A stretch of 39,654 bases of DNA from NCBI GenBank assembly GCA_021731095.1, contig JAKFYA010000251.1, positions 1-39,654 on the forward strand, read 5' to 3'. Both the position numbers and the translations under genes were made by a program. This stretch comes from Acidobacteriota bacterium (GTDB lineage: Bacteria; Acidobacteriota; Vicinamibacteria; Vicinamibacterales; UBA2999). The notes under the pieces are model-generated. The model saw only the letters and a program-made list of their open reading frames with translations. It did not search any database and was not told the DNA's origin. Positions 1-39,654 of this stretch are shown here, one piece after another (within the stretch, counting starts at the first letter, position 1; every line of letters starts with the position of its first letter).

Positions 1-1701
1 GGCCATCTGCACCTCATCGAAGTCACCGAAGGCCGCGCTCTCCGCATCCACCACATGCACGCCGCGGTCGCCGCTGCGGGGCGAAAACGTCTGACCCGAG
101 ATCCACTCGCGCACCTGGAAGGCCACCTCGGTCAGCGAGACGGGCGTGGCGTCGTGACCCGCGGCTGCCTCCTGCATGGCCGCGAGCCCCGCATGAATGG
201 CGGCACGCGCCCTGAGATGGCGGCCTCCCAGCGGGTCGTCCTGGTGTGGCACCCGGTCATGCGCAAGGAGGAACGCCAGCAGGGCGTCCAGATGCGTGGC
301 AGCCGGATGTGTGCCGGCCAGCGGCGCCAGCAGGCGCACCACCTGCAGCGCCACTACGCCGGCTCGCTCGGCCAGTCGCGCGCTCTCGTCAGCCGACCAT
401 GCTCCCACCAGGTCTGCCAGCGCCGACTCGCCTCCCAGGAAGCCCGCCTCGCTCAGCCTGCGGTCCAGCGCGTGGAGCGCGGCTGGCGAGCAGGTCGCGC
501 CGCAGGTAAGGTGCGGTGACCGGAGGACACCCAGCAGCGACGGACGTGCGCCCCCCGAGGCCGCGCAACCCAGTACCAGATCGAGCGTGGCGGCATAGGG
601 CTCGCCCGCGAGCGGCAGGGTGTCGAGCAGCTGACACGGCACGCCGGCCGAACGCAGCACCTCACGCGCGAGATACACATACGGCAGTGGCCGTCGCACC
701 AGCAGGGCGATCCGGTCCAATGGTACGGCCCCCGGTTCGCGCGCCTCTGCCTTGATGCGCCGGGCGAACGCCGCCACTTCTTCCTCCCGGTCTCGGGAGA
801 CCTGCACGAGGGGACCCGTACTGTCCGCCGCTCGCGCAGGCGACGTCGCCACGGTCAGCAGGACCGGAGCACCGGACCCCTCGCCGGCCGGGACACGCAT
901 CTGACTGCAGCCTGGCAGCAGGTCCTGCAGCCGTGCCTCGAGGCCATGGATCAGCGCCGCGTCTGTCGCCACCAGGTCGAGGCGTGCGAGGCCCGGCACA
1001 CGAGCCAGCAGATCGAAGTCGCATGGCCAGAGTCCGTAGGGACTCGACGCGCGGTCTCCTGTGGCAATCACCACATGGCGCCAGGGGCGCTCGACCACGG
1101 TCGCCAGCGTCCGGGCCCTGAGGTGATGCTCGTCCAGTGCGCCGGTTGCCCGACTGGCCTCGTCGAACAGCCGGAAGGCCGCGACCAGGAAGCGCGTCTG
1201 CACGGCCAGACGGGCGGCGCCGCGATCGATATCCACATTCGGTTCGAGCGCGTCAAGCGTCAGCCGCTCGAACGCCTCGATGCTGCGCATGTGGCGCTGG
1301 AGTTCGTCGTAGAACGTCAGAATCTCTGAAATGAGACCGGGCCTGAGCCTGAACGGTGGCACGAGTCCCTCCGCGACCACACGACGGCAGGCCGCGCCCA
1401 TCATGGCCGCACGCTCGACGGCCGACAGCAACCGCGGTAGTCCTGGCATGCGGGTGCCGAGCCGGGGGCCCAGATCTTCGCGGGTCACCAGGTCCGGCAG
1501 CACGCAGGCTGACGCGGACGCCTCAAGGCCCCGCGCCTCGATGGCACGGCGCAGATGGAGCGCAGCCGCGCGGGTCGGCACCACGATCAGCCGGTCGCGG
1601 GCGTCCAGTGGCGACCCTTCGCTGGCCAGCCCCACCAGTGTCTGACGGAAATGACGCAGGCCGGTGACGCGGAGCAGTGTTGTGCGACGTGGTGTCGTCA
1701 C
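1..1701 (-). CDS. AddB-like PD-(D/E)XK nuclease / double-strand-break repair subunit B homologue; N-terminal 567 codons only, 3' end leaves the window
   Basis: Absent from the ORF track because no stop lies in the window. My own reverse-strand translation from GTG (complement of 1699-1701) stays open to position 1. It reads TTPRRTTLLRVTGLRHFRQTLVGLASEGSPLDARDRLIVVPTRAAALHLRRAIE...GVHVVDAESAAFGDFDEVQMA, which resembles the N-terminal half of AddB-type proteins. The GTG overlaps the upstream stop (GTGA). Confidence 0.55.
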   Translation of the reverse strand, partial: MTTPRRTTLLRVTGLRHFRQTLVGLASEGSPLDARDRLIVVPTRAAALHLRRAIEARGLEASASACVLPDLVTREDLGPRLGTRMPGLPRLLSAVERAAMMGAACRRVVAEGLVPPFRLRPGLISEILTFYDELQRHMRSIEAFERLTLDALEPNVDIDRGAARLAVQTRFLVAAFRLFDEASRATGALDEHHLRARTLATVVERPWRHVVIATGDRASSPYGLWPCDFDLLARVPGLARLDLVATDAALIHGLEARLQDLLPGCSQMRVPAGEGSGAPVLLTVATSPARAADSTGPLVQVSRDREEEVAAFARRIKAEAREPGAVPLDRIALLVRRPLPYVYLAREVLRSAGVPCQLLDTLPLAGEPYAATLDLVLGCAASGGARPSLLGVLRSPHLTCGATCSPAALHALDRRLSEAGFLGGESALADLVGAWSADESARLAERAGVVALQVVRLLAPLAGTHPAATHLDALLAFLLAHDRVPHQDDPLGGRHLRARAAIHAGLAAMQEAAAGHDATPVSLTEVAFQVREWISGQTFSPRSGDRGVHVVDAESAAFGDFDEVQMA

Positions 1702-3071
1702 GGAAGGACCGGCGGTGCCACAAAGCTGGCCAGGCCGCGTTGCGCATCTGCCAGCATCATCAGCGCGGCGGCCGCGGCCGACGAGGCGTCCCTGGCCAGC
1801 GGCACACTGGCGGAGGACACCGCGGAACGGCGTGAGGCCAGCGCCTGTTCCGCAAAGCGCCAGGCTCCGACCAGCCGCGCATGCACGTCAGCCAGGTCGC
1901 CTGGTGTCACCTGACGCTGCAACACCTCGGCACCACCGGCCAGACGGTTTGCCAGCTTGTCCAGTGTGGCCGGCTCGGGGCCGTCAAGCCGCCGGATCGA
2001 CTCCAGCGCCGGCTGCGCACGCACCAGTTGCAGCAGGGGCGGACCCACCGCACGCTGATAGGCACGGTAGAGGCCGCGGCGCATGGTCCACTGATCTCGT
2101 CGCAGGCGGAGGCGCTGCGCCGCGTCGAGATGCTGAAGCAAGGCTGCCCGCACGGACTCGATCGTTTCTGGCCGACGGTGCCCCAGCCGCGCATCCACTT
2201 TCGACAGCCGGGCCAGCTGGGACTCGATGTCCCGCACGCTCGCCTCGGCCGCCGCCACGCGGGCCCGCGTCAGCGCCTTGCCTGCCGCGCGCGCGTAGTC
2301 CGCGTCGACCGCCTGCTCTGTCCGCACTTCTTTCAGGACCGACGACGACAGCCGCGACACCTCGCGCTTCGGCCAGGACGCGCGCGCCTCCTGCATCAGC
2401 ACCAGCGCGGCCTGAAGCAACGCCATCCGCTCATCGCGCCGCTCGACGAGATCAGCGGCTCGCAGAATGCCGGCGAGCATTTCCGGGGGACGCGGCATGC
2501 CGAGCACCGGTTCGAGCGGCACGTCCTGCACCTGCGCCGTCAATGCCAGGTCAAAGGCACCGACGCCAGCCTTCACACGCAGGTCGGCAATGACATCGTC
2601 GAGGAGCGCCAGCGTTTCATCAATCTCTTTGCGCCGGAACCCGTAGTGCGCGGCTGGCCAGGCCGCCAGCATGGCTCTCGCCTGCAGGGCTCTGGTCAGG
2701 GCCTGGCCCGGCTGGGTGCTCGCGGCAATGTCGTTGAGGACGCGTGCGGCCGCAGTGGTGACCGCATCGAAGTCAGCTTCGCCGCGCGTGGCCGCATATC
2801 GCTGATACCTGGCGGAGGCTGCGTAGCGGTCCGTCCGTGGCCAGTCGAATCGGGATTGAGGAATCGCCACCAGCTGCAGGCGCGGCTGGTCATCCGTTCC
2901 TCCTACGGGCATGGAGAAGACGACGAGGTCGGCCGAGCGGGCAAATTCGCCGAAGCTCACCAGCGTCGCACCGTCAGGCAGGAACAGGCGCAGGAGGGTG
3001 GCCTCGCTCGCGCAGGCGGGACGCGCAAACACCAGCAGCACGGCGAGCACACACAGTCTGGACACGCGCAT
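1698..3071 (-). CDS. hypothetical secreted Ala/Arg/Leu-rich helical protein (457 aa)
   Basis: Long ORF with an N-terminal signal-like sequence (MRVSRLCVLAVLLVFARPACASE). No motif I recognise. A 4-nt overlap couples it to the downstream AddB-like gene. Confidence 0.6.
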   Translation of the reverse strand: MRVSRLCVLAVLLVFARPACASEATLLRLFLPDGATLVSFGEFARSADLVVFSMPVGGTDDQPRLQLVAIPQSRFDWPRTDRYAASARYQRYAATRGEADFDAVTTAAARVLNDIAASTQPGQALTRALQARAMLAAWPAAHYGFRRKEIDETLALLDDVIADLRVKAGVGAFDLALTAQVQDVPLEPVLGMPRPPEMLAGILRAADLVERRDERMALLQAALVLMQEARASWPKREVSRLSSSVLKEVRTEQAVDADYARAAGKALTRARVAAAEASVRDIESQLARLSKVDARLGHRRPETIESVRAALLQHLDAAQRLRLRRDQWTMRRGLYRAYQRAVGPPLLQLVRAQPALESIRRLDGPEPATLDKLANRLAGGAEVLQRQVTPGDLADVHARLVGAWRFAEQALASRRSAVSSASVPLARDASSAAAAALMMLADAQRGLASFVAPPVLP

Positions 3072-3136
3072 CGGTGAGGTCGCGCCATTGTACAGCCCGG
3101 CCGATCAGCGCCTTTCGGACCCTTTGCCGACGATGG

Positions 3137-3183
3137 TGTGGAAATCCTGTTGATGAATCGCGGAAAAGCTGTGGAGATCCTGT
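3137..3183. repeat. two copies of a 14-nt direct repeat (TGTGGAAATCCTGT / TGTGGAGATCCTGT), start-to-start spacing 33 bp
   Basis: Read directly at 3137-3150 and 3170-3183, 13 of 14 identical. Lies in the divergent intergenic region 3072-3267. Confidence 0.6.
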
Positions 3184-3202
3184 CAGCGAAAAATAAAGCA
3201 TG

Positions 3203-3232
3203 CGCGTGATCGCGCCAGATCATCGCGTGATC
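3203..3232. repeat. two exact copies of CGCGTGATC, start-to-start spacing 21 bp, with three GATC sites
   Basis: Read directly at 3203-3211 and 3224-3232. The second copy is embedded in the palindrome GTGATCAC. Confidence 0.6.
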
Positions 3233-3267
3233 ACCGCTGTGGAGTCGGCCTTCGCGCCGCGCTTCGC

Positions 3268-3561
3268 TTGATCGTCCGGGCAGGGCGGCTGAGAATCGTC
3301 CTCCGTTCCCCAATTCCACTCGCGACCCCGGACCCCAACGACGTGCCCGTGCATCACTTCGACGAAACGATAGGCGGCCGTGACTTTCACATTGAAGTCA
3401 CGCCCGTGAGCAACCGCTGGCGCGCGCAACTGCGACGCAGGCCAGGCCTTCCGACAGCCATGATGCCGTTCTATGGGCAGACGCCCGACGAAGCCGCTCA
3501 TCAGCTCACCAACTGGCTGATGCTTGCGTACGGGCAGTCACAGACCGTCGCGGAGAAGTAG
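3268..3561 (+). CDS. small hypothetical protein (up to 97 aa; start uncertain, TTG at 3268 or an internal GTG)
   Basis: ORF with GC-rich third positions (VPVHHFDETIGGRDFHIEVTPVSNRWRAQLRRRPGLP...). No recognisable domain. A competing reverse ORF (3220-3501) looks less protein-like. Confidence 0.4.
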   Translation: MIVRAGRLRIVLRSPIPLATPDPNDVPVHHFDETIGGRDFHIEVTPVSNRWRAQLRRRPGLPTAMMPFYGQTPDEAAHQLTNWLMLAYGQSQTVAEK

Positions 3562-3641
3562 GACAGACGCCCGCTCGAGGAAGAAAAGCACGAGGACGGC
3601 TGGCCGGGACGGCCGCCTCGTGCTACGATTGCCGGATACGT

Positions 3642-3717
3642 GGGCCTGTAGCGCAGCTGGGAGCGCGCCTGAATGGCATTCAGGAGGTCACCGGTTCGAT
3701 CCCGGTCAGGTCCACCA
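3642..3717 (+). tRNA. tRNA-Ala (anticodon GGC), CCA encoded
   Basis: A 76-nt cloverleaf folded by hand:
- acceptor stem GGGCCTG/CAGGTCC with the Ala-identity G3:U70 pair;
- D arm GCGC-AGCTGGGA-GCGC;
- anticodon stem CCTGA/TCAGG with loop ATGGCAT;
- T arm ACCGG-TTCGATC-CCGGT;
- 3' ACCA. Confidence 0.95.
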
Positions 3718-3931
3718 ACTTTTCCCTCCCCCGCTTCTCTTCTCCTCCATCTCCTGCACGTCCGGCGGCCAGCATGGCGCGGCACACGGCTGCCGTGGGC
3801 AGCGGCATGTGTCACGGAGCGTCACAACACATCGGCTTTCACGATGGATCGCAGAGCAATTTTGTAGTTTCCCTCTGCTGGTGCACCGGCTACCTTCGTG
3901 TCACCTCGAGTACCGATCCTCAGGAGACCCG

Positions 3932-4603
3932 ATGCCAGCAGAGACCGCGTTCTTCCCTCGCACGCCCACCCCGCGCCACGCCCTCGACCTTCTGCTCGAG
4001 GGCAACCGTCGCTTCGTGGACAACGTCCAGACCAACTGGAGCCTCCGTGACCAGGTGGGCGATACCACCGAAGCCCCGTTTCCGTTTGCGACCGTGCTCA
4101 GCTGCAGCGACTCGCGCCTGCCGGCGGAGTATGTCTTCAATCAGGTGCGCGGAGAGATCTTCAGCGTGCGCGTGGCAGGCGCCGTCATGAACGAGGACGT
4201 GCTGGGCAGTCTGGAGTACGCCTGTCAGGTGGGCGGGTCCCGGCTGATCGTGGTGTTGGGCAACACGCGCTGTGACGTGGTCAGGACGGCCTGCTCCCGC
4301 GGCACCATGGGAGATCTTGCAGGCGTGCTTGCCAGGATCCAGCCGGCCATTGACGCCGTGGCGAACGCGCTCGACAGGGCCATCACACCTGAGGCTTTCG
4401 TGGAACGAGTGGCCCGTGAACACACGCGGCGCCAGTTGCGGACCATTCTCGAGCGCAGCCCAATCCTGGCGCGCCTCCATGCAGAGGGCCGCATCGGTCT
4501 GGTCGCGGCGATGTATTCCGTGGAGTCCGGCGAGGTCACCCTCTTCGAGGAACACTTCACGGACCTGGCCGTAGCACCGACCGAGTCTCTGGTCGTCGCC
4601 TGA
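3932..4603 (+). CDS. beta-class carbonic anhydrase family protein, divergent metal site (223 aa)
   Basis: The CSDSR motif is present (C58, D60, R62) and the C-terminal ...GLVAAMYSVESGEV... is typical of beta-CA. The second ligand motif reads GNTRCD instead of GHxxCG. AGGAG lies 5 nt upstream of ATG 3932. The longer track ORF from 3524 runs through the tRNA gene and is rejected. Confidence 0.8.
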   Translation: MPAETAFFPRTPTPRHALDLLLEGNRRFVDNVQTNWSLRDQVGDTTEAPFPFATVLSCSDSRLPAEYVFNQVRGEIFSVRVAGAVMNEDVLGSLEYACQVGGSRLIVVLGNTRCDVVRTACSRGTMGDLAGVLARIQPAIDAVANALDRAITPEAFVERVAREHTRRQLRTILERSPILARLHAEGRIGLVAAMYSVESGEVTLFEEHFTDLAVAPTESLVVA

Positions 4604-6817
4604 TCAGGGAACGGGGCTGACCGCCTTGCCATCGAGCAGGGCCGCTGCCACCGCCAGATCAGACGTTGGGAGCCGACACACGTAGTTCTCGCAGACGTAG
4701 ATCGCGGCGCGACCGGCCAGCGGGTGCATTCCTTCGAGCGTTGGCAACCATCCTGAGAGCTGCTTCTGCCACGCGCCGCCATCGGCCAGCAGCAGAATCT
4801 TGCCAGGCATGAAGCGGGCGTGGACCAACTTCAGCAGCGCCCGGGTGTCCGCCGCTCCAGGTCGACCGGCGATCACGATCTGGCGGGGCTTGGAGAGACT
4901 GAAGTCGAGCGCCACGGCCAGCTGCGGCAATCCGGTCAGCGAGGGACGTCCGGCAAGGGCGCCGAACAGGCGGTCGGCGCGGTCGCGCCACGCGCGCCGA
5001 TCCGTCAGCTGCCACAGGCGAAGCAGGTTCATGGATGACACGGAATTGGCCGAGGGCTCCGGACCGTCATAGTCGTCCTTGAAGCGCGCGACCAGATCCG
5101 GGGCATCAGCCGTGGTCGAAAAATACCCCCCCGCCTTCGCATCCAGGAACAGGCGGTCCTGTTCGGTCTGCAGCCTGATGGCCCAGGCAATCCAGCGCGG
5201 GTCGAACGACGCTTCATAGAGGTCCAGCAGGCCCTGTATCAGGAACGCGTAGTCCTCCAGCACACCATCAATCTCGGCGCGTCCAGCGCGGAACCGACGG
5301 GTCAATCGTCCGGTCTTCGGGTTGTAGAGCGTGGACTCGATGAACCGTGCCACGTCGCGGGCCGCCGTCAGATACCGCGGCTCGTCAAACACCTGAGCAG
5401 CCCTGGCGAGGGCCGACATCATCATGCCGTTCCACGACACCAGCACCTTGTCGTCCAAGGCTGGCCTCGGCCGCGCGGCCCGTGCCTCCCGCAAAGCCAC
5501 CCGACCGCGCGCCAGACGGGTCTGCACCTCGCGCGGCGTCAGCCGGAAGTGCGCGGCGGTCTCGGCAACGGAATGCCTGAGGTGCAGCACATTGCCACCA
5601 GCCAGGTGCCCTTCAATGTCGAATGCCGCCGGCACATTGCCGTCTGGCCGGATGTCATAGACATAGGTCACCACCTCGGCAACACCCGGCTCGAGCCGCG
5701 CCCGCACCTCGCGGTCGGTCCAGAGGTAGAACGCGCCTTCCTTCCGACGCGCCGCTGCCCCGTCAACGGGGGGCGCGAGACTGTCGGCATCCTCGGCCGA
5801 GAAGAACCCCCCTTCGGGGCTGCGCATGTCCCGCAGGGTGTAGTCGAGCGTCTCGCGCGCGACCTCTCGCAGCAGCGGTTCCTTCGTGACCTGATAGGCA
5901 TCCACGTACGCCACGGCCAGTTGCGCCTGGTCGTAGAGCATCTTCTCGAAGTGGGGCACATGCCAGTCGGCATCGGTGGTGTAGCGGTGGAAACCACCGC
6001 CGATGTGGTCGCGGATGCCGCCATGTGCCATCGCCCGCAGCGTCCCCACCGTCGCAGCCAGCGCAGGCCTCGCGCCGGTGCGCGCATGGTGGCGGAGCAG
6101 GAAATTCAACACGACCGGTCTTGGAAACTTCGGCGCCCCGCCGAACCCGCCGTGCGTCGCGTCGTAGGAGGAGCGCAGTGCGGCATACGTGGCCTCCAGC
6201 ACCTTCACCCCGGCGGGCGCAGACGCCTTGCCTCCGGCCTGTGACATGGCCGCAATCACCTGCGACCCGCTCTTCGCCGCCTCCAGTACGTTCGCGCGGT
6301 CGGTGGCCCACATCTGGCTCAGCCCCTCAAGCGTCCGCCGGAACCCCACCTGCCCGCCCCGGTCTTCGGGTGGCAGGTAGGTGGCGCCGAAGAAGGGCTG
6401 GAGGTCCGGCGTCAGGAACACCGAAGCTGGCCACCCGCCACCAGCGACGGACTGGATGTAGGCCATATAGACACGGTCGATGTCCGGGCGCTCTTCGCGA
6501 TCGACCTTGATCGACACGAAGTCGCGATTCATCAACGCGGCAATCGCCGGGTTGGAGAACGACTCGTCGCGCATGACGTGACACCAGTGACAGGTGGAAT
6601 AGCCGATGGAGAGGAAGATCGGCTTGCCTTCGCGGCGCGCCTTGTCGAACGCCTCGGGGCCCCACGGGTACCAGTCCACCGGGTCGCCGGCGTGCAGCAA
6701 CAGGTAGGGACTGGTCTGGGTGGCGAGCCGGTTCCGGTGAGGCGCCTGCGCGGACGGTCGCCCCGTGGCATCGACGCTCAGGGCCACCACGAGCAGGAGT
6801 AGCCAGACACGCCGCAT
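4604..6817 (-). CDS. thioredoxin-domain protein, YyaL/DUF255 family (N-terminal Trx-like domain plus alpha/alpha-toroid domain), with signal peptide
   Basis: Diagnostic N-terminus: [49 protein letters not shown]. Signal-like start [17 protein letters not shown]. 737 aa. Confidence 0.9.
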
Positions 6818-7443
6818 CAGGGCTTGGTCTCTTCCTCGCGCAACACGGCGCGCGCATGGTCGTCCGGCGTATCGACGTCGAGAAACGCCCCGTCATCGTC
6901 CACCGGCACATTCAGCACTCGGTCGGCCAGTCCCCGCACGACGGGCTTGGCACCGGTGCGCAGGTCAGCCGCACGCAGGGCGGGAAAGACCGCTGCGTCG
7001 AATAACACCGGATGCCCGTGCTCCATTCCCCGGGCCGGGCGCACGACGGGCGCGCCGGTCGCCCGGTGCCCGTCCAGCACGGCTCGCACCGTTGCTGCGG
7101 AGAAGAACGGCGCATCAACCAGCGCGAGCAGCATGGCGTCCGCGCCGGTACCGGCCACGTCATCAAGGCCCGTCCAGATGGACGACAGCTGACCGCGGTC
7201 GGGGTCCGCGTTGCGGGCCAGTCGCACGGGCACCCCAGGCGCATCGGACGCCAGCACCGCGCGGATGCTGTCGTGCGCGGTGCCCGTGACGACCGTAATC
7301 GACGCGCAGCCCGCTTCGACGCAGGTGCGAACGATCCGCGCCACGAAGCTGCAGCCCTCACGGTCGGGCAGCAGCGCTTTGGGCGAGCCCATCCTCGTCG
7401 AGTGTCCCGCAGCGAGAATCACGACAGCCACCATGGGCCTCAT
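6817..7443 (-). CDS. MobA/MocA-like nucleotidyltransferase (molybdenum cofactor cytidylyl/guanylyl-transferase family)
   Basis: [22 protein letters not shown] is the N-terminal NTP-transferase signature. ATG at 7443 chosen; the upstream part of the 303-aa track ORF is Arg/Pro-rich junk. A 1-nt TGATG junction links it to the YyaL gene. Confidence 0.8.
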
Positions 7444-7511
7444 CGTAGCCCGAGGCACGGAATCAGGACCCGCACGGCAGGGCCACCAGACCGGTGCAGT
7501 ACAATCGCGCC

Positions 7512-7742
7512 ATGAGTGCGGTGGCCCTGCAGATCCGGTGTCAGCGGTGTGGTGACCCGATGGAGATGCGCGATCCGGCCCCGGGCCGGCCGTGGGCCCC
7601 TCAGCAGTTCTGGACCTGCACGCGCTGCGGACGCCACTTCTGGACCACCTACACGACCGATCCCAATGCGCCGCCGGCTCCCAGGCCAGCAACCGCTCCA
7701 GCCACCCCGGCAGCACCGGAACCGCCAATCGCCACGTCCTGA
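7512..7742 (+). CDS. small zinc-ribbon protein with Pro/Ala-rich tail (76 aa)
   Basis: CQRCG...(24 aa)...CTRCG four-Cys ribbon, followed by a PAPRPATAPATPAAPEPP tail. TACAAT at 7500-7505 lies 6 nt before the ATG. Confidence 0.55.
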   Translation: MSAVALQIRCQRCGDPMEMRDPAPGRPWAPQQFWTCTRCGRHFWTTYTTDPNAPPAPRPATAPATPAAPEPPIATS

Positions 7743-7751
7743 GGCCACACC

Positions 7752-7865
7752 ATGTCCATCTACCCCGACGACGAAGACGACGACCTCGACCAGGATCCAG
7801 AGGAGGACGACGATGACGACGAGGGTGACGACGATGGCGAGGTCCCCTGGGAAGTAAACGGTTGA
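7752..7865 (+). CDS. hyper-acidic micro-ORF (37 aa, MSIYPDDEDDDLDQDPEEDDDDDEGDDDGEVPWEVNG)
   Basis: Too short for the ORF track; translated by hand. GAGG lies 7 nt upstream. Same frame as the zinc-ribbon ORF, 9 nt after its TGA. Confidence 0.35.
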   Translation: MSIYPDDEDDDLDQDPEEDDDDDEGDDDGEVPWEVNG

Positions 7866-7891
7866 CTTATATCGGCTGAAATCCCTACACT
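7862..7891 (+). promoter_or_regulatory. candidate sigma70-type promoter for the cold-shock gene (TTGACT-18 nt-TACACT)
   Basis: TTGACT at 7862-7867 and TACACT at 7886-7891. GGAGGA RBS at 7905-7910, ATG at 7918. Confidence 0.45.
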
Positions 7892-7917
7892 TGCGCACTA
7901 ATTCGGAGGACACGGGT

Positions 7918-8124
7918 ATGCCGACTGGCACAATCGCACGGCTCCTCATCGACAAGGGGTTCGGGTTCATTCGCGATGAGGGCGGGCTTGAACACTTCTT
8001 CCATCGCAGTTCCGTTCGCGGCGCAGTGTTTGAACTGCTGCGCGAAGGACAGCGTGTGGATTTCACGCCTGAGGACTCTGCAAAGGGACCGCGCGCAGGC
8101 GACGTTCGACTGATCGAAGGGTAA
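7918..8124 (+). CDS. cold-shock domain protein (CspA family, 68 aa)
   Basis: RNP1-like KGFGFI plus ...FFH... motifs; strong GGAGGA RBS. Confidence 0.9.
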   Translation: MPTGTIARLLIDKGFGFIRDEGGLEHFFHRSSVRGAVFELLREGQRVDFTPEDSAKGPRAGDVRLIEG

Positions 8125-8136
8125 TCGCTCTCCAGG

Positions 8137-8164
8137 CCCGGCCCCGTCACGTGTTGGGGCCGGG
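8137..8164 (+). terminator. GC-rich hairpin after csp (9-bp stem CCCGGCCCC/GGGGCCGGG, 10-nt loop), no U-tract
   Basis: Read directly from the sequence, 13 nt after the csp stop. Confidence 0.4.
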
Positions 8165-8181
8165 GTCATCTCGTACCGCCC

Positions 8182-8823
8182 ATGCCCCGTTACGCTGGCG
8201 GTTCTTTTCCCCGCCGTCAATTCTGGATTGCTGTAGCGCTCGTGCTCCTTCTGGGCACGGCTGGTTTCCTGCGCCTCGGCCTGCTCTTCTACCAGCAGGA
8301 TCCACTCGTGGCGGTTGATGCCGTGATCCCGCTTGCGGGCTCAGAGATGGATCGCCAGCTCGAGGCGGCTGATCTCTACAAGGCAGGTCTCACACACTTC
8401 ATCGTGTTGACGCGCGGTCACCGCGAACAGGCGGTAGACCTGCTGGAGGAACAGGGCATCCATGTTCCCGATCCGACCGAGATTGCCCGTGATGCGTTCG
8501 TGGCGTTCGGGATTCCGCGCGACGCCATCATCATTCCGCCCATCCCACACGACAACACGGCGCATGAAGCCCAGACGCTCACCCGGCTGGCGCGCGAGCG
8601 GGGGTGGCGGCGCATTCTGGTGGTGACCAGCCGGTTCCACACGCGCCGCGCCGGCTTCGCGTTCCGTCGCGCCATGCAGGGCACCGGCATCGAGATCTCG
8701 GTACGAAGTACGCGGTATGACTCGTCAGACCCGGCGCACTGGTGGCGCTCCAGGGAGAACATCCGCTGGGTGCTGTCCGAGGGACCCAAGTTCCTGGCGT
8801 ACGTGCTCGGCCTGCGCGAGTAG
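8182..8823 (+). CDS. YdcF/ElyC-family (DUF218) membrane-anchored protein
   Basis: N-terminal TM helix. The pattern ...VIPLAGSE...LYKAG...HDNTAHEAQ...ILVVTSRFHTRRA matches the DUF218 family pattern as I remember it. Confidence 0.75.
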   Translation: MPRYAGGSFPRRQFWIAVALVLLLGTAGFLRLGLLFYQQDPLVAVDAVIPLAGSEMDRQLEAADLYKAGLTHFIVLTRGHREQAVDLLEEQGIHVPDPTEIARDAFVAFGIPRDAIIIPPIPHDNTAHEAQTLTRLARERGWRRILVVTSRFHTRRAGFAFRRAMQGTGIEISVRSTRYDSSDPAHWWRSRENIRWVLSEGPKFLAYVLGLRE

Positions 8824-8825
8824 CC

Positions 8826-9551
8826 CTATCGTCCCCAGCCCGTGAGCCGCTGGGTCCAGCTGCGCTTCTCGGTCAGAGCTCCGGTGGCGGGCTCGAACAT
8901 CAGCACGCGCGGCGCCACGGCGGCTGCAAACACCGGATCAGCCGTCACGATCAGTGACGCGAGGCCGCGACGTCCGACCAGGGCCCGCAGATCGGCGGCC
9001 AGGGCGGCGACGTCGGCCGTCTCCACCAGCGCGTTCGGATGTTCGGCCACAAGCAGCGTTGGTGCCTGCGCCAGCGCGCGCCCGAGCCGCACCCGCAGCG
9101 CGAGCCCAGGCGACAGCGCCCCCACCGACTGCGCAAGATGGCCAGGCTCCAGTCCAACGTCGGAGGCCAGCGCGCGCACGCGCTCGCGCACGTCCTGGGG
9201 AATGGCGTGCAGGTCGAGCGTGAAGGGCAGAGCAAGATTCTGTTCGACGCTCAGCATGTCGAGCAGCACCGCCCGCCCGCTGAGAATGCCGACGCGATCC
9301 AGCATCGCCAGCCAGGCATCGGCATCGGCAATGGTGGCCGTTGATTGTCCGAACAGTGCCACGTCCCCGCTGTCCGGTGCCACGGCGCCCGTCAGCAGGT
9401 CCACCAGCACCTGAGCCGACGGCTGGTCAAAGCCCACCAGCGCGACGGACTCACCGGCAGAGAGGGACAACTGCTCGATGCGCAACGGGCGGAGGCCGCC
9501 GTACTCTTTCCGGACCTGCCGCGCGGTCAACAGGGTCGGGCTATCCGCCAT
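8826..9551 (-). CDS. ABC-ATPase-fold protein with degenerate Walker A, signature, Walker B and H-loop
   Basis: The overall layout is that of an ABC nucleotide-binding domain (LLTARQVRKEYGG...LSLSAGESVALVG...). The motifs read GFDQPSAQ, LSPGLALR, LLVAEHPN and TADP. ATG 9551 preferred over TTG 9569. Confidence 0.65.
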   Translation of the reverse strand: MADSPTLLTARQVRKEYGGLRPLRIEQLSLSAGESVALVGFDQPSAQVLVDLLTGAVAPDSGDVALFGQSTATIADADAWLAMLDRVGILSGRAVLLDMLSVEQNLALPFTLDLHAIPQDVRERVRALASDVGLEPGHLAQSVGALSPGLALRVRLGRALAQAPTLLVAEHPNALVETADVAALAADLRALVGRRGLASLIVTADPVFAAAVAPRVLMFEPATGALTEKRSWTQRLTGWGR

Positions 9552-10374
9552 GCGTGCCCTGGCTGGCAACCACGAGTGCCTCCCAGGCCTCGGCCGGCAG
9601 CGTCACACTGCCGAGCGACGCCCGCTGACCCGGTTCGCCGTGGTAGTCCGAGCCTCCCGTGGCCAACAGCGCGCGCGACGACGCCAGGGCACCATAGCGC
9701 GCGCGGTCGGCGGGTCCGTGGTCGGCGTGGTACACCTCCAGCGCATCAAGCCCCTCGCCGCACAGGCGGTCCACCAACGCGTCATCCCGCAACTGCACCG
9801 GGTGGGCCAGCGACACCAGACCACGCGCAGCGTGTACCACCGCGGCCACCGCCCGCACCGTCGCGCCGGTGCGCGGCACAAACGCCGGCTGTCCTTCGCC
9901 AAGCCACCGGTCGAAGGCCTCCTGCATGGAACGGGCGTGCCCGGCCGCCATGAGTGCGCGGGCAATCAGGGGACGGCCCAGCGACTTCCCCGTGTCGGCT
10001 TTCGCCGCCGCCAGCATCTCGGTCGTGTCCACAGCACGGTTCAGCGCTGCGAGGCGGGCCGCAATCTCGCGGACGCGCTCCACGCGGGCCTCCCGCTGCC
10101 GCAGCAGGAACGCCTGCAGGGCCACGTCCTCGGGATTGAAGAAGTAGCCGAGCACGTGCACGTCACGCGACGCCTCGACGGCCGTGATCTCGATGCCGGG
10201 CACGGCGCGGATGCCGAGGGCCGCGCAGTGCGCCTGCACCTCTGCTGTGGCGCCGACCGTGTCATGGTCCGTGACGGCAATCGTCCGCAGGCCCGCTTCC
10301 GCGGTGCGGGCGACCAGCTCAGCGGGGGTGCACCGGCCGTCGGAGACGGTGGTGTGGAGGTGCAGGTCGATCAA
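9541..10374 (-). CDS. PHP-domain phosphoesterase (TrpH/YciV-like)
   Basis: MIDLHLHTTVSDG...IAVTDHD...GIE...GGSDYHG are PHP metal-ligand motifs. The TTG start overlaps the upstream stop (TTGA). Confidence 0.85.
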   Translation of the reverse strand: MIDLHLHTTVSDGRCTPAELVARTAEAGLRTIAVTDHDTVGATAEVQAHCAALGIRAVPGIEITAVEASRDVHVLGYFFNPEDVALQAFLLRQREARVERVREIAARLAALNRAVDTTEMLAAAKADTGKSLGRPLIARALMAAGHARSMQEAFDRWLGEGQPAFVPRTGATVRAVAAVVHAARGLVSLAHPVQLRDDALVDRLCGEGLDALEVYHADHGPADRARYGALASSRALLATGGSDYHGEPGQRASLGSVTLPAEAWEALVVASQGTHGG

Positions 10375-11366
10375 CGCGAGGGTCCCGGCTCGGACGGGGC
10401 CTGACCTGAGGCTACCGGACGACTCTGGCGCGCAACGAGGGCGCGATACTCGCGGATCAGCAGGTCGAGATGCTCCCGCTCTTCGGCCGCAAACTCGAGG
10501 AAGATCTGCTTGCCCTCAGAGTCCTCGAACCGCTCGCCATACTTGCGGAAAAAACGATGCGAACCCCGCTCGCAGCGGATACCGATGAGCAGCGCGTGCT
10601 GGTCGTCGACACCGCGGACCAGCTCTTCCGCACCTCGCGCAAACAGGCCGTGGGCCGCGCCCTTGAAGAAGAGGAATGTCGGGCGCGAATCAAGAAGGGG
10701 ATCGCGCGCGAGCAGTTCTTCATAGCGCCGCTCCAGCGTGGTGAGGTGATGCGCTTCCTCTTCGGCGAGCTTGCGGAACACCTCGCGACCGCGTTCGTCG
10801 CGGGTGATGGTGGCCGCGCGTGAGTAGAACTCCAGCCCACTGCGTTCGGTGGCGATGGCAATGCGCAGGGCGTCCCTGGCAAAGACCAGCTCCGTGTGTT
10901 CGTGGTCGTGGTCGTGCTCGTGTCCGTCTGTGGGCGGCCGCTCGCCGGCCTGGCACTGCTCGCACGTGCCATAAATCTGCACGACGCTCTGCGCCATTGC
11001 AAAACCACGCGCCTGTGCCACCTCCTCGACGATCGACTCGATGTCGGAGCTGAGGAACTCGAAGGATCGGCTGCAGCTCTTGCAGATGAGATGGTAGTGA
11101 CGAGGGTGGCGATAGGACGGCTCATACCGAGACCGCCCTTCGCCGAAATCAACTTTCCTGGCAATGCCCGCGTCCACCATCCACTGCAGCGTGCGGTAGA
11201 CGGTGGCGCGGCTGATGCGCCCATCTGCGCTCCGGATCCGATCAAACAGATCGTCGGCGCTCAGATGGCCCTCCTGACGGAGGAAGACGTTCAGAATCTG
11301 CTCGCGCTTGCTGGAGCGTTTGCCCCCAGCCGGCTTCAGATCGTGAACGTCCGGAAAGGTAGACAA
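10371..11366 (-). CDS. Fur-family transcriptional repressor fused to a C-terminal rubrerythrin/ferritin-like di-iron domain (331 aa)
   Basis: - Fur part, aa 1-140: winged-helix RISRATVYRTLQWMVDAG plus HLICKSC...CEQC structural Zn-site motifs.
- Linker, aa 147-157: DGHEHDHDHEH.
- C-terminal part: four-helix-bundle motifs E(RSG), EEEAHH, E(RGS) and EEREH. Confidence 0.8.
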   Translation of the reverse strand: MSTFPDVHDLKPAGGKRSSKREQILNVFLRQEGHLSADDLFDRIRSADGRISRATVYRTLQWMVDAGIARKVDFGEGRSRYEPSYRHPRHYHLICKSCSRSFEFLSSDIESIVEEVAQARGFAMAQSVVQIYGTCEQCQAGERPPTDGHEHDHDHEHTELVFARDALRIAIATERSGLEFYSRAATITRDERGREVFRKLAEEEAHHLTTLERRYEELLARDPLLDSRPTFLFFKGAAHGLFARGAEELVRGVDDQHALLIGIRCERGSHRFFRKYGERFEDSEGKQIFLEFAAEEREHLDLLIREYRALVARQSRPVASGQAPSEPGPSR

Positions 11367-11369
11367 GGC

Positions 11370-11723
11370 CTAGTGGCTGTGACCGCCGCCGCCTTCGCCG
11401 TCCACGCTGAACGAGCTGCCGCAGCCGCAGGTGGACGTGGCGTTCGGGTTCTTGATGGTGAAGCCACCACCGGTGACCGTGTCGACGAAGTCGACCTCGG
11501 CGCCCTTCAGGTAGCTGACGCTGACCGGGTCCACGAACAGCTTCACGCCATTCGACTCGAACACCTGGTCGCCTTCGCCGCCCGCATCTTCGATCATCAG
11601 ACCGTACTGGAATCCCGAGCATCCGCCGCCCTGGACGAACACGCGCAGACCCGCCTCGGACTTGCCTTCTTCGGTGAGCAGCTCGGTGATTTTCGACGCC
11701 GCCGTCGTGGACACGTTGATCAT
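11370..11723 (-). CDS. erpA: A-type iron-sulfur cluster carrier / insertion protein
   Basis: [10 protein letters not shown] and [15 protein letters not shown] motifs closely match E. coli ErpA as I remember it. 117 aa. Confidence 0.9.
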
Positions 11724-11781
11724 CGTCTTGAATCTCCCTGGAACCTACAGGTGAAAGTATACCGTCCGCCACCGTGGACCG

Positions 11782-11817
11782 GCAAGATACCCGACATTAT
11801 AAGTCGTAGTAAGTTGC
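11782..11817. promoter_or_regulatory. imperfect palindrome centred on ATTATAA (core CGAC-ATTATAA-GTCG; outer arms GCAAGATAC / GTAAGTTGC) in the erpA-fdhE divergent region
   Basis: Read directly. The bottom strand reads TATAAT at 11796-11801, 73 nt upstream of the erpA ATG. Confidence 0.35.
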
Positions 11818-11859
11818 CGCCGTATCTCGTTGTGTGACATAAACTTGTGGCTTCCCTGC

Positions 11860-12807
11860 ATGCACACTCTGGCTTCAGCCATCCCTTCCGACCACGATTT
11901 GCGCGCGCAGCTCGTCCGGCGCCTCGCCCAGTTGGACGCCGAACGTCCAGACCTGGCGTCAGCGCTGGCGCTCCAGGGGCGCCTGCTCACCCGCGAGCTG
12001 GACCTGCTCGACATGCTCCTCAGCGGTGGGGTACCGGGTCTGGCCCTGCCGGCTCGCTACCTGGCCACCAAGCTCAAGGGCGGCATTCCGGTGTTGCATG
12101 GAGAGCCCGTGCCCTTGCCGGGCGGTCTGCTCACGCTGGCCCTCCGTGACTTCTGTGGTCAGCTGGGCTCCGGCCCAACTGCCGAAGCCACGCGCGCCAT
12201 CGAACTCGCCATTGACGAGGCCAGGCTGGATGCCGGCGCGGTACTCTCGGCCTGCTTCGGTCGCGATCAGCATCGCGTGCGCCACATGGCGGCGCAGGCT
12301 GGCGCGTCGGCCGATATCCTGTGGCTTGTGGCCGAGCTGGCGCTCGCGCCGTTCGCACATCTGCTGCAATTGCAGCTCTTCGCCAGCGCCGATCAGGACC
12401 ACGGCGAGACATGCCCGCTGCGCGAGGCCGTGACCCACTGGGACCGCGGGTATTGTCCCGCGTGCGGCACCTGGCCTGCCTTGACGGAGGTCGGCCCCGA
12501 AGGTCACACACTACGTTGCGCCTTCTGCGCACGAGGATGGAGCCTGCAGGACTATCGCTGCGTCTACTGCGGCGACGACGGCGAGCAGTTCCTCACGGCG
12601 GCACTCGACCCCGAGGTGCCTGGACGACGGCTGCAGCTGTGCGGCGCGTGCGGCGGCTACATGAAGGTGCTGGAGCGTGACCACGCGTGCGGCTTCCCGC
12701 TGGTCGCGCTGGAAGACATGGTGTCGCTGGACCTCGATATGGCCGCGCTGGAACGCCACTACGTGCGACCTCCGCTCCCGCAGATCCGTCGGACCCACAC
12801 GACCTAG
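11860..12807 (+). CDS. fdhE: FdhE-like protein (formate dehydrogenase accessory family, four CxxC pairs)
   Basis: CPACG...CAFCA...CVYCG...CGACGGYMKV arrangement typical of FdhE. ATG 11860 preferred over the upstream alternative start at 11830. Confidence 0.7.
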   Translation: MHTLASAIPSDHDLRAQLVRRLAQLDAERPDLASALALQGRLLTRELDLLDMLLSGGVPGLALPARYLATKLKGGIPVLHGEPVPLPGGLLTLALRDFCGQLGSGPTAEATRAIELAIDEARLDAGAVLSACFGRDQHRVRHMAAQAGASADILWLVAELALAPFAHLLQLQLFASADQDHGETCPLREAVTHWDRGYCPACGTWPALTEVGPEGHTLRCAFCARGWSLQDYRCVYCGDDGEQFLTAALDPEVPGRRLQLCGACGGYMKVLERDHACGFPLVALEDMVSLDLDMAALERHYVRPPLPQIRRTHTT

Positions 12808-12831
12808 CCCGCAGGGCGGAGCGCCGGCCGG

Positions 12832-13269
12832 TCAGGCGAGGCGGCGAATGAAGACGAAGTGCGGCCCCGAGTGCGGAATCTCGAACTCGTCACCCACCAC
12901 CACGAAGCCGTGGCGCTCATAGAAAGCCCGCGCACGGGTGCGACCGTTGCACCACAGCCGCGTGGCACCCGCCGCCTGCACCCGCGCGACCCCTTCTTCA
13001 AGGAGCCGACCACCCACGCCCTGGTTGCGCACATGCTCCAGTGTCGCCATGCCGCGCAGGCGCCAGTCCGTGTCGCTCCCGTCCACCGGCGCAGGGTCTG
13101 GAAAGAACGTGGCAATGCCGACGAGGGCTTCATCGACAAAGGCCCCGAGGTGCATCGTGGAGGGGTCGTCATCGCCAGGCAGATGCACGGCAGACTCTGG
13201 CAGGCCGGGCTTGAGCACCTCGCGTCTGATGGGGCGCGTCGCCTCGGCCGAGATGCGCTGCGTCTCCAT
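12832..13269 (-). CDS. GNAT-family N-acetyltransferase (145 aa)
   Basis: VRNQGVGGRLLE...AFYERHGF is the acetyl-CoA binding motif A region. A TGATG junction links it to the upstream DinB gene. Confidence 0.8.
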   Translation of the reverse strand: METQRISAEATRPIRREVLKPGLPESAVHLPGDDDPSTMHLGAFVDEALVGIATFFPDPAPVDGSDTDWRLRGMATLEHVRNQGVGGRLLEEGVARVQAAGATRLWCNGRTRARAFYERHGFVVVGDEFEIPHSGPHFVFIRRLA

Positions 13270-13814
13270 CAGACGCCTCCGGCAATCCTGAGGTACTGGC
13301 GCCACGGCCCCACCGCCTCTGCGTACTGCCGACCCATCACCCGCGTCACCTGCATGAGGTGGTCAAGGTCATGCGCAACCCAGGTGGCCAGGTGCTGTCC
13401 CAGCAACACACGGCCGAGTTCCGGGTGACATCCTGGCCTGTCGAGATCGGCCGCTGTCACCTGGAGCGCGGCCAGCTCCTGAAGGCTGGCGTCCCGCAGC
13501 GCGCCGAACGTATCGAGCAGTTCCGCAAGCGTCCGCCCGCGTGAGGCCTGCTGCTGTGCGAAGCGATCGAACACGGGAAATGGCACCGACTCGCCGTGCG
13601 CCAGCAGATGCCTGACGCGCGGCATCCAGTCCGTGCGCTCGCCGTGGATGAGATGCCCGACCACCTCGAACGGGCTCCATGTGCCAGGTCCCTCGGCGGC
13701 GTGCAGCCAGGGGTCCGGCAGGTCGCGCAGCAGCGCGTCCAGCACGCGAGGTGTCCGGGCCAGCACCGGCAGGGCCGCTTCGAACGAGAACGTCATCCCC
13801 AGTCCTCCGAGCAT
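13269..13814 (-). CDS. DinB-superfamily protein
   Basis: Spaced His residues (VVGHLIHGE...HDLDH) and the size fit the DinB/YfiT four-helix-bundle metalloprotein family. The start could instead be the internal MTFSF at 13796. Confidence 0.7.
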   Translation of the reverse strand: MLGGLGMTFSFEAALPVLARTPRVLDALLRDLPDPWLHAAEGPGTWSPFEVVGHLIHGERTDWMPRVRHLLAHGESVPFPVFDRFAQQQASRGRTLAELLDTFGALRDASLQELAALQVTAADLDRPGCHPELGRVLLGQHLATWVAHDLDHLMQVTRVMGRQYAEAVGPWRQYLRIAGGV

Positions 13815-13844
13815 CCAGGCCGCGGCCGGTGGCGGCCGGGTGCG

Positions 13845-15365
13845 CTACTTCTGCGTCGCCAGCGCGGCCAGTTCGGTCGCGGATGCCGCTTCAATGTCCT
13901 TGTGCAGACTGTTGCCGTGCGCATCCATCGTGACGATGGCCGGGAACTCGTCCACCTGCAGATGCCACATCGCCTCGGGCGACCCGAACTCGAGCAGTGA
14001 CACGCCGTCCACCTTCGTGATGGTGCGCGCGTAGTACTGCGCCGCGCCACCGATGGCGTTCAGGTACACCGCGCCATGTTCCTTCAGCGCCGCCAGAGTC
14101 TTCGGACCCATGCCGCCTTTGCCCATCACCGCGCGAACCCCGTACCTGCCGATGATGTCCGCCTGGTAGGGTTCCTCACGAATGCTGGTGGTGGGTCCGG
14201 CCGCCGTCACCCGGTAGCCGTCGCCATCCTTCGCAATCACCGGACCGCAGTGGTAGATCACATGGCCCCGCAGATCCACGGGCGGCTCGTGCTTCATCAG
14301 GTGCGCGTGCACGGCATCGCGGCCCGTGAACATGCGGCCGGAAATCAGCACCACGTCGCCCACCTTCAGCGACCGGATCTGCTCCTCGCTGATCGGCGCT
14401 TCGAGCTTCACCTCACGCCCGGTGCGCGGGATGCCGGCCTGGCTGGCCATCGCGGCCACCGGCGAGGACGGGTCACAGTAGAGCCACTGCGTGATTGCGC
14501 CGCTCGGGTCGAGCACCACGCCGAGCCGACGGAACGCCCAGCAGTCGTATGCGACAGAGACGAAGAAGCTGGCCGGAAGCCGGTTCTTCGCCGTGACCTT
14601 GCATCCGATCAGCGACACGGCGCCGCCAAACCCCATGGTGCCGATGCCGAGCTTGTTCACCGTGCCCATGACACCGGCCTCAAGTTCGGCCAGCACCGGG
14701 TCCGGGTTCACATCGTCGAGTGTCCGGAACAGCTGGTCCTTGGCGTGTGCGTACCCTGACGTGCGGTCGCCCCCGATGCAGACGCCGATGGCTCCGGGCG
14801 CGCAGCCCTTGCCCTGGGCGTTCCAGATGGCGTGCAGGATGCACTTGCGCACACCTTCGAGCGTGCGGTCGGCCCGGCCCATGTTGGGCAGCTCGACCGG
14901 CAGGGAGTACTGCGCGTTCATGTTCTCGCAGCCGCCGCCCTTGAGGATGAGCTTCACCTCGACTTCGTCGCGCTCCCACTGCTCGAAGTGGATGATGGGC
15001 GTGCCGGGCCCGAGGTTGTCGCCGGTGTTCTCCCCGGTAATCGAGTCCACCGAGTTCGAGCGGAGCTTGCCGCGCCGGGTGGCCTCGGCCACCGCGTCAC
15101 GAATCTCCTGCTTCATCACGATCTGGTTGGCACCGACCGGCGTCTTCACCTCGAAGGTCGGCATGCCGGTGTCCTGGCAGATGGCGCCCTCACAGTCCGC
15201 CGCCTGGTCGATGTTGGTGGCAATGATGGCCAGGGCCTGACCCGACTGGCTCGACGGCGACTCCTGCGCAATGGCGGTCGACATCGCCGCGCGCACGTCG
15301 GTCGGCAGATCGGTGGAGGTCCGGACGATCAGGGCAAGCACGCTCTCGAAGAAGGGTGAAGGCAT
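13845..15365 (-). CDS. class I (Fe-S dependent) fumarate hydratase, fused alpha/beta type (506 aa)
   Basis: N-terminal Fumerase-like and C-terminal Fumerase_C-like halves (...CQDTGMP..., ...GKGGMG...). ATG 15365 (MPSPFFE) preferred. Confidence 0.85.
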   Translation of the reverse strand: MPSPFFESVLALIVRTSTDLPTDVRAAMSTAIAQESPSSQSGQALAIIATNIDQAADCEGAICQDTGMPTFEVKTPVGANQIVMKQEIRDAVAEATRRGKLRSNSVDSITGENTGDNLGPGTPIIHFEQWERDEVEVKLILKGGGCENMNAQYSLPVELPNMGRADRTLEGVRKCILHAIWNAQGKGCAPGAIGVCIGGDRTSGYAHAKDQLFRTLDDVNPDPVLAELEAGVMGTVNKLGIGTMGFGGAVSLIGCKVTAKNRLPASFFVSVAYDCWAFRRLGVVLDPSGAITQWLYCDPSSPVAAMASQAGIPRTGREVKLEAPISEEQIRSLKVGDVVLISGRMFTGRDAVHAHLMKHEPPVDLRGHVIYHCGPVIAKDGDGYRVTAAGPTTSIREEPYQADIIGRYGVRAVMGKGGMGPKTLAALKEHGAVYLNAIGGAAQYYARTITKVDGVSLLEFGSPEAMWHLQVDEFPAIVTMDAHGNSLHKDIEAASATELAALATQK

Positions 15366-15366
15366 A

Positions 15367-15388
15367 GCGCCCAGTATAATTTGGGCGC
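15367..15388. promoter_or_regulatory. inverted repeat GCGCCCA-GTATAATT-TGGGCGC enclosing a TATAAT hexamer, between the divergent fumarase and methyltransferase genes
   Basis: Read directly. The whole intergenic spacer is only 32 bp (15366-15397). Confidence 0.4.
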
Positions 15389-15397
15389 CGGTTCCGT

Positions 15398-16135
15398 ATG
15401 CCGTTCCAAGCCGCACACGTCCCCTTTCGCCGCCGGCTGACCCGGCGCGGTCTCCCGCTCGCCTTGGCGCTGGCGGCGCTGGCGGTGGCCACCACCCTGG
15501 CGGCCCAGCCGGCCCAGCGGGCCGACACGTCTCCCCACGGACGCCTCTTTCCGCCGCAGGATCTCGGGCTGCTCGAGGCCCCGGACCGGGAAATGTGGCA
15601 GAAGCCGGCCCAGATCATGGACGCCCTGCGCATCGCACCCGGGTCTGTGGTGGCCGACATCGGGGCCGGCGCCGGCTGGTTCACGATCCGTCTGGCGCGT
15701 CGCGTAGGCCCAGGCGGACTGGTGTACGCCCAGGACGTGCAGCGGCAGATGCTCGAAGCCATCCGGCGACGCGTGGCCAAGGAAGGCCTGCAGAATGTCG
15801 AGCCTCGCCTCGGCCGGGCGAACGACCCGGGCCTGCCCACCGGTCGACTGGATGCCGTTCTAGTCGTGGATGTCTACCCGGAAATCGAAGACCGCATCAC
15901 CTTTCTTCGCAATCTGGCCAGGGCGCTCAGGCCAGGCGGCCGCATCGGCGTGGTCAACTTCAGGCCGGGACAGAGCGGACCTGGCCCCAGCCCAGGCGAG
16001 GGCGTCCGCGTCGCCGCCGACGTGGTGGAAGCCGATGCGAAGGCCGCGGGTCTGCAGGTGGCGGCCCGGGGCACCTTTCTTCCCTATCAGTACCTGCTCG
16101 TGCTCGAGCGACCGTCGGCACCGGTGACACGATGA
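15398..16135 (+). CDS. class I SAM-dependent methyltransferase with N-terminal Arg-rich signal/anchor sequence
   Basis: Motif I is VADIGAGAGWF. The N-terminus is RRRLTRRGLPLALALAALAVATTLAAQ. Confidence 0.8.
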   Translation: MPFQAAHVPFRRRLTRRGLPLALALAALAVATTLAAQPAQRADTSPHGRLFPPQDLGLLEAPDREMWQKPAQIMDALRIAPGSVVADIGAGAGWFTIRLARRVGPGGLVYAQDVQRQMLEAIRRRVAKEGLQNVEPRLGRANDPGLPTGRLDAVLVVDVYPEIEDRITFLRNLARALRPGGRIGVVNFRPGQSGPGPSPGEGVRVAADVVEADAKAAGLQVAARGTFLPYQYLLVLERPSAPVTR

Positions 16136-16941
16136 GCGCCCCAGCCGCCCTCACCATTGCCGGGAGCGACTCTGGCGGCGGAGCCGGGATTCAGGCCGAC
16201 CTGAAGACGTTCGCAGCCTTCGGCGTGCATGGCACCTCGGCCATCACGGCCATCACCGCGCAAAACACCTGGGGGGTGATCTCCGTCGAGCCGGTATCGA
16301 CCGACATGGTCACGGCTCAACTGGCTGCGCTGGCCGCGGACATCCGGATTGATGCGGCCAAGACCGGCATGCTCGCGACCGCAGCGATTGTGGACGCCGT
16401 TGCGGACGCGCTCGTACGACACCGCTTTCCCCATGTCGTCGTCGACCCGGTGCTGCGGGCGACCAGCGGCCGCTCCCTGCTGGATGGCGCCGGCGTGCCG
16501 GCCCTGATCAGCCGGCTGCTGCCACTCGCCACCGTCGTCACGCCGAACATTGCCGAAGCCGAGGCCCTGTCGGGGCGCGCCATCCAGACTCGGGACGAGC
16601 GCCGCGACGCCGCCAAAGCCATCAGCGCGCTGGGCGCCCGCGCGGTCATCATCACCGGCGGCCATCTGGACACGCCTGACATCACCGATCTGCTCTACGA
16701 CGGACGCACCTTCACGGAATTCCGGACCCCGCGCGTGGCCGGCCGGGGTACGCACGGCACGGGCTGCACCTTCTCGGCCGCCCTGACGGCCCTGCTCGCG
16801 CTGGGGCGCCCGCTGCTGCAGGCCGTGCCTGAGGCACAGGCCTATGTGGGCGGTGCGATTCGGGCGGGGCTGGAGATCGGCACCGGGAAATGTGGTCCGA
16901 TGGATCACACCTGGCGCTGGCGCGCTGAGGGCCGTTCCTAG
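16132..16941 (+). CDS. thiD: hydroxymethylpyrimidine / phosphomethylpyrimidine kinase
   Basis: LTIAGSDSGGGAGIQADLKT...GTHGTGCTFSAA motifs. ATGA overlap with the upstream gene. The track ORF from 15271 is an artefactual extension. Confidence 0.9.
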   Translation: MSAPAALTIAGSDSGGGAGIQADLKTFAAFGVHGTSAITAITAQNTWGVISVEPVSTDMVTAQLAALAADIRIDAAKTGMLATAAIVDAVADALVRHRFPHVVVDPVLRATSGRSLLDGAGVPALISRLLPLATVVTPNIAEAEALSGRAIQTRDERRDAAKAISALGARAVIITGGHLDTPDITDLLYDGRTFTEFRTPRVAGRGTHGTGCTFSAALTALLALGRPLLQAVPEAQAYVGGAIRAGLEIGTGKCGPMDHTWRWRAEGRS

Positions 16942-16986
16942 GGCATCGCGGACCCGTGCAACACGTCTGGCCGGTATACTGGGCCA

Positions 16987-17469
16987 GTGCCGGTTCCGCT
17001 TGTCGCCGTAACACCTGCCCCGCTGGATGCGACGGCCCTGGTGGCTGCCCTGTCCGAGGGCGGCAGTCGCGATGGCGCCGTCATCTCGTTCCTGGGGCTG
17101 GTCCGGAATCACAATCTCGGTCGCGCCGTGCGGTTTCTCGAGTACGAAGCCTACGAACCGCTGGCCGTTCGGGCACTTGAACAGATTGTGCAGGAAGTCT
17201 GTGACATCTGGGCCGACACGAGGCTGGCCCTGCATCACCGGACAGGCCGCCTGGACATTGGCGAGGCGAGCATCGTGATCGTGGCCGCGTCACCGCATCG
17301 CGGGGATGCCTTTGCGGCCTGCCGCTATGCCATCGAACGGGTGAAGCAGATGGTGCCGGTCTGGAAGCGCGAACACTTCGAGGGCGGCGATGTCTGGCTC
17401 GAGGGCGCCACCGTGCCGGCCGATGACGCGGAGGCGCGCGCGACCGCGCGGCGAATCGCATGCGGCTAA
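16987..17469 (+). CDS. moaE: molybdopterin synthase catalytic subunit
   Basis: ...FLGLVRN...EYEAY...HRTGRLDIGEASIVIVAASPHR...PVWKRE pattern. The GTG start lies 6 nt after TATACT (16975-16980). Confidence 0.85.
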   Translation: MPVPLVAVTPAPLDATALVAALSEGGSRDGAVISFLGLVRNHNLGRAVRFLEYEAYEPLAVRALEQIVQEVCDIWADTRLALHHRTGRLDIGEASIVIVAASPHRGDAFAACRYAIERVKQMVPVWKREHFEGGDVWLEGATVPADDAEARATARRIACG

Positions 17470-17701
17470 CGGTCCGCCTTTTTGCGCGGCTGCATGACCT
17501 GGCTGGCGCCAGCGAGCTGACACGCGAGGTGCCGGAACCGGCAACCGTGGCGGGGGTGTGGGCCGCGCTGGTGGCAGACTGCCCGGCGCTGGCCGCCTAC
17601 GAGCCGTCGATGTCGGTGGCCGTGAATGCCGAGTACGCACGGATGCAGGCAGCCGTGCAAGAGGGTGACGAGGTGGCGTTCATGCCACCTGTCTCTGGTG
17701 G

Positions 17702-17705
<4 letters not shown>
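17460..17705 (+). CDS. moaD: molybdopterin synthase sulfur-carrier subunit (MoaD/ThiS fold, C-terminal GG)
   Basis: 81 aa ending ...FMPPVSGG. Overlaps moaE by 10 nt. Confidence 0.8.
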
Positions 17706-18774
<1,069 letters not shown>

Positions 18775-18778
<4 letters not shown>

Positions 18779-19626
18779 CGTTGCACGACGCGCTCGTTGA
18801 CGCCAGAGGCCGCCTGACGCGTGCGGGCATCCGCGCCGACGAGGCTGCCATCGACGTTGAGGTCTATGCCTGCGCCATTCTGGGCTGGGACCGCGCGCGG
18901 CTCATTGCCGACCAGCGCGAGCCGGCGCCAGCGGCGCTCGAACCGACATTTTCGGGATGGGTGGCGCGACGCGAGCAGCGTGAGCCCACGGCCTACATCA
19001 CAGGCACCAAGGAGTTCTGGGGTCTGGACCTCACCGTGTCACCAGCCGTGCTCATCCCCAGGCCCGAATCCGAACTCATCGTCGAAGAAGCGCTGCGACT
19101 CGTACCGGCGAATCTGCCGCTGCGGCTGGCCGACGTCGGCACCGGCAGTGGCTGTCTGGCCCTCGCCATCGCGCACGACCGTCCACTGGTCACCGTGACC
19201 GCCACGGACATCTCGGCCGACGCGCTGTCCGTGGCAGCCACGAATGCGTCGCGGCTGGGGCTGGACGGACGGATCCGCTTTGTCTGCACGTCGTTCCTTG
19301 ACGGCGTCGAGGGTCCCTTCGACCTGATCGTGGCCAACCCACCCTACGTGAAGGACGGCGACCTCCCGGCCCTGTCACGGCAGGTGGCCGGCTACGAGCC
19401 GCACGTCGCCCTGTTCGGTGGCGCTGACGGGTTGACCGCGGTGTCGCAGGTGCTCGACGGCGCCGCCACACGTCTGGTGCCAGGAGGCTGGCTCATCATG
19501 GAGTTCGGCCTGGGTCAGGATGACGGTGTCTCCGCCCTCATCACCGCACACCCGGCCTTCCGGCTGGACCGGATCCTCGCCGACCTGCAGGGCATTCCCC
19601 GCACGGCCGTTGCCCAGCTCGTCTAG
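18775..19626 (+). CDS. prmC: release factor glutamine-N5 methyltransferase
   Basis: NPPY motif (IVANPPYV) and the SAM motif [13 protein letters not shown] overlap with prfA. Confidence 0.9.
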
Positions 19627-19708
19627 CGTCCCATTCCGGGCATTGGCCCACGACACGACACTTTCGTCGTCACGCCCCCGCGAGCGTCATGTCGCGCTAT
19701 TGTGATTT

Positions 19709-22360
19709 ATGGTCGAGGATCCGCATAAGCCCCTTCGGGATGACGTTCGACTGCTCGGGACCATCCTCGGGCAGACGCTCGAGGAACAGGGCGGCCCCCA
19801 GTTGCTGGACACCGTGGAACGGGTGCGTGCGCGGTCCAAGGGTGCCCGCGCCGGCGATTCCACGGAGTTTGAAACCCTGGCGGCCGACCTGGCCGGCATG
19901 CCTGTGGAAGCGGCCCTCCCCGTGGCCCGCGCCTTCGCCCATTTCCTGAACCTGGCCAACATCGCCGAGCAGCATCATCGGGGCCGACGACGCCGGGCAC
20001 ACCGGCAGACACCGGGCGCCGCCGCGCAGCGTGGCTCCTGCGAAGAGGTGTTCCAGCGCCTGGTCGCCGGCGGCCTGGCACCCGAGCGCCTGCACGACGC
20101 GGTCTGCGGCCTGCGCATCGAGCTGGTCCTCACCGCCCACCCTACGGAAGTCTCGCGCCGCACGCTGGCCGAGAAGCACAACCGGATTGCCACCCTGCTC
20201 GATGCACGGGATCGGTCGGACCTGACGCAGACCGAGCATGGCGACATCGTGGACGCCATTCGCCGGGAAGTCATGGCCGCCTGGGGCACCCGCGAAGTGC
20301 GCGACCACCAGCCAACGCCACTGGACGAAGTTCGCGGAGGCCTGGTCGTCTTCGAGCAGAGCCTGTGGCACGCCCTCCCGGTCTATCTTCGCGTCGTGGA
20401 CCGGGCGCTGCGCGCCACCACCGGACGAGGGCTGCCGATTGAGGTGGCGCCGATCCGCTTCGGGTCCTGGATTGGGGGCGACCGCGACGGCAACCCCCAT
20501 GTCACGCCCGAGGTCACACGCCGCGCCTGCCTGCTGTCGCGATGGGCGGCCGCCGATCTGTATCTCCGCGATATCGAAGCCCTGCGCAACGAACTCTCGC
20601 TGGCTGATGCCAGTCCTGCCCTCCGCGCCGTGGTCGGGGACGCGCCCGAGCCGTACCGCGAGCTGCTCCGCGGCGTCCGTGCCCGCATGGCCGCCACGCG
20701 CGCCTGGACCGAAGCGGCTCTCGACAGCGACCTCCCGCCAGACGAGTCGGTCTACCTCCACGCGGCCGACGTCGACGCGCCACTGCGGCTGTGTGACGAG
20801 TCGCTGCGCGCCACGCGACAGGGTTTCCTGGCAGACGGGCGACTCACCGACCTGCGCCGTCGCCTGGCTGCCTTTGGCCTGACGCTGGCCCGGCTCGATA
20901 TCCGGCAGGATGCGGCGCGCCACGCCGAGGCCCTGAGCGCCATCACCGGCGCCCTTGGCATGGGGCGCTACGAGGATTGGGACGAACCGGAGCGTCAGGC
21001 CTTCCTGCTGCGCGAGCTGGCCAGCCGACGCCCGCTCATTCCGCACGACCTGACGCCGTCTGGCACCGTGCGGGACACCCTTGAGACGTTCCGCATGCTC
21101 GCCCGCATCCCGGAGGGCTCGCTGGGCGCGTACGTCATCACGATGACCAGCCGGGCGTCTGACGTGCTGGCCGTCGAGCTGCTGCAGAAGGCGTGCGGGG
21201 TGTCGTCCCCGCTTCGCAGCGTGCCCCTGCTCGAAACGTCACGCGATCTCGGCAATGCGGGTCCGATTCTCGAATCGCTGCTGTCCGTCCCCTGGTACCG
21301 GGGCCGCATCGCCGGGCGACAGGAAGTGATGGTCGGCTACTCCGACTCGGCCAAGGATGTCGGCCGCTTCGCTGCGGGGTGGGACCTGTATCGTGCCCAG
21401 GAAGCGATTGTCGCCGCGTGCGCGCGACAGGGCGTGCGCGTCACGCTGTTCCACGGTCGCGGAGGCAGCGTCGGGCGAGGCGGCGGCCCGACACACCTGG
21501 CCATCATGTCGCAGCCCGCCGGTTCGATCGACGGCACGATTCGCGTCACCGAGCAGGGCGAGATGCTGCAGGCGCTCTTCGGCCTGCCGGAGATTGCCCT
21601 GCGGACGCTGGAGGTCTACACCAGCGGCACCCTGGAGGCGTGGCTGTCCCCAGTGCCGGAACCACAGCCCCACTGGCGCGCGTCGATGGATCGCCTGCGG
21701 GATGTCGCCCGTACCACGTATCGCTCGCTGGTCTACGACGATCCCCGTTTCATCAACTACTTCCGGTGTGCGACGCCCCAGGCTGAACTGGCCGAGATGA
21801 ACATCGGCAGCCGCCCGGCCAGGCGGGCTCCCGGCGGACCCAGCGGCGACGTCACCGGCCTGCGTGCCATCCCGTGGCAGTTTGCGTGGACGCAGACGCG
21901 GCTGATGCTGGGCGCGTGGCTCGGGCTGGAAGCCGCGCTGGCCGATGCGTTTGCCAGAGGCGAGCGGGACCAGATCTGCGAGATGTATCGCGACTGGCCT
22001 CACTTCCGGAGCGCCATCGACCTGATCGAGATGGTGCTGGCGAAGGCCGACGCGCGGATCGCGGCCGAGTACGATCGGCGTCTCGTGCCGCCAGAGCTGC
22101 AGCCGCTCGGCATCGAGCTCCGCGAGCGTCTGGCACAGGCGATTGCACGGGTGCTCGAGGTGACCGGCCATCAGGTGCCGCTGGAGTCAACGCCCGTGCT
22201 CCGGCGCTCCATCGACGTGCGGAACCCCTATGTGGACCCGATCAATCTGGTGCAGATCGAGCTGCTCCACCGGGCCAGGCAACAGGATGACGATCGCGTG
22301 ATACCAGCGCTGCTGGTGACCATCAACGGTATTGCCGCAGGGATGCGCAATACGGGGTAG
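19709..22360 (+). CDS. ppc: phosphoenolpyruvate carboxylase (883 aa)
   Basis: VLTAHPTE, GYSDSAKD, FHGRGGSVGRGGGP and the C-terminal ...GMRNTG. Confidence 0.95.
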   Translation: MVEDPHKPLRDDVRLLGTILGQTLEEQGGPQLLDTVERVRARSKGARAGDSTEFETLAADLAGMPVEAALPVARAFAHFLNLANIAEQHHRGRRRRAHRQTPGAAAQRGSCEEVFQRLVAGGLAPERLHDAVCGLRIELVLTAHPTEVSRRTLAEKHNRIATLLDARDRSDLTQTEHGDIVDAIRREVMAAWGTREVRDHQPTPLDEVRGGLVVFEQSLWHALPVYLRVVDRALRATTGRGLPIEVAPIRFGSWIGGDRDGNPHVTPEVTRRACLLSRWAAADLYLRDIEALRNELSLADASPALRAVVGDAPEPYRELLRGVRARMAATRAWTEAALDSDLPPDESVYLHAADVDAPLRLCDESLRATRQGFLADGRLTDLRRRLAAFGLTLARLDIRQDAARHAEALSAITGALGMGRYEDWDEPERQAFLLRELASRRPLIPHDLTPSGTVRDTLETFRMLARIPEGSLGAYVITMTSRASDVLAVELLQKACGVSSPLRSVPLLETSRDLGNAGPILESLLSVPWYRGRIAGRQEVMVGYSDSAKDVGRFAAGWDLYRAQEAIVAACARQGVRVTLFHGRGGSVGRGGGPTHLAIMSQPAGSIDGTIRVTEQGEMLQALFGLPEIALRTLEVYTSGTLEAWLSPVPEPQPHWRASMDRLRDVARTTYRSLVYDDPRFINYFRCATPQAELAEMNIGSRPARRAPGGPSGDVTGLRAIPWQFAWTQTRLMLGAWLGLEAALADAFARGERDQICEMYRDWPHFRSAIDLIEMVLAKADARIAAEYDRRLVPPELQPLGIELRERLAQAIARVLEVTGHQVPLESTPVLRRSIDVRNPYVDPINLVQIELLHRARQQDDDRVIPALLVTINGIAAGMRNTG

Positions 22361-22381
22361 CGCTCGCCGCTGAAGGTCAGG

Positions 22382-22861
22382 TCAGGCCAGTTCGCGCGTC
22401 ATCTCCACCATCGTCCGGCGGAAGCCGAGGCGGGTGAAGAGCTGCTGGGCGCCCGGGTTCTTCTCGGCCGTCCAGAGCATGACGCGCTTCACCTGACGGG
22501 AGCGGAACCACGACAGCGCCGCATCAATCAGCACCTGGGCCACGCCCGCGCCACGGCGGTTCTGGACCACGGCCACATCGTGAATGAAACCCGCTTCATG
22601 CCGGAGCTCGGTCCAGGACAGCGGCTCGATGCTGGCATAGACATAACCCAGCACTTCGTTTTCGCGCTCGGCAATGAGCAGCGCCACGTTGTCCTTGCCA
22701 ATCTGCTCGGCCAGAAAGGCATTGAAGCCGACCTCCGCTTCCTCCGTCGCTTCGACAAAACGGCTGTTGTCGAAGTCGTGATGGCTGCGCAGCAGAATGG
22801 CGCTCAGGCGCCTGAGCGTCGGCAGGTCAGCCTCTGTGGCCGGCCGTATGTCCGTTGTCAC
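22382..22861 (-). CDS. GNAT-family N-acetyltransferase (159 aa)
   Basis: VQNRRGAGVAQVLI...LFTRLGF motif A region. GTG 22861 is preceded by GGAGGA. The upstream 184 codons of the track ORF overlap the HIT gene and look non-coding. Confidence 0.75.
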   Translation of the reverse strand: MTTDIRPATEADLPTLRRLSAILLRSHHDFDNSRFVEATEEAEVGFNAFLAEQIGKDNVALLIAERENEVLGYVYASIEPLSWTELRHEAGFIHDVAVVQNRRGAGVAQVLIDAALSWFRSRQVKRVMLWTAEKNPGAQQLFTRLGFRRTMVEMTRELA

Positions 22862-22912
22862 GCGTGTCCTCCGAACCCCGGTTGCCAGGCGACGCGGTAG
22901 AATCGCGAGCAC

Positions 22913-23257
22913 ATGAGCAACTGTCTCTTTTGCCGGATCGCCAGCGGCGAAATCCCAAGCGCCATTGTGCACCAAGATGACGCATTGGTTGCGTTCAAAG
23001 ACATCACCCCGCAGGCGCCGCTGCACATTCTTATCGTGCCGCGCCGCCACATCGCGACCCTGAACGACCTGACGCCGGACGACGATGCGCTGGTTGGTTC
23101 GATGGCCCGCCTGGCCGCGGGTCTGGCGCGCGAGCACGGCTACGACGCGCGAGGGTTCCGGACGGTGGTCAACTGCAACGCCGACGCCGGGCAGACCGTG
23201 TTCCACCTGCACATGCATCTGCTGGCGGGGCGCGGCCTGAGTTGGCCACCAGGCTGA
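22913..23257 (+). CDS. HIT-family (histidine triad, Hint-like) protein
   Basis: CLFCRI...AP.HILIVPRRH...VFHLHMHLL histidine triad. Confidence 0.9.
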   Translation: MSNCLFCRIASGEIPSAIVHQDDALVAFKDITPQAPLHILIVPRRHIATLNDLTPDDDALVGSMARLAAGLAREHGYDARGFRTVVNCNADAGQTVFHLHMHLLAGRGLSWPPG

Positions 23258-23294
23258 GCGGGCCGCACCGCGGCGACACGGCCGTCGCATATGA

Positions 23295-24662
<1,368 letters not shown>

Positions 24663-24665
24663 CCC

Positions 24666-25094
24666 ATGAAGGTCAAGATGACCCTCGTCGGACTGTTCCT
24701 GGCCTTCCTCGTCATCCAGTGGTATCCGTACGCCCACGATCACAAGAATCCGCGGGTCGTGGCTGAACCGGCGTGGGACTCCCCCATCACGCGTGAACTG
24801 GCCCGCCGCGCCTGCTTCGATTGCCACAGCAACGAAACGGTGTGGCCCGTCTACGCGCGCTTCGCGCCTGTCTCCTGGCTGGTTTACCACGACGTGATGG
24901 AGGGCCGGGAGAAGCTGAACTTCTCGGAGTGGAACAGGCCACACAAGGAAGCGGGCAAGTCTGCCGACGAAATCCGCGAAGGCGAGATGCCGATGCCGCT
25001 CTATCTGCTCATGCACAGCTCGGCCAAGCTGAATGCGGCCGAGCAGCAGGCGCTCATCTCCGGCCTCGAGAAGACGCTCGGCACCGGCAAGTAG
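24666..25094 (+). CDS. haem-binding-domain protein (single CxxCH, membrane anchored)
   Basis: N-terminal TM helix, a CFDCH haem c motif, and a ...SEW...EGEMP... pattern like the Haem_bd family. Confidence 0.7.
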   Translation: MKVKMTLVGLFLAFLVIQWYPYAHDHKNPRVVAEPAWDSPITRELARRACFDCHSNETVWPVYARFAPVSWLVYHDVMEGREKLNFSEWNRPHKEAGKSADEIREGEMPMPLYLLMHSSAKLNAAEQQALISGLEKTLGTGK

Positions 25095-25182
25095 GCACAA
25101 CACCGCGCTCCAGGTCCCATGACAGGCCTGGATGTCAGCACCAGCTCAGTTCAGATGTGTGGGAGAGGTGTGGCCAGTCGCG

Positions 25183-25212
25183 CCGACCCGGACTTCGAGA
25201 ACTCCGGGTCGG
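25183..25212. terminator. 10-bp-stem hairpin (CCGACCCGGA / TCCGGGTCGG, 10-nt loop) between convergent genes
   Basis: Read directly. Lies between the stop of 24666-25094 (+) and the stop of 25311-25511 (-). Confidence 0.45.
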
Positions 25213-25310
25213 ACACACTGGTACCCGCGCGGCACCGAGATGTCCGATGTCAGCGGAAAAACGGCGCGGAAGAGCCCGGTTGGACCCGGACGCGCCTCTT
25301 GAGGGGAGAA

Positions 25311-25511
25311 CTACTCGGGCTTGACGTTCTCGGCGCGCGGGCCCTTGGGACCACGACCCACATCGAACGTCACCGACTGACCTTCACGCATCTCATCGAA
25401 CCGCACAACCACACAGGCCGACTGATGAAAGAAGTACTCGTTGCCGTCGCCGGACTCAATGAAGCCGAATCCCTTATCACGAATCATGCGCTTGATCTTG
25501 CCGTTTGCCAT
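25311..25511 (-). CDS. cold-shock domain protein (CspA family, 66 aa)
   Basis: KGFGFI and YFFH motifs. Confidence 0.9.
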   Translation of the reverse strand: MANGKIKRMIRDKGFGFIESGDGNEYFFHQSACVVVRFDEMREGQSVTFDVGRGPKGPRAENVKPE

Positions 25512-25627
25512 CGAAGCTCTCCAAGACTATGTCGTACGCCTACGGTACTGTAGCGCGGGCCGGGTCCTAAAGCACGCAATAAAGGCAAGCAGCCGTTGAT
25601 GGCATCATGTGGGGCGAGGAGCCGTCC

Positions 25628-27028
25628 ATGTTCACCCGTTCGCATCTGCGCGCGCTGACCGCCACGTTCTGTCTCGGGATTGTCCTGCTGTCGACCGGAG
25701 TCTCGGCACAGTCACCCACGCCGGTCGCCCCCCCCAAGAACAAGTACAAGCCGGCTGACGACGTCCGCCTGGGACGCGAGGCCGCCCAGGAGATCCTGAA
25801 GCAGACGCCGCTCCTCACCGACGCGTCTCTGCACGGCTACCTCGAACAGCTCGGCCGGCGCCTGGTGGGCGTGATTCCGGTCCCGCTCCAGCAGAAGGAG
25901 TTCGTGTACACCTTCGACGTGGCGGACATGGCCGACCTGAACGCCTTTGCCCTGCCAGGCGGACCGATGTTCGTCCACCGCGGCATCATGAAGGCCTCGA
26001 AGAACGAGGGCGAGCTGATTGGCGTGATGGCGCACGAGCTGAGCCACGTCATCCTCCGCCACGGCACGGCGCAGCAGACCAAGGCCGAAAAGTTCCAGCT
26101 TGGCGCACTCGCCGGGCAGGTCATTGGCTCGGTGGTCGGAGGTGCGGCCGGCAGTCTCATCGCGCAGGGCTCGAGCTTCGGCGTCAATACCTACTTCATG
26201 AAGTTCAGCCGCGACCACGAAAAGCAGGCCGACATTCTCGGCGCGCAGCTGATGGCGAAGGCCGGCTACGACCCGCGCGACATGGCGTCCATGTTCCGCA
26301 CACTCGAAAAGGAAGGCGGCCCGAGTGGCCCGCAGTGGCTGAGCAGCCACCCCAACCCAGGGAATCGCGCCGTCTACATCACGGCAGAGGCACAGGCCCT
26401 GAAGGTCGCCGAGGGGTTGCGACCCAACGCCGCGGCCTTCGCAGCCATGCAGACCCGGCTTGCGTCGCTCCCGCCAGCGGCCGGGCCCAGAAAGGCCGCC
26501 GCTGCGCCCGCCGCGACAACTTCACCCAGACCTGCCACCTCCATCGAGCCGCCATCGTCGCAGTTCCGCGGCTATCGGGCGCCGTCGGGCCTGCAGATCA
26601 GCGTGCCGGCCAACTGGCAGCCGCCAGCCGGCGGCTCCGCCCTGATGTTCGCCCCACAAGGCGCGTTCTATCAGCAGGGCAACAGCACGGGCTTCACCCA
26701 CGGTGTCGAGGCTGGCATTTCGACCAGCCAGAACGCGGATCTCCAGCGCGACACACAGGCCTTGCTGCAGGGACTGATGCAGACCAACCCGAAGCTGCGG
26801 CTCAACGGCGGCTACCAGTCCACGGCAGTCGGTGGACGACCGGGCCTGGCGGCGACCCTGTCGAACCTGTCAGAGGTGACCGGGCAGCCGGAGTACATCG
26901 CGGTCTTCACGACGCGCCTCCGCGACGGGAACCTGTTCTACCTGATCGGCGTGGCGCCCGACGCCCAGGCTGGTCAGTATGTCGATGCGTTCGCCCGGGT
27001 GCGCACGTCGCTGAAACTCAACGACTGA
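25628..27028 (+). CDS. secreted M48-family zinc metallopeptidase with uncharacterised C-terminal domain
   Basis: Signal peptide MFTRSHLRALTATFCLGIVLLSTGVSAQ and the HELSH zinc motif in GVMAHELSHVILRHG. Confidence 0.85.
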   Translation: MFTRSHLRALTATFCLGIVLLSTGVSAQSPTPVAPPKNKYKPADDVRLGREAAQEILKQTPLLTDASLHGYLEQLGRRLVGVIPVPLQQKEFVYTFDVADMADLNAFALPGGPMFVHRGIMKASKNEGELIGVMAHELSHVILRHGTAQQTKAEKFQLGALAGQVIGSVVGGAAGSLIAQGSSFGVNTYFMKFSRDHEKQADILGAQLMAKAGYDPRDMASMFRTLEKEGGPSGPQWLSSHPNPGNRAVYITAEAQALKVAEGLRPNAAAFAAMQTRLASLPPAAGPRKAAAAPAATTSPRPATSIEPPSSQFRGYRAPSGLQISVPANWQPPAGGSALMFAPQGAFYQQGNSTGFTHGVEAGISTSQNADLQRDTQALLQGLMQTNPKLRLNGGYQSTAVGGRPGLAATLSNLSEVTGQPEYIAVFTTRLRDGNLFYLIGVAPDAQAGQYVDAFARVRTSLKLND

Positions 27029-28823
27029 CCACCGGGCTCCCAGCCGGAACGCCGGCCGGAAGGGTCGCCCGGGCTGGCACCGGGCGGCGCTCGCCGATCT
27101 GCTGGCGCCACATCGCGTAGTAGAGACCCTTCTGCTCGAGCAGGGCCGCATGGCTGCCCGACTCAATGACCCTGCCCTGCTCCAGGACGAAGATCCGGTC
27201 GGCGTGCATGATGGTCGACAGTCGGTGCGCGATGAGGATGGTCATCACGTCCTGACTGGCGGCCACTTCGCGGATGGTGGCGCCAATCTCTTCCTCCGTC
27301 AGCGAATCGAGCGACGACGTCGCCTCGTCGAAGACCAGCAGGTGCGGGTGCCGCAGCAGCGCCCGCGCAATCGAGAGGCGCTGTTTCTCGCCTCCCGACA
27401 CCTTGACGCCGCCTTCGCCAATCACCGTGTCTAGTCCCTGACTCGCCCGCGCGAGCAGCGTGTCACAGGCCGCCTTGCGGAGCACCGCCAGGCAGTCCTC
27501 GTCGGTGGCAGTGGGATTCACGAACAGCAGGTTCTCCCGGATGCTCCCGGCAAACAGCTGGGTGTCCTGGGTGACGAAGCCGATGCGCTCGCGCAACTGG
27601 TTCAGGTCCACGGTCGCCGCGTCGTGGCCGTTGTAGAGAATGCGCCCGGCCTGGGCCGGATAGAGCCCCACCAGCAATTTGACCAGCGTCGTCTTGCCTG
27701 CCCCTGACGGGCCGACAAACGCCACCGTATCTCCCTGACGCAGGTCGAACGAGATGTCGGTCAGCGCCGGAGACGATGCCGTCTGATGGGTGAAGCCGAC
27801 ACCCTGGAACGCCAGCGTCCGGAGTTCCGGCACCGCCGCGGGGTTGTCCGGCCGCGGCTCGACCGGCATGGCCAGAATGTCCTCGAAGTTCTTCAGCGAC
27901 ACTTCGGCTTCGCGGTAGATGTTGATGATGTTGCCCAGCTCCTGCAGCGGGCCGAAGATGAAGAACGAGTAGATGAACAGCGAGAAGAACTGGCCGACGG
28001 TGATCTCCCGGGCAAAGATCAGATAGAGCATCAGGAACAGGATGCTCGTGCGCAGGAAATTGACAGTGGTGCCCTGAATGAAGCTGAGGCTGCGGATGTA
28101 GCGCACCTTCTTCAGCTCAAGCTGGAGAATCCGGTCCGTGGTGGTATTGAGCCGGGCAATCTCCTGCGCCGCCAGGCCCAGGCTCTTCACCAGCTCGATG
28201 TTCCGGAGCGACTCGGTGGTGGACCCGGCCAGCGCGGTCGTCTCGGCCACGATGACCTTCTGGATCGTCTTGATCTTCCGGCTCAGCACGGAGCTCAGCA
28301 CGCCCAGCACCGGCACGGTGAGGAAGTACACCGGCGCGATGGCCCAGTGCACCGTGAAGGCATAGCTCACGACGAAGATGATGCCCACCAGCGAGGTGAA
28401 GAGGATGCTGATGGACGCGGCAATCAGCTTCTCGACATCAGCCCGCACCTTCTGGAGCTTGCCCAGGGTTTCTCCGCTCCGCTGGTCCTCGAACACCGCA
28501 TAGGGCAGCTCGAGCGAGTGGCTGATGCCATCCGAATAGATCCGGGCCCCGATCCGCTGCGTGATGACGTTGATGAAGTAGTCCTGGAAGTTCTTGGCCA
28601 CGCGTGACACGAAGGCCACGCCGACCGCCGCCGCCAGCAGCAGGCTGACGCCCCGGAAGAAGTCACGGGTCGAATACTGGTCGAAGCGGGTGGCGTACTC
28701 GTCGATGACGTGCCTGAAGATCAGCGGGTCAAGCAGCGAGAAGACCTGGTTGATGGCCGCCAGGACCAGCGCCAGCGTCACCAGGCGCCAGTAGTCCTTC
28801 AGATAGGCGAGCAGCAGTCTCAT
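27018..28823 (-). CDS. ABC exporter half-transporter (fused TMD-NBD, MsbA-like topology), 601 aa
   Basis: Six-helix TMD followed by GPSGAGKTT, VSGGEKQRLSIARAL, LLVFDEATSSLD and IAHRLST. ATG 28823 (MRLLLAYLKDYW); the track ORF extension to 29654 is rejected. Confidence 0.9.
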   Translation of the reverse strand: MRLLLAYLKDYWRLVTLALVLAAINQVFSLLDPLIFRHVIDEYATRFDQYSTRDFFRGVSLLLAAAVGVAFVSRVAKNFQDYFINVITQRIGARIYSDGISHSLELPYAVFEDQRSGETLGKLQKVRADVEKLIAASISILFTSLVGIIFVVSYAFTVHWAIAPVYFLTVPVLGVLSSVLSRKIKTIQKVIVAETTALAGSTTESLRNIELVKSLGLAAQEIARLNTTTDRILQLELKKVRYIRSLSFIQGTTVNFLRTSILFLMLYLIFAREITVGQFFSLFIYSFFIFGPLQELGNIINIYREAEVSLKNFEDILAMPVEPRPDNPAAVPELRTLAFQGVGFTHQTASSPALTDISFDLRQGDTVAFVGPSGAGKTTLVKLLVGLYPAQAGRILYNGHDAATVDLNQLRERIGFVTQDTQLFAGSIRENLLFVNPTATDEDCLAVLRKAACDTLLARASQGLDTVIGEGGVKVSGGEKQRLSIARALLRHPHLLVFDEATSSLDSLTEEEIGATIREVAASQDVMTILIAHRLSTIMHADRIFVLEQGRVIESGSHAALLEQKGLYYAMWRQQIGERRPVPARATLPAGVPAGSPVVSR

Positions 28824-28850
28824 GGTGATAGCATTAAACCATTGAAAAAC

Positions 28851-31487
28851 ATGGTCTTGTCTGACCGTGACGCAATGACCTCGCCCACCGGTTCCCGCAC
28901 CAACGGCAAATTCCTCGACGTGGATGGCCGGCGCTTCCTGGTCAAGGGCGTCACCTACGGCACGTTCGCCCCGGACGCGACCGGAGGCCAGTTTCCAACG
29001 CTGGCACAGATCGACCGCGACTTCGGCCTGATGGCCGCTGCAGGTGTGAACACGGTCCGCGTGTACACCGTCCCCGCTCCCGAGTTGCTGGATACGGCCG
29101 CCAGCCACGGCCTGCGCGTCATGATTGGGGTGCCCTGGGCCCAGCACATCGCCTTTCTGGGCGACCCGGCCCTGACCCGGAGCATCCGCGAACAGGCCGC
29201 CACCACCGTCCGGACTCTGGCCAGTCATCCCGCCACGCTGATGTTTGCGGTCGGCAACGAGATTCCGGCCTCTGTGGTGCGCTGGCACGGCCAGGAGCAG
29301 ATCGAGCGTTTCCTCGGCGAGCTGTATGACGCCTGCAAGCAGGCCGCGCCGGACAGCGTCCTCACCTACGTCAACTTTCCGCCCACCGAATATCTCGACC
29401 TCGAGTGCTTCGACGTCTGCAGTTTCAACGTCTATCTGCACCGGGAAGCCGACCTGCGTGCCTATCTGGCCCGGCTGCAGCACCGGGCCGGCTACAAGCC
29501 GCTGCTGCTGGCCGAGGCTGGCGCCGACAGCATTCGCGAGGGTCTGGACGGCCAGGCGCGCATCACGGCCAATCACATCCGCGCGGCGTTCGAGGAAGGC
29601 GCCTGCGGCGCCGTTGCCTTTGCGTGGACCGACGAGTGGTGGCGCGGTGGACACACTGTTGAGGACTGGTCCTTCGGACTCGTGGACGTGGCCCGTGAGC
29701 CGAAGCCGGCCCTGCCCGCCGTCTCCGCGGCATTTGCCCAGGCCCCCTTCTCAGACGAGGCGCGCGCGACCTGGCCCAGGACATCCGTCGTGGTCTGCGC
29801 GTACAACGCGGCGGACACCATCGACGACTGCCTGGCATCGCTCGAACAGCTCACCTACCCGAACGTCGAACTGATCGTGGTCAACGACGGCTCGAAGGAC
29901 GCCACGGGCACCATCGCGCGCCGGTATCCGACGGCCCACGTCATCGACATTCCGAATGGCGGCCTTAGTGCCGCGCGCAACGTGGGTCTGGCCCACGCGA
30001 CCGGCGAGTATGTCGCCTACACGGACGCCGATGTCCGGGTGGACCCTGACTGGCTGACCTATCTGGTGCAGCCCATGTTGTCAGGCGCGTTCGCCGGCTC
30101 GGGCGGTCCCAACGTGGTGCCACCGGAGGACGACTGGGTTGCCCAGTGCGTGGCCCGCTCACCGGGCGGCCCGACCCACGTCCTGCTCGACGACCGGGTG
30201 GCCGAGCACGTGCCTGGCTGCAACATGGCCTTCCGGCGCGACGCGCTCAATTCGATTGGCGGCTTCAACCCGGTCTACCTCCGCGCCGGCGACGACGTGG
30301 ACATCTGCTGGCGCCTCCAGGCGCGCGGTCTCCGCATCGGCTTTGCGCCGTCCGCTCTGGTCTGGCACCACCACCGCGCCACCGTCTCGGCCTACTGGCG
30401 TCAGCAGGTCGGATATGGCGAAGGCGAGACCTGGCTCGACGCACACCACCCCGAGAAGTTCGTTGGCGGCCAGGCAACGTGGCGCGGGCACATCTACAGC
30501 CCGCTGCCGTTTCTCCGCTCCTTCAAGGGCAGCCGCGTGAACACCGGCGTCTGGGGCACCGCCGCCTTCCCGTCCATCTACAGCGACGACGCCTACCGTC
30601 TGGAATATCTGCCGCACACGCCGCTCTGGCTGGGCGTCTCGCTGGCGCTCATCCTGGGTGGCGCGGTCGGTGTCGGTTTCCGCGAGGTCTTCGGCCTGTT
30701 GGCCCTGCTGGCCGGCCTTGGCGGCTGGGCCACCACCATCTCCCGGTGCATCACGTTCGCCCGGCGCTCGAACCTGCATGGCCTCCCGGACATCGGCACC
30801 CGGACGCACGCCCAGAGCCGGCTGATGTATCAGGGCCTGATCGCCTGGCTCCACATCATTCATCCGCTCGCGCGCCTGCGGGGCCGGCTGCGCGGCATGG
30901 CCGAGATGCCCCATGCCGTGTCCTCCGAGCACGTCATGCGACGGCCCTGGAAGATACCCTTCCCCTTGCCGGACGACCTCCGCCGCGCTGCCAACCTCAT
31001 TCTGTGCCGCACCGACGAGCGCGCCTTCTGGAGCGAGAACTGGGTGGCCCATGGCGAGGTACTGACCGAGCTCATCGGCGTGCTGCGTGCCGCACGGCCT
31101 GCACCGGTCATCGATGTGGACGAGGGCTGGCGGCAGGACCGCGACATCAGCCTGGCCGTCGGCCGCTGGGGCTGGCTGCACGTCAGCGCACTGGTCGAGG
31201 AGCACGCCGCTGGCAAGTGCCTCTTCCGCATCGCCACCCGCCTGCGCCTCAGCTTCATTGGCACCCTGCAGGCGCTGAGCGTCGCGCTGCTGCTCTCCTT
31301 CGGCAGCGTCGCGCTGATGTCGCTGCATCGCCCCTCCGGCCGCCTGCTCTCGGCGGTGGCCTTCGGCGTCCTGGCTATCCGCACGGCCTGGCAGACCATC
31401 CGCATCACGGCTGTCCTCGACCGCGCCATTCTGCGTACGGTTGGCGCGTCCGGCATGATGCCACTTCCCCCGACGCCGAAGGCCTGA
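28851..31487 (+). CDS. three-part fusion: clan GH-A (TIM-barrel) glycoside hydrolase-like domain, family-2 glycosyltransferase, and a C-terminal membrane region (878 aa)
   Basis: - GH part: VGNEIP (E137, nt 29259-29261) and LLAEAG (E222, nt 29514-29516).
- GT2 part: VVVCAYNAADTI, NDGSKD, YTDADV, GDDVDICWR and YWRQQVGYGEGE.
- Hydrophobic helices at roughly nt 30625-30745 and 31265-31400.
The start at 28851 is uncertain; 28875 is the alternative. Confidence 0.8.
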   Translation: MVLSDRDAMTSPTGSRTNGKFLDVDGRRFLVKGVTYGTFAPDATGGQFPTLAQIDRDFGLMAAAGVNTVRVYTVPAPELLDTAASHGLRVMIGVPWAQHIAFLGDPALTRSIREQAATTVRTLASHPATLMFAVGNEIPASVVRWHGQEQIERFLGELYDACKQAAPDSVLTYVNFPPTEYLDLECFDVCSFNVYLHREADLRAYLARLQHRAGYKPLLLAEAGADSIREGLDGQARITANHIRAAFEEGACGAVAFAWTDEWWRGGHTVEDWSFGLVDVAREPKPALPAVSAAFAQAPFSDEARATWPRTSVVVCAYNAADTIDDCLASLEQLTYPNVELIVVNDGSKDATGTIARRYPTAHVIDIPNGGLSAARNVGLAHATGEYVAYTDADVRVDPDWLTYLVQPMLSGAFAGSGGPNVVPPEDDWVAQCVARSPGGPTHVLLDDRVAEHVPGCNMAFRRDALNSIGGFNPVYLRAGDDVDICWRLQARGLRIGFAPSALVWHHHRATVSAYWRQQVGYGEGETWLDAHHPEKFVGGQATWRGHIYSPLPFLRSFKGSRVNTGVWGTAAFPSIYSDDAYRLEYLPHTPLWLGVSLALILGGAVGVGFREVFGLLALLAGLGGWATTISRCITFARRSNLHGLPDIGTRTHAQSRLMYQGLIAWLHIIHPLARLRGRLRGMAEMPHAVSSEHVMRRPWKIPFPLPDDLRRAANLILCRTDERAFWSENWVAHGEVLTELIGVLRAARPAPVIDVDEGWRQDRDISLAVGRWGWLHVSALVEEHAAGKCLFRIATRLRLSFIGTLQALSVALLLSFGSVALMSLHRPSGRLLSAVAFGVLAIRTAWQTIRITAVLDRAILRTVGASGMMPLPPTPKA

Positions 31488-31492
31488 CCGGC

Positions 31493-33316
31493 ATGCGGGA
31501 GTTCTCCTGGAGCCTCGCGTTTCTCAGGCCGTATCGAGTCCGGGTGTTCGGCATTGCCGCGCTCGCCCTGGTCGAAATTGGTCTGGCCGCGCTGGCGCCC
31601 TGGCCGATGAAGGCCATCGTCGACAACGTCTTCGGCCGCCAGCCGTTCCCACCCGCGCTGGCCGGGCCGGTCAACACGCTCACTGGCGGACGCGTGGTAG
31701 CGTTGCTCATCGTCGTGGCGCTGGCCGGCCTGCTGCTGCAGCTCCTCCTCGAAGTCGTGCGCGCCGTACATACGCAGATTCAGGTGGATACAGGCCAGCG
31801 CATCGTGTACGACCTGCGCGGGCGGCTGCTCGAGCATCTGCAGGCCCTGCCGCTCAGGCACCACGTGCTGGGTCGCACCGCCGACAGCGTCTACCGCCTC
31901 GACGCAGACGCGTACTGCGTCAACGACCTGGTCATCGGCGGCGTTTTCCCGCTGGCCACGGCGGCCCTGAACCTGACGGTCATGTTTGCGGTGCTGGCAC
32001 GGCTCGATACACCGCTCGCCCTGCTGTCCCTGGCCGTGGCACCGTTCCTCTATGTCTCGCTGCGGTACTACTCGCGCACGATGACCGATCGGGCCGAACA
32101 GGTGAAGTCGCGCGAGTCCACACTGGTCGAGCGGGCGTACGAAATCCTGTCCTCCATCGCCGCCATCAAGAGCTTCGCCCGCGAGCGTCACGAACTGTCG
32201 CGCTTCGCGCGCACCGGCAACGACACGATGGCCGCACGCCTGACGCTCACGTGGCAGGAGTCGCTCTTCTCCGTGTGCGTCACGGCCATCACCCTGACCG
32301 GGACGGCCCTGGTGCTGGTGGTCGGCGGGCTTCACGTCATCGACGGCACCCTGACCGTGGGCGGGCTTCTGGTCGTCATCGCCTATCTGGCGGCCGTCTA
32401 CAACCCGTTGTCTTCCATCGCGCACACCACCGGCGCCCTGCAGCAGGCGCGCGTCAGCGCGCGCCGCGTGCAGGAACTGCTGGCGCTGGCGCCCGAACAG
32501 CTTGACGCGCCTGACGGTGTGGATGCCGCTGGCATCGCCGGCCACATCGAGTTCAAGGATGTGGGCTTTGCCTACGACGCCAGCCGGCAGATCCTCGATC
32601 AGATCAGCTTCGTGGCCCATCCGGGCGAAATGGTGGCGCTGGTCGGCCTGACCGGCGCAGGCAAGACCACCCTTGCCAGCCTGATTCCGCGCTTCTTCGA
32701 ACCGACGCATGGCCAGGTGCTGATAGATGGCGTCGAGGTGCAGCGCTATCGCCTGCGCTCGTTGCGCGAACGCATCGCGCTGGTGCCACAGGAATCGGCC
32801 CTCTTCGGCGGCACCATCGGCGACAACATCCGGTACGGCCGGCTCGACGCCACAGACGCGGACGTCGAGGCTGCCGCCCATCTGGCCCACGTCCACCACT
32901 TCATCGAGCGTCTGCCCGGTCGCTACGACACGCCGGTGGCCGAAGCCGGGGCGACGCTCTCGGGCGGCGAACGTCAGCGTCTCGGCATTGCCCGCGCCCT
33001 GCTGAAGAACGCGCCCATTCTCATCCTCGACGAACCGACGTCCTCGCTGGACGCCATCTCCGAGGATGCCGTGTTCCAGGCGCTGCGGCGTCTGCGCGAG
33101 GGCCGCACGACCATCGTCATCGCGCACCGGCTCTCCACCATCCGCGATGCCGACCGCATCCTCGTGCTGCACGAAGGGCGCGTCATGGCCCAGGGGACGC
33201 ACGACGAGCTGACCGCCTCCAACGAACTGTACCGCCGCATGTGTGCCCGACTCTCCGTGGGCCGTTCGCTCGACGAACCAGAGTCCGTGGACGAGATGCT
33301 GAAGGCGCTGGCGTGA
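31493..33316 (+). CDS. ABC exporter half-transporter (fused TMD-NBD), 607 aa
   Basis: GLTGAGKTT, LSGGERQRLGIARAL, ILILDEPTSSLD and IAHRLST. Sits 5 nt after the upstream stop. Confidence 0.9.
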   Translation: MREFSWSLAFLRPYRVRVFGIAALALVEIGLAALAPWPMKAIVDNVFGRQPFPPALAGPVNTLTGGRVVALLIVVALAGLLLQLLLEVVRAVHTQIQVDTGQRIVYDLRGRLLEHLQALPLRHHVLGRTADSVYRLDADAYCVNDLVIGGVFPLATAALNLTVMFAVLARLDTPLALLSLAVAPFLYVSLRYYSRTMTDRAEQVKSRESTLVERAYEILSSIAAIKSFARERHELSRFARTGNDTMAARLTLTWQESLFSVCVTAITLTGTALVLVVGGLHVIDGTLTVGGLLVVIAYLAAVYNPLSSIAHTTGALQQARVSARRVQELLALAPEQLDAPDGVDAAGIAGHIEFKDVGFAYDASRQILDQISFVAHPGEMVALVGLTGAGKTTLASLIPRFFEPTHGQVLIDGVEVQRYRLRSLRERIALVPQESALFGGTIGDNIRYGRLDATDADVEAAAHLAHVHHFIERLPGRYDTPVAEAGATLSGGERQRLGIARALLKNAPILILDEPTSSLDAISEDAVFQALRRLREGRTTIVIAHRLSTIRDADRILVLHEGRVMAQGTHDELTASNELYRRMCARLSVGRSLDEPESVDEMLKALA

Positions 33317-34431
33317 AGATCGTCCTTGCGGGCATCATTGCCCGCTATCCGTACGGTGGCGTCACGTGGTGCTCGCTGATGTACCTGCTCGGCCTGCGAG
33401 CGCTGGGCCACGAGGTCTGCTACATCGAAGACACAGGGGAGTGCGTCTACGATCCGGTGCAGAACGCCATCTCGACAGACCCGGCCTACGGCACCACCTA
33501 CATTCACCAGTCGCTGGAACCGTTCGGTCTCGGCGACCGCTGGAGCTTCGTCAACTACGACGGGTCCTACCACGGCGCATCCCGCGAGACCGTGCGCCGC
33601 TGGTGCGCCGATGCGGACCTCTTCGTGAACCTGTCGGGCGGCTCGTGGTTCTGGCGCGACGAGTACGCCGCCATCCCGCGCAAGGTCTTCATCGACTCGG
33701 ACCCGGTGTTCACGCAGCTCGCCATTGCCAAGGGTGAGGCCTGGTACGTCGACTTCTTCCGCAGGTTCGACCATCACTTCACCTTCGGCGCCAACATCGG
33801 CACCCCTGCCTGCGCGGTGCCGACCGGCGGCTTCACCTGGCACCACACCTGGCAACCGGTGGTGATGGACCAGTGGGCGAACTCCACCCCACCCGGTGAC
33901 CGCTTCTCGACGGTGATGACCTGGAAGATCGAGAGCTTTGCCGATGTGGGCGGCAACAAGGATCAGGAGTTCGTGCGCTTCATCGACCTCCCGTCGCGCA
34001 CGCCGAGCCGGTTCGAGCTGGCGATCAACGGCCCCCAGGCCCTGCTACAGCAGCATGGATGGGCCACCGTGGATGCGATGGGCGTCTCGCGCTCCCTCTG
34101 GGACTATCGCGCCTTCATCCAGCGGTCCCGTGCCGAGTTTGGCGTGGCCAAGCACACCTACGTCGCGCATCGCTCCGGGTGGTTCAGCGACCGGACCGCG
34201 TGCTATCTGGCCGCCGGGCGCCCCGCGCTCGTGCAGGACACCGGGTGGAGCGCACATCTTCCCGCCGGCACGGGGCTGCTGGCCTTCTCGAATCCCGAGG
34301 AGGCCCTGGACGGCCTGGCGCGCATCGAGGCCGACTACGACGCGCACGCCCGCGCGGCGCTGGCCATCGCGCACGAGCACTTCGATGCCGCGGTGGTGCT
34401 GCCGCGCCTGCTGGAGACGGCATGTCAGTAG
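33313..34431 (+). CDS. uncharacterised protein, possibly GT-B fold / CgeB-like (372 aa)
   Basis: GTG start overlaps the ABC stop (GTGA). The N-terminus KIVLAGIIARYPYGGVTW...GHEV and the C-terminal SDRTACYLAAGRPALVQDTG are reminiscent of GT-B Rossmann halves. I cannot name a family with confidence. Confidence 0.5.
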   Translation: MKIVLAGIIARYPYGGVTWCSLMYLLGLRALGHEVCYIEDTGECVYDPVQNAISTDPAYGTTYIHQSLEPFGLGDRWSFVNYDGSYHGASRETVRRWCADADLFVNLSGGSWFWRDEYAAIPRKVFIDSDPVFTQLAIAKGEAWYVDFFRRFDHHFTFGANIGTPACAVPTGGFTWHHTWQPVVMDQWANSTPPGDRFSTVMTWKIESFADVGGNKDQEFVRFIDLPSRTPSRFELAINGPQALLQQHGWATVDAMGVSRSLWDYRAFIQRSRAEFGVAKHTYVAHRSGWFSDRTACYLAAGRPALVQDTGWSAHLPAGTGLLAFSNPEEALDGLARIEADYDAHARAALAIAHEHFDAAVVLPRLLETACQ

Positions 34432-35468
34432 ACCGACCGCTGCGCATTGCCCAGGTGGCACCCGTGGCGCAGCCCGTTCCGCCCCCGCGTTCGGGTTCCA
34501 TCGAGACCCTGACGGCACTCCTGACCGATGGGCTGGTGGCCCGCGGCCACGACGTCACGCTGTTTGCCACCGGCGGGTCGCGCACCAGTGCCCGGCTCCA
34601 CGCGGTGTACCCCAAGGGGTATCGCGAGAACCCGGCGCTGTGGCCCTGGGAGCTGTGCGAGCTGTTCAATCTCTCGGCGGCGGTGGAACGCGGCGCGCAG
34701 TTCGACATCATCCACTACCAGGCCGAGTACTCGCCGCTCTCGCTGGCCTACGCCGGCCTGTCGGTCGCCCCGGTTCTCCAGACCATCCACCACATGCCAA
34801 CGGAGTCGGAGGTCGCTCTCTGGCGCCAGTATCCGGAGGCCCCCTTCGTGGCCATCTCCCACGAACAGGCCAGGGCACTCACCGGACTGCGCGTGACCGG
34901 CGTGGTCCATCACGCTGTCGACACCAGCATCTACACGTTTCAGCGCGACCCGCAGGACTACCTCCTGTTCCTCGGACGGTTCACCGAAGGCAAAGGGGTC
35001 CTCCGCGCCATCGAAGTGGCCCGTCAGACCGGACACCGCCTGATCATCGCGGCTGCCGAGAACGACTACTACCGCGAGCACGTGGCTCCGCTGGTGGACG
35101 GACGACAGATTGTCTATGTCGGCGAAGTGGAACTGCGGGAGAAGGTGGCGCTGCTCGGCGGCGCCCGCGCGCTGCTCTACCCGGTGCAGGCCGGCGAGCC
35201 GTTCGGCCTGGTGCTGGCCGAGGCGATCGCCTGCGGGACGCCAGCCGCCGCCCTGCGACTGGGCGCCGTCGGTGAGTTGATCGACGACGGTCTCACCGGC
35301 ATGGCCTTCTCGTCGCTGGACGAGCTGGTGCACGGCCTTCCCCAGGTGCTGGCACTCGATCGCGCGGCGGTGCGTACCCAGGCGGTCGCACGGTTCGGCG
35401 TGAGCCGGATGGTCGACGAATACGAGGCGACCTACCGCGCCCTGACGACGGCCGGGAGCCGGCTGTGA
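34422..35468 (+). CDS. GT4-family (GT-B, retaining-type) glycosyltransferase
   Basis: LRIAQVAPVAQPVPPPRSGSIE...GHDVTLFA N-terminus and the EPFGLVLAEAIACGTP nucleotide-sugar binding motif. 10-nt overlap with the upstream gene. Confidence 0.85.
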   Translation: MSVDRPLRIAQVAPVAQPVPPPRSGSIETLTALLTDGLVARGHDVTLFATGGSRTSARLHAVYPKGYRENPALWPWELCELFNLSAAVERGAQFDIIHYQAEYSPLSLAYAGLSVAPVLQTIHHMPTESEVALWRQYPEAPFVAISHEQARALTGLRVTGVVHHAVDTSIYTFQRDPQDYLLFLGRFTEGKGVLRAIEVARQTGHRLIIAAAENDYYREHVAPLVDGRQIVYVGEVELREKVALLGGARALLYPVQAGEPFGLVLAEAIACGTPAAALRLGAVGELIDDGLTGMAFSSLDELVHGLPQVLALDRAAVRTQAVARFGVSRMVDEYEATYRALTTAGSRL

Positions 35469-36253
35469 CGGCCACTGCAGGCACACGGCCCGATGCCGGA
35501 CGGTCGCTGCTCGCCGTCTTCGCCCATCCGGATGACGAGTCCATCGCCTGCGGCGGTCTCCTCGCGTGGTGCGCTGACCGTGGTGCCCGCGTGTCGGTGC
35601 TGTGCGTGACCCGTGGCGGCTACGGCGCCGGTGACACGGCGCCGGCACATCAGGCCCGTCGGACCGCCGAGCTTCAGGCGGCCGCGGAGCACCTCGGCCT
35701 GGCGGAGGTGGACGTGCTCGACTACCGGGACGGCTATCTGCCCTGGGAGGACCGCCCGGCGCTGGTCCAGGACATCCGCTCGACCATCGCACGCCTGCAG
35801 CCGGAGGTGGTGGTGACCTTCGGCGCGGACGGGCTCTACTGGCACCCGGACCACATCGCCGTACACGAGGCCACCACGGCCGCCGTCGGCGCCCTCGGGT
35901 CTCAGGCCCCGGCACTCTTCTACGTCACGTCTCCACCGGGCCAGATGCGGCTCGTCCTGGACGCGGCACTGGCCGCCCACTCGCGGCGGTCCGAGGGCCA
36001 CGCGCCCCGGAGTATTCTCGGCATCACGGCTGTGGAGGCCTTCGGCTCGCACGCGGAACCCCCGACGCTGGTGGTGGATGCCACGGCCTATGCCGCCCGG
36101 AAACTCGCCGCGCTGCGGTGCCACCAGACGCAACTGGCTGGCGACGCGCTGGACCTGCTCCCCGGTGACCAGGCGCATCTGCTGGGCGTGGAGCACTACC
36201 ACCGGGCCGCGACCGGCGCCACCGGGGTCACTTTCATCGAGCGACTTGCCTGA
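35465..36253 (+). CDS. PIG-L / LmbE-family de-N-acetylase
   Basis: AVFAHPDDES and HPDH zinc-site motifs. GTGA overlap with the upstream gene. Confidence 0.85.
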   Translation: MTATAGTRPDAGRSLLAVFAHPDDESIACGGLLAWCADRGARVSVLCVTRGGYGAGDTAPAHQARRTAELQAAAEHLGLAEVDVLDYRDGYLPWEDRPALVQDIRSTIARLQPEVVVTFGADGLYWHPDHIAVHEATTAAVGALGSQAPALFYVTSPPGQMRLVLDAALAAHSRRSEGHAPRSILGITAVEAFGSHAEPPTLVVDATAYAARKLAALRCHQTQLAGDALDLLPGDQAHLLGVEHYHRAATGATGVTFIERLA

Positions 36254-37524
36254 TGCACATCACGCTGCTGGACCTGCTGCGCTGCCCGTTCTGCGGGGGA
36301 CGCCTCACCCTGGAAGACAACGCCGCACTGACACGCACCGGCGATGAGGTGGACACCGGCGTGGTCTGGTGCGAGTGTTGCGCCTTTCCGGTGGTCGGCG
36401 GCATCCCGGTGATGCGCGCCGACGACACGACGCGCCGGGCTATCCACCAGCTCGAGGCCGGCGACCACGCCGAGGCACTGGCCACGATGCTCGACGTCGG
36501 CGACGAGCGACGCGCGGACTTCGACGCGCTGCTGGCGCGAGGCGCGGCCGCCACCTACCAGGACGCCATCGCCGTCCTGAGCCCGGACCCGGAGGGCACC
36601 TATTTCGTCTACCGGTTCTCCGACCCGACCTTTGTCATGGCCGACGCGGTGCTGCGGGCGCTGGCCCAGGCTCCTGGCGCCTATGCGGGGCGGGTGCTCG
36701 ACATCTGCGGCGGGTCCGGACACCTGACGCGCACGCTGTGCGCCCTGCGGCCTGACCACGAGGTGGTGCTGGCCGACATGTTCTTCTGGAAGCTCTGGCT
36801 GGCCCGCACCATCACGGCGCCGCGGTGCCAGCCGGTGTGCTGCGATGGCAACCAGCCGCTGCCCTTCGCCCGCGGGAGCTTTCCCGCCGTCGTGCTGTCC
36901 GATGCCTTCCCCTACATCTGGCAGAAGCGCATGCTGGCCGAGGAGATGATGCGCGTGGCCGGCGACGACGGGCTGGTGGTGATGCCGCATCTGCACAGCT
37001 CGCTTGGCGAGAACTTTTCCGCCGGGATGACGCTGACGCCCGAGTCCTACCGGAATCTGTTCCTCGCACTGGAGCCGCGCCTGTTCGCCGACCAGGCGCT
37101 GCTGACGCAGGCCATCGAGGGGCGCGGGCTGGACCTCAGCCGTCCGCAGTCCCCGGAGGAGCTCGGGCACGAGCCCTCCTTCACGCTGATTGCCACGCGC
37201 CAGTCGCGCGTGTTCCGCCACTACGAACCGCTCTCGCCGGGACTGGTGGCGGGCGTGTTGCGCGTGAACCCGCTGTACGAGGTGACGCGCCGGGGCTGGG
37301 CGACAGAGCTGACCCTGCGGTTTCCCAACGAGGAATACGCGGAGGAGTTCGGCGAGTGCCGGCGCTATCTGCCCGACACGCTGACGCTCGACGTCGACCT
37401 GACCGGGCCCCTCGCGGACGCCGGGGCGCTGTCCCGCATTGATGACCTGCGCCGGCGTCGGGTGCTGCTGGACGTGCCGACGCGCTATTGTGGCGGCGCC
37501 GACAGGGCGGCCACCGGGTCGTAG
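36253..37524 (+). CDS. Trm112-like zinc-ribbon fused to a class I SAM-dependent methyltransferase, plus a ~170-aa C-terminal extension
   Basis: LLRCPFCGG...WCECCAFPVVGGIPVM (Trm112/UPF0434-like) followed by motif I VLDICGGSGHL. TGATG junction with the upstream gene. Confidence 0.75.
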   Translation: MHITLLDLLRCPFCGGRLTLEDNAALTRTGDEVDTGVVWCECCAFPVVGGIPVMRADDTTRRAIHQLEAGDHAEALATMLDVGDERRADFDALLARGAAATYQDAIAVLSPDPEGTYFVYRFSDPTFVMADAVLRALAQAPGAYAGRVLDICGGSGHLTRTLCALRPDHEVVLADMFFWKLWLARTITAPRCQPVCCDGNQPLPFARGSFPAVVLSDAFPYIWQKRMLAEEMMRVAGDDGLVVMPHLHSSLGENFSAGMTLTPESYRNLFLALEPRLFADQALLTQAIEGRGLDLSRPQSPEELGHEPSFTLIATRQSRVFRHYEPLSPGLVAGVLRVNPLYEVTRRGWATELTLRFPNEEYAEEFGECRRYLPDTLTLDVDLTGPLADAGALSRIDDLRRRRVLLDVPTRYCGGADRAATGS

Positions 37525-38633
37525 GGGGACACCGAGCCGATGTGACGGCCCACCCACTCCTGAATCACGACGTCAGGATGCTCGGCCTCGATGGTGGGCA
37601 GGTCGACATTGCTCTGCCAGAGATACACGGCCCGACTGAAATGCTCTGACAGAAACGGCACCAGCGCGGACCCGAACGAGTCCCGGAACACGACCGCACG
37701 CGGCAGCGCGCCGTCCCGGGTGGTCACAATGCGCTCCACTTCGTCGGTCGGCCGTGTCTCCGGCGGCTCCACGACGCGTGCGTGCCGCGGTTCGCGCGGC
37801 ACCAGCACCAGGTCCTCCTCGCGCAGCACGCTGCGCAACCCCAACAATCTTGCCAGGTCCTTGCCAGGCACCATGACGCTGCGCGCCTCGAATTCCAGGC
37901 GGCCCTTGGTCGGCACGCCGCCGGAGAGGCGCAGGCTGTCCATGATCTGCTGGTAGGCGAAGAACGCGCCGCGCGCGTTCCAGTGCGTATCGGTCCGGTG
38001 GTACAGGCGATCGAAGGCCTTGGCCGCCGCCATCGGCAGCCGTGGGTCGACCACGGTCACCGTTGAGCGCTCGCGGAGGTAGGTCACGAGCTGATCGATA
38101 CGCGTGGTCGCACCGATGCGCTGGATCCCGGCGGGCAGGTACTCGGGGTAGAGCACATGCTTGTCGGGCCCGATCACGAACACGAAGCGCACGCCCCGGG
38201 CGGCCAGCCAGTCGTGCGTGTGCTGGAGGGTCAGCCGCCACGCCTCCAGCTCCGCCGTCGTCATGGGTGGGTCTGCAGCAAAGTCGGCGACCGACTCCTC
38301 GTCGGCATAGAACAGCCACCCGTCGCGTCCCAGCATCACGTCCCGCGTGGTGGCCGTGTGGAGCCCCTTCACGCGCAGCAGGGCCTGCCACCGCACCAGA
38401 GGCGTACGGAACGCGAAGTGATCGGCGAAGTACCGGGTGAAGCCCTCGGGCCAGGCCGCCAGGTCCGCCCAGGTCAGACTGACGGCCGGGAACGGCGCCG
38501 GCTTCCGGTGCTCCTCGGTCAGGGCCGCGCGTCCGATCCCGGCAACCGTGCCGACCAGCGGCACGGCCAGCGCCAGCACAAAGAGCACCACCAGCAGCCC
38601 GTCCAGACGTCGCGTGAGGTGTGGCAGGTCCAT
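37485..38633 (-). CDS. AlgJ/AlgX-like (SGNH-like, DTHW motif) polysaccharide O-acetyltransferase, N-terminally anchored
   Basis: TM anchor LLVVLFVLALAVPLV, the HRTDTHWN motif and FRDSFG. The stop lies 40 nt inside the converging methyltransferase gene. Confidence 0.75.
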   Translation of the reverse strand: MDLPHLTRRLDGLLVVLFVLALAVPLVGTVAGIGRAALTEEHRKPAPFPAVSLTWADLAAWPEGFTRYFADHFAFRTPLVRWQALLRVKGLHTATTRDVMLGRDGWLFYADEESVADFAADPPMTTAELEAWRLTLQHTHDWLAARGVRFVFVIGPDKHVLYPEYLPAGIQRIGATTRIDQLVTYLRERSTVTVVDPRLPMAAAKAFDRLYHRTDTHWNARGAFFAYQQIMDSLRLSGGVPTKGRLEFEARSVMVPGKDLARLLGLRSVLREEDLVLVPREPRHARVVEPPETRPTDEVERIVTTRDGALPRAVVFRDSFGSALVPFLSEHFSRAVYLWQSNVDLPTIEAEHPDVVIQEWVGRHIGSVSPYDPVAALSAPPQ

Positions 38634-38634
38634 C

Positions 38635-39654
38635 TCAGAACCGGAAGTAGATGAACGGGCTGAAGGCCCCGGCAGCGACCTGCGTCAGAGACGCGCCAAA
38701 CAGCGCGGCGAGCGCCACGACGACGGCGGCCGCCCACCCGGCCGGCAGCACACGCGCCTCGCGGCCACCTGCGGTGGCAGTGGACAGTCGCGCAAGCAGG
38801 CGCGGCACGATCGGCGTGGACCCGATGAGGGCGGCGGCGACCACGAGCAGCAGTTCGGGCGTGAGATACCAGGACGGGGCGAGCGCCGTCGGCGCGTGGC
38901 CGCCCGCACCGGCCATGGCCCGCAGCAGGTGCCACGCCTGCGTGACCGACCCGGCGCGGAAGAGCACCCAGCCGATCACAACGACGAGCAGCGTGTAGCC
39001 GCGTCCCACCACGACCGGCAGACGCTCCAGCCGCGCTCCGAGTCCCGCACGCTCCAGCACCAGGAAGAGGCCGTGCAGCAGCCCCCAGAGCACGAACGTC
39101 CAGCTGGCACCGTGCCAGAGGCCGCACAGGAAGAAGATGGTGACGAGGTTGAGATACACCCGTCCCGTCGAGCGACGATTGCCGCCGAGCGGGATGTAGA
39201 CGTAGTCGCGGAACCAGGACGAGAGCGAGATGTGCCATCGTCGCCAGAAGTCCTGCATGGACGTGGCCGCGTAGGGATACCGGAAGTTCTCCGGGAAGGT
39301 GAACCCGAACATGTGCCCCAGACCGATGGCCATGTCCGAGTAGCCCGAGAAGTCGAAATAGATCTGCAGCGTGTAGCAGATCGCACCAATCCAGGCGTGG
39401 GCCGCCGAGACCTGATCGACCGGCATGCCGAAGATGGCATCTGCAGGGCCGCTGACCAACCCGGCGACCAGCGTCTTCTTGGCCAGACCGACGATGAAGC
39501 GGCGCACGCCGAGCGCGAAGCCGCTCTTCGTGTGGGTGCGCCTGCCGATCTGCGCGGCAATCTCCCGATACCGGATGATCGGACCGGCAATGAGCTGGGG
39601 AAAGAACAGCAGGTACAACGTGGCGCCGACGGGCCCCTTCTGGGCGACGGCCTG
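38635..39654 (-). CDS. MBOAT-family membrane O-acyltransferase (AlgI/PatA/DltB-like); 5' end outside the window
   Basis: FFPQLIAGPI and FWRRWHISLSSWFRDYVYIPLGGNR (conserved His). The frame stays open upstream of the track start to position 39654 (QAVAQKGPVGATLYLLFF). A 1-nt gap separates it from the AlgJ-like gene. Confidence 0.85.
   Translation of the reverse strand, partial: QAVAQKGPVGATLYLLFFPQLIAGPIIRYREIAAQIGRRTHTKSGFALGVRRFIVGLAKKTLVAGLVSGPADAIFGMPVDQVSAAHAWIGAICYTLQIYFDFSGYSDMAIGLGHMFGFTFPENFRYPYAATSMQDFWRRWHISLSSWFRDYVYIPLGGNRRSTGRVYLNLVTIFFLCGLWHGASWTFVLWGLLHGLFLVLERAGLGARLERLPVVVGRGYTLLVVVIGWVLFRAGSVTQAWHLLRAMAGAGGHAPTALAPSWYLTPELLLVVAAALIGSTPIVPRLLARLSTATAGGREARVLPAGWAAAVVVALAALFGASLTQVAAGAFSPFIYFRF

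Follow-up and report, generated by a model that had tools for sequence, protein, structure and literature searches.

Analysis of the window, the whole 39,654-nt stretch of Acidobacteriota DNA studied here, revealed a gene in which a Fur-family regulator is covalently fused to a ferritin-like domain, and the ORF at positions 10371-11366 is confirmed to be one genuine gene. In the reading favoured here, to which a probability of about 0.6 is given, a complete Fur protein is joined by a linker of fixed length to a di-iron bundle acting as a second iron or redox input. Judged from its relatives, the fusion appears to be an Acidobacteriota-type Fur-family metalloregulator that is common within one phylum. 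The gene and the parts of its product are:

10371..11366, minus strand: Fur/ferritin-like fusion gene from the ORF list, 331 aa, running from a TTG start to the TGA stop codon at 10371-10373
10971..11327, minus strand: Fur module with winged-helix DNA-binding and dimerisation domains, aa 14-132, by Pfam FUR
10953..11084, minus strand: structural Cys4 zinc site, C95-x-x-C98 and C135-x-x-C138, by alignment
10884..10952, minus strand: inter-domain linker, aa 139-161, 23 aa, by length census and alignment
10896..10928, minus strand: His-rich stretch DGHEHDHDHEH, aa 147-157, inside the linker
10419..10895, minus strand: ferritin-like four-helix bundle of the COG1633 or 'erythrin' type, aa 158-316, by Pfam PF02915, AF2, profiles and Foldseek
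10374..10418, minus strand: variable C-terminal tail, aa 317-331, by alignment

Profile searches placed both Pfam domains on this single ORF (FUR, 1.4e-27; Rubrerythrin PF02915, 4.3e-11), scores that are far beyond chance, and GC3 is equal in the two halves of the gene (0.76 vs 0.75). Two homologue searches were performed and the best 120 matches of each were inspected for domain content; all of these contained both FUR and Rubrerythrin in proteins of about 315-340 aa. Full-length homologues share 68-93% identity with the fusion protein. The unbroken ORF was present at 80 genome loci from different projects, closed chromosomes included, and the architecture recurs without interruption, at about 320 aa, in hundreds of independent assemblies or protein clusters.

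The family comprises at least two deep subfamilies with 30-40% identity between them, and its named members belong to Acidobacteriota without exception. In related loci the fusion protein is 68-78% conserved, compared with 41-63% for the adjoining PHP protein and 40-54% for the ABC protein, and both metal-binding modules are intact and under strong constraint. Three apparent distant fusions (P0307, P0351 and P0364) proved to be Fur-Fur tandem duplications lacking the ferritin-like domain. The preliminary description had allowed that the architecture might be common and already characterised; common it is, within one phylum, while no characterisation was found in the literature. The combination of Fur and ferritin-like domains thus appears unstudied, as no paper on it was found in a literature search whose coverage left most subscription journals outside. 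The commonness across the phylum lowers the rarity of the architecture and leaves its novelty unaffected. Many database entries of the family are truncated, starting at an internal Met, and bear the name 'rubrerythrin'; the full-length ones are called 'Fur family' regulator or 'transcriptional repressor', names that leave the second domain out.

The N-terminal half is a complete Fur module, matching Pfam FUR (PF01475) with 96.7 bits against a cut-off of 23.1 and covering profile positions 3-121 of 121; at least 20 Fur, Zur and PerR structures in the PDB match it at 1e-11 to 1e-18. The two cysteine pairs first noticed as HLICKSC (C95, C98) and CEQC (C135, C138) are in place, and all four residues are invariant in 23 of 23 aligned members, distant subfamilies included. 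The other metal sites were assigned by alignment to E. coli Fur, with site definitions taken from PMC4506495, according to which an essential 3His/2Glu site (H33, E81, H88, H90, E101 in the numbering of E. coli and M. gryphiswaldense) is needed for DNA binding and a secondary site is formed by H87, D89, E108 and H125. The essential site, which connects the DNA-binding and dimerisation domains, is complete in the fusion protein (H34, E82, H90, H92, E103) and invariant in 22 of 23 diverse members. The secondary site is lost in the subfamily of the window protein, which has R89, Y91, E110 and S127 at these positions, whereas the Terriglobia-like subfamily retains H/H/E/H there; within the Fur family at large this site is not universal. 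The preliminary description of the regulatory His cluster as only partly kept was therefore misleading, since the essential site is fully kept and the secondary one alone is lost. With the Fur sensing site intact, the di-iron domain would be an added input, and its role as a replacement sensor is not supported. All NCBIfam equivalogs for Fur, Zur and PerR scored far below their cut-offs (the best, PRK09462 Fur, 82.5 bits vs 146), which makes assignment to one of these subfamilies impossible.

The linker is 16-17 aa long in 251 of the 273 family members covered by a regular-expression census, and 23 aa in the window protein. The stretch DGHEHDHDHEH is indeed present at aa 147-157; as a family feature it did not stand, being a local repeat expansion. 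Its coding DNA is a tandem repeat of a hexanucleotide (GTGGTC x4.5, plus strand, 10896-10922, Tandem Repeats Finder), whereas most family members have few or no His in the linker. At least five linker His were found in the window protein and P0001 only, and a His-rich linker is common only to the window protein and its nearest, 93%-identical relative. It is a recent lineage-specific repeat expansion with no family-wide role, and because of this restriction it has no part in any conserved mechanism. A conserved metal-relay role was considered for the His-rich linker and rejected on the grounds of the hexanucleotide expansion and its presence in the closest relative only.

The C-terminal domain matches PF02915 Rubrerythrin with 43.8 bits against a cut-off of 22.8, so that Fur module and ferritin-like domain, as first described, lie in one chain with both Pfam matches above cut-offs. 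The ligand pattern E...ExxH...E...ExxH is borne out by the alignment and by this match: the motifs ERSG (E174), EEEAHH (E204, H207), ERGS (E266) and EEREH (E296, H299) provide six di-metal ligands, which are invariant in the subfamily of the window protein, and ExxH...E...ExxH was found in 264 of 273 full-length members. In one clade Ser or Asn replaces Glu at the E266 position, and in a few paralogues (P0263, P0339) most ligands are lost and the bundle is kept; not every member need therefore bind metal through its C-terminal domain. A P-x-F-L-x-F loop is conserved between helices B and C.

In the AF2 model of the full-length protein the Fur half is poor (pLDDT 66.7) and no inter-domain geometry can be taken from it. 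Since the Fur half was of low confidence and the full-length fold search was swamped by Fur matches, the C-terminal domain was modelled alone, giving four long helices and one short helix at pLDDT 91.9. In both models the tail, aa 317-331, lacks regular secondary structure, with lower pLDDT in the model of the single domain, and it is predicted to be disordered; it is Arg/Lys-rich in most relatives. Profile comparison of the C-terminal domain gave 2fzf (7.5e-11), 1vjx (7e-10) and 2oh3 (1.6e-06), and Foldseek placed 2fzf on top, with target-normalised TM-scores of 0.67-0.68 for 1vjx and 2oh3. The domain is thus closest to the COG1633-type di-iron-carboxylate proteins 2fzf and 1vjx. Among curated models, the ferritin domain of a reductase fusion fits it best (NCBIfam PRK12775, 1.5e-15), a hint of a redox-active centre; it also matches NCBIfam MbfA at 1.6e-06. 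PF00210 matched 2 of 14 C-terminal domains, weakly, and bacterioferritin profile matches had E values of at least 0.017 except for one entry at 0.0016; by profile membership, the domain does not group with PF00210-type ferritins, bacterioferritins or Dps. A homologue search for stand-alone close relatives gave truncated calls of the fusion family only and was therefore of little value; P0321 and P0339 proved degenerate or truncated.

After aa 138 the sole cysteine is Cys265, there is no CxxC pair, and the protein ends about 15 aa past helix D. A rubredoxin-like Fe(Cys)4 domain is absent from the fusion protein, and for this reason the C-terminal domain is not a true rubrerythrin. Helix C reads E266-R-G-S269-H270, without ExxE and with Ser269 at the position of the seventh Glu; the extra helix-C Glu (ExxE) of D. 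vulgaris rubrerythrin allows a redox-linked iron shift. The proposal that the regulator had captured a PerR-regulated peroxidase found no support, given the missing rubredoxin domain and the fact that the nearest structures are uncharacterised COG1633-type proteins. A peroxidase function should not be assumed from the likeness to rubrerythrin.

The fusion gene lies between two other genes of the minus strand, downstream of a candidate promoter:

11756..11785, minus strand: sigma-70-like promoter TTGCCG-18-TATACT upstream of erpA, from the promoter scan
11370..11723, minus strand: erpA, which opens the operon and encodes an A-type carrier of Fe-S clusters, NCBIfam ErpA equivalog
9541..10374, minus strand: gene for a PHP-domain phosphoesterase, by Pfam PHP and NCBIfam, its start overlapping the fusion gene by 4 nt (TTGA)

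The ErpA equivalog scored 140 bits against a cut-off of 117. The PHP protein resembles nucleoside bisphosphate phosphatase and RNase RNM, with scores below the equivalog cut-offs. The erpA stop codon is followed after 3 nt by the TTG start of the fusion gene, which is co-transcribed with erpA and the PHP gene and probably coupled to them in translation. In all 80 related loci erpA is directly upstream of the fusion gene, and a PHP gene is downstream in 74. The 3-nt gap and 4-nt overlap noted earlier are real; the setting is not tied to the fusion as such, as the erpA-fur-PHP order is fixed in Vicinamibacteria and absent from the other subfamily. The promoter at 11756..11785, the one site found against 0.1 expected, likely drives the operon, and of 78 related loci 31 have the same arrangement, TTG-N19-21-TATAAT.

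Searches for an operator were negative. No site within the window reaches 13 of 19 matches to the 19-bp Fur-box consensus, and the scan at 12 or more matches gave one palindromic site, at 27231, which is within the range of shuffled sequence. Alignment of the erpA promoters of 31 loci showed no conserved palindrome, the -35 TTG and -10 TATAAT alone being conserved. The imperfect palindrome CGAC-N7-GTCG at 11792-11806 was considered as an operator and rejected because it is not conserved in relatives, and nothing obvious was shared upstream of three genes of the distant subfamily. Rfam and tRNA scans found no RNA element near the locus; within the window they gave a tRNA-Ala at 3642-3717 and nothing else.

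In the reading favoured here, the fusion protein would dimerise via its Fur domain and, like Fur, would be DNA-bound and repress when the 3His/2Glu site holds Fe(II). The two C-terminal bundles would lie beside the dimerisation domain and supply a further input, namely iron load and/or oxidation. The signal would be the diferrous as opposed to the diferric state, after exposure to O2 or H2O2, and it would adjust the affinity for DNA or the oligomeric state. The added domain may, in the Vicinamibacteria subfamily, take the place of the secondary Fur site, the 'fine-tuner' that has been lost there. That the linker length is tightly fixed in the census is consistent with such a sensor. We infer metal binding, DNA binding and inter-domain coupling from sequence, which does not show whether the sites are specific for Fe, Mn or Zn. 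The further step, that di-iron occupancy or the diferrous/diferric state allosterically gates DNA binding by the Fur dimer, is put forward tentatively and is on balance doubtful.

A different role for the bundle would be that of a built-in protective enzyme, a rubrerythrin-like or Dps-like ferroxidase or peroxidase that sends no signal to the DNA-binding domain and either removes Fe(II) and H2O2 where the repressor sits on DNA or keeps a small iron store. The full E/ExxH/E/ExxH site is the same as in ferroxidase and peroxidase centres, and the Pfam Rubrerythrin match, the reductase-fusion match and the other fold neighbours of the domain (Dps-like PA4880, bacterioferritins and Mn catalase) agree with such a function. 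This role is nevertheless unlikely, as the protein has no rubredoxin domain or other electron-entry module and has Ser269 in place of the seventh Glu, and regulators are few per cell, which makes bulk detoxification or storage implausible. Moreover, the tether to a Fur dimer would probably make it hard for the bundle to form a storage cage, and the fixed linker length suggests a defined inter-domain geometry and not a loose tether.

Ferritin-like bundles are often mere dimerisation modules, and the one described here could be purely architectural, providing extra oligomerisation such as dimers of dimers with cooperative operator binding, the metal site being structural. The short linker of fixed length, the dimerisation of ferritin-like domains such as that of MbfA, and the retention of the bundle in the ligand-less paralogues P0263 and P0339 all fit this model. 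It seems improbable because the six ligands are kept between subfamilies at 30-40% identity, a pattern for which selection on metal binding is the ready explanation and others are hard to find, and because the C-terminal domain alignment has very few invariant columns and the ligand positions belong to them.

A PerR-type peroxide sensor, in which the Fur module senses H2O2 by metal-catalysed His oxidation and the C-terminal domain is a captured regulon member, is very unlikely. PerR models do match the N-terminal module (NCBIfam, 3.6e-17; PDB 2fe3, 5.2e-17) and rubrerythrins often belong to PerR regulons, but Fur models outscore PerR models, the PerR equivalog, like the others, stays far below its cut-off, and Glu103 serves as fifth ligand, the Fur residue, instead of the Asp typical of PerR (D104 in B. 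subtilis). The wrong joining of two adjacent genes by a frameshift or sequencing error, a possibility raised in the preliminary description, was looked for and ruled out, with practically no chance left to it, for although metagenome assemblies hold many frameshifted fragments of the family, the ORF is intact in the best 120 matches of both searches, at the 80 genome loci and in hundreds of protein clusters, the linker length is conserved, and GC3 is uniform.

A Fur protein with an extra, strongly conserved di-iron domain, carried by a major and poorly cultivated soil phylum, departs from the Fur paradigm, and iron or oxygen sensing in Acidobacteriota may differ from the textbook model. If the C-terminal domain senses iron load or oxidants, the protein would represent a new kind of one-component metal/redox sensor. 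Should the gating hold, it would be the first transcription factor sensing via a ferritin-like di-iron site, and the Acidobacteriota, an entire and abundant soil phylum, would combine the sensing of iron and of oxidants in one polypeptide where others have separate Fur and PerR proteins. The operon shared with erpA in Vicinamibacteria would link the regulator to Fe-S cluster supply. The finding would also give a role to the COG1633-type ferritin-like proteins, whose structures are solved and whose function is unassigned, and the domain could be used as a compact module in engineering redox-responsive repressors.

Among known systems, the COG1633-type proteins 2fzf (P. furiosus), 1vjx (T. maritima TM1526) and 2oh3 (Magnetospirillum) share the bundle and the E/ExxH/E/ExxH pattern with the fusion; they stand alone, are about 20% identical to its C-terminal domain, and differ from it in that the latter has its own conserved inter-helix loop. 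Rubrerythrins, the peroxidases of D. vulgaris and P. furiosus, belong to PF02915 as well and agree with the fusion in the six core di-iron ligands, whereas the fusion lacks the rubredoxin-like Cys4 domain and the helix-C ExxE; symerythrin and rubrerythrin-type structures gave weak profile scores.

A precedent for fusing an erythrin-like domain to an effector of iron homeostasis is MbfA, in which a dimerising ferritin-like domain is attached to a VIT1-type iron exporter. MbfA proteins are described as confined to alpha-proteobacteria; they carry the ferritin-like domain at the N-terminus and their output is a membrane transporter, whereas the output of the fusion is a transcription factor. In the hemerythrin-domain sensors FBXL5, DcrH and Bhr-DGC a di-iron four-helix bundle fused to a signalling output senses iron or O2. 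These are an analogy only, since the fold is unrelated (hemerythrin vs ferritin-like), the outputs are different and none is a Fur-family DNA-binding protein.

PerR, which is a paralogue of Fur and has Cys4 plus a regulatory site of five ligands, has a functional tie to rubrerythrins, but it is a single-module protein that controls rubrerythrin genes in trans. Fur itself, the standard model of bacterial iron regulation, is normally also a single-module protein, of about 140-150 residues. The Fur proteins of E. coli (8j6w) and Magnetospirillum gryphiswaldense (4raz/4rb1) have the same winged-helix and dimerisation domains, Cys4 and 3His/2Glu sites as the fusion. Compared with them, the subfamily of the window protein has lost the secondary site, no classical Fur box was found nearby, and the fusion protein is longer by its C-terminal di-iron domain, about 170 aa in size.

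The Fur module and the ferritin-like domain are encoded by a single ORF of 331 aa with a TTG start and no rival ORF having a family match, and every motif quoted in the preliminary description was recovered at the residue and nucleotide positions it assigned. Pfam searches placed FUR at aa 14-132 of the protein (96.7 bits, gathering score 23.1, E 1.4e-27), followed by Rubrerythrin PF02915 (43.8 bits, gathering score 22.8, E 4.3e-11); DUF2383 and COQ7 match the latter stretch more weakly. The GC3 values of the two halves of the gene are 0.76 and 0.75.

Features of the fusion gene region and the tRNA gene of the window
3642-3717, tRNA-Ala(GGC)
8826-9569, reverse strand, ABC-type ATPase (weak PF00005 match), overlapping the PHP ORF by 29 nt as listed
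9541-10374, reverse strand, PHP phosphoesterase downstream of the fusion gene, starting within a 4-nt TTGA overlap with it
10371..11366, reverse strand, fusion gene
Upstream of the fusion gene, erpA (NCBIfam equivalog, 140 bits, above cut-off), its stop 3 nt before the TTG start
11756-11785, sigma-70-like promoter upstream of erpA

A frameshift origin of the fusion was refuted by the same uninterrupted, full-length architecture across databases and genome loci, and the covalent joining of the two domains is genuine. In a collection of 5.8 billion proteins, the best 120 matches listed are all about 312-344 aa long, contain both PF01475 and PF02915, and are 73% to 93% identical to the window protein. 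A scan of GTDB species representatives revealed at least 153 loci encoding the fusion; the best 80 of them, which include closed chromosomes and are nearly all labelled Vicinamibacterales, Vicinamibacteria or Acidobacteriota, keep an uninterrupted ORF at 68-78% identity. Exhaustive HMMER searching of a library clustered at 50% identity yielded 115 representatives (E<=1e-30). Frameshifted or truncated fragments of the family make up many of these, and true full-length fusions at 30-41% identity are among them as well. A profile built from the latter uncovered a second large subfamily, with 1128 matches at E<=1e-10, whose members, where named, are recorded as 'Acidobacteriota', 'Terriglobia' or 'Acidobacteria bacterium'. 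On the basis of these matches, the architecture appears to be old and restricted to one phylum. Two homologues, P0263 and P0339, are degenerate paralogues that retain the winged helix and the helical bundle and have lost the 3His/2Glu Fur site and most di-iron ligands, P0339 also lacking the Cys4 dimerisation region. The distant matches also included P0307, P0351 and P0364, polypeptides of about 290-336 aa with two tandem Fur modules, a different and likewise unusual Fur architecture.

Database names of the family are 'Fur family ferric uptake transcriptional regulator', 'transcriptional repressor' or 'hypothetical protein'. Gene calls that begin no earlier than the internal Met63 (155-275 aa; many among homologues P0121-P0240) are often named 'rubrerythrin', which is a systematic annotation error; the late starts are likely due to a true non-ATG start codon, as in the window. 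No description of the architecture was found in the full-text literature, including a paper on rubrerythrin evolution, in a search whose coverage excluded most subscription journals, so that an earlier mention is possible. What seems to be new is a Fur family with a phylum-wide, uncharacterised accessory di-iron domain.

The C-terminal domain carries the di-iron ligands E174, E204, H207, E266, E296 and H299, all invariant in the alignment of the window subfamily. Of 273 full-length family members compared, 264 keep the ExxH...E...ExxH spacing, and in one clade the E266 position is Ser or Asn. An AlphaFold2 model of this domain, built on a 30-sequence alignment covering both subfamilies, has a mean pLDDT of 91.9 and consists of four long helices plus a short one in the stretch that connects B to C; this stretch carries a P-x-F-L-x-F motif family-wide. 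The best PDB match of the domain profile is P. furiosus 2fzf (7.5e-11), followed by T. maritima TM1526 (1vjx; 7e-10), a 'putative ferritin-like diiron-carboxylate protein', and the COG1633 protein 2oh3 (1.6e-06), with EncB, symerythrin and bacterioferritins far weaker. Foldseek agreed, ranking 2fzf first and then other ferritin-like proteins (TM-scores 0.55-0.68). The proposed ligand pattern and ferritin-like fold were thus upheld, but not a rubrerythrin in the strict sense: since the protein has no rubredoxin domain and its helix C reads E266-R-G-S-H instead of the rubrerythrin ExxE, its sequence identifies it as a member of the broad Pfam 'Rubrerythrin' family rather than a rubrerythrin peroxidase. 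Among curated models, the best match is to a reductase/GltD fusion (NCBIfam PRK12775, 1.5e-15), in its C-terminal ferritin domain, and this hints at a redox-active centre. A built-in protective enzyme is a less likely role for the domain than a sensory one.

The linker, defined by a regular expression as the segment that begins right behind the second CxxC and extends three residues into the conserved start of helix A, is 16-17 aa long in 251 of 273 members, and its 23 aa in the window protein are the maximum among them. The His-rich linker of the preliminary description does exist, but not as a conserved element, five His being common only to the window protein and the 93% identical P0001 among the 273; HEHEH occurs in a few near relatives, and the majority of members contain one His or none. 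A hexanucleotide tandem repeat (GTGGTC x4.5, forward strand, 10896-10922) underlies the His/Asp-rich stretch, which looks like a recent slippage-type expansion within the coding region; this most striking detail is incidental. The constant linker length elsewhere suggests a defined geometry of dimerisation domain and bundle. A purely architectural C-terminal domain is, again, less likely than a sensory one.

The metal sites of the Fur half were assigned by alignment to E. coli Fur, using the definitions of Deng et al. 2015 (PMC4506495), where H33, E81, H88, H90 and E101 join the DNA-binding and dimerisation domains and are essential for DNA binding, and H87, D89, E108 and H125 form a secondary 'fine-tuner' site. 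The essential site corresponds to H34, E82, H90, H92 and E103 in the fusion protein and, like the structural zinc ligands C95, C98, C135 and C138, is invariant in the window subfamily; across 23 sequences of all subfamilies, Cys4 is invariant (23/23) and the five-residue site is kept in 22. The secondary site is lost (R89, Y/F91, E110, S127), and in the Terriglobia-like subfamily it is retained as H/H/E/H. Instead of a partly kept His cluster, the protein thus has an intact essential site and lacks the accessory one. A PerR-type sensor is the less likely reading, as the fifth ligand is Glu, like in Fur, whereas Asp is typical of PerR.

The neighbouring genes are arranged as originally described. 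The erpA gene is directly upstream in all 80 Vicinamibacteria-type loci, the best of at least 153 loci; a PHP gene follows in 74 and an ABC-type ATPase in 64, so the operon may be four genes long. Across loci, the fusion protein (68-78%) and ErpA (71-92%) are more conserved than PHP (41-63%) and the ATPase (40-54%). In the distant subfamily the gene stands alone amid unrelated housekeeping genes, in one case beside a divergent ferredoxin, and erpA never adjoins it in the loci examined. Synteny with erpA is thus specific to the lineage; it does not account for the fusion but may be relevant to the Fe-S biology of Vicinamibacteria. The promoter layout TTG-N19-21-TATAAT recurs in 31 of 78 loci, with otherwise unconserved surroundings. 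No operator for the fusion protein was found, and the window contains neither iron-uptake genes nor Fur-box-like sites. In the region upstream of erpA (11724-11829 in the window), a non-palindromic word, GAGATAC or AAGATAG, recurs among the closest relatives (loci L002-L012) about 50 nt upstream of the -10 box, and an imperfect palindrome, CGAC-ATTATAA-GTCG, at 11792-11806 is unconserved outside the window.

Divergent from erpA is a Cys-rich ORF (11830-12807, forward strand, 325 aa), conserved in place in 27 out of 80 related loci, with weak FdhE C-terminal and rubredoxin-like matches (TIGR01562, 1.3e-10, below cut-off). The fumarate hydratase encoded 2.5 kb away from the erpA operon (13845-15416, reverse strand) is of class I (Fe-S dependent). 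Elsewhere the window encodes housekeeping functions (RF1, PrmC, PEP carboxylase, argininosuccinate synthase, M48 peptidase, GT2 glycosyltransferase). An ORF at 1698-3071 (reverse strand, 457 aa) has a high GC3 (0.79) and no Pfam matches at E<=1e-5. Two short AT-rich islands, 7852-7882 and 28816-28865, interrupt the 68% GC sequence, the second (AGTCTCATGGTGATAGCATTAAACCATTGAAAAACATGGTC...) having inverted CATGGT/ACCATT-like words.

The fusion protein thus combines a complete Fur sensor and DNA-binding module with a complete di-metal carboxylate module, both, as far as sequence comparison indicates, under strong purifying selection and held at a fixed distance. The fusion is real and conserved, and a sensing role of its di-iron domain is the interpretation we favour. 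The protein would be a dimeric repressor dependent on Fe(II), with two C-terminal bundles beside the dimerisation domain supplying a second input, which could be iron load and/or the di-iron oxidation state following O2 or H2O2, and which would alter DNA affinity or oligomerisation. A full-length AF2 model (pLDDT 66.7, Fur half poor) is uninformative on inter-domain contacts; the fusion is open to direct experimental testing. Hemerythrin-domain sensors such as FBXL5 work comparably to the proposed di-iron input, and the closest precedent at the sequence level is MbfA, in which a dimerising ferritin-like domain is fused to an iron-homeostasis effector.

Follow-up and report, generated by a model that had tools for sequence, protein, structure and literature searches.

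A predicted six-gene operon for sugar-polymer assembly and export, conserved in Vicinamibacteria and matching no characterised pathway

Introduction

Which of the nine glycan-related genes at the end of a soil-acidobacterial contig belong to one system, and what would that system make? The initial annotation of the window, by which we mean the whole 39,654-nucleotide stretch analysed (GCA_021731095.1, JAKFYA010000251.1:1-39654), grouped an ABC exporter gene, six chained genes and a convergent O-acylation pair into a single glycan locus. We examined its gene content, its conservation among relatives and the possible nature of its product.

Results

The contig is GC-rich (68%) and contains many spurious ORFs. 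All nine ORFs were found at the coordinates first proposed, each with a coding signature (GC3 = 0.85-0.91, GC2 = 0.41-0.54), and Pfam upheld every domain assignment; the guess that the one unassigned ORF is GT-B-like was borne out by its AlphaFold fold. The junctions were also as described. The first ABC gene (ABC1) and the fusion gene diverge across 27 nt (28824-28850), or 51 nt with the NCBI start at Met9, which makes the fusion protein (P0001) 870 aa long. The fusion gene is separated by 5 nt (31488-31492) from the second ABC gene (ABC2), and the genes that follow overlap by 4 nt (ABC2/GT-B, 33313-33316), 10 nt (GT-B/GT4, 34422-34431), 4 nt (GT4/PIG-L, 35465-35468) and 1 nt (PIG-L/methyltransferase, at 36253). 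Twenty other ORFs of the window are housekeeping genes and, as originally noted, include no Wzx/Wzy/Wza, priming transferase, CE4 or sugar-nucleotide genes.

In the species-representative genome collection, 326 matches were confirmed by tblastn. Of the 65 Vicinamibacteria loci that could be assessed, 57 carry all six core genes (28851-37524, plus strand) colinear on a single strand, in the order GH157/158-like::GT2::membrane fusion, ABC2, GT-B, GT4, PIG-L and Zn-ribbon methyltransferase. The GT4 gene was found in every assessable relative; PIG-L and/or the methyltransferase were absent in 7/65 loci, PIG-L itself in 3/65 and in the loci of other phyla. The comparison of gene neighbourhoods thus gave a divided answer: the six core genes are co-conserved, whereas none of the 65 relatives had an ABC1 ortholog (at least 45% identity) upstream of them. 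ABC1, an ABCB-type half transporter (27018-28823, minus strand; Pfam ABC_membrane + ABC_tran), gave only 27-44% cross-matches to ABC2 in tblastn, and is on this distribution a neighbour outside the conserved system. The nine-gene unit therefore did not hold, since ABC1 lacks an upstream ortholog and the MBOAT/AlgX pair is accessory (14/58 loci). These comparisons identify 28851-37524 as a real operon, predicted to assemble and export a sugar polymer, which hundreds of related species share and which recurs in part in other phyla.

Could the genes simply be unrelated neighbours? This holds for ABC1 only, whose place next to the operon is not conserved. For genes 2-7, the conserved synteny means that adjacency is not due to chance; moreover, the overlaps indicative of translational coupling are real, the same families are joined in fusion proteins, and the fusion protein and GT-B genes adjoin in other phyla (see below). 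Fortuitous adjacency of these six genes is refuted by the synteny data, and as an account of the locus it has next to no probability. Housekeeping genes flank the operon; in this contig they are ppc, prfA and argG, and in most relatives they are his genes. Together with the 73-90% identity of the GT-B protein across relatives, these flanks argue against a hypervariable surface-antigen locus.

The 878-aa fusion protein (28851-31487, plus strand; Pfam, AlphaFold, Foldseek) is, on its conservation, the predicted invariant heart of the system, with 64-76% identity across Vicinamibacteria MAGs. Its N-terminal TIM-barrel domain (aa 18-300; 28902-29750) matches a GH2_C-type barrel in Pfam (aa 20-229, 33 bits), and phmmer detects GH158 at 1e-8 and LaGH157 at 2e-8; in the alignment the NE motif matches and E222 lies opposite LaGH157 E224. 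Foldseek gives GH157 structures (9fz9/9g4n) and GH158 as best matches. Across 37 homologues E137 and E222 never vary, while N136 is nearly invariant; the domain has no signal peptide. It is thus a predicted glycosidase-type domain closest to the beta-1,3-glucanase families GH157/GH158.

A GT2 (GT-A) catalytic domain follows (aa 305-580; 29763-30590; PF00535, 116 bits over aa 309-602). Its best NCBIfam match is MftF (161.7 bits, cutoff 280), and it passes the Pfam cutoff of GT21, a lipid glucosyltransferase family (44 versus 21.7 bits). In the same 37 homologues D346, D392-x-D394, GDDVD (480-484) and QQVGYG (518-523) are invariant. A hydropathy scan shows hydrophobic segments at about aa 590-631 and 800-826, and AlphaFold places helices at 591-609, 613-639, 802-825 and 827-866 in the C-terminal membrane region (30618-31487), which is modelled as two helical hairpins around an alpha/beta insert of about 160 aa. 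The mean pLDDT is 71, and confidence is low over aa 515-584 and for some of the membrane region, so the topology given here is an inferred one. The earlier label of a synthase-dependent GT2 proved wrong, because hydrophobic helices are found only C-terminally and QQVGYG occupies the site of QxxRW; a BcsA/PgaC-type synthase is excluded on these grounds.

In most relatives a fifth TM helix and an NHL beta-propeller follow the C-terminal membrane region. The extracytoplasmic beta-propeller occurs in relatives either as this fused NHL domain or as a separate PQQ-like protein.

ABC2 (31493-33316, plus strand; Pfam ABC_membrane + ABC_tran), an ABCB-type (type IV) half-transporter, is the predicted conserved export component, its gene lying directly downstream of the fusion gene in relatives. 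Its similarity is generic, at the level of MsbA/Sav1866/BmrA, and reaches no family cutoff; against the glucan-exporter model it scored 364 bits (cutoff 733), and it is not specifically Cgt-like, glucan exporters being no closer to it than MsbA or drug pumps are.

The next gene (33313-34431, plus strand; 372 aa) had no Pfam or NCBIfam match and no PDB sequence match. Its AlphaFold model (pLDDT 85.5) has a GT4-like GT-B fold, which Foldseek matched with probability 1.0 to tll1591, ManT, PimA, BshA, MshA and HepE at about 12% identity, and we assign it to a new GT-B glycosyltransferase family. The family comprises 3604 representative clusters library-wide and also occurs in fusions with ABC exporters, with GT2 or GT4, and with a methyltransferase or a sulfotransferase; one such multidomain fusion comes from an Acidimicrobiales MAG. 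In Verrucomicrobia- and Chloroflexi-labelled MAG loci (L084-L088) its gene adjoins that of a fusion protein that is 865-884 aa long and has identical Pfam domain content. The three Verrucomicrobia-type loci are without an adjacent ABC gene, and one Verrucomicrobia locus adjoins Wza/Wzc-type genes. Across phyla, the pair that travels together is thus the fusion protein and the new GT-B.

Three further enzymes complete the core, all on the plus strand: a GT4 glycosyltransferase (34422-35468; Pfam Glycos_transf_1, Glyco_trans_1_4, Glyco_transf_4), a PIG-L/LmbE-family de-N-acetylase (35465-36253; PF02585, 116 bits, full model) and a class I SAM methyltransferase with a Trm112-like Zn-ribbon (36253-37524; Pfam Methyltransf_25, Trm112p; NCBIfam Trm112_arch). 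No domain could be assigned to the C-terminal half of the methyltransferase. The best curated matches of the PIG-L protein, BshB2, BshB1 and MshB, all fell far below cutoffs. Catalytic motifs are intact throughout: N136-E137/E222 in the GH domain, DxD and GDDVD in GT2, EX7E in GT4 (aa 259-267), HPDD and HPDH in PIG-L (aa 21 and 127) and the SAM motif in the methyltransferase, which shows a CPFC...CECC ribbon and LDICGGSG.

Two minus-strand genes converge on the operon. One encodes an AlgJ/AlgX/PatB-type SGNH-like O-acyltransferase (37485-38633; PF16822 (ALGX), 88.9 bits) with an N-terminal TM anchor (aa 6-38) and DTHW at aa 215, whose PDB sequence matches are AlgJ (3e-9) and B. cereus PatB1 (1e-6). 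The other encodes an MBOAT acyltransferase (38635-39654; PF03062, 120.6 bits; best curated match the DltB model, 150 bits, cutoff 375), cut at its 5' end by the contig end; full-length orthologues have 478-484 aa. The pair lies beside the operon in 14/58 loci (about 24%) and is, on this distribution, an accessory part. Relatives that possess it usually have a PF00884-type membrane protein next, as do the closest syntenic relatives after MBOAT. The locus thus runs past the contig end, as had been suspected, and a PF00884-type membrane protein would be expected just beyond.

Discussion

The operon matches no characterised pathway. Every match of the locus proteins to curated NCBIfam models fell far below its cutoff and we found no description of this locus in the literature, which agrees with the mismatch to characterised polysaccharide loci perceived at the outset. 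None of the six core proteins has a signal peptide or a TM helix before a catalytic domain, which places the core catalytic domains in the cytoplasm. In our best reading, to which we give an even chance, a cytoplasm-built glycan is trimmed or transglycosylated by the fused GH domain, leaves the cytoplasm through the ABC protein and, in some genomes, is O-acylated outside. The membrane-anchored GT2 would make a beta-linked chain, most likely a beta-glucan because the fused GH domain is closest to beta-1,3-glucanase families. The GH domain would trim, release or transglycosylate this chain, possibly cyclising it, a role that falls to the fused glycosidase/transglycosylase domains in NdvB and Cgs, which are cyclic-glucan synthases. 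The new GT-B and GT4 would add alpha-linked residues, GlcNAc among them, PIG-L would turn GlcNAc into GlcN and the methyltransferase would add a methyl group. An ABC2 homodimer would export the product. Outside the cytoplasm the MBOAT and AlgJ-like pair would then O-acylate it, both here and in roughly one relative in four; the PF00884-type enzyme may add a phospho-substituent. The enzymes present fit the product first suggested, a hexosamine-containing, partly de-N-acetylated, methylated and O-acetylated one. We are inclined to favour a conserved oligo- or polysaccharide of the periplasm or envelope, similar to osmoregulated periplasmic glucans, over a capsule or O-antigen of variable structure. 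That the operon is the Vicinamibacteria version of a widespread pathway, in which the glycan is built wholly at the cytoplasmic membrane face and then exported, seems to us as probable as its opposite.

Several points count against this best reading. Sugar specificity is not readable from these sequences, ABC2 is only generically ABCB-like, the three Verrucomicrobia-type loci lack the adjacent ABC gene, and the beta-propeller of relatives has no role in the model. To our knowledge, periplasmic glucan systems have no GT4, PIG-L or methyltransferase and make homoglucans. Moreover, Chloroflexi and Acidimicrobiales may be without a conventional periplasm.

It is possible, if rather unlikely, that the operon makes a lipoglycan or glycolipid. 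GT4 or GT-B would then glycosylate a lipid of the membrane, for instance diacylglycerol or a phospholipid, PIG-L would de-N-acetylate a GlcNAc-lipid as PIG-A/PIG-L do in GPI synthesis, GT2 would extend the chain on the lipid, an MsbA-like ABC protein would flip it, and the MBOAT/AlgJ-like pair and PF00884 enzyme would decorate it outside in the style of lipoteichoic acid. Indeed, characterised GT4 + PIG-L pairs (MshA/MshB, BshA/BshB, PIG-A/PIG-L) act on early GlcNAc-alpha-X intermediates, with which the GT-B fold matches to PimA, BshA and MshA agree; the best curated ABC2 matches are MsbA-type lipid flippases, GT2 passes the GT21 cutoff, DltB is the best curated match of MBOAT, one Chloroflexi-labelled locus contains the module, and Acidimicrobiales have a multidomain fusion that includes the GT-B. 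However, PIG-L cannot define an essential anchor, since it is missing from 3/65 loci and from the loci of other phyla; it is not obvious what a fused beta-glucanase-type domain would do to a glycolipid, family scores are all far below cutoffs and no lipid-binding feature was seen.

An ABC-dependent route to a secreted exopolysaccharide, or to a surface polymer resembling O-antigen, is more doubtful still. GT-B and GT2 would act together as a co-polymerase, the methyltransferase would cap the chain like WbdD, the GH domain would set chain length and O-acetylation would occur on the way out. The GT-B/GT2/methyl- or sulfotransferase multidomain proteins do resemble polymerase/terminator proteins of ABC-dependent O-antigens, several homologues are labelled 'O-antigen biosynthesis protein' by JGI, and the Wza/Wzc-type genes beside one Verrucomicrobia locus point the same way. 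Yet by Pfam the exporter is not of the ABC-2 type represented by Wzm/Wzt and KpsMT, the operon has no conserved companion gene for a priming phosphoglycosyltransferase, a ligase or outer-membrane export across about 80 loci, and very high sequence conservation with a fixed gene set across the whole class is atypical of surface-antigen loci. Glycosylation of a small molecule before ABC export, either an (N-methyl)bacillithiol-like thiol or a mycofactocin-like cofactor, is very improbable. The BshB/MshB matches of PIG-L, the MftF match of GT2, the methyltransferase, and the membership of CydDC-type thiol exporters in the same ABC class would suit it, but the scores are far below family cutoffs (86.7 versus 195, 73 versus 224, 161.7 versus 280), neither cysteine ligase (BshC/MshC) nor mycofactocin genes occur in the operon or its conserved flanks, and the GT2-glucanase fusion, extra GT-B and periplasmic O-acylation module are left without a role.

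The locus resembles cyclic and periplasmic glucan systems yet belongs to none. Precedents are Cgs with its ABC exporter Cgt, and the substitution of OPGs by OpgB, OpgC and OpgE (PMC10514313). Much as is proposed for the operon, the system by which Rhizobiaceae and Brucella make cyclic beta-1,2-glucan (Cgs/NdvB(ChvB) with Cgt/NdvA(ChvA)) has a cytoplasmic synthase with its own glycosidase/transglycosylase-type domain, a dedicated ABCB-type half transporter, and acyl and phospho groups attached after export by periplasmic substituent transferases (PMC10514313). In contrast, the operon has GT2 and GH157/158-like domains instead of GT84 and GH94, and adds GT-B, GT4, PIG-L and a methyltransferase. 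NdvB of Pseudomonas and Bradyrhizobium ('Orphan' BcsA-like), at about 870 aa similar in length to the fusion protein, likewise joins a clan GH-A beta-1,3-glucan-type domain, GT2 and a membrane region in one polypeptide. This GH17 + GT2 protein, the proposed synthase of a cyclic beta-1,3-glucan, is modelled with a signal peptide, a periplasmic GH17 domain, 7 TM helices and a cytoplasmic BcsA-like GT2 with QRxRW (PMC10237404), whereas the GH domain here is GH157/158-like, with no GH17 Pfam match and no signal peptide.

The O-acylation module couples an MBOAT with an SGNH-like, membrane-anchored protein of the AlgJ/X/PatB type bearing D-x-H-W, as do AlgI/AlgJ/AlgX, WssH/WssI and PatA/PatB. Here, however, the module is an accessory one, present in about 24% of relatives with no AlgF/WssG-type partner seen beside it, and is joined to a non-alginate, non-cellulose pathway. 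Finally, the adjacent GT4 and PIG-L genes with intact motifs recall MshA/MshB, BshA/BshB and PIG-A/PIG-L and suggest a step in which GlcNAc is added and then de-N-acetylated. In contrast to those systems, the pair scores far below equivalog cutoffs, has no ligase or inositol/malate context and lies inside a membrane GT2/ABC export operon.

A conserved six-gene core

In the window, a complete NCBI contig of 39,654 bp with a GC content of ~68%, ORF lists are crowded with artefacts, as is usual in such GC-rich DNA, and codon-position GC was used as a coding check. The nine ORFs named in the initial annotation all showed GC3 of 0.85-0.91 and GC2 of 0.41-0.54, and both their existence and, by Pfam, every domain assigned to them were confirmed. 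The gene junctions also proved exact: a 27-nt spacer separates the divergent ABC gene (ABC1, 27018-28823, minus strand) from six plus-strand genes, which are joined by a 5-nt gap and then by overlaps of 4, 10, 4 and 1 nt. These encode a GH::GT2 fusion protein (28851-31487), an ABCB-type exporter (ABC2, 31493-33316), a 372-aa GT-B protein (33313-34431), a GT4 enzyme (34422-35468), a PIG-L deacetylase (35465-36253) and a methyltransferase (36253-37524). The NCBI gene model starts the fusion protein eight codons later (870 aa), giving a spacer of 51 nt. The EX7E motif of the GT4 and the HPDD and HPDH motifs of the PIG-L protein are intact, and the methyltransferase carries a CPFC/CECC ribbon and an LDICGGSG motif. 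On the minus strand, an AlgX-like gene (37485-38633) and an MBOAT gene (38635-39654, cut by the contig end) converge on the operon. The 3' ends of the AlgX-like and methyltransferase genes overlap by 40 nt (37485-37524), so the two modules have no intergenic room for a terminator; the corresponding overlap is 10 nt in the loci L001 and L002.

The closest relatives of the window are MAGs labelled Acidobacteriota or Vicinamibacterales. When species-representative genomes were scanned with the GT-B protein, 326 matches were confirmed by tblastn; the best 80 of these were 73-85% identical, with labels almost all of Acidobacteria or Vicinamibacteria. We searched these 80 loci, together with three fetched earlier, with the nine window proteins (tblastn), and 65 loci were assessable. 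All six plus-strand genes were present, colinear and on the same strand in 57 of the 65. The eight exceptions lacked the methyltransferase (four loci) or both PIG-L and the methyltransferase (three), or had a fusion gene below the identity threshold (one). An upstream ortholog of ABC1 was absent from all 65 loci by tblastn, its only matches there being cross-matches to ABC2 at 27-44%. Only 14/58 loci had the AlgX-like and MBOAT genes beside the operon. In 15/58 we found a membrane protein of the PF00884 ('sulfatase') type at 37 bits, and its gene came right after the MBOAT gene in most loci having the AlgX-like and MBOAT genes; it is known from this 37-bit Pfam match only, with no NCBIfam match and nothing useful from a PDB search.

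These counts define the unit as six core genes (28851-37524) that may be accompanied by a module for modification outside the cytoplasm. Thus, of the nine-gene locus first proposed, the core is conserved, while the nine genes do not hold together as one unit. ABC1 is a bystander outside it. Its gene, which shares 11 nt (27018-27028) with the 3' end of an M48 peptidase gene (25607-27028, plus strand), may have been inserted in this lineage between the operon and the housekeeping genes.

The rest of the window is of housekeeping character (ppc, prfA, prmC, fumarase, an argG-like gene, FUR, a thiD-like gene and the M48 peptidase gene), and in most relatives the operon adjoins histidine-biosynthesis genes. 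A tblastn search of a plasmid collection returned only GT2-domain matches below 37% identity, and no full-length homologue. For three window proteins, look-ups by exact sequence gave no record. Two other window genes, both unrelated to the operon, deserve mention: one (10371-11366, minus strand) unusually combines FUR-family regulator and rubrerythrin domains in one polypeptide (Pfam), and the other (4604-6817, minus strand) encodes a 737-aa DUF255 thioredoxin-domain protein, typical of the YyaL type, and a faint resemblance to GH88. Ten loci with an operon of the Vicinamibacteria type (L015, L022, L030, L037, L040, L063, L065, L075, L080 and L082) come from genomes titled Bifidobacterium/Bifidobacteriaceae, Gemmatimonas, Longimicrobiales or 'delta proteobacterium'. 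Their GT-B proteins are 74-79% identical to that of the window, and these bins are probably mislabelled or contaminated.

A large family of GT-B proteins

The 372-aa protein is the most conserved of the operon (76-90% identity across the 120 best clusters). It had no match in Pfam, NCBIfam or PDB sequences, and a profile search of PDB sequences gave none below E = 0.01; PF13524 was touched by a few homologues. Sequence thus does not place it in GT4, for which Pfam Glycos_transf_1 or EX7E would be the mark, and the fold alone identifies it as GT-B. Its AlphaFold model (pLDDT 85.5, pTM 0.88) adopts a GT-B fold, with the retaining GT4-type enzymes tll1591, ManT, PimA, BshA, MshA and HepE as best structural matches, at ~12% identity.

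The wider family comprises 3604 representative clusters at E <= 1e-3. Its members include a single-domain protein from Cyclobacteriaceae, 35% identical, and domains of large proteins together with ABC_membrane and ABC_tran, one or two GT2, GT4, SAM methyltransferase or sulfotransferase domains; one such protein, of 2148 aa, comes from an Acidimicrobiales MAG. These fusions independently tie together the enzyme families that the operon ties. The family is new: it is large, and has neither a model nor a solved structure nor a characterised member.

A glycosidase-type domain fused to a GT2

The 878-aa fusion protein begins with a TIM barrel (aa 18-300) whose closest relatives, in sequence and fold, are LaGH157 and GH158 enzymes, among them the endo-laminarinase BuGH158. 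The GH157 label of the structural matches is taken from PDB entry titles alone, and the similarity (E = 1e-8 to 2e-8, ~18-23% identity) indicates relatedness, not family membership. GH157 and GH158 enzymes are endo-beta-1,3-glucanases that act on laminarin-type glucans; they have a clan GH-A TIM barrel with an NE acid/base motif and a conserved nucleophile Glu. The NE motif of the window's domain aligns with that of these relatives, and E222 aligns with LaGH157 E224, the residue mutated in the ligand complex 9g4n. Among 37 homologues E137 and E222 are invariant and N136 is nearly so.

In the GT2 domain (aa 305-580), DxD and GDDVD are invariant, and QQVGYG occupies the position of the QxxRW of processive synthases; the best curated match is MftF, well below cutoff. 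Hydropathy analysis detected neither a signal peptide or N-terminal hydrophobic segment nor a transmembrane helix between the GH and GT2 domains, so both domains are predicted to be cytoplasmic. The hydropathy segments (~aa 590-631 and 800-826) and a modelled helix (827-866) all lie C-terminal to the GT2, in a membrane region of two hairpins around a ~160-aa alpha/beta insert. Confidence in the model is moderate (mean pLDDT 71), and it is low at aa 515-584 although this stretch is almost invariant in sequence. Most Vicinamibacteria orthologues are longer (~1250 aa), with an extra fifth transmembrane helix and a C-terminal NHL beta-propeller (aa 869-1255 in the homologue P0023); owing to this helix, the propeller should face outward. 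The window's protein has neither addition, and no NHL domain is encoded anywhere else in the window.

Occurrence outside Vicinamibacteria

Loci in other phyla were found with a profile of distant GT-B members, and their gene neighbourhoods were then read. Three are of a Verrucomicrobia type (L084, L087 and L088), two being labelled Verrucomicrobia and the third sharing their gene order. Each encodes a protein (865-884 aa) in which Pfam finds the same GH-type and GT2 domains, and its gene converges on a tandem pair of GT-B paralogues; none of the three loci has an adjacent ABC gene. The Chloroflexi-labelled L085 and the unlabelled L086 encode a GT2-family protein of matching length (867-870 aa), with the GH-type N-terminal domain seen by Pfam in L085, two GT-B paralogues and a further glycosyltransferase (a GT2 in L085, which also has a TylF-type O-methyltransferase, and a GT4 in L086). 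An ABCB exporter is likewise encoded in both loci, as is a PQQ-type beta-propeller that has a transmembrane anchor at its C-terminus; the L085 propeller has a clear signal peptide. This separate PQQ/BamB-like protein (L085:10065-11795, L086:16000-17694) is absent in the window genome.

The neighbourhoods outside the class thus reduce the invariant pair to the fusion protein and the GT-B protein; the exporter, propeller, methyltransferase, GT4 and PIG-L were added in individual lineages. In all five loci the tandem GT-B genes overlap at their stop and start codons (L084:10001-12327, L087:10001-12306, L088:10001-12378, L085:3379-5665 and L086:10001-12293). The paralogues suggest either a heterodimer or transfer in two successive steps; in the window's lineage, the GT4 may carry out one of these steps.

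A candidate pathway for an envelope glycan

The operon genes are co-inherited and sometimes fused, with catalytic residues intact, and chance adjacency of the six core genes is excluded. The catalytic domains of the core are all cytoplasmic as judged from sequence. We propose that the GT2 would make a beta-linked chain at the membrane, which the fused GH157/158-like domain would trim, release or transglycosylate. Further residues would come from the GT-B and GT4 proteins, including a GlcNAc to be de-N-acetylated by PIG-L, and the methyltransferase would modify or cap the product, which an ABCB homodimer would export. In genomes that have it, the MBOAT/AlgJ-like pair, with relatives in AlgJ and PatB1, would O-acylate the product outside, and the PF00884 enzyme may add a phospho-substituent.

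For both product and role we thus rely on inference, and a conserved envelope or periplasmic glycan has about an even chance of being the product. We lean to this reading because of the housekeeping context, the class-wide conservation and the absence of a conserved priming transferase, ligase or outer-membrane exporter. The main rival, a lipoglycan or glycolipid pathway, would agree with the known behaviour of GT4 and PIG-L pairs, the MsbA-like exporters and the DltB-like MBOAT. Against it stand the dispensability of PIG-L and the lack of an evident role for the glucanase-type domain, and we regard this rival as rather unlikely. An ABC-dependent surface polymer is less likely, to the point of being improbable, and small-molecule glycosylation would be very surprising.

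A wider version of the envelope-glycan reading is possible but doubtful. The fusion and GT-B proteins would define an unrecognised pathway of Acidobacteriota, Verrucomicrobiota and Chloroflexota, with GT-B relatives also in Actinomycetota and Bacteroidota, in which the cytoplasmic GH157/158-like domain cyclises or releases the beta-1,3-type glucan of its own GT2; the product would bear GlcN, be methylated, exported by the ABCB protein and handled outside by a propeller. If true, this would mean a new class of periplasmic or envelope glucan and a new CAZy GT family.

Vicinamibacteria abound in soil, and to our knowledge their envelopes are almost unstudied. The strong, class-wide conservation of the operon and its housekeeping neighbourhood point to a basic constituent of the envelope or periplasm and not to a strain-specific coat. 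The operon is a solid lead into the envelope glycobiology of a major soil lineage. With Luteitalea and Vicinamibacter as cultured relatives, it also offers a well-defined gene set in which the search for a new bacterial glycan can be put to the test. Moreover, the GT-B family has thousands of members without a characterised or solved representative, and the unusual cytoplasmic glycosidase-GT2 fusion could shed light on the control of chain length or cyclisation.

Comparison with known systems

Bcs, Pga, Alg and Pel systems use a processive GT2 that has the motif Q(Q/R)xRW, with a multi-helix translocation channel flanking its catalytic domain. The window's GT2 is not of this type: its helices are C-terminal only, QQVGYG replaces QxxRW, and the Foldseek TM-score to BcsA is ~0.2. 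The earlier label 'synthase-type' therefore needs correcting. Pfam searches of the nine ORFs, of 20 further ORFs in the window and of the flanks that recur among relatives revealed no c-di-GMP receptor, TPR/porin outer-membrane export component or periplasmic CE4 enzyme or lyase. ABC-dependent O-antigen, capsule and teichoic acid routes use an ABC-2 transporter (Wzm/Wzt, KpsMT, TagGH) and a priming phosphoglycosyltransferase. Here both ABC proteins are fused half transporters (PF00664 + PF00005), and the scanned window ORFs and the relatives' conserved flanks hold no priming enzyme; nor, in agreement with the initial annotation, did the scanned window ORFs include Wzx, Wzy, PCP or OPX. Thiol pathways fit no better: the bacillithiol and mycothiol models scored far below cutoff (BshB2 86.7 vs 195, MshB 73 vs 224, BshA 31 vs 274, MshA 22 vs 462), and the operon has no ligase gene. 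MftF reached 161.7 bits vs the TIGR03965 cutoff of 280, and no mft genes occur in the window.

O-acetylation modules of the MBOAT + AlgJ/AlgX/PatB kind place an MBOAT membrane protein next to an extracytoplasmic SGNH-like protein whose catalytic block is D-x-H-W. The MBOAT and AlgX-like proteins of the window exceeded the cutoffs of PF03062 (120.6 bits) and PF16822 (88.9 bits), respectively. In the second of them, DTHW stands at aa 215, a single transmembrane anchor lies at the N-terminus, and the best PDB sequence matches are AlgJ and PatB1. By these signatures, the MBOAT + AlgJ/X-type O-acylation module is the only part that belongs to a known kind.

The nearest analogies are cyclic and periplasmic glucan systems (Cgs/Cgt, OPGs and NdvB). 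In pseudomonad NdvB, a proposed cyclic beta-1,3-glucan synthase, a GH17 beta-1,3-glucanosyltransferase domain is joined to a GT2; the GH17 domain is exported by a signal peptide, and ~7 transmembrane helices precede the GT2 (PMC10237404). The GH-GT2 join is thus common to both proteins, whereas NdvB differs in its GH17 domain and topology: the window's protein has no PF00332 match, is closest to GH157/GH158, and has no N-terminal hydrophobic segment or transmembrane helix between GH and GT2. On these grounds we rejected the idea that it is an NdvB orthologue. The cyclic beta-1,2-glucan synthase Cgs likewise contains glycosidase-type domains, and the ABC protein Cgt exports what it makes; OPGs are substituted later by OpgB, OpgC and OpgE (PMC10514313). 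The window's proteins gave no signal of GT84 or GH94, the domains that mark the Cgs synthase. ABC2 does not qualify as a Cgt/NdvA orthologue, with the NdvA-type model NF010178 at 364 bits vs a cutoff of 733, no better than MsbA models, and its PDB matches are generic ABCB transporters.

Literature searches (the gene combination, Vicinamibacteria/Luteitalea glycan clusters, GH157/9FZ9) returned no description of the locus, and the view that it matches no known system stands after the failure of the Bcs/Pga/Alg/Pel, NdvB, Cgs/Cgt, ABC-2, Wzx/Wzy, thiol and MftF comparisons. All together, the domain superfamilies are all familiar and the logic is known, namely cytoplasmic assembly, ABC export and periplasmic decoration; what is new is the widely conserved gene combination, the cytoplasmic GH157/158-like::GT2 fusion and the large GT-B family.

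Follow-up and report, generated by a model that had tools for sequence, protein, structure and literature searches.

A predicted inner-membrane enzyme joining a clan GH-A barrel to an MftF-like GT2 domain, encoded ahead of an ABC exporter in an Acidobacteriota bacterium

In the systems of BcsZ, PelA, the C-domain of PgaB, PslG and AlgL, a polysaccharide synthase has a glycan-cleaving activity as its genetic partner, and the cleaving enzymes are exported as proteins of their own and act once the glycan has been translocated. GT2 enzymes invert and thus form β-linkages, and clan GH-A enzymes are retaining on β-linkages and can transglycosylate, as in GH17 and GH72. Cgs, a membrane enzyme of about 2,800 aa, makes a cyclic β-1,2-glucan, which an MsbA-type ABC half-transporter then exports. 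Its glucanotransferase domain is cytoplasmic and its cyclisation domain is a transglycosylase (PMC10834661). NdvB, an 'orphan' BcsA-like protein of Pseudomonas and Bradyrhizobium, is a GH17–GT2 cyclic β-1,3-glucan synthase with a predicted periplasmic GH17 domain, for which it has been proposed that a β-glucan made by the GT2 is cut or transglycosylated by the retaining GH (PMC10237404). MftF, finally, adds a short cellulose-like (β-1,4-glucan) chain (PMC7491314).

The window analysed here, a stretch of 39,654 nt (contig JAKFYA010000251.1), contains an open reading frame, referred to as GH-GT2, whose product is predicted to be an inner-membrane-anchored bifunctional enzyme (Table 1). The domain picture is the same whether translation begins at M1 or at M9, and an in-frame upstream extension from a GTG at 28710 has a hydrophilic translation and runs into the divergent ABC gene. 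The fusion forms a large family of soil and water bacteria, whose members carry only generic database names ('glycosyltransferase', 'GT2 family glycosyltransferase', 'O-antigen biosynthesis protein'). Together with full-text literature searches, in which no paper on the architecture was found, these names are consistent with the statement of an earlier note on this DNA that no characterised member could be recognised. That note had also read five motifs from the sequence, VGNEIP (with E137), LLAEAG (with E222), YTDADV, GDDVD (480–484) and RQQVGYG (517–523), and all of them were recovered at these positions. Conservation was assessed over 292 sequences overall, with about 280 from several phyla at each GH catalytic column, and in a full-length alignment of 83 proteins (the ORF and 82 relatives) reaching down to 33% identity.

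Table 1. Features of the GH-GT2 gene and its surroundings, in window coordinates
Feature	Position (nt)	Strand	Basis and remarks
Whole GH-GT2 ORF	28851..31487	+	878 codons, 878 aa; TGA at 31485-31487
Alternative start M9	28875	+	870 aa; start used by the existing gene call
Clan GH-A (β/α)8 domain, aa ~14-297	28890..29741	+	GH157/GH2/GH158/GH72-like; predicted cytoplasmic
E137 codon (N136-E137 motif), predicted acid/base	29259..29261	+	Aligns with N-E motifs of LaGH157 and GH158; E in 277/283
E222 codon, predicted nucleophile	29514..29516	+	Aligns with LaGH157 E224; E in 272/277
GT2 (GT-A fold) domain, aa ~308-535	29772..30455	+	MftF-like/cellulose-synthase-like; Pfam PF00535, PF13641, PF13632
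D392-A-D394, DxD motif (YTDADV)	30024..30032	+	Invariant in the alignment of 83; 223/227 sequences
G480-D-D-V-D484	30288..30302	+	Position of the (T/G)ED catalytic-base motif; 98% conserved
Q518-Q-V-G-Y-G523	30402..30419	+	Position of Q(Q/R)xRW; Q518, Q519, Y522, G523 98%, G521 94%
TM hairpin 1, aa ~591-634	30621..30752	+	Hydropathy; AF2 helices 591-609 and 613-639
Cytoplasmic insert, aa ~635-800	30753..31250	+	Long basic helix and small α/β domain (AF2)
TM hairpin 2, aa ~801-850	31251..31400	+	Hydropathy; AF2
ABC exporter half-transporter (TMD+NBD), MsbA/NdvA-like	31493..33316	+	Pfam; begins 5 nt past the GH-GT2 stop; downstream in 49/58 loci
GTx372, possible GT-B (Glyco_trans_1_2-like) glycosyltransferase	33313..34431	+	GTGA overlap with the ABC stop; 51/58 loci
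GT4 glycosyltransferase	34422..35468	+	Family matches; 42/58 loci
PIG-L family (LmbE/MshB/BshB-like) de-N-acetylase	35465..36253	+	Family matches; 40/58 loci
SAM methyltransferase, N-terminal Trm112-like zinc ribbon	36253..37524	+	Family matches; 37/58 loci
AlgX/AlgJ-like SGNH O-acetyltransferase component, accessory	37485..38633	-	Convergent with the operon; minority of loci
MBOAT (AlgI/DltB-like) gene, accessory	38635..39654	-	Runs off the window end
Second MsbA-like ABC exporter	27018..28823	-	Divergent, 27 bp from the GH-GT2 start; position not kept in relatives

The earlier note had described the N-terminal domain as clan GH-A-like, and on this point Pfam, a family profile and Foldseek all agree. 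Pfam Glyco_hydro_2_C (PF02836) matched aa 20–229 with 33.4 bits (cut-off 21, E 3e-8), while a profile of the N-domain family run against PDB sequences ranked GH157 first (9e-22), followed by GH2 (1e-15; β-glucuronidases and a β-galacturonidase), GH158 (2e-8) and GH72 (7e-7). The GH157 structure 9fz9 was matched over aa 13–271 by phmmer (E 2e-8) as well as by the profile, at an identity of 17–19%. In the AF2 model of the whole protein (pLDDT 88.7, pTM 0.79), aa 15–297 alternate between strand and helix as a TIM barrel, with pLDDT mostly above 90, and the best Foldseek matches of this barrel were GH157 (E 1e-14), GH2, GH5_18 and GH158, with E values from 1e-14 to 1e-11. Among 18 diverse N-domains of the family, 17 matched GH2_C, 11 matched GH72 and none matched GH17 at E≤0.01. 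The sugar-binding and Ig-like domains that stand N-terminally in GH2 are absent, only the PF02836 barrel being matched in the Pfam search, and the start of the barrel at aa ~14 leaves no room for them.

LaGH157 (9fz9, 9g4n, 9g5g), GH158, GH2 and GH72 share with the N-domain the (β/α)8 fold and an aligned N-E acid/base and nucleophile Glu, which in the N-domain follow strand 4 and strand 7, respectively. The residue mutated in the LaGH157 nucleophile mutant E224A (9g4n) aligns with E222, and a 'DxWW(K/R)GG' segment follows strand 8 in both proteins; in GH158 the catalytic pair is Glu143 and Glu229 (PMC13195107). In contrast to the domain studied here, however, these enzymes, which are only 17–22% identical to it, are not fused to a glycosyltransferase, and where GH-GT2 has the barrel alone, predicted to be cytoplasmic, further domains are present in LaGH157 (537 aa) and in the GH2 enzymes. 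Both E137 and E222 are invariant across the 83 full-length relatives, N136, E137 and E222 are 95–98% conserved in the ~280 sequences, and each of the catalytic and supporting residues checked (R70, N136, E137, N193, Y195, E222, D261 and W263) is 90–99% conserved. Judged by its residues, the N-domain carries every hallmark of a retaining clan GH-A β-glycosidase or transglycosylase (R70, N136-E137, N193/Y195, E222, W263). Its nearest solved relative is a GH157 endo-β-1,3-glucanase, represented in the PDB by laminaribiose- and laminaritriose-bound entries; since identity to the GH157 and GH2 structures is 17–20%, a specificity for β-1,3-glucan is to be taken as a lead rather than a result.

The second domain was matched by Pfam Glycos_transf_2 (aa 312–469, E 3e-33), and its best curated family is NCBIfam MftF (TIGR03965), with 161.7 bits over aa 305–536, below the equivalog cut-off of 280. 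The MftF of Thermomicrobium roseum, encoded in an mft cluster, is 36% identical to it over 237 aa. Foldseek comparison of this part of the model returned PcManGT, a 'minimal cellulose-synthase-like' enzyme, and BcsA. The GT-A fold and the D, DxD and (T/G)ED motifs of the processive GT2 synthases (BcsA, PgaC, HAS, NodC, chitin synthase) are all found here: D346, D392, D394 and the GDD are ~98% conserved, and the GDD sits 38 residues ahead of QQVGY, the spacing expected from cellulose synthase. The Q(Q/R)xRW motif, however, is lacking, its Arg and Trp being replaced family-wide by G521 (94%) and Y522 (98%). The variant motif that the earlier note had pointed out is therefore present and conserved, but it is not unique to this family, as MftF reads RRAAY at the same place and likewise has Tyr for Trp and no Arg. 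The domain is an inverting GT2 of the MftF/cellulose-synthase-like clade. The likeness to MftF is limited to this domain: MftF has no GH domain, the C-terminal regions of GH-GT2 and T. roseum MftF show no significant similarity, and none of the mft genes (mftABCDE) was found near GH-GT2, where the neighbours are ABC exporters, glycosyltransferases, PIG-L and a methyltransferase, whereas a genuine MftF adjoins mftB and mftC. Both active sites, GH and GT2, appear from their conservation to be under selection.

Membrane topology was assessed with a 19-residue Kyte-Doolittle scan, in which no hydrophobic segment was found within aa 1–586 and two clusters appeared behind the GT2 domain, at ~591–634 and 801–850. 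None of the 83 aligned proteins has a signal peptide, a Tat motif or a TM segment ahead of the GH or between the GH and the GT2. The two catalytic domains are separated by ~10 residues in the AF2 model, and the K+R counts, with 10 such residues just after TM2, are those expected from the positive-inside rule when both termini lie inside. Because no hydrophobic segment precedes or separates them in any relative, both domains are predicted to face the cytoplasm, which bears out the expectation of the earlier note that the hydrolase lies on the same side as the transferase, and its observation that the protein has no N-terminal signal or TM helix. The cytoplasmic insert between the hairpins has no Pfam family match, and its conserved residues are P672, R675, R679 and D765. 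Relatives of ~1250 aa have exactly one extra TM helix followed by an NHL propeller, as would be expected if the short form ends in the cytoplasm. This propeller, predicted to be periplasmic, follows the fifth TM helix in about one third of the close homologs and may point to some direct role in the periplasm. With a total of four TM helices, every one of them C-terminal, and with MftF, which attaches a cellulose-like oligosaccharide, as the best-matching family, it is plausible that the GT2 is oligomerising and does not translocate its product.

With NdvB, the protein shares an N-terminal clan GH-A TIM barrel joined to a membrane GT2 in one polypeptide, a similar length and the proposed logic of a retaining GH acting on a β-glucan made by the GT2 (PMC10237404). 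The two differ in that the GH17 of NdvB follows a signal peptide and is set apart from the GT2 by a bundle of TM helices, whereas GH-GT2 has neither; the GT2 of NdvB is BcsA-like with a canonical Q(Q/R)xRW, in place of the MftF-like QQxGYG; and the barrel described here is GH157/GH2-like rather than GH17, with all four TM helices C-terminal. Cgs resembles it in that a single membrane enzyme has, on its cytoplasmic side, both the polymerising GT and a domain that cuts or transfers glycan, although the GT84, GH189-type and GH94 domains of Cgs are unrelated to GT2 and clan GH-A. Given these two precedents, the logic of fusing a GH to a GT is not without parallel; this domain pair and topology are. 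Unlike the periplasmic hydrolases, the GH is covalently fused to the transferase and is predicted to lie on the same side of the membrane.

GH-GT2 is the first gene of an operon that continues with the MsbA/NdvA-type ABC exporter, GTx372, the GT4, the PIG-L deacetylase and the methyltransferase; its junctions are either a 5-nt gap or overlaps, and the operon is translationally coupled. It is kept in most relatives from Vicinamibacterales and Gemmatimonadota. Among the 58 relatives with at least 7 kb of downstream sequence, the exporter is found in 84% of the loci. The NCBIfam scores of this exporter are each below cut-off (MsbA_rel 412, MsbA 404, glucan exporter 364, HepA 349 bits), and the match to the glucan ABC transporter model is a further likeness to the Cgs system. 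GTx372 has no match in Pfam, NCBIfam or the PDB, and some of its homologs are tagged PF13524. The trio of GH-GT2, ABC exporter and GTx372 recurs in the distant lineages L085 and L088. In one metagenomic ORF, P0165, on a single 6.2-kb contig, GH-GT2 is fused to ABC_membrane and ABC_tran domains, and loss of the stop codon between adjacent genes could be the source. Seven of the 58 close loci, as well as a verrucomicrobial locus and one other, have the enzyme without an exporter or GTx372 nearby, so that export by an adjacent pump is not obligatory. The second ABC exporter is not conserved at its position, and its membership in the system is therefore uncertain.

Our best reading, which we hold tentatively, is that a glycan is made and tailored in the cytoplasm and then pumped out by the ABC exporter. 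The GT2 would build a short β-linked chain at the cytoplasmic membrane face, without translocation. The GH, as a retaining β-enzyme chemically suited to the β-linked product of an inverting GT2, would act on this chain in cis, through a single controlled cut or an en-bloc transfer, and could thereby set its length, release it from a primer, branch it or cyclise it. The remaining enzymes of the operon would add or modify residues, and the exporter would then bring the completed glycan or glycoconjugate to the other side of the membrane. In gene context, a dedicated ABC exporter is co-located with cytoplasm-facing glycosyltransferases, as in ABC-dependent glycan assembly.

An alternative that we regard as unlikely, but worth weighing, is that the GH acts on another substrate than the chain of its own GT2, either preparing a primer from a pre-existing cytoplasmic oligosaccharide or glycoside or taking a sugar off an intermediate that the GT4 and PIG-L enzymes have made on a lipid or aglycone, the two domains then catalysing consecutive, chemically distinct steps. 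GT4 and PIG-L pairs make the GlcN-X cores of the mycothiol, bacillithiol and GPI pathways, and the mycobacterial methylmannose polysaccharide system offers the precedent of primers supplied by a cytoplasmic hydrolase. The operon holds such a pair, with weak, below-cut-off NCBIfam matches to MshA/BshA and MshB/BshB, together with a methyltransferase, and MftF-type GT2s start from non-sugar acceptors (PMC7491314). As the GT4, PIG-L and methyltransferase genes are missing from distant loci that retain the exporter and GTx372, however, the core role of the fusion cannot depend on them, and the short linker and high pTM suggest that the two sites form one working unit.

It is rather improbable, in our estimate, that GH-GT2 is a self-contained synthase-translocase, in which the GT2 together with the four TM helices, possibly in oligomeric form, would polymerise and export a polysaccharide as BcsA, HAS and PgaC do, with the cytoplasmic GH only clearing stalled or mis-initiated chains or setting the length of the cytoplasmic end. 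The Foldseek alignment of the GT2/TM part with BcsA and PcManGT and the existence of stand-alone loci would agree with this, and the NHL propeller could handle the emerging polymer. Yet in the processive synthases the GT domain is flanked on either side by TM helices, which form a glycan channel, whereas here there are four in all and none is N-terminal to it; the Arg and Trp of QxxRW have become Gly and Tyr in 94–98% of members; polymer export is not known for MftF, the nearest GT2 family (PMC7491314); and a tightly coupled exporter accompanies most close loci and is in one case fused to the enzyme.

We consider it quite improbable that the GT2 charges a lipid carrier for periplasmic glycosylation, as a polyprenyl-phosphate sugar synthase of the DPMS/GtrB/ArnC type would. 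The two C-terminal hairpins of four helices match the arrangement of the archaeal Dol-P-Man synthase, and there are weak sequence matches to DPMS and GtrB over the N-terminal half of the GT-A fold only, but the matches to MftF, PgaC and EpsD are much stronger, the GDD and the conserved QQxGYG lie at cellulose-synthase spacing, and the β-glycosidase domain would have no obvious role. Very improbable is a catalytically dead carbohydrate-binding or scaffolding barrel, the binding module that the earlier note had kept as an option: inactive GH-like domains do occur elsewhere and nothing specific favours one here, while active sites ~98% conserved over 292 sequences, in line with the residue conservation given above, argue against it. 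An exported GH that acts periplasmically on a membrane-threaded chain, as predicted for NdvB (PMC10237404), is hardly credible given 83 of 83 proteins without an export signal or intervening TM segment, the ~10-residue linker and the absence of any GH17 (PF00332) Pfam match at E≤1.

By virtue of its co-located exporter, the system may be likened, by analogy, to ABC-exporter-dependent assembly as in Cgs/NdvA, ABC-dependent O-antigen and PglK. If the reading of cytoplasmic synthesis and tailoring followed by ABC export is true, the family would represent a 'make and tailor in cytoplasm, then pump' pathway, like that of Cgs with NdvA/ChvA or ABC-dependent glycan assembly, and unlike a BcsA/PgaC-type synthase with its periplasmic hydrolase.

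The GH-GT2 gene translates without a stop into 878 residues (870 from M9, the start used in the protein collection's gene call), and the motifs quoted in the earlier note, VGNEIP (E137), LLAEAG (E222), YTDADV, GDDVD and RQQVGYG, all lay at exactly the residues and nucleotides claimed for them. In Pfam, aa 20-229 matched Glyco_hydro_2_C with 33.4 bits, where the gathering score is 21, and GH72 matched more weakly, followed by a strong match to Glycos_transf_2 on aa 312-469 (E 3e-33) and by PF13632, which reached aa 602. An upstream start that would add a signal peptide was rejected, as the residues it would add, back to an in-frame GTG at 28710, are hydrophilic and their codons run into the divergent ABC gene; the N-termini of homologues, moreover, begin at the equivalent position.

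When the N-terminal domain was searched as a single sequence against PDB sequences, it matched GH158 (E 1e-8) and the 537-residue protein of entries 9fz9 and 9g4n (E 2e-8 over aa 18-269), which the Foldseek descriptions name as Labilibaculum antarcticum GH157; its crystal structures include complexes with laminaribiose and laminaritriose, and 9g4n is the E224A mutant. E222 aligned with the very residue that distinguishes 9fz9 (TEFG) from 9g4n (TAFG), N136-E137 fell on the N-E motif of the same enzyme, and TDEWWRGG paired with its ADGWWKGG. A family profile built from 18 members and run against PDB sequences matched GH157 at E 9e-22, a GH2 beta-galacturonidase and beta-glucuronidases at 1e-15 to 1e-11, GH158 at 2e-8 and GH72 beta-1,3-glucanosyltransferases at 7e-7; among the members themselves, 17 of 18 matched Pfam GH2_C, 11 of 18 GH72 and none GH17. 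With 26 close homologues as input, AF2 gave a poor model (pLDDT 67), but with 83 sequences, reaching down to 33% identity, the model was good (pLDDT 88.7, pTM 0.79) and retrieved GH157 first in Foldseek (E 1e-14), bearing out the earlier proposal of a GH-A-like domain. By these comparisons the domain is a bona fide clan GH-A barrel, situated between GH157, GH2, GH158 and GH72; an identity of 17-22% is too low for its substrate to be read from. The protein falls outside GH2, as judged by architecture, and outside GH17; assignment to the GH17/NdvB group was rejected on the lack of a PF00332 match and on the different topology. GH157 and GH158 are among the beta-1,3-glucanase families (PMC10637969), and GH158 uses a retaining mechanism with Glu143 and Glu229 (PMC13195107).

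The fusion is widespread. Among 8,000 candidates scored against the full protein, 7,989 had E<=1e-10, and the top 120 shared 64-76% identity and an identical Pfam architecture. The N-domain alone matched 2,917 clusters (50% identity) at E<=1e-3, 476 of them at E<=1e-30. Full-length matches were mostly 815-900 aa long with the barrel N-terminal, and most carried the GH-GT2 fusion. Named sources were MAGs of Acidobacteriota/Vicinamibacterales, Gemmatimonadota/Longimicrobiales and Verrucomicrobiota, under generic protein names. Both catalytic centres are conserved: E137, E222, D346, D392 and D394 were invariant in the 83 aligned sequences, and a wider set of 292, fragments included, retained E137 in 277/283, E222 in 272/277, N136 in 270/283 and GDD in 206/209, with Q518, Q519, Y522 and G523 at about 98% and G521 at 94%. 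This pattern indicates purifying selection on both active sites. Five loci 55-72% identical to the target (L037, L038, L061, L062 and L001) come from records titled Bifidobacterium, Bifidobacteriaceae or Dehalococcoidia; the first four have a related downstream gene set, while the contig of L001 is too short to show one. The gene is high-GC and of Vicinamibacterales type, and these MAGs are probably mislabelled or contaminated bins. One MAG at least, JAYZBT01, holds two GH-GT2 copies (L007 and L014).

Export signals are absent from the catalytic part. A 19-residue hydropathy scan found no segment above threshold in aa 1-586 and two clusters at about 591-634 and 801-850, both present in nearly all of the 83 aligned sequences, and in none of the 83 is the GH domain preceded, or separated from the GT2, by a 19-residue hydrophobic stretch of mean hydropathy 1.6 or more, in agreement with the earlier reading. 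In the AF2 model, a linker of about 10 residues runs from the end of the barrel near aa 297 to the GT2 domain, whose first strand starts at aa 311; helices follow at 591-609 and 613-639, a long helix at 653-685, a small alpha/beta domain at 707-800, and helices at 802-823 and 827-866. Lysines plus arginines number 1 in the loop between the two helices of the first hairpin (TM1 and TM2), 10 after TM2, 4 before TM3 and 4 in the C-terminal tail, a distribution that fits an N-in, C-in topology. Since the GT2 domain needs nucleotide sugars, both catalytic domains would lie in the cytoplasm, and the same-side placement proposed in the earlier note is thereby upheld as a prediction from sequence. About one third of close homologues are near 1,250 aa in length; P0023, P0037, P0050, P0068, P0090, P0121 and P0124, at about 1,230-1,300 aa, are among them. 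Their C-termini carry one extra hydrophobic helix, at about 882-911, ahead of an NHL/TEN_NHL propeller. With an odd number of helices, five, this propeller should be periplasmic, across the membrane from the catalytic domains, which agrees with a cytoplasmic C-terminus in the short form. In the insert between the hairpins (aa 635-800), P672, R675, R679 and D765 are strongly conserved; no family match was found for it, and its predicted fold is small alpha/beta. A PilZ-like c-di-GMP domain, an idea prompted by R675xxxR679 and D765xS767, was not supported, as Pfam PilZ was absent at E<=1, the motifs lie 86 residues apart and the fold is not a beta-barrel.

The GT2 domain carries D346, D392xD394 and G480DD, with QQVGY 38 residues after GDD, the spacing that BcsA has from TED to QRGRW. 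Its best curated family was MftF (161.7 bits, under the cut-off of 280), with PgaC/IcaA and EpsD behind, and the top Foldseek matches of this part were the archaeal PcManGT (6yv7) and BcsA. In the 417 records that a tblastn search of a plasmid collection returned, similarity was confined to the GT2 part, and no match covered 80% or more of the query; one was an annotated mftF of the Thermomicrobium roseum megaplasmid, adjoining mftB and mftC, with 36% identity over 237 aa. At the QxxRW position this MftF reads HRRAAYASSE and the target WRQQVGYGEGE. The variant noted earlier is thus present but not peculiar to the target: T. roseum MftF likewise has Tyr for Trp and lacks the Arg, which makes the variant a trait of an MftF-like clade. 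MftF furnishes mycofactocin with a short cellulose-like chain (PMC7491314).

The gene is the first of a tightly coupled operon that includes an exporter.

Features in and around the GH-GT2 operon, with the number of related loci (of 58 having at least 7 kb downstream) in which each gene occurs downstream
Feature	Position	Strand	Remark	Related loci
prfA, prmC, PEP carboxylase, GNAT, argG, Haem_bd protein, M48 peptidase	17702-27028		upstream of operon	
Second MsbA-like ABC exporter	27018-28823	-	divergent; 27 bp between start codons	
GH-GT2	28851-31487	+	first gene	
E137 codon	29259-29261	+	VGNEIP	
E222 codon	29514-29516	+	LLAEAG	
Insert between hairpins	30753-31250	+	aa 635-800	
MsbA/NdvA-like ABC half-transporter	31493-33316	+	5-nt gap to GH-GT2	49
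GTx372 (372 aa)	33313-34431	+	GTGA overlap with ABC gene	51
GT4	34422-35468	+	10-nt overlap with GTx372	42
PIG-L deacetylase	35465-36253	+	GTGA overlap with GT4	40
Methyltransferase	36253-37524	+	TGATG overlap with PIG-L gene	37
AlgX/AlgJ-like SGNH protein	37485-38633	-	convergent; about 40 nt overlap with methyltransferase 3' end	
MBOAT (AlgI/DltB-like)	38635-39654	-	convergent on operon; runs past window end	

The upstream neighbours are housekeeping or unrelated genes, so the glycan operon begins at the target gene. NCBIfam did not discriminate among MsbA, glucan exporter and HepA for the exporter. The core trio of GH-GT2, exporter and GTx372 is retained in more distant members: L085 has GH-GT2, ABC and then two GTx372-like genes, and L088 a GT2-GH-GT2 protein, a further GT2, three GTx372-like genes and ABC exporters. 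The protein in the latter, a groundwater metagenome locus (P0143, 8001-11189), owes its 1,062 aa to an extra N-terminal GT2. In P0165 (L087, 1400-5665), a reading frame of 1,421 aa runs from GH-GT2 in frame into a complete ABC exporter, ABC_membrane plus ABC_tran, with another ABC gene following; this could be a Rosetta-stone hint of a link to the exporter, or a lost stop codon, on a single 6.2-kb contig from JGI 3300079093. Against obligatory coupling count the 7 of 58 loci, one verrucomicrobial locus and one other in which GH-GT2 stands among unrelated neighbours. A paralogous subgroup (L048, L054, L055, L060, L063, L067 and L075) has neither exporter nor GTx372 within 10 kb, and its similarity to the query stops near aa 799; the distant copies in L081 and L082, verrucomicrobial and other, are likewise stand-alone.

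GTx372 is the most conserved partner, with 70-90% identity among Vicinamibacterales and one to three paralogs in distant lineages (L061, L076, L080, L085 and L088). The window copy had no Pfam, NCBIfam or PDB sequence match, and hhalign against the adjacent GT4 gave a probability of 18%, too weak to call. Most homologues are labelled 'hypothetical protein', some match PF13524 (Glyco_trans_1_2), and a single one bears the name 'glycosyltransferase family 1'; GTx372 is probably a divergent GT-B glycosyltransferase. The divergent upstream exporter, found at that position in none of 80 related loci, may be a partner of the downstream exporter or have nothing to do with it. The AlgX-like/MBOAT pair, also present in L002, L003, L018, L020, L023 and L024, suggests O-acylation of an exported glycan. 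In L085, the opposite strand immediately upstream encodes a PF10091 'Glycoamylase' (1473-2879, minus strand), PF10091 being the family of GH144 beta-1,2-glucanases, and a sugar ABC importer.

GT2 enzymes invert and so form beta-linkages, and clan GH-A enzymes act on beta-linkages with retention and can transglycosylate, as do the GH17 domain of NdvB and GH72; the barrel would thus be chemically matched to its partner's product. Free hydrolysis would spend the chain just made in a futile cycle, so bulk degradation is less plausible than one controlled cut or an en-bloc transfer. The reading towards which we lean, tentatively, is that the glycan is made and tailored in the cytoplasm and then exported by the ABC transporter, following the logic of Cgs and NdvA rather than of BcsA and BcsZ. 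The GT2 domain would build a short chain kept at the cytoplasmic face, the GH domain would cut or transfer it once (setting its length, releasing it from a primer, branching or cyclising it), and the transporter would export the tailored chain. Such synthesis is favoured by the presence of only four C-terminal helices, the degenerate QxxRW and the MftF-like GT2.

That the GH domain instead acts on another intermediate or generates primers is possible but rather unlikely. Slightly more doubtful is a self-translocating synthase with a cytoplasmic clearing hydrolase: BcsA is among the top structural matches, but the few helices and degenerate motif favour a chain retained at the cytoplasmic face. 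It is improbable that the GT2 domain is a polyprenyl-phosphate sugar synthase, MftF being its best curated family. The apparent purifying selection on both active sites makes a dead binding module, an option raised earlier, very improbable, and export of the GH domain, as in NdvB, is less credible still for a protein lacking hydrophobic segments ahead of its hairpins.

NdvB, which joins a clan GH-A domain to a GT2 in about 870 aa, is nevertheless the nearest architectural precedent, although the features that define it were sought in the target and not found: NdvB has a BcsA-like GT2 and a signal peptide ahead of its GH17 domain, which is predicted to be periplasmic (PMC10237404). MftF, the nearest GT2 relative, has neither the barrel nor the gene context. 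The nearest mechanistic precedent is Cgs, whose families are unrelated to those of the target and whose product is exported afterwards by an ABC transporter. Cgs combines a cytoplasmic GT with a transglycosylating cyclisation domain (PMC10834661). The names of database relatives and the literature on GH+GT2 fusions, GH157/GH158, 9FZ9, the Labilibaculum enzyme and PcManGT yielded no characterised member, consistent with the earlier statement that none has this architecture. GH-GT2 thus appears to represent a widespread and so far unstudied family that joins, in one protein, a membrane GT2 and a live GH-A domain on its cytoplasmic side. More speculatively, and with low confidence, it may be an independent invention, beside Cgs and NdvB, of a glucan synthase with a built-in transglycosylase, both activities being cytoplasmic: a short beta-glucan, possibly beta-1,3, would come from the MftF-like GT2 and be cyclised, branched or passed en bloc to an acceptor by the GH157/GH72-like domain, after which a dedicated MsbA-type exporter, sometimes fused to the enzyme, would carry it to the envelope.

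Textbook synthase systems, namely those for cellulose, PNAG, Pel, alginate and Psl, keep the cleaving partner apart, as a protein that is exported and works on the glycan once this has been translocated. Here, by contrast, an apparently intact retaining glycosidase or transglycosylase domain is covalently joined to the transferase, on what is predicted to be the cytoplasmic side, an arrangement that points to another route of setting chain length, release or remodelling before export and would make GH-GT2 a compact analogue of the giant cyclic-glucan synthase. The enzyme also offers a tractable single-polypeptide system for GT-GH cooperation, in which point mutants E137A and E222A can be compared with D392A and D481A. 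The family is concentrated in Vicinamibacterales, Gemmatimonadota and Verrucomicrobiota, which abound in soil and fresh water but are poorly represented in culture; their envelope glycans are, to our knowledge, hardly characterised. If the built-in transglycosylase is real, its product would define a new class of glycan, periplasmic or exposed at the surface, that abounds in Vicinamibacteria, Gemmatimonadota and Verrucomicrobiota.
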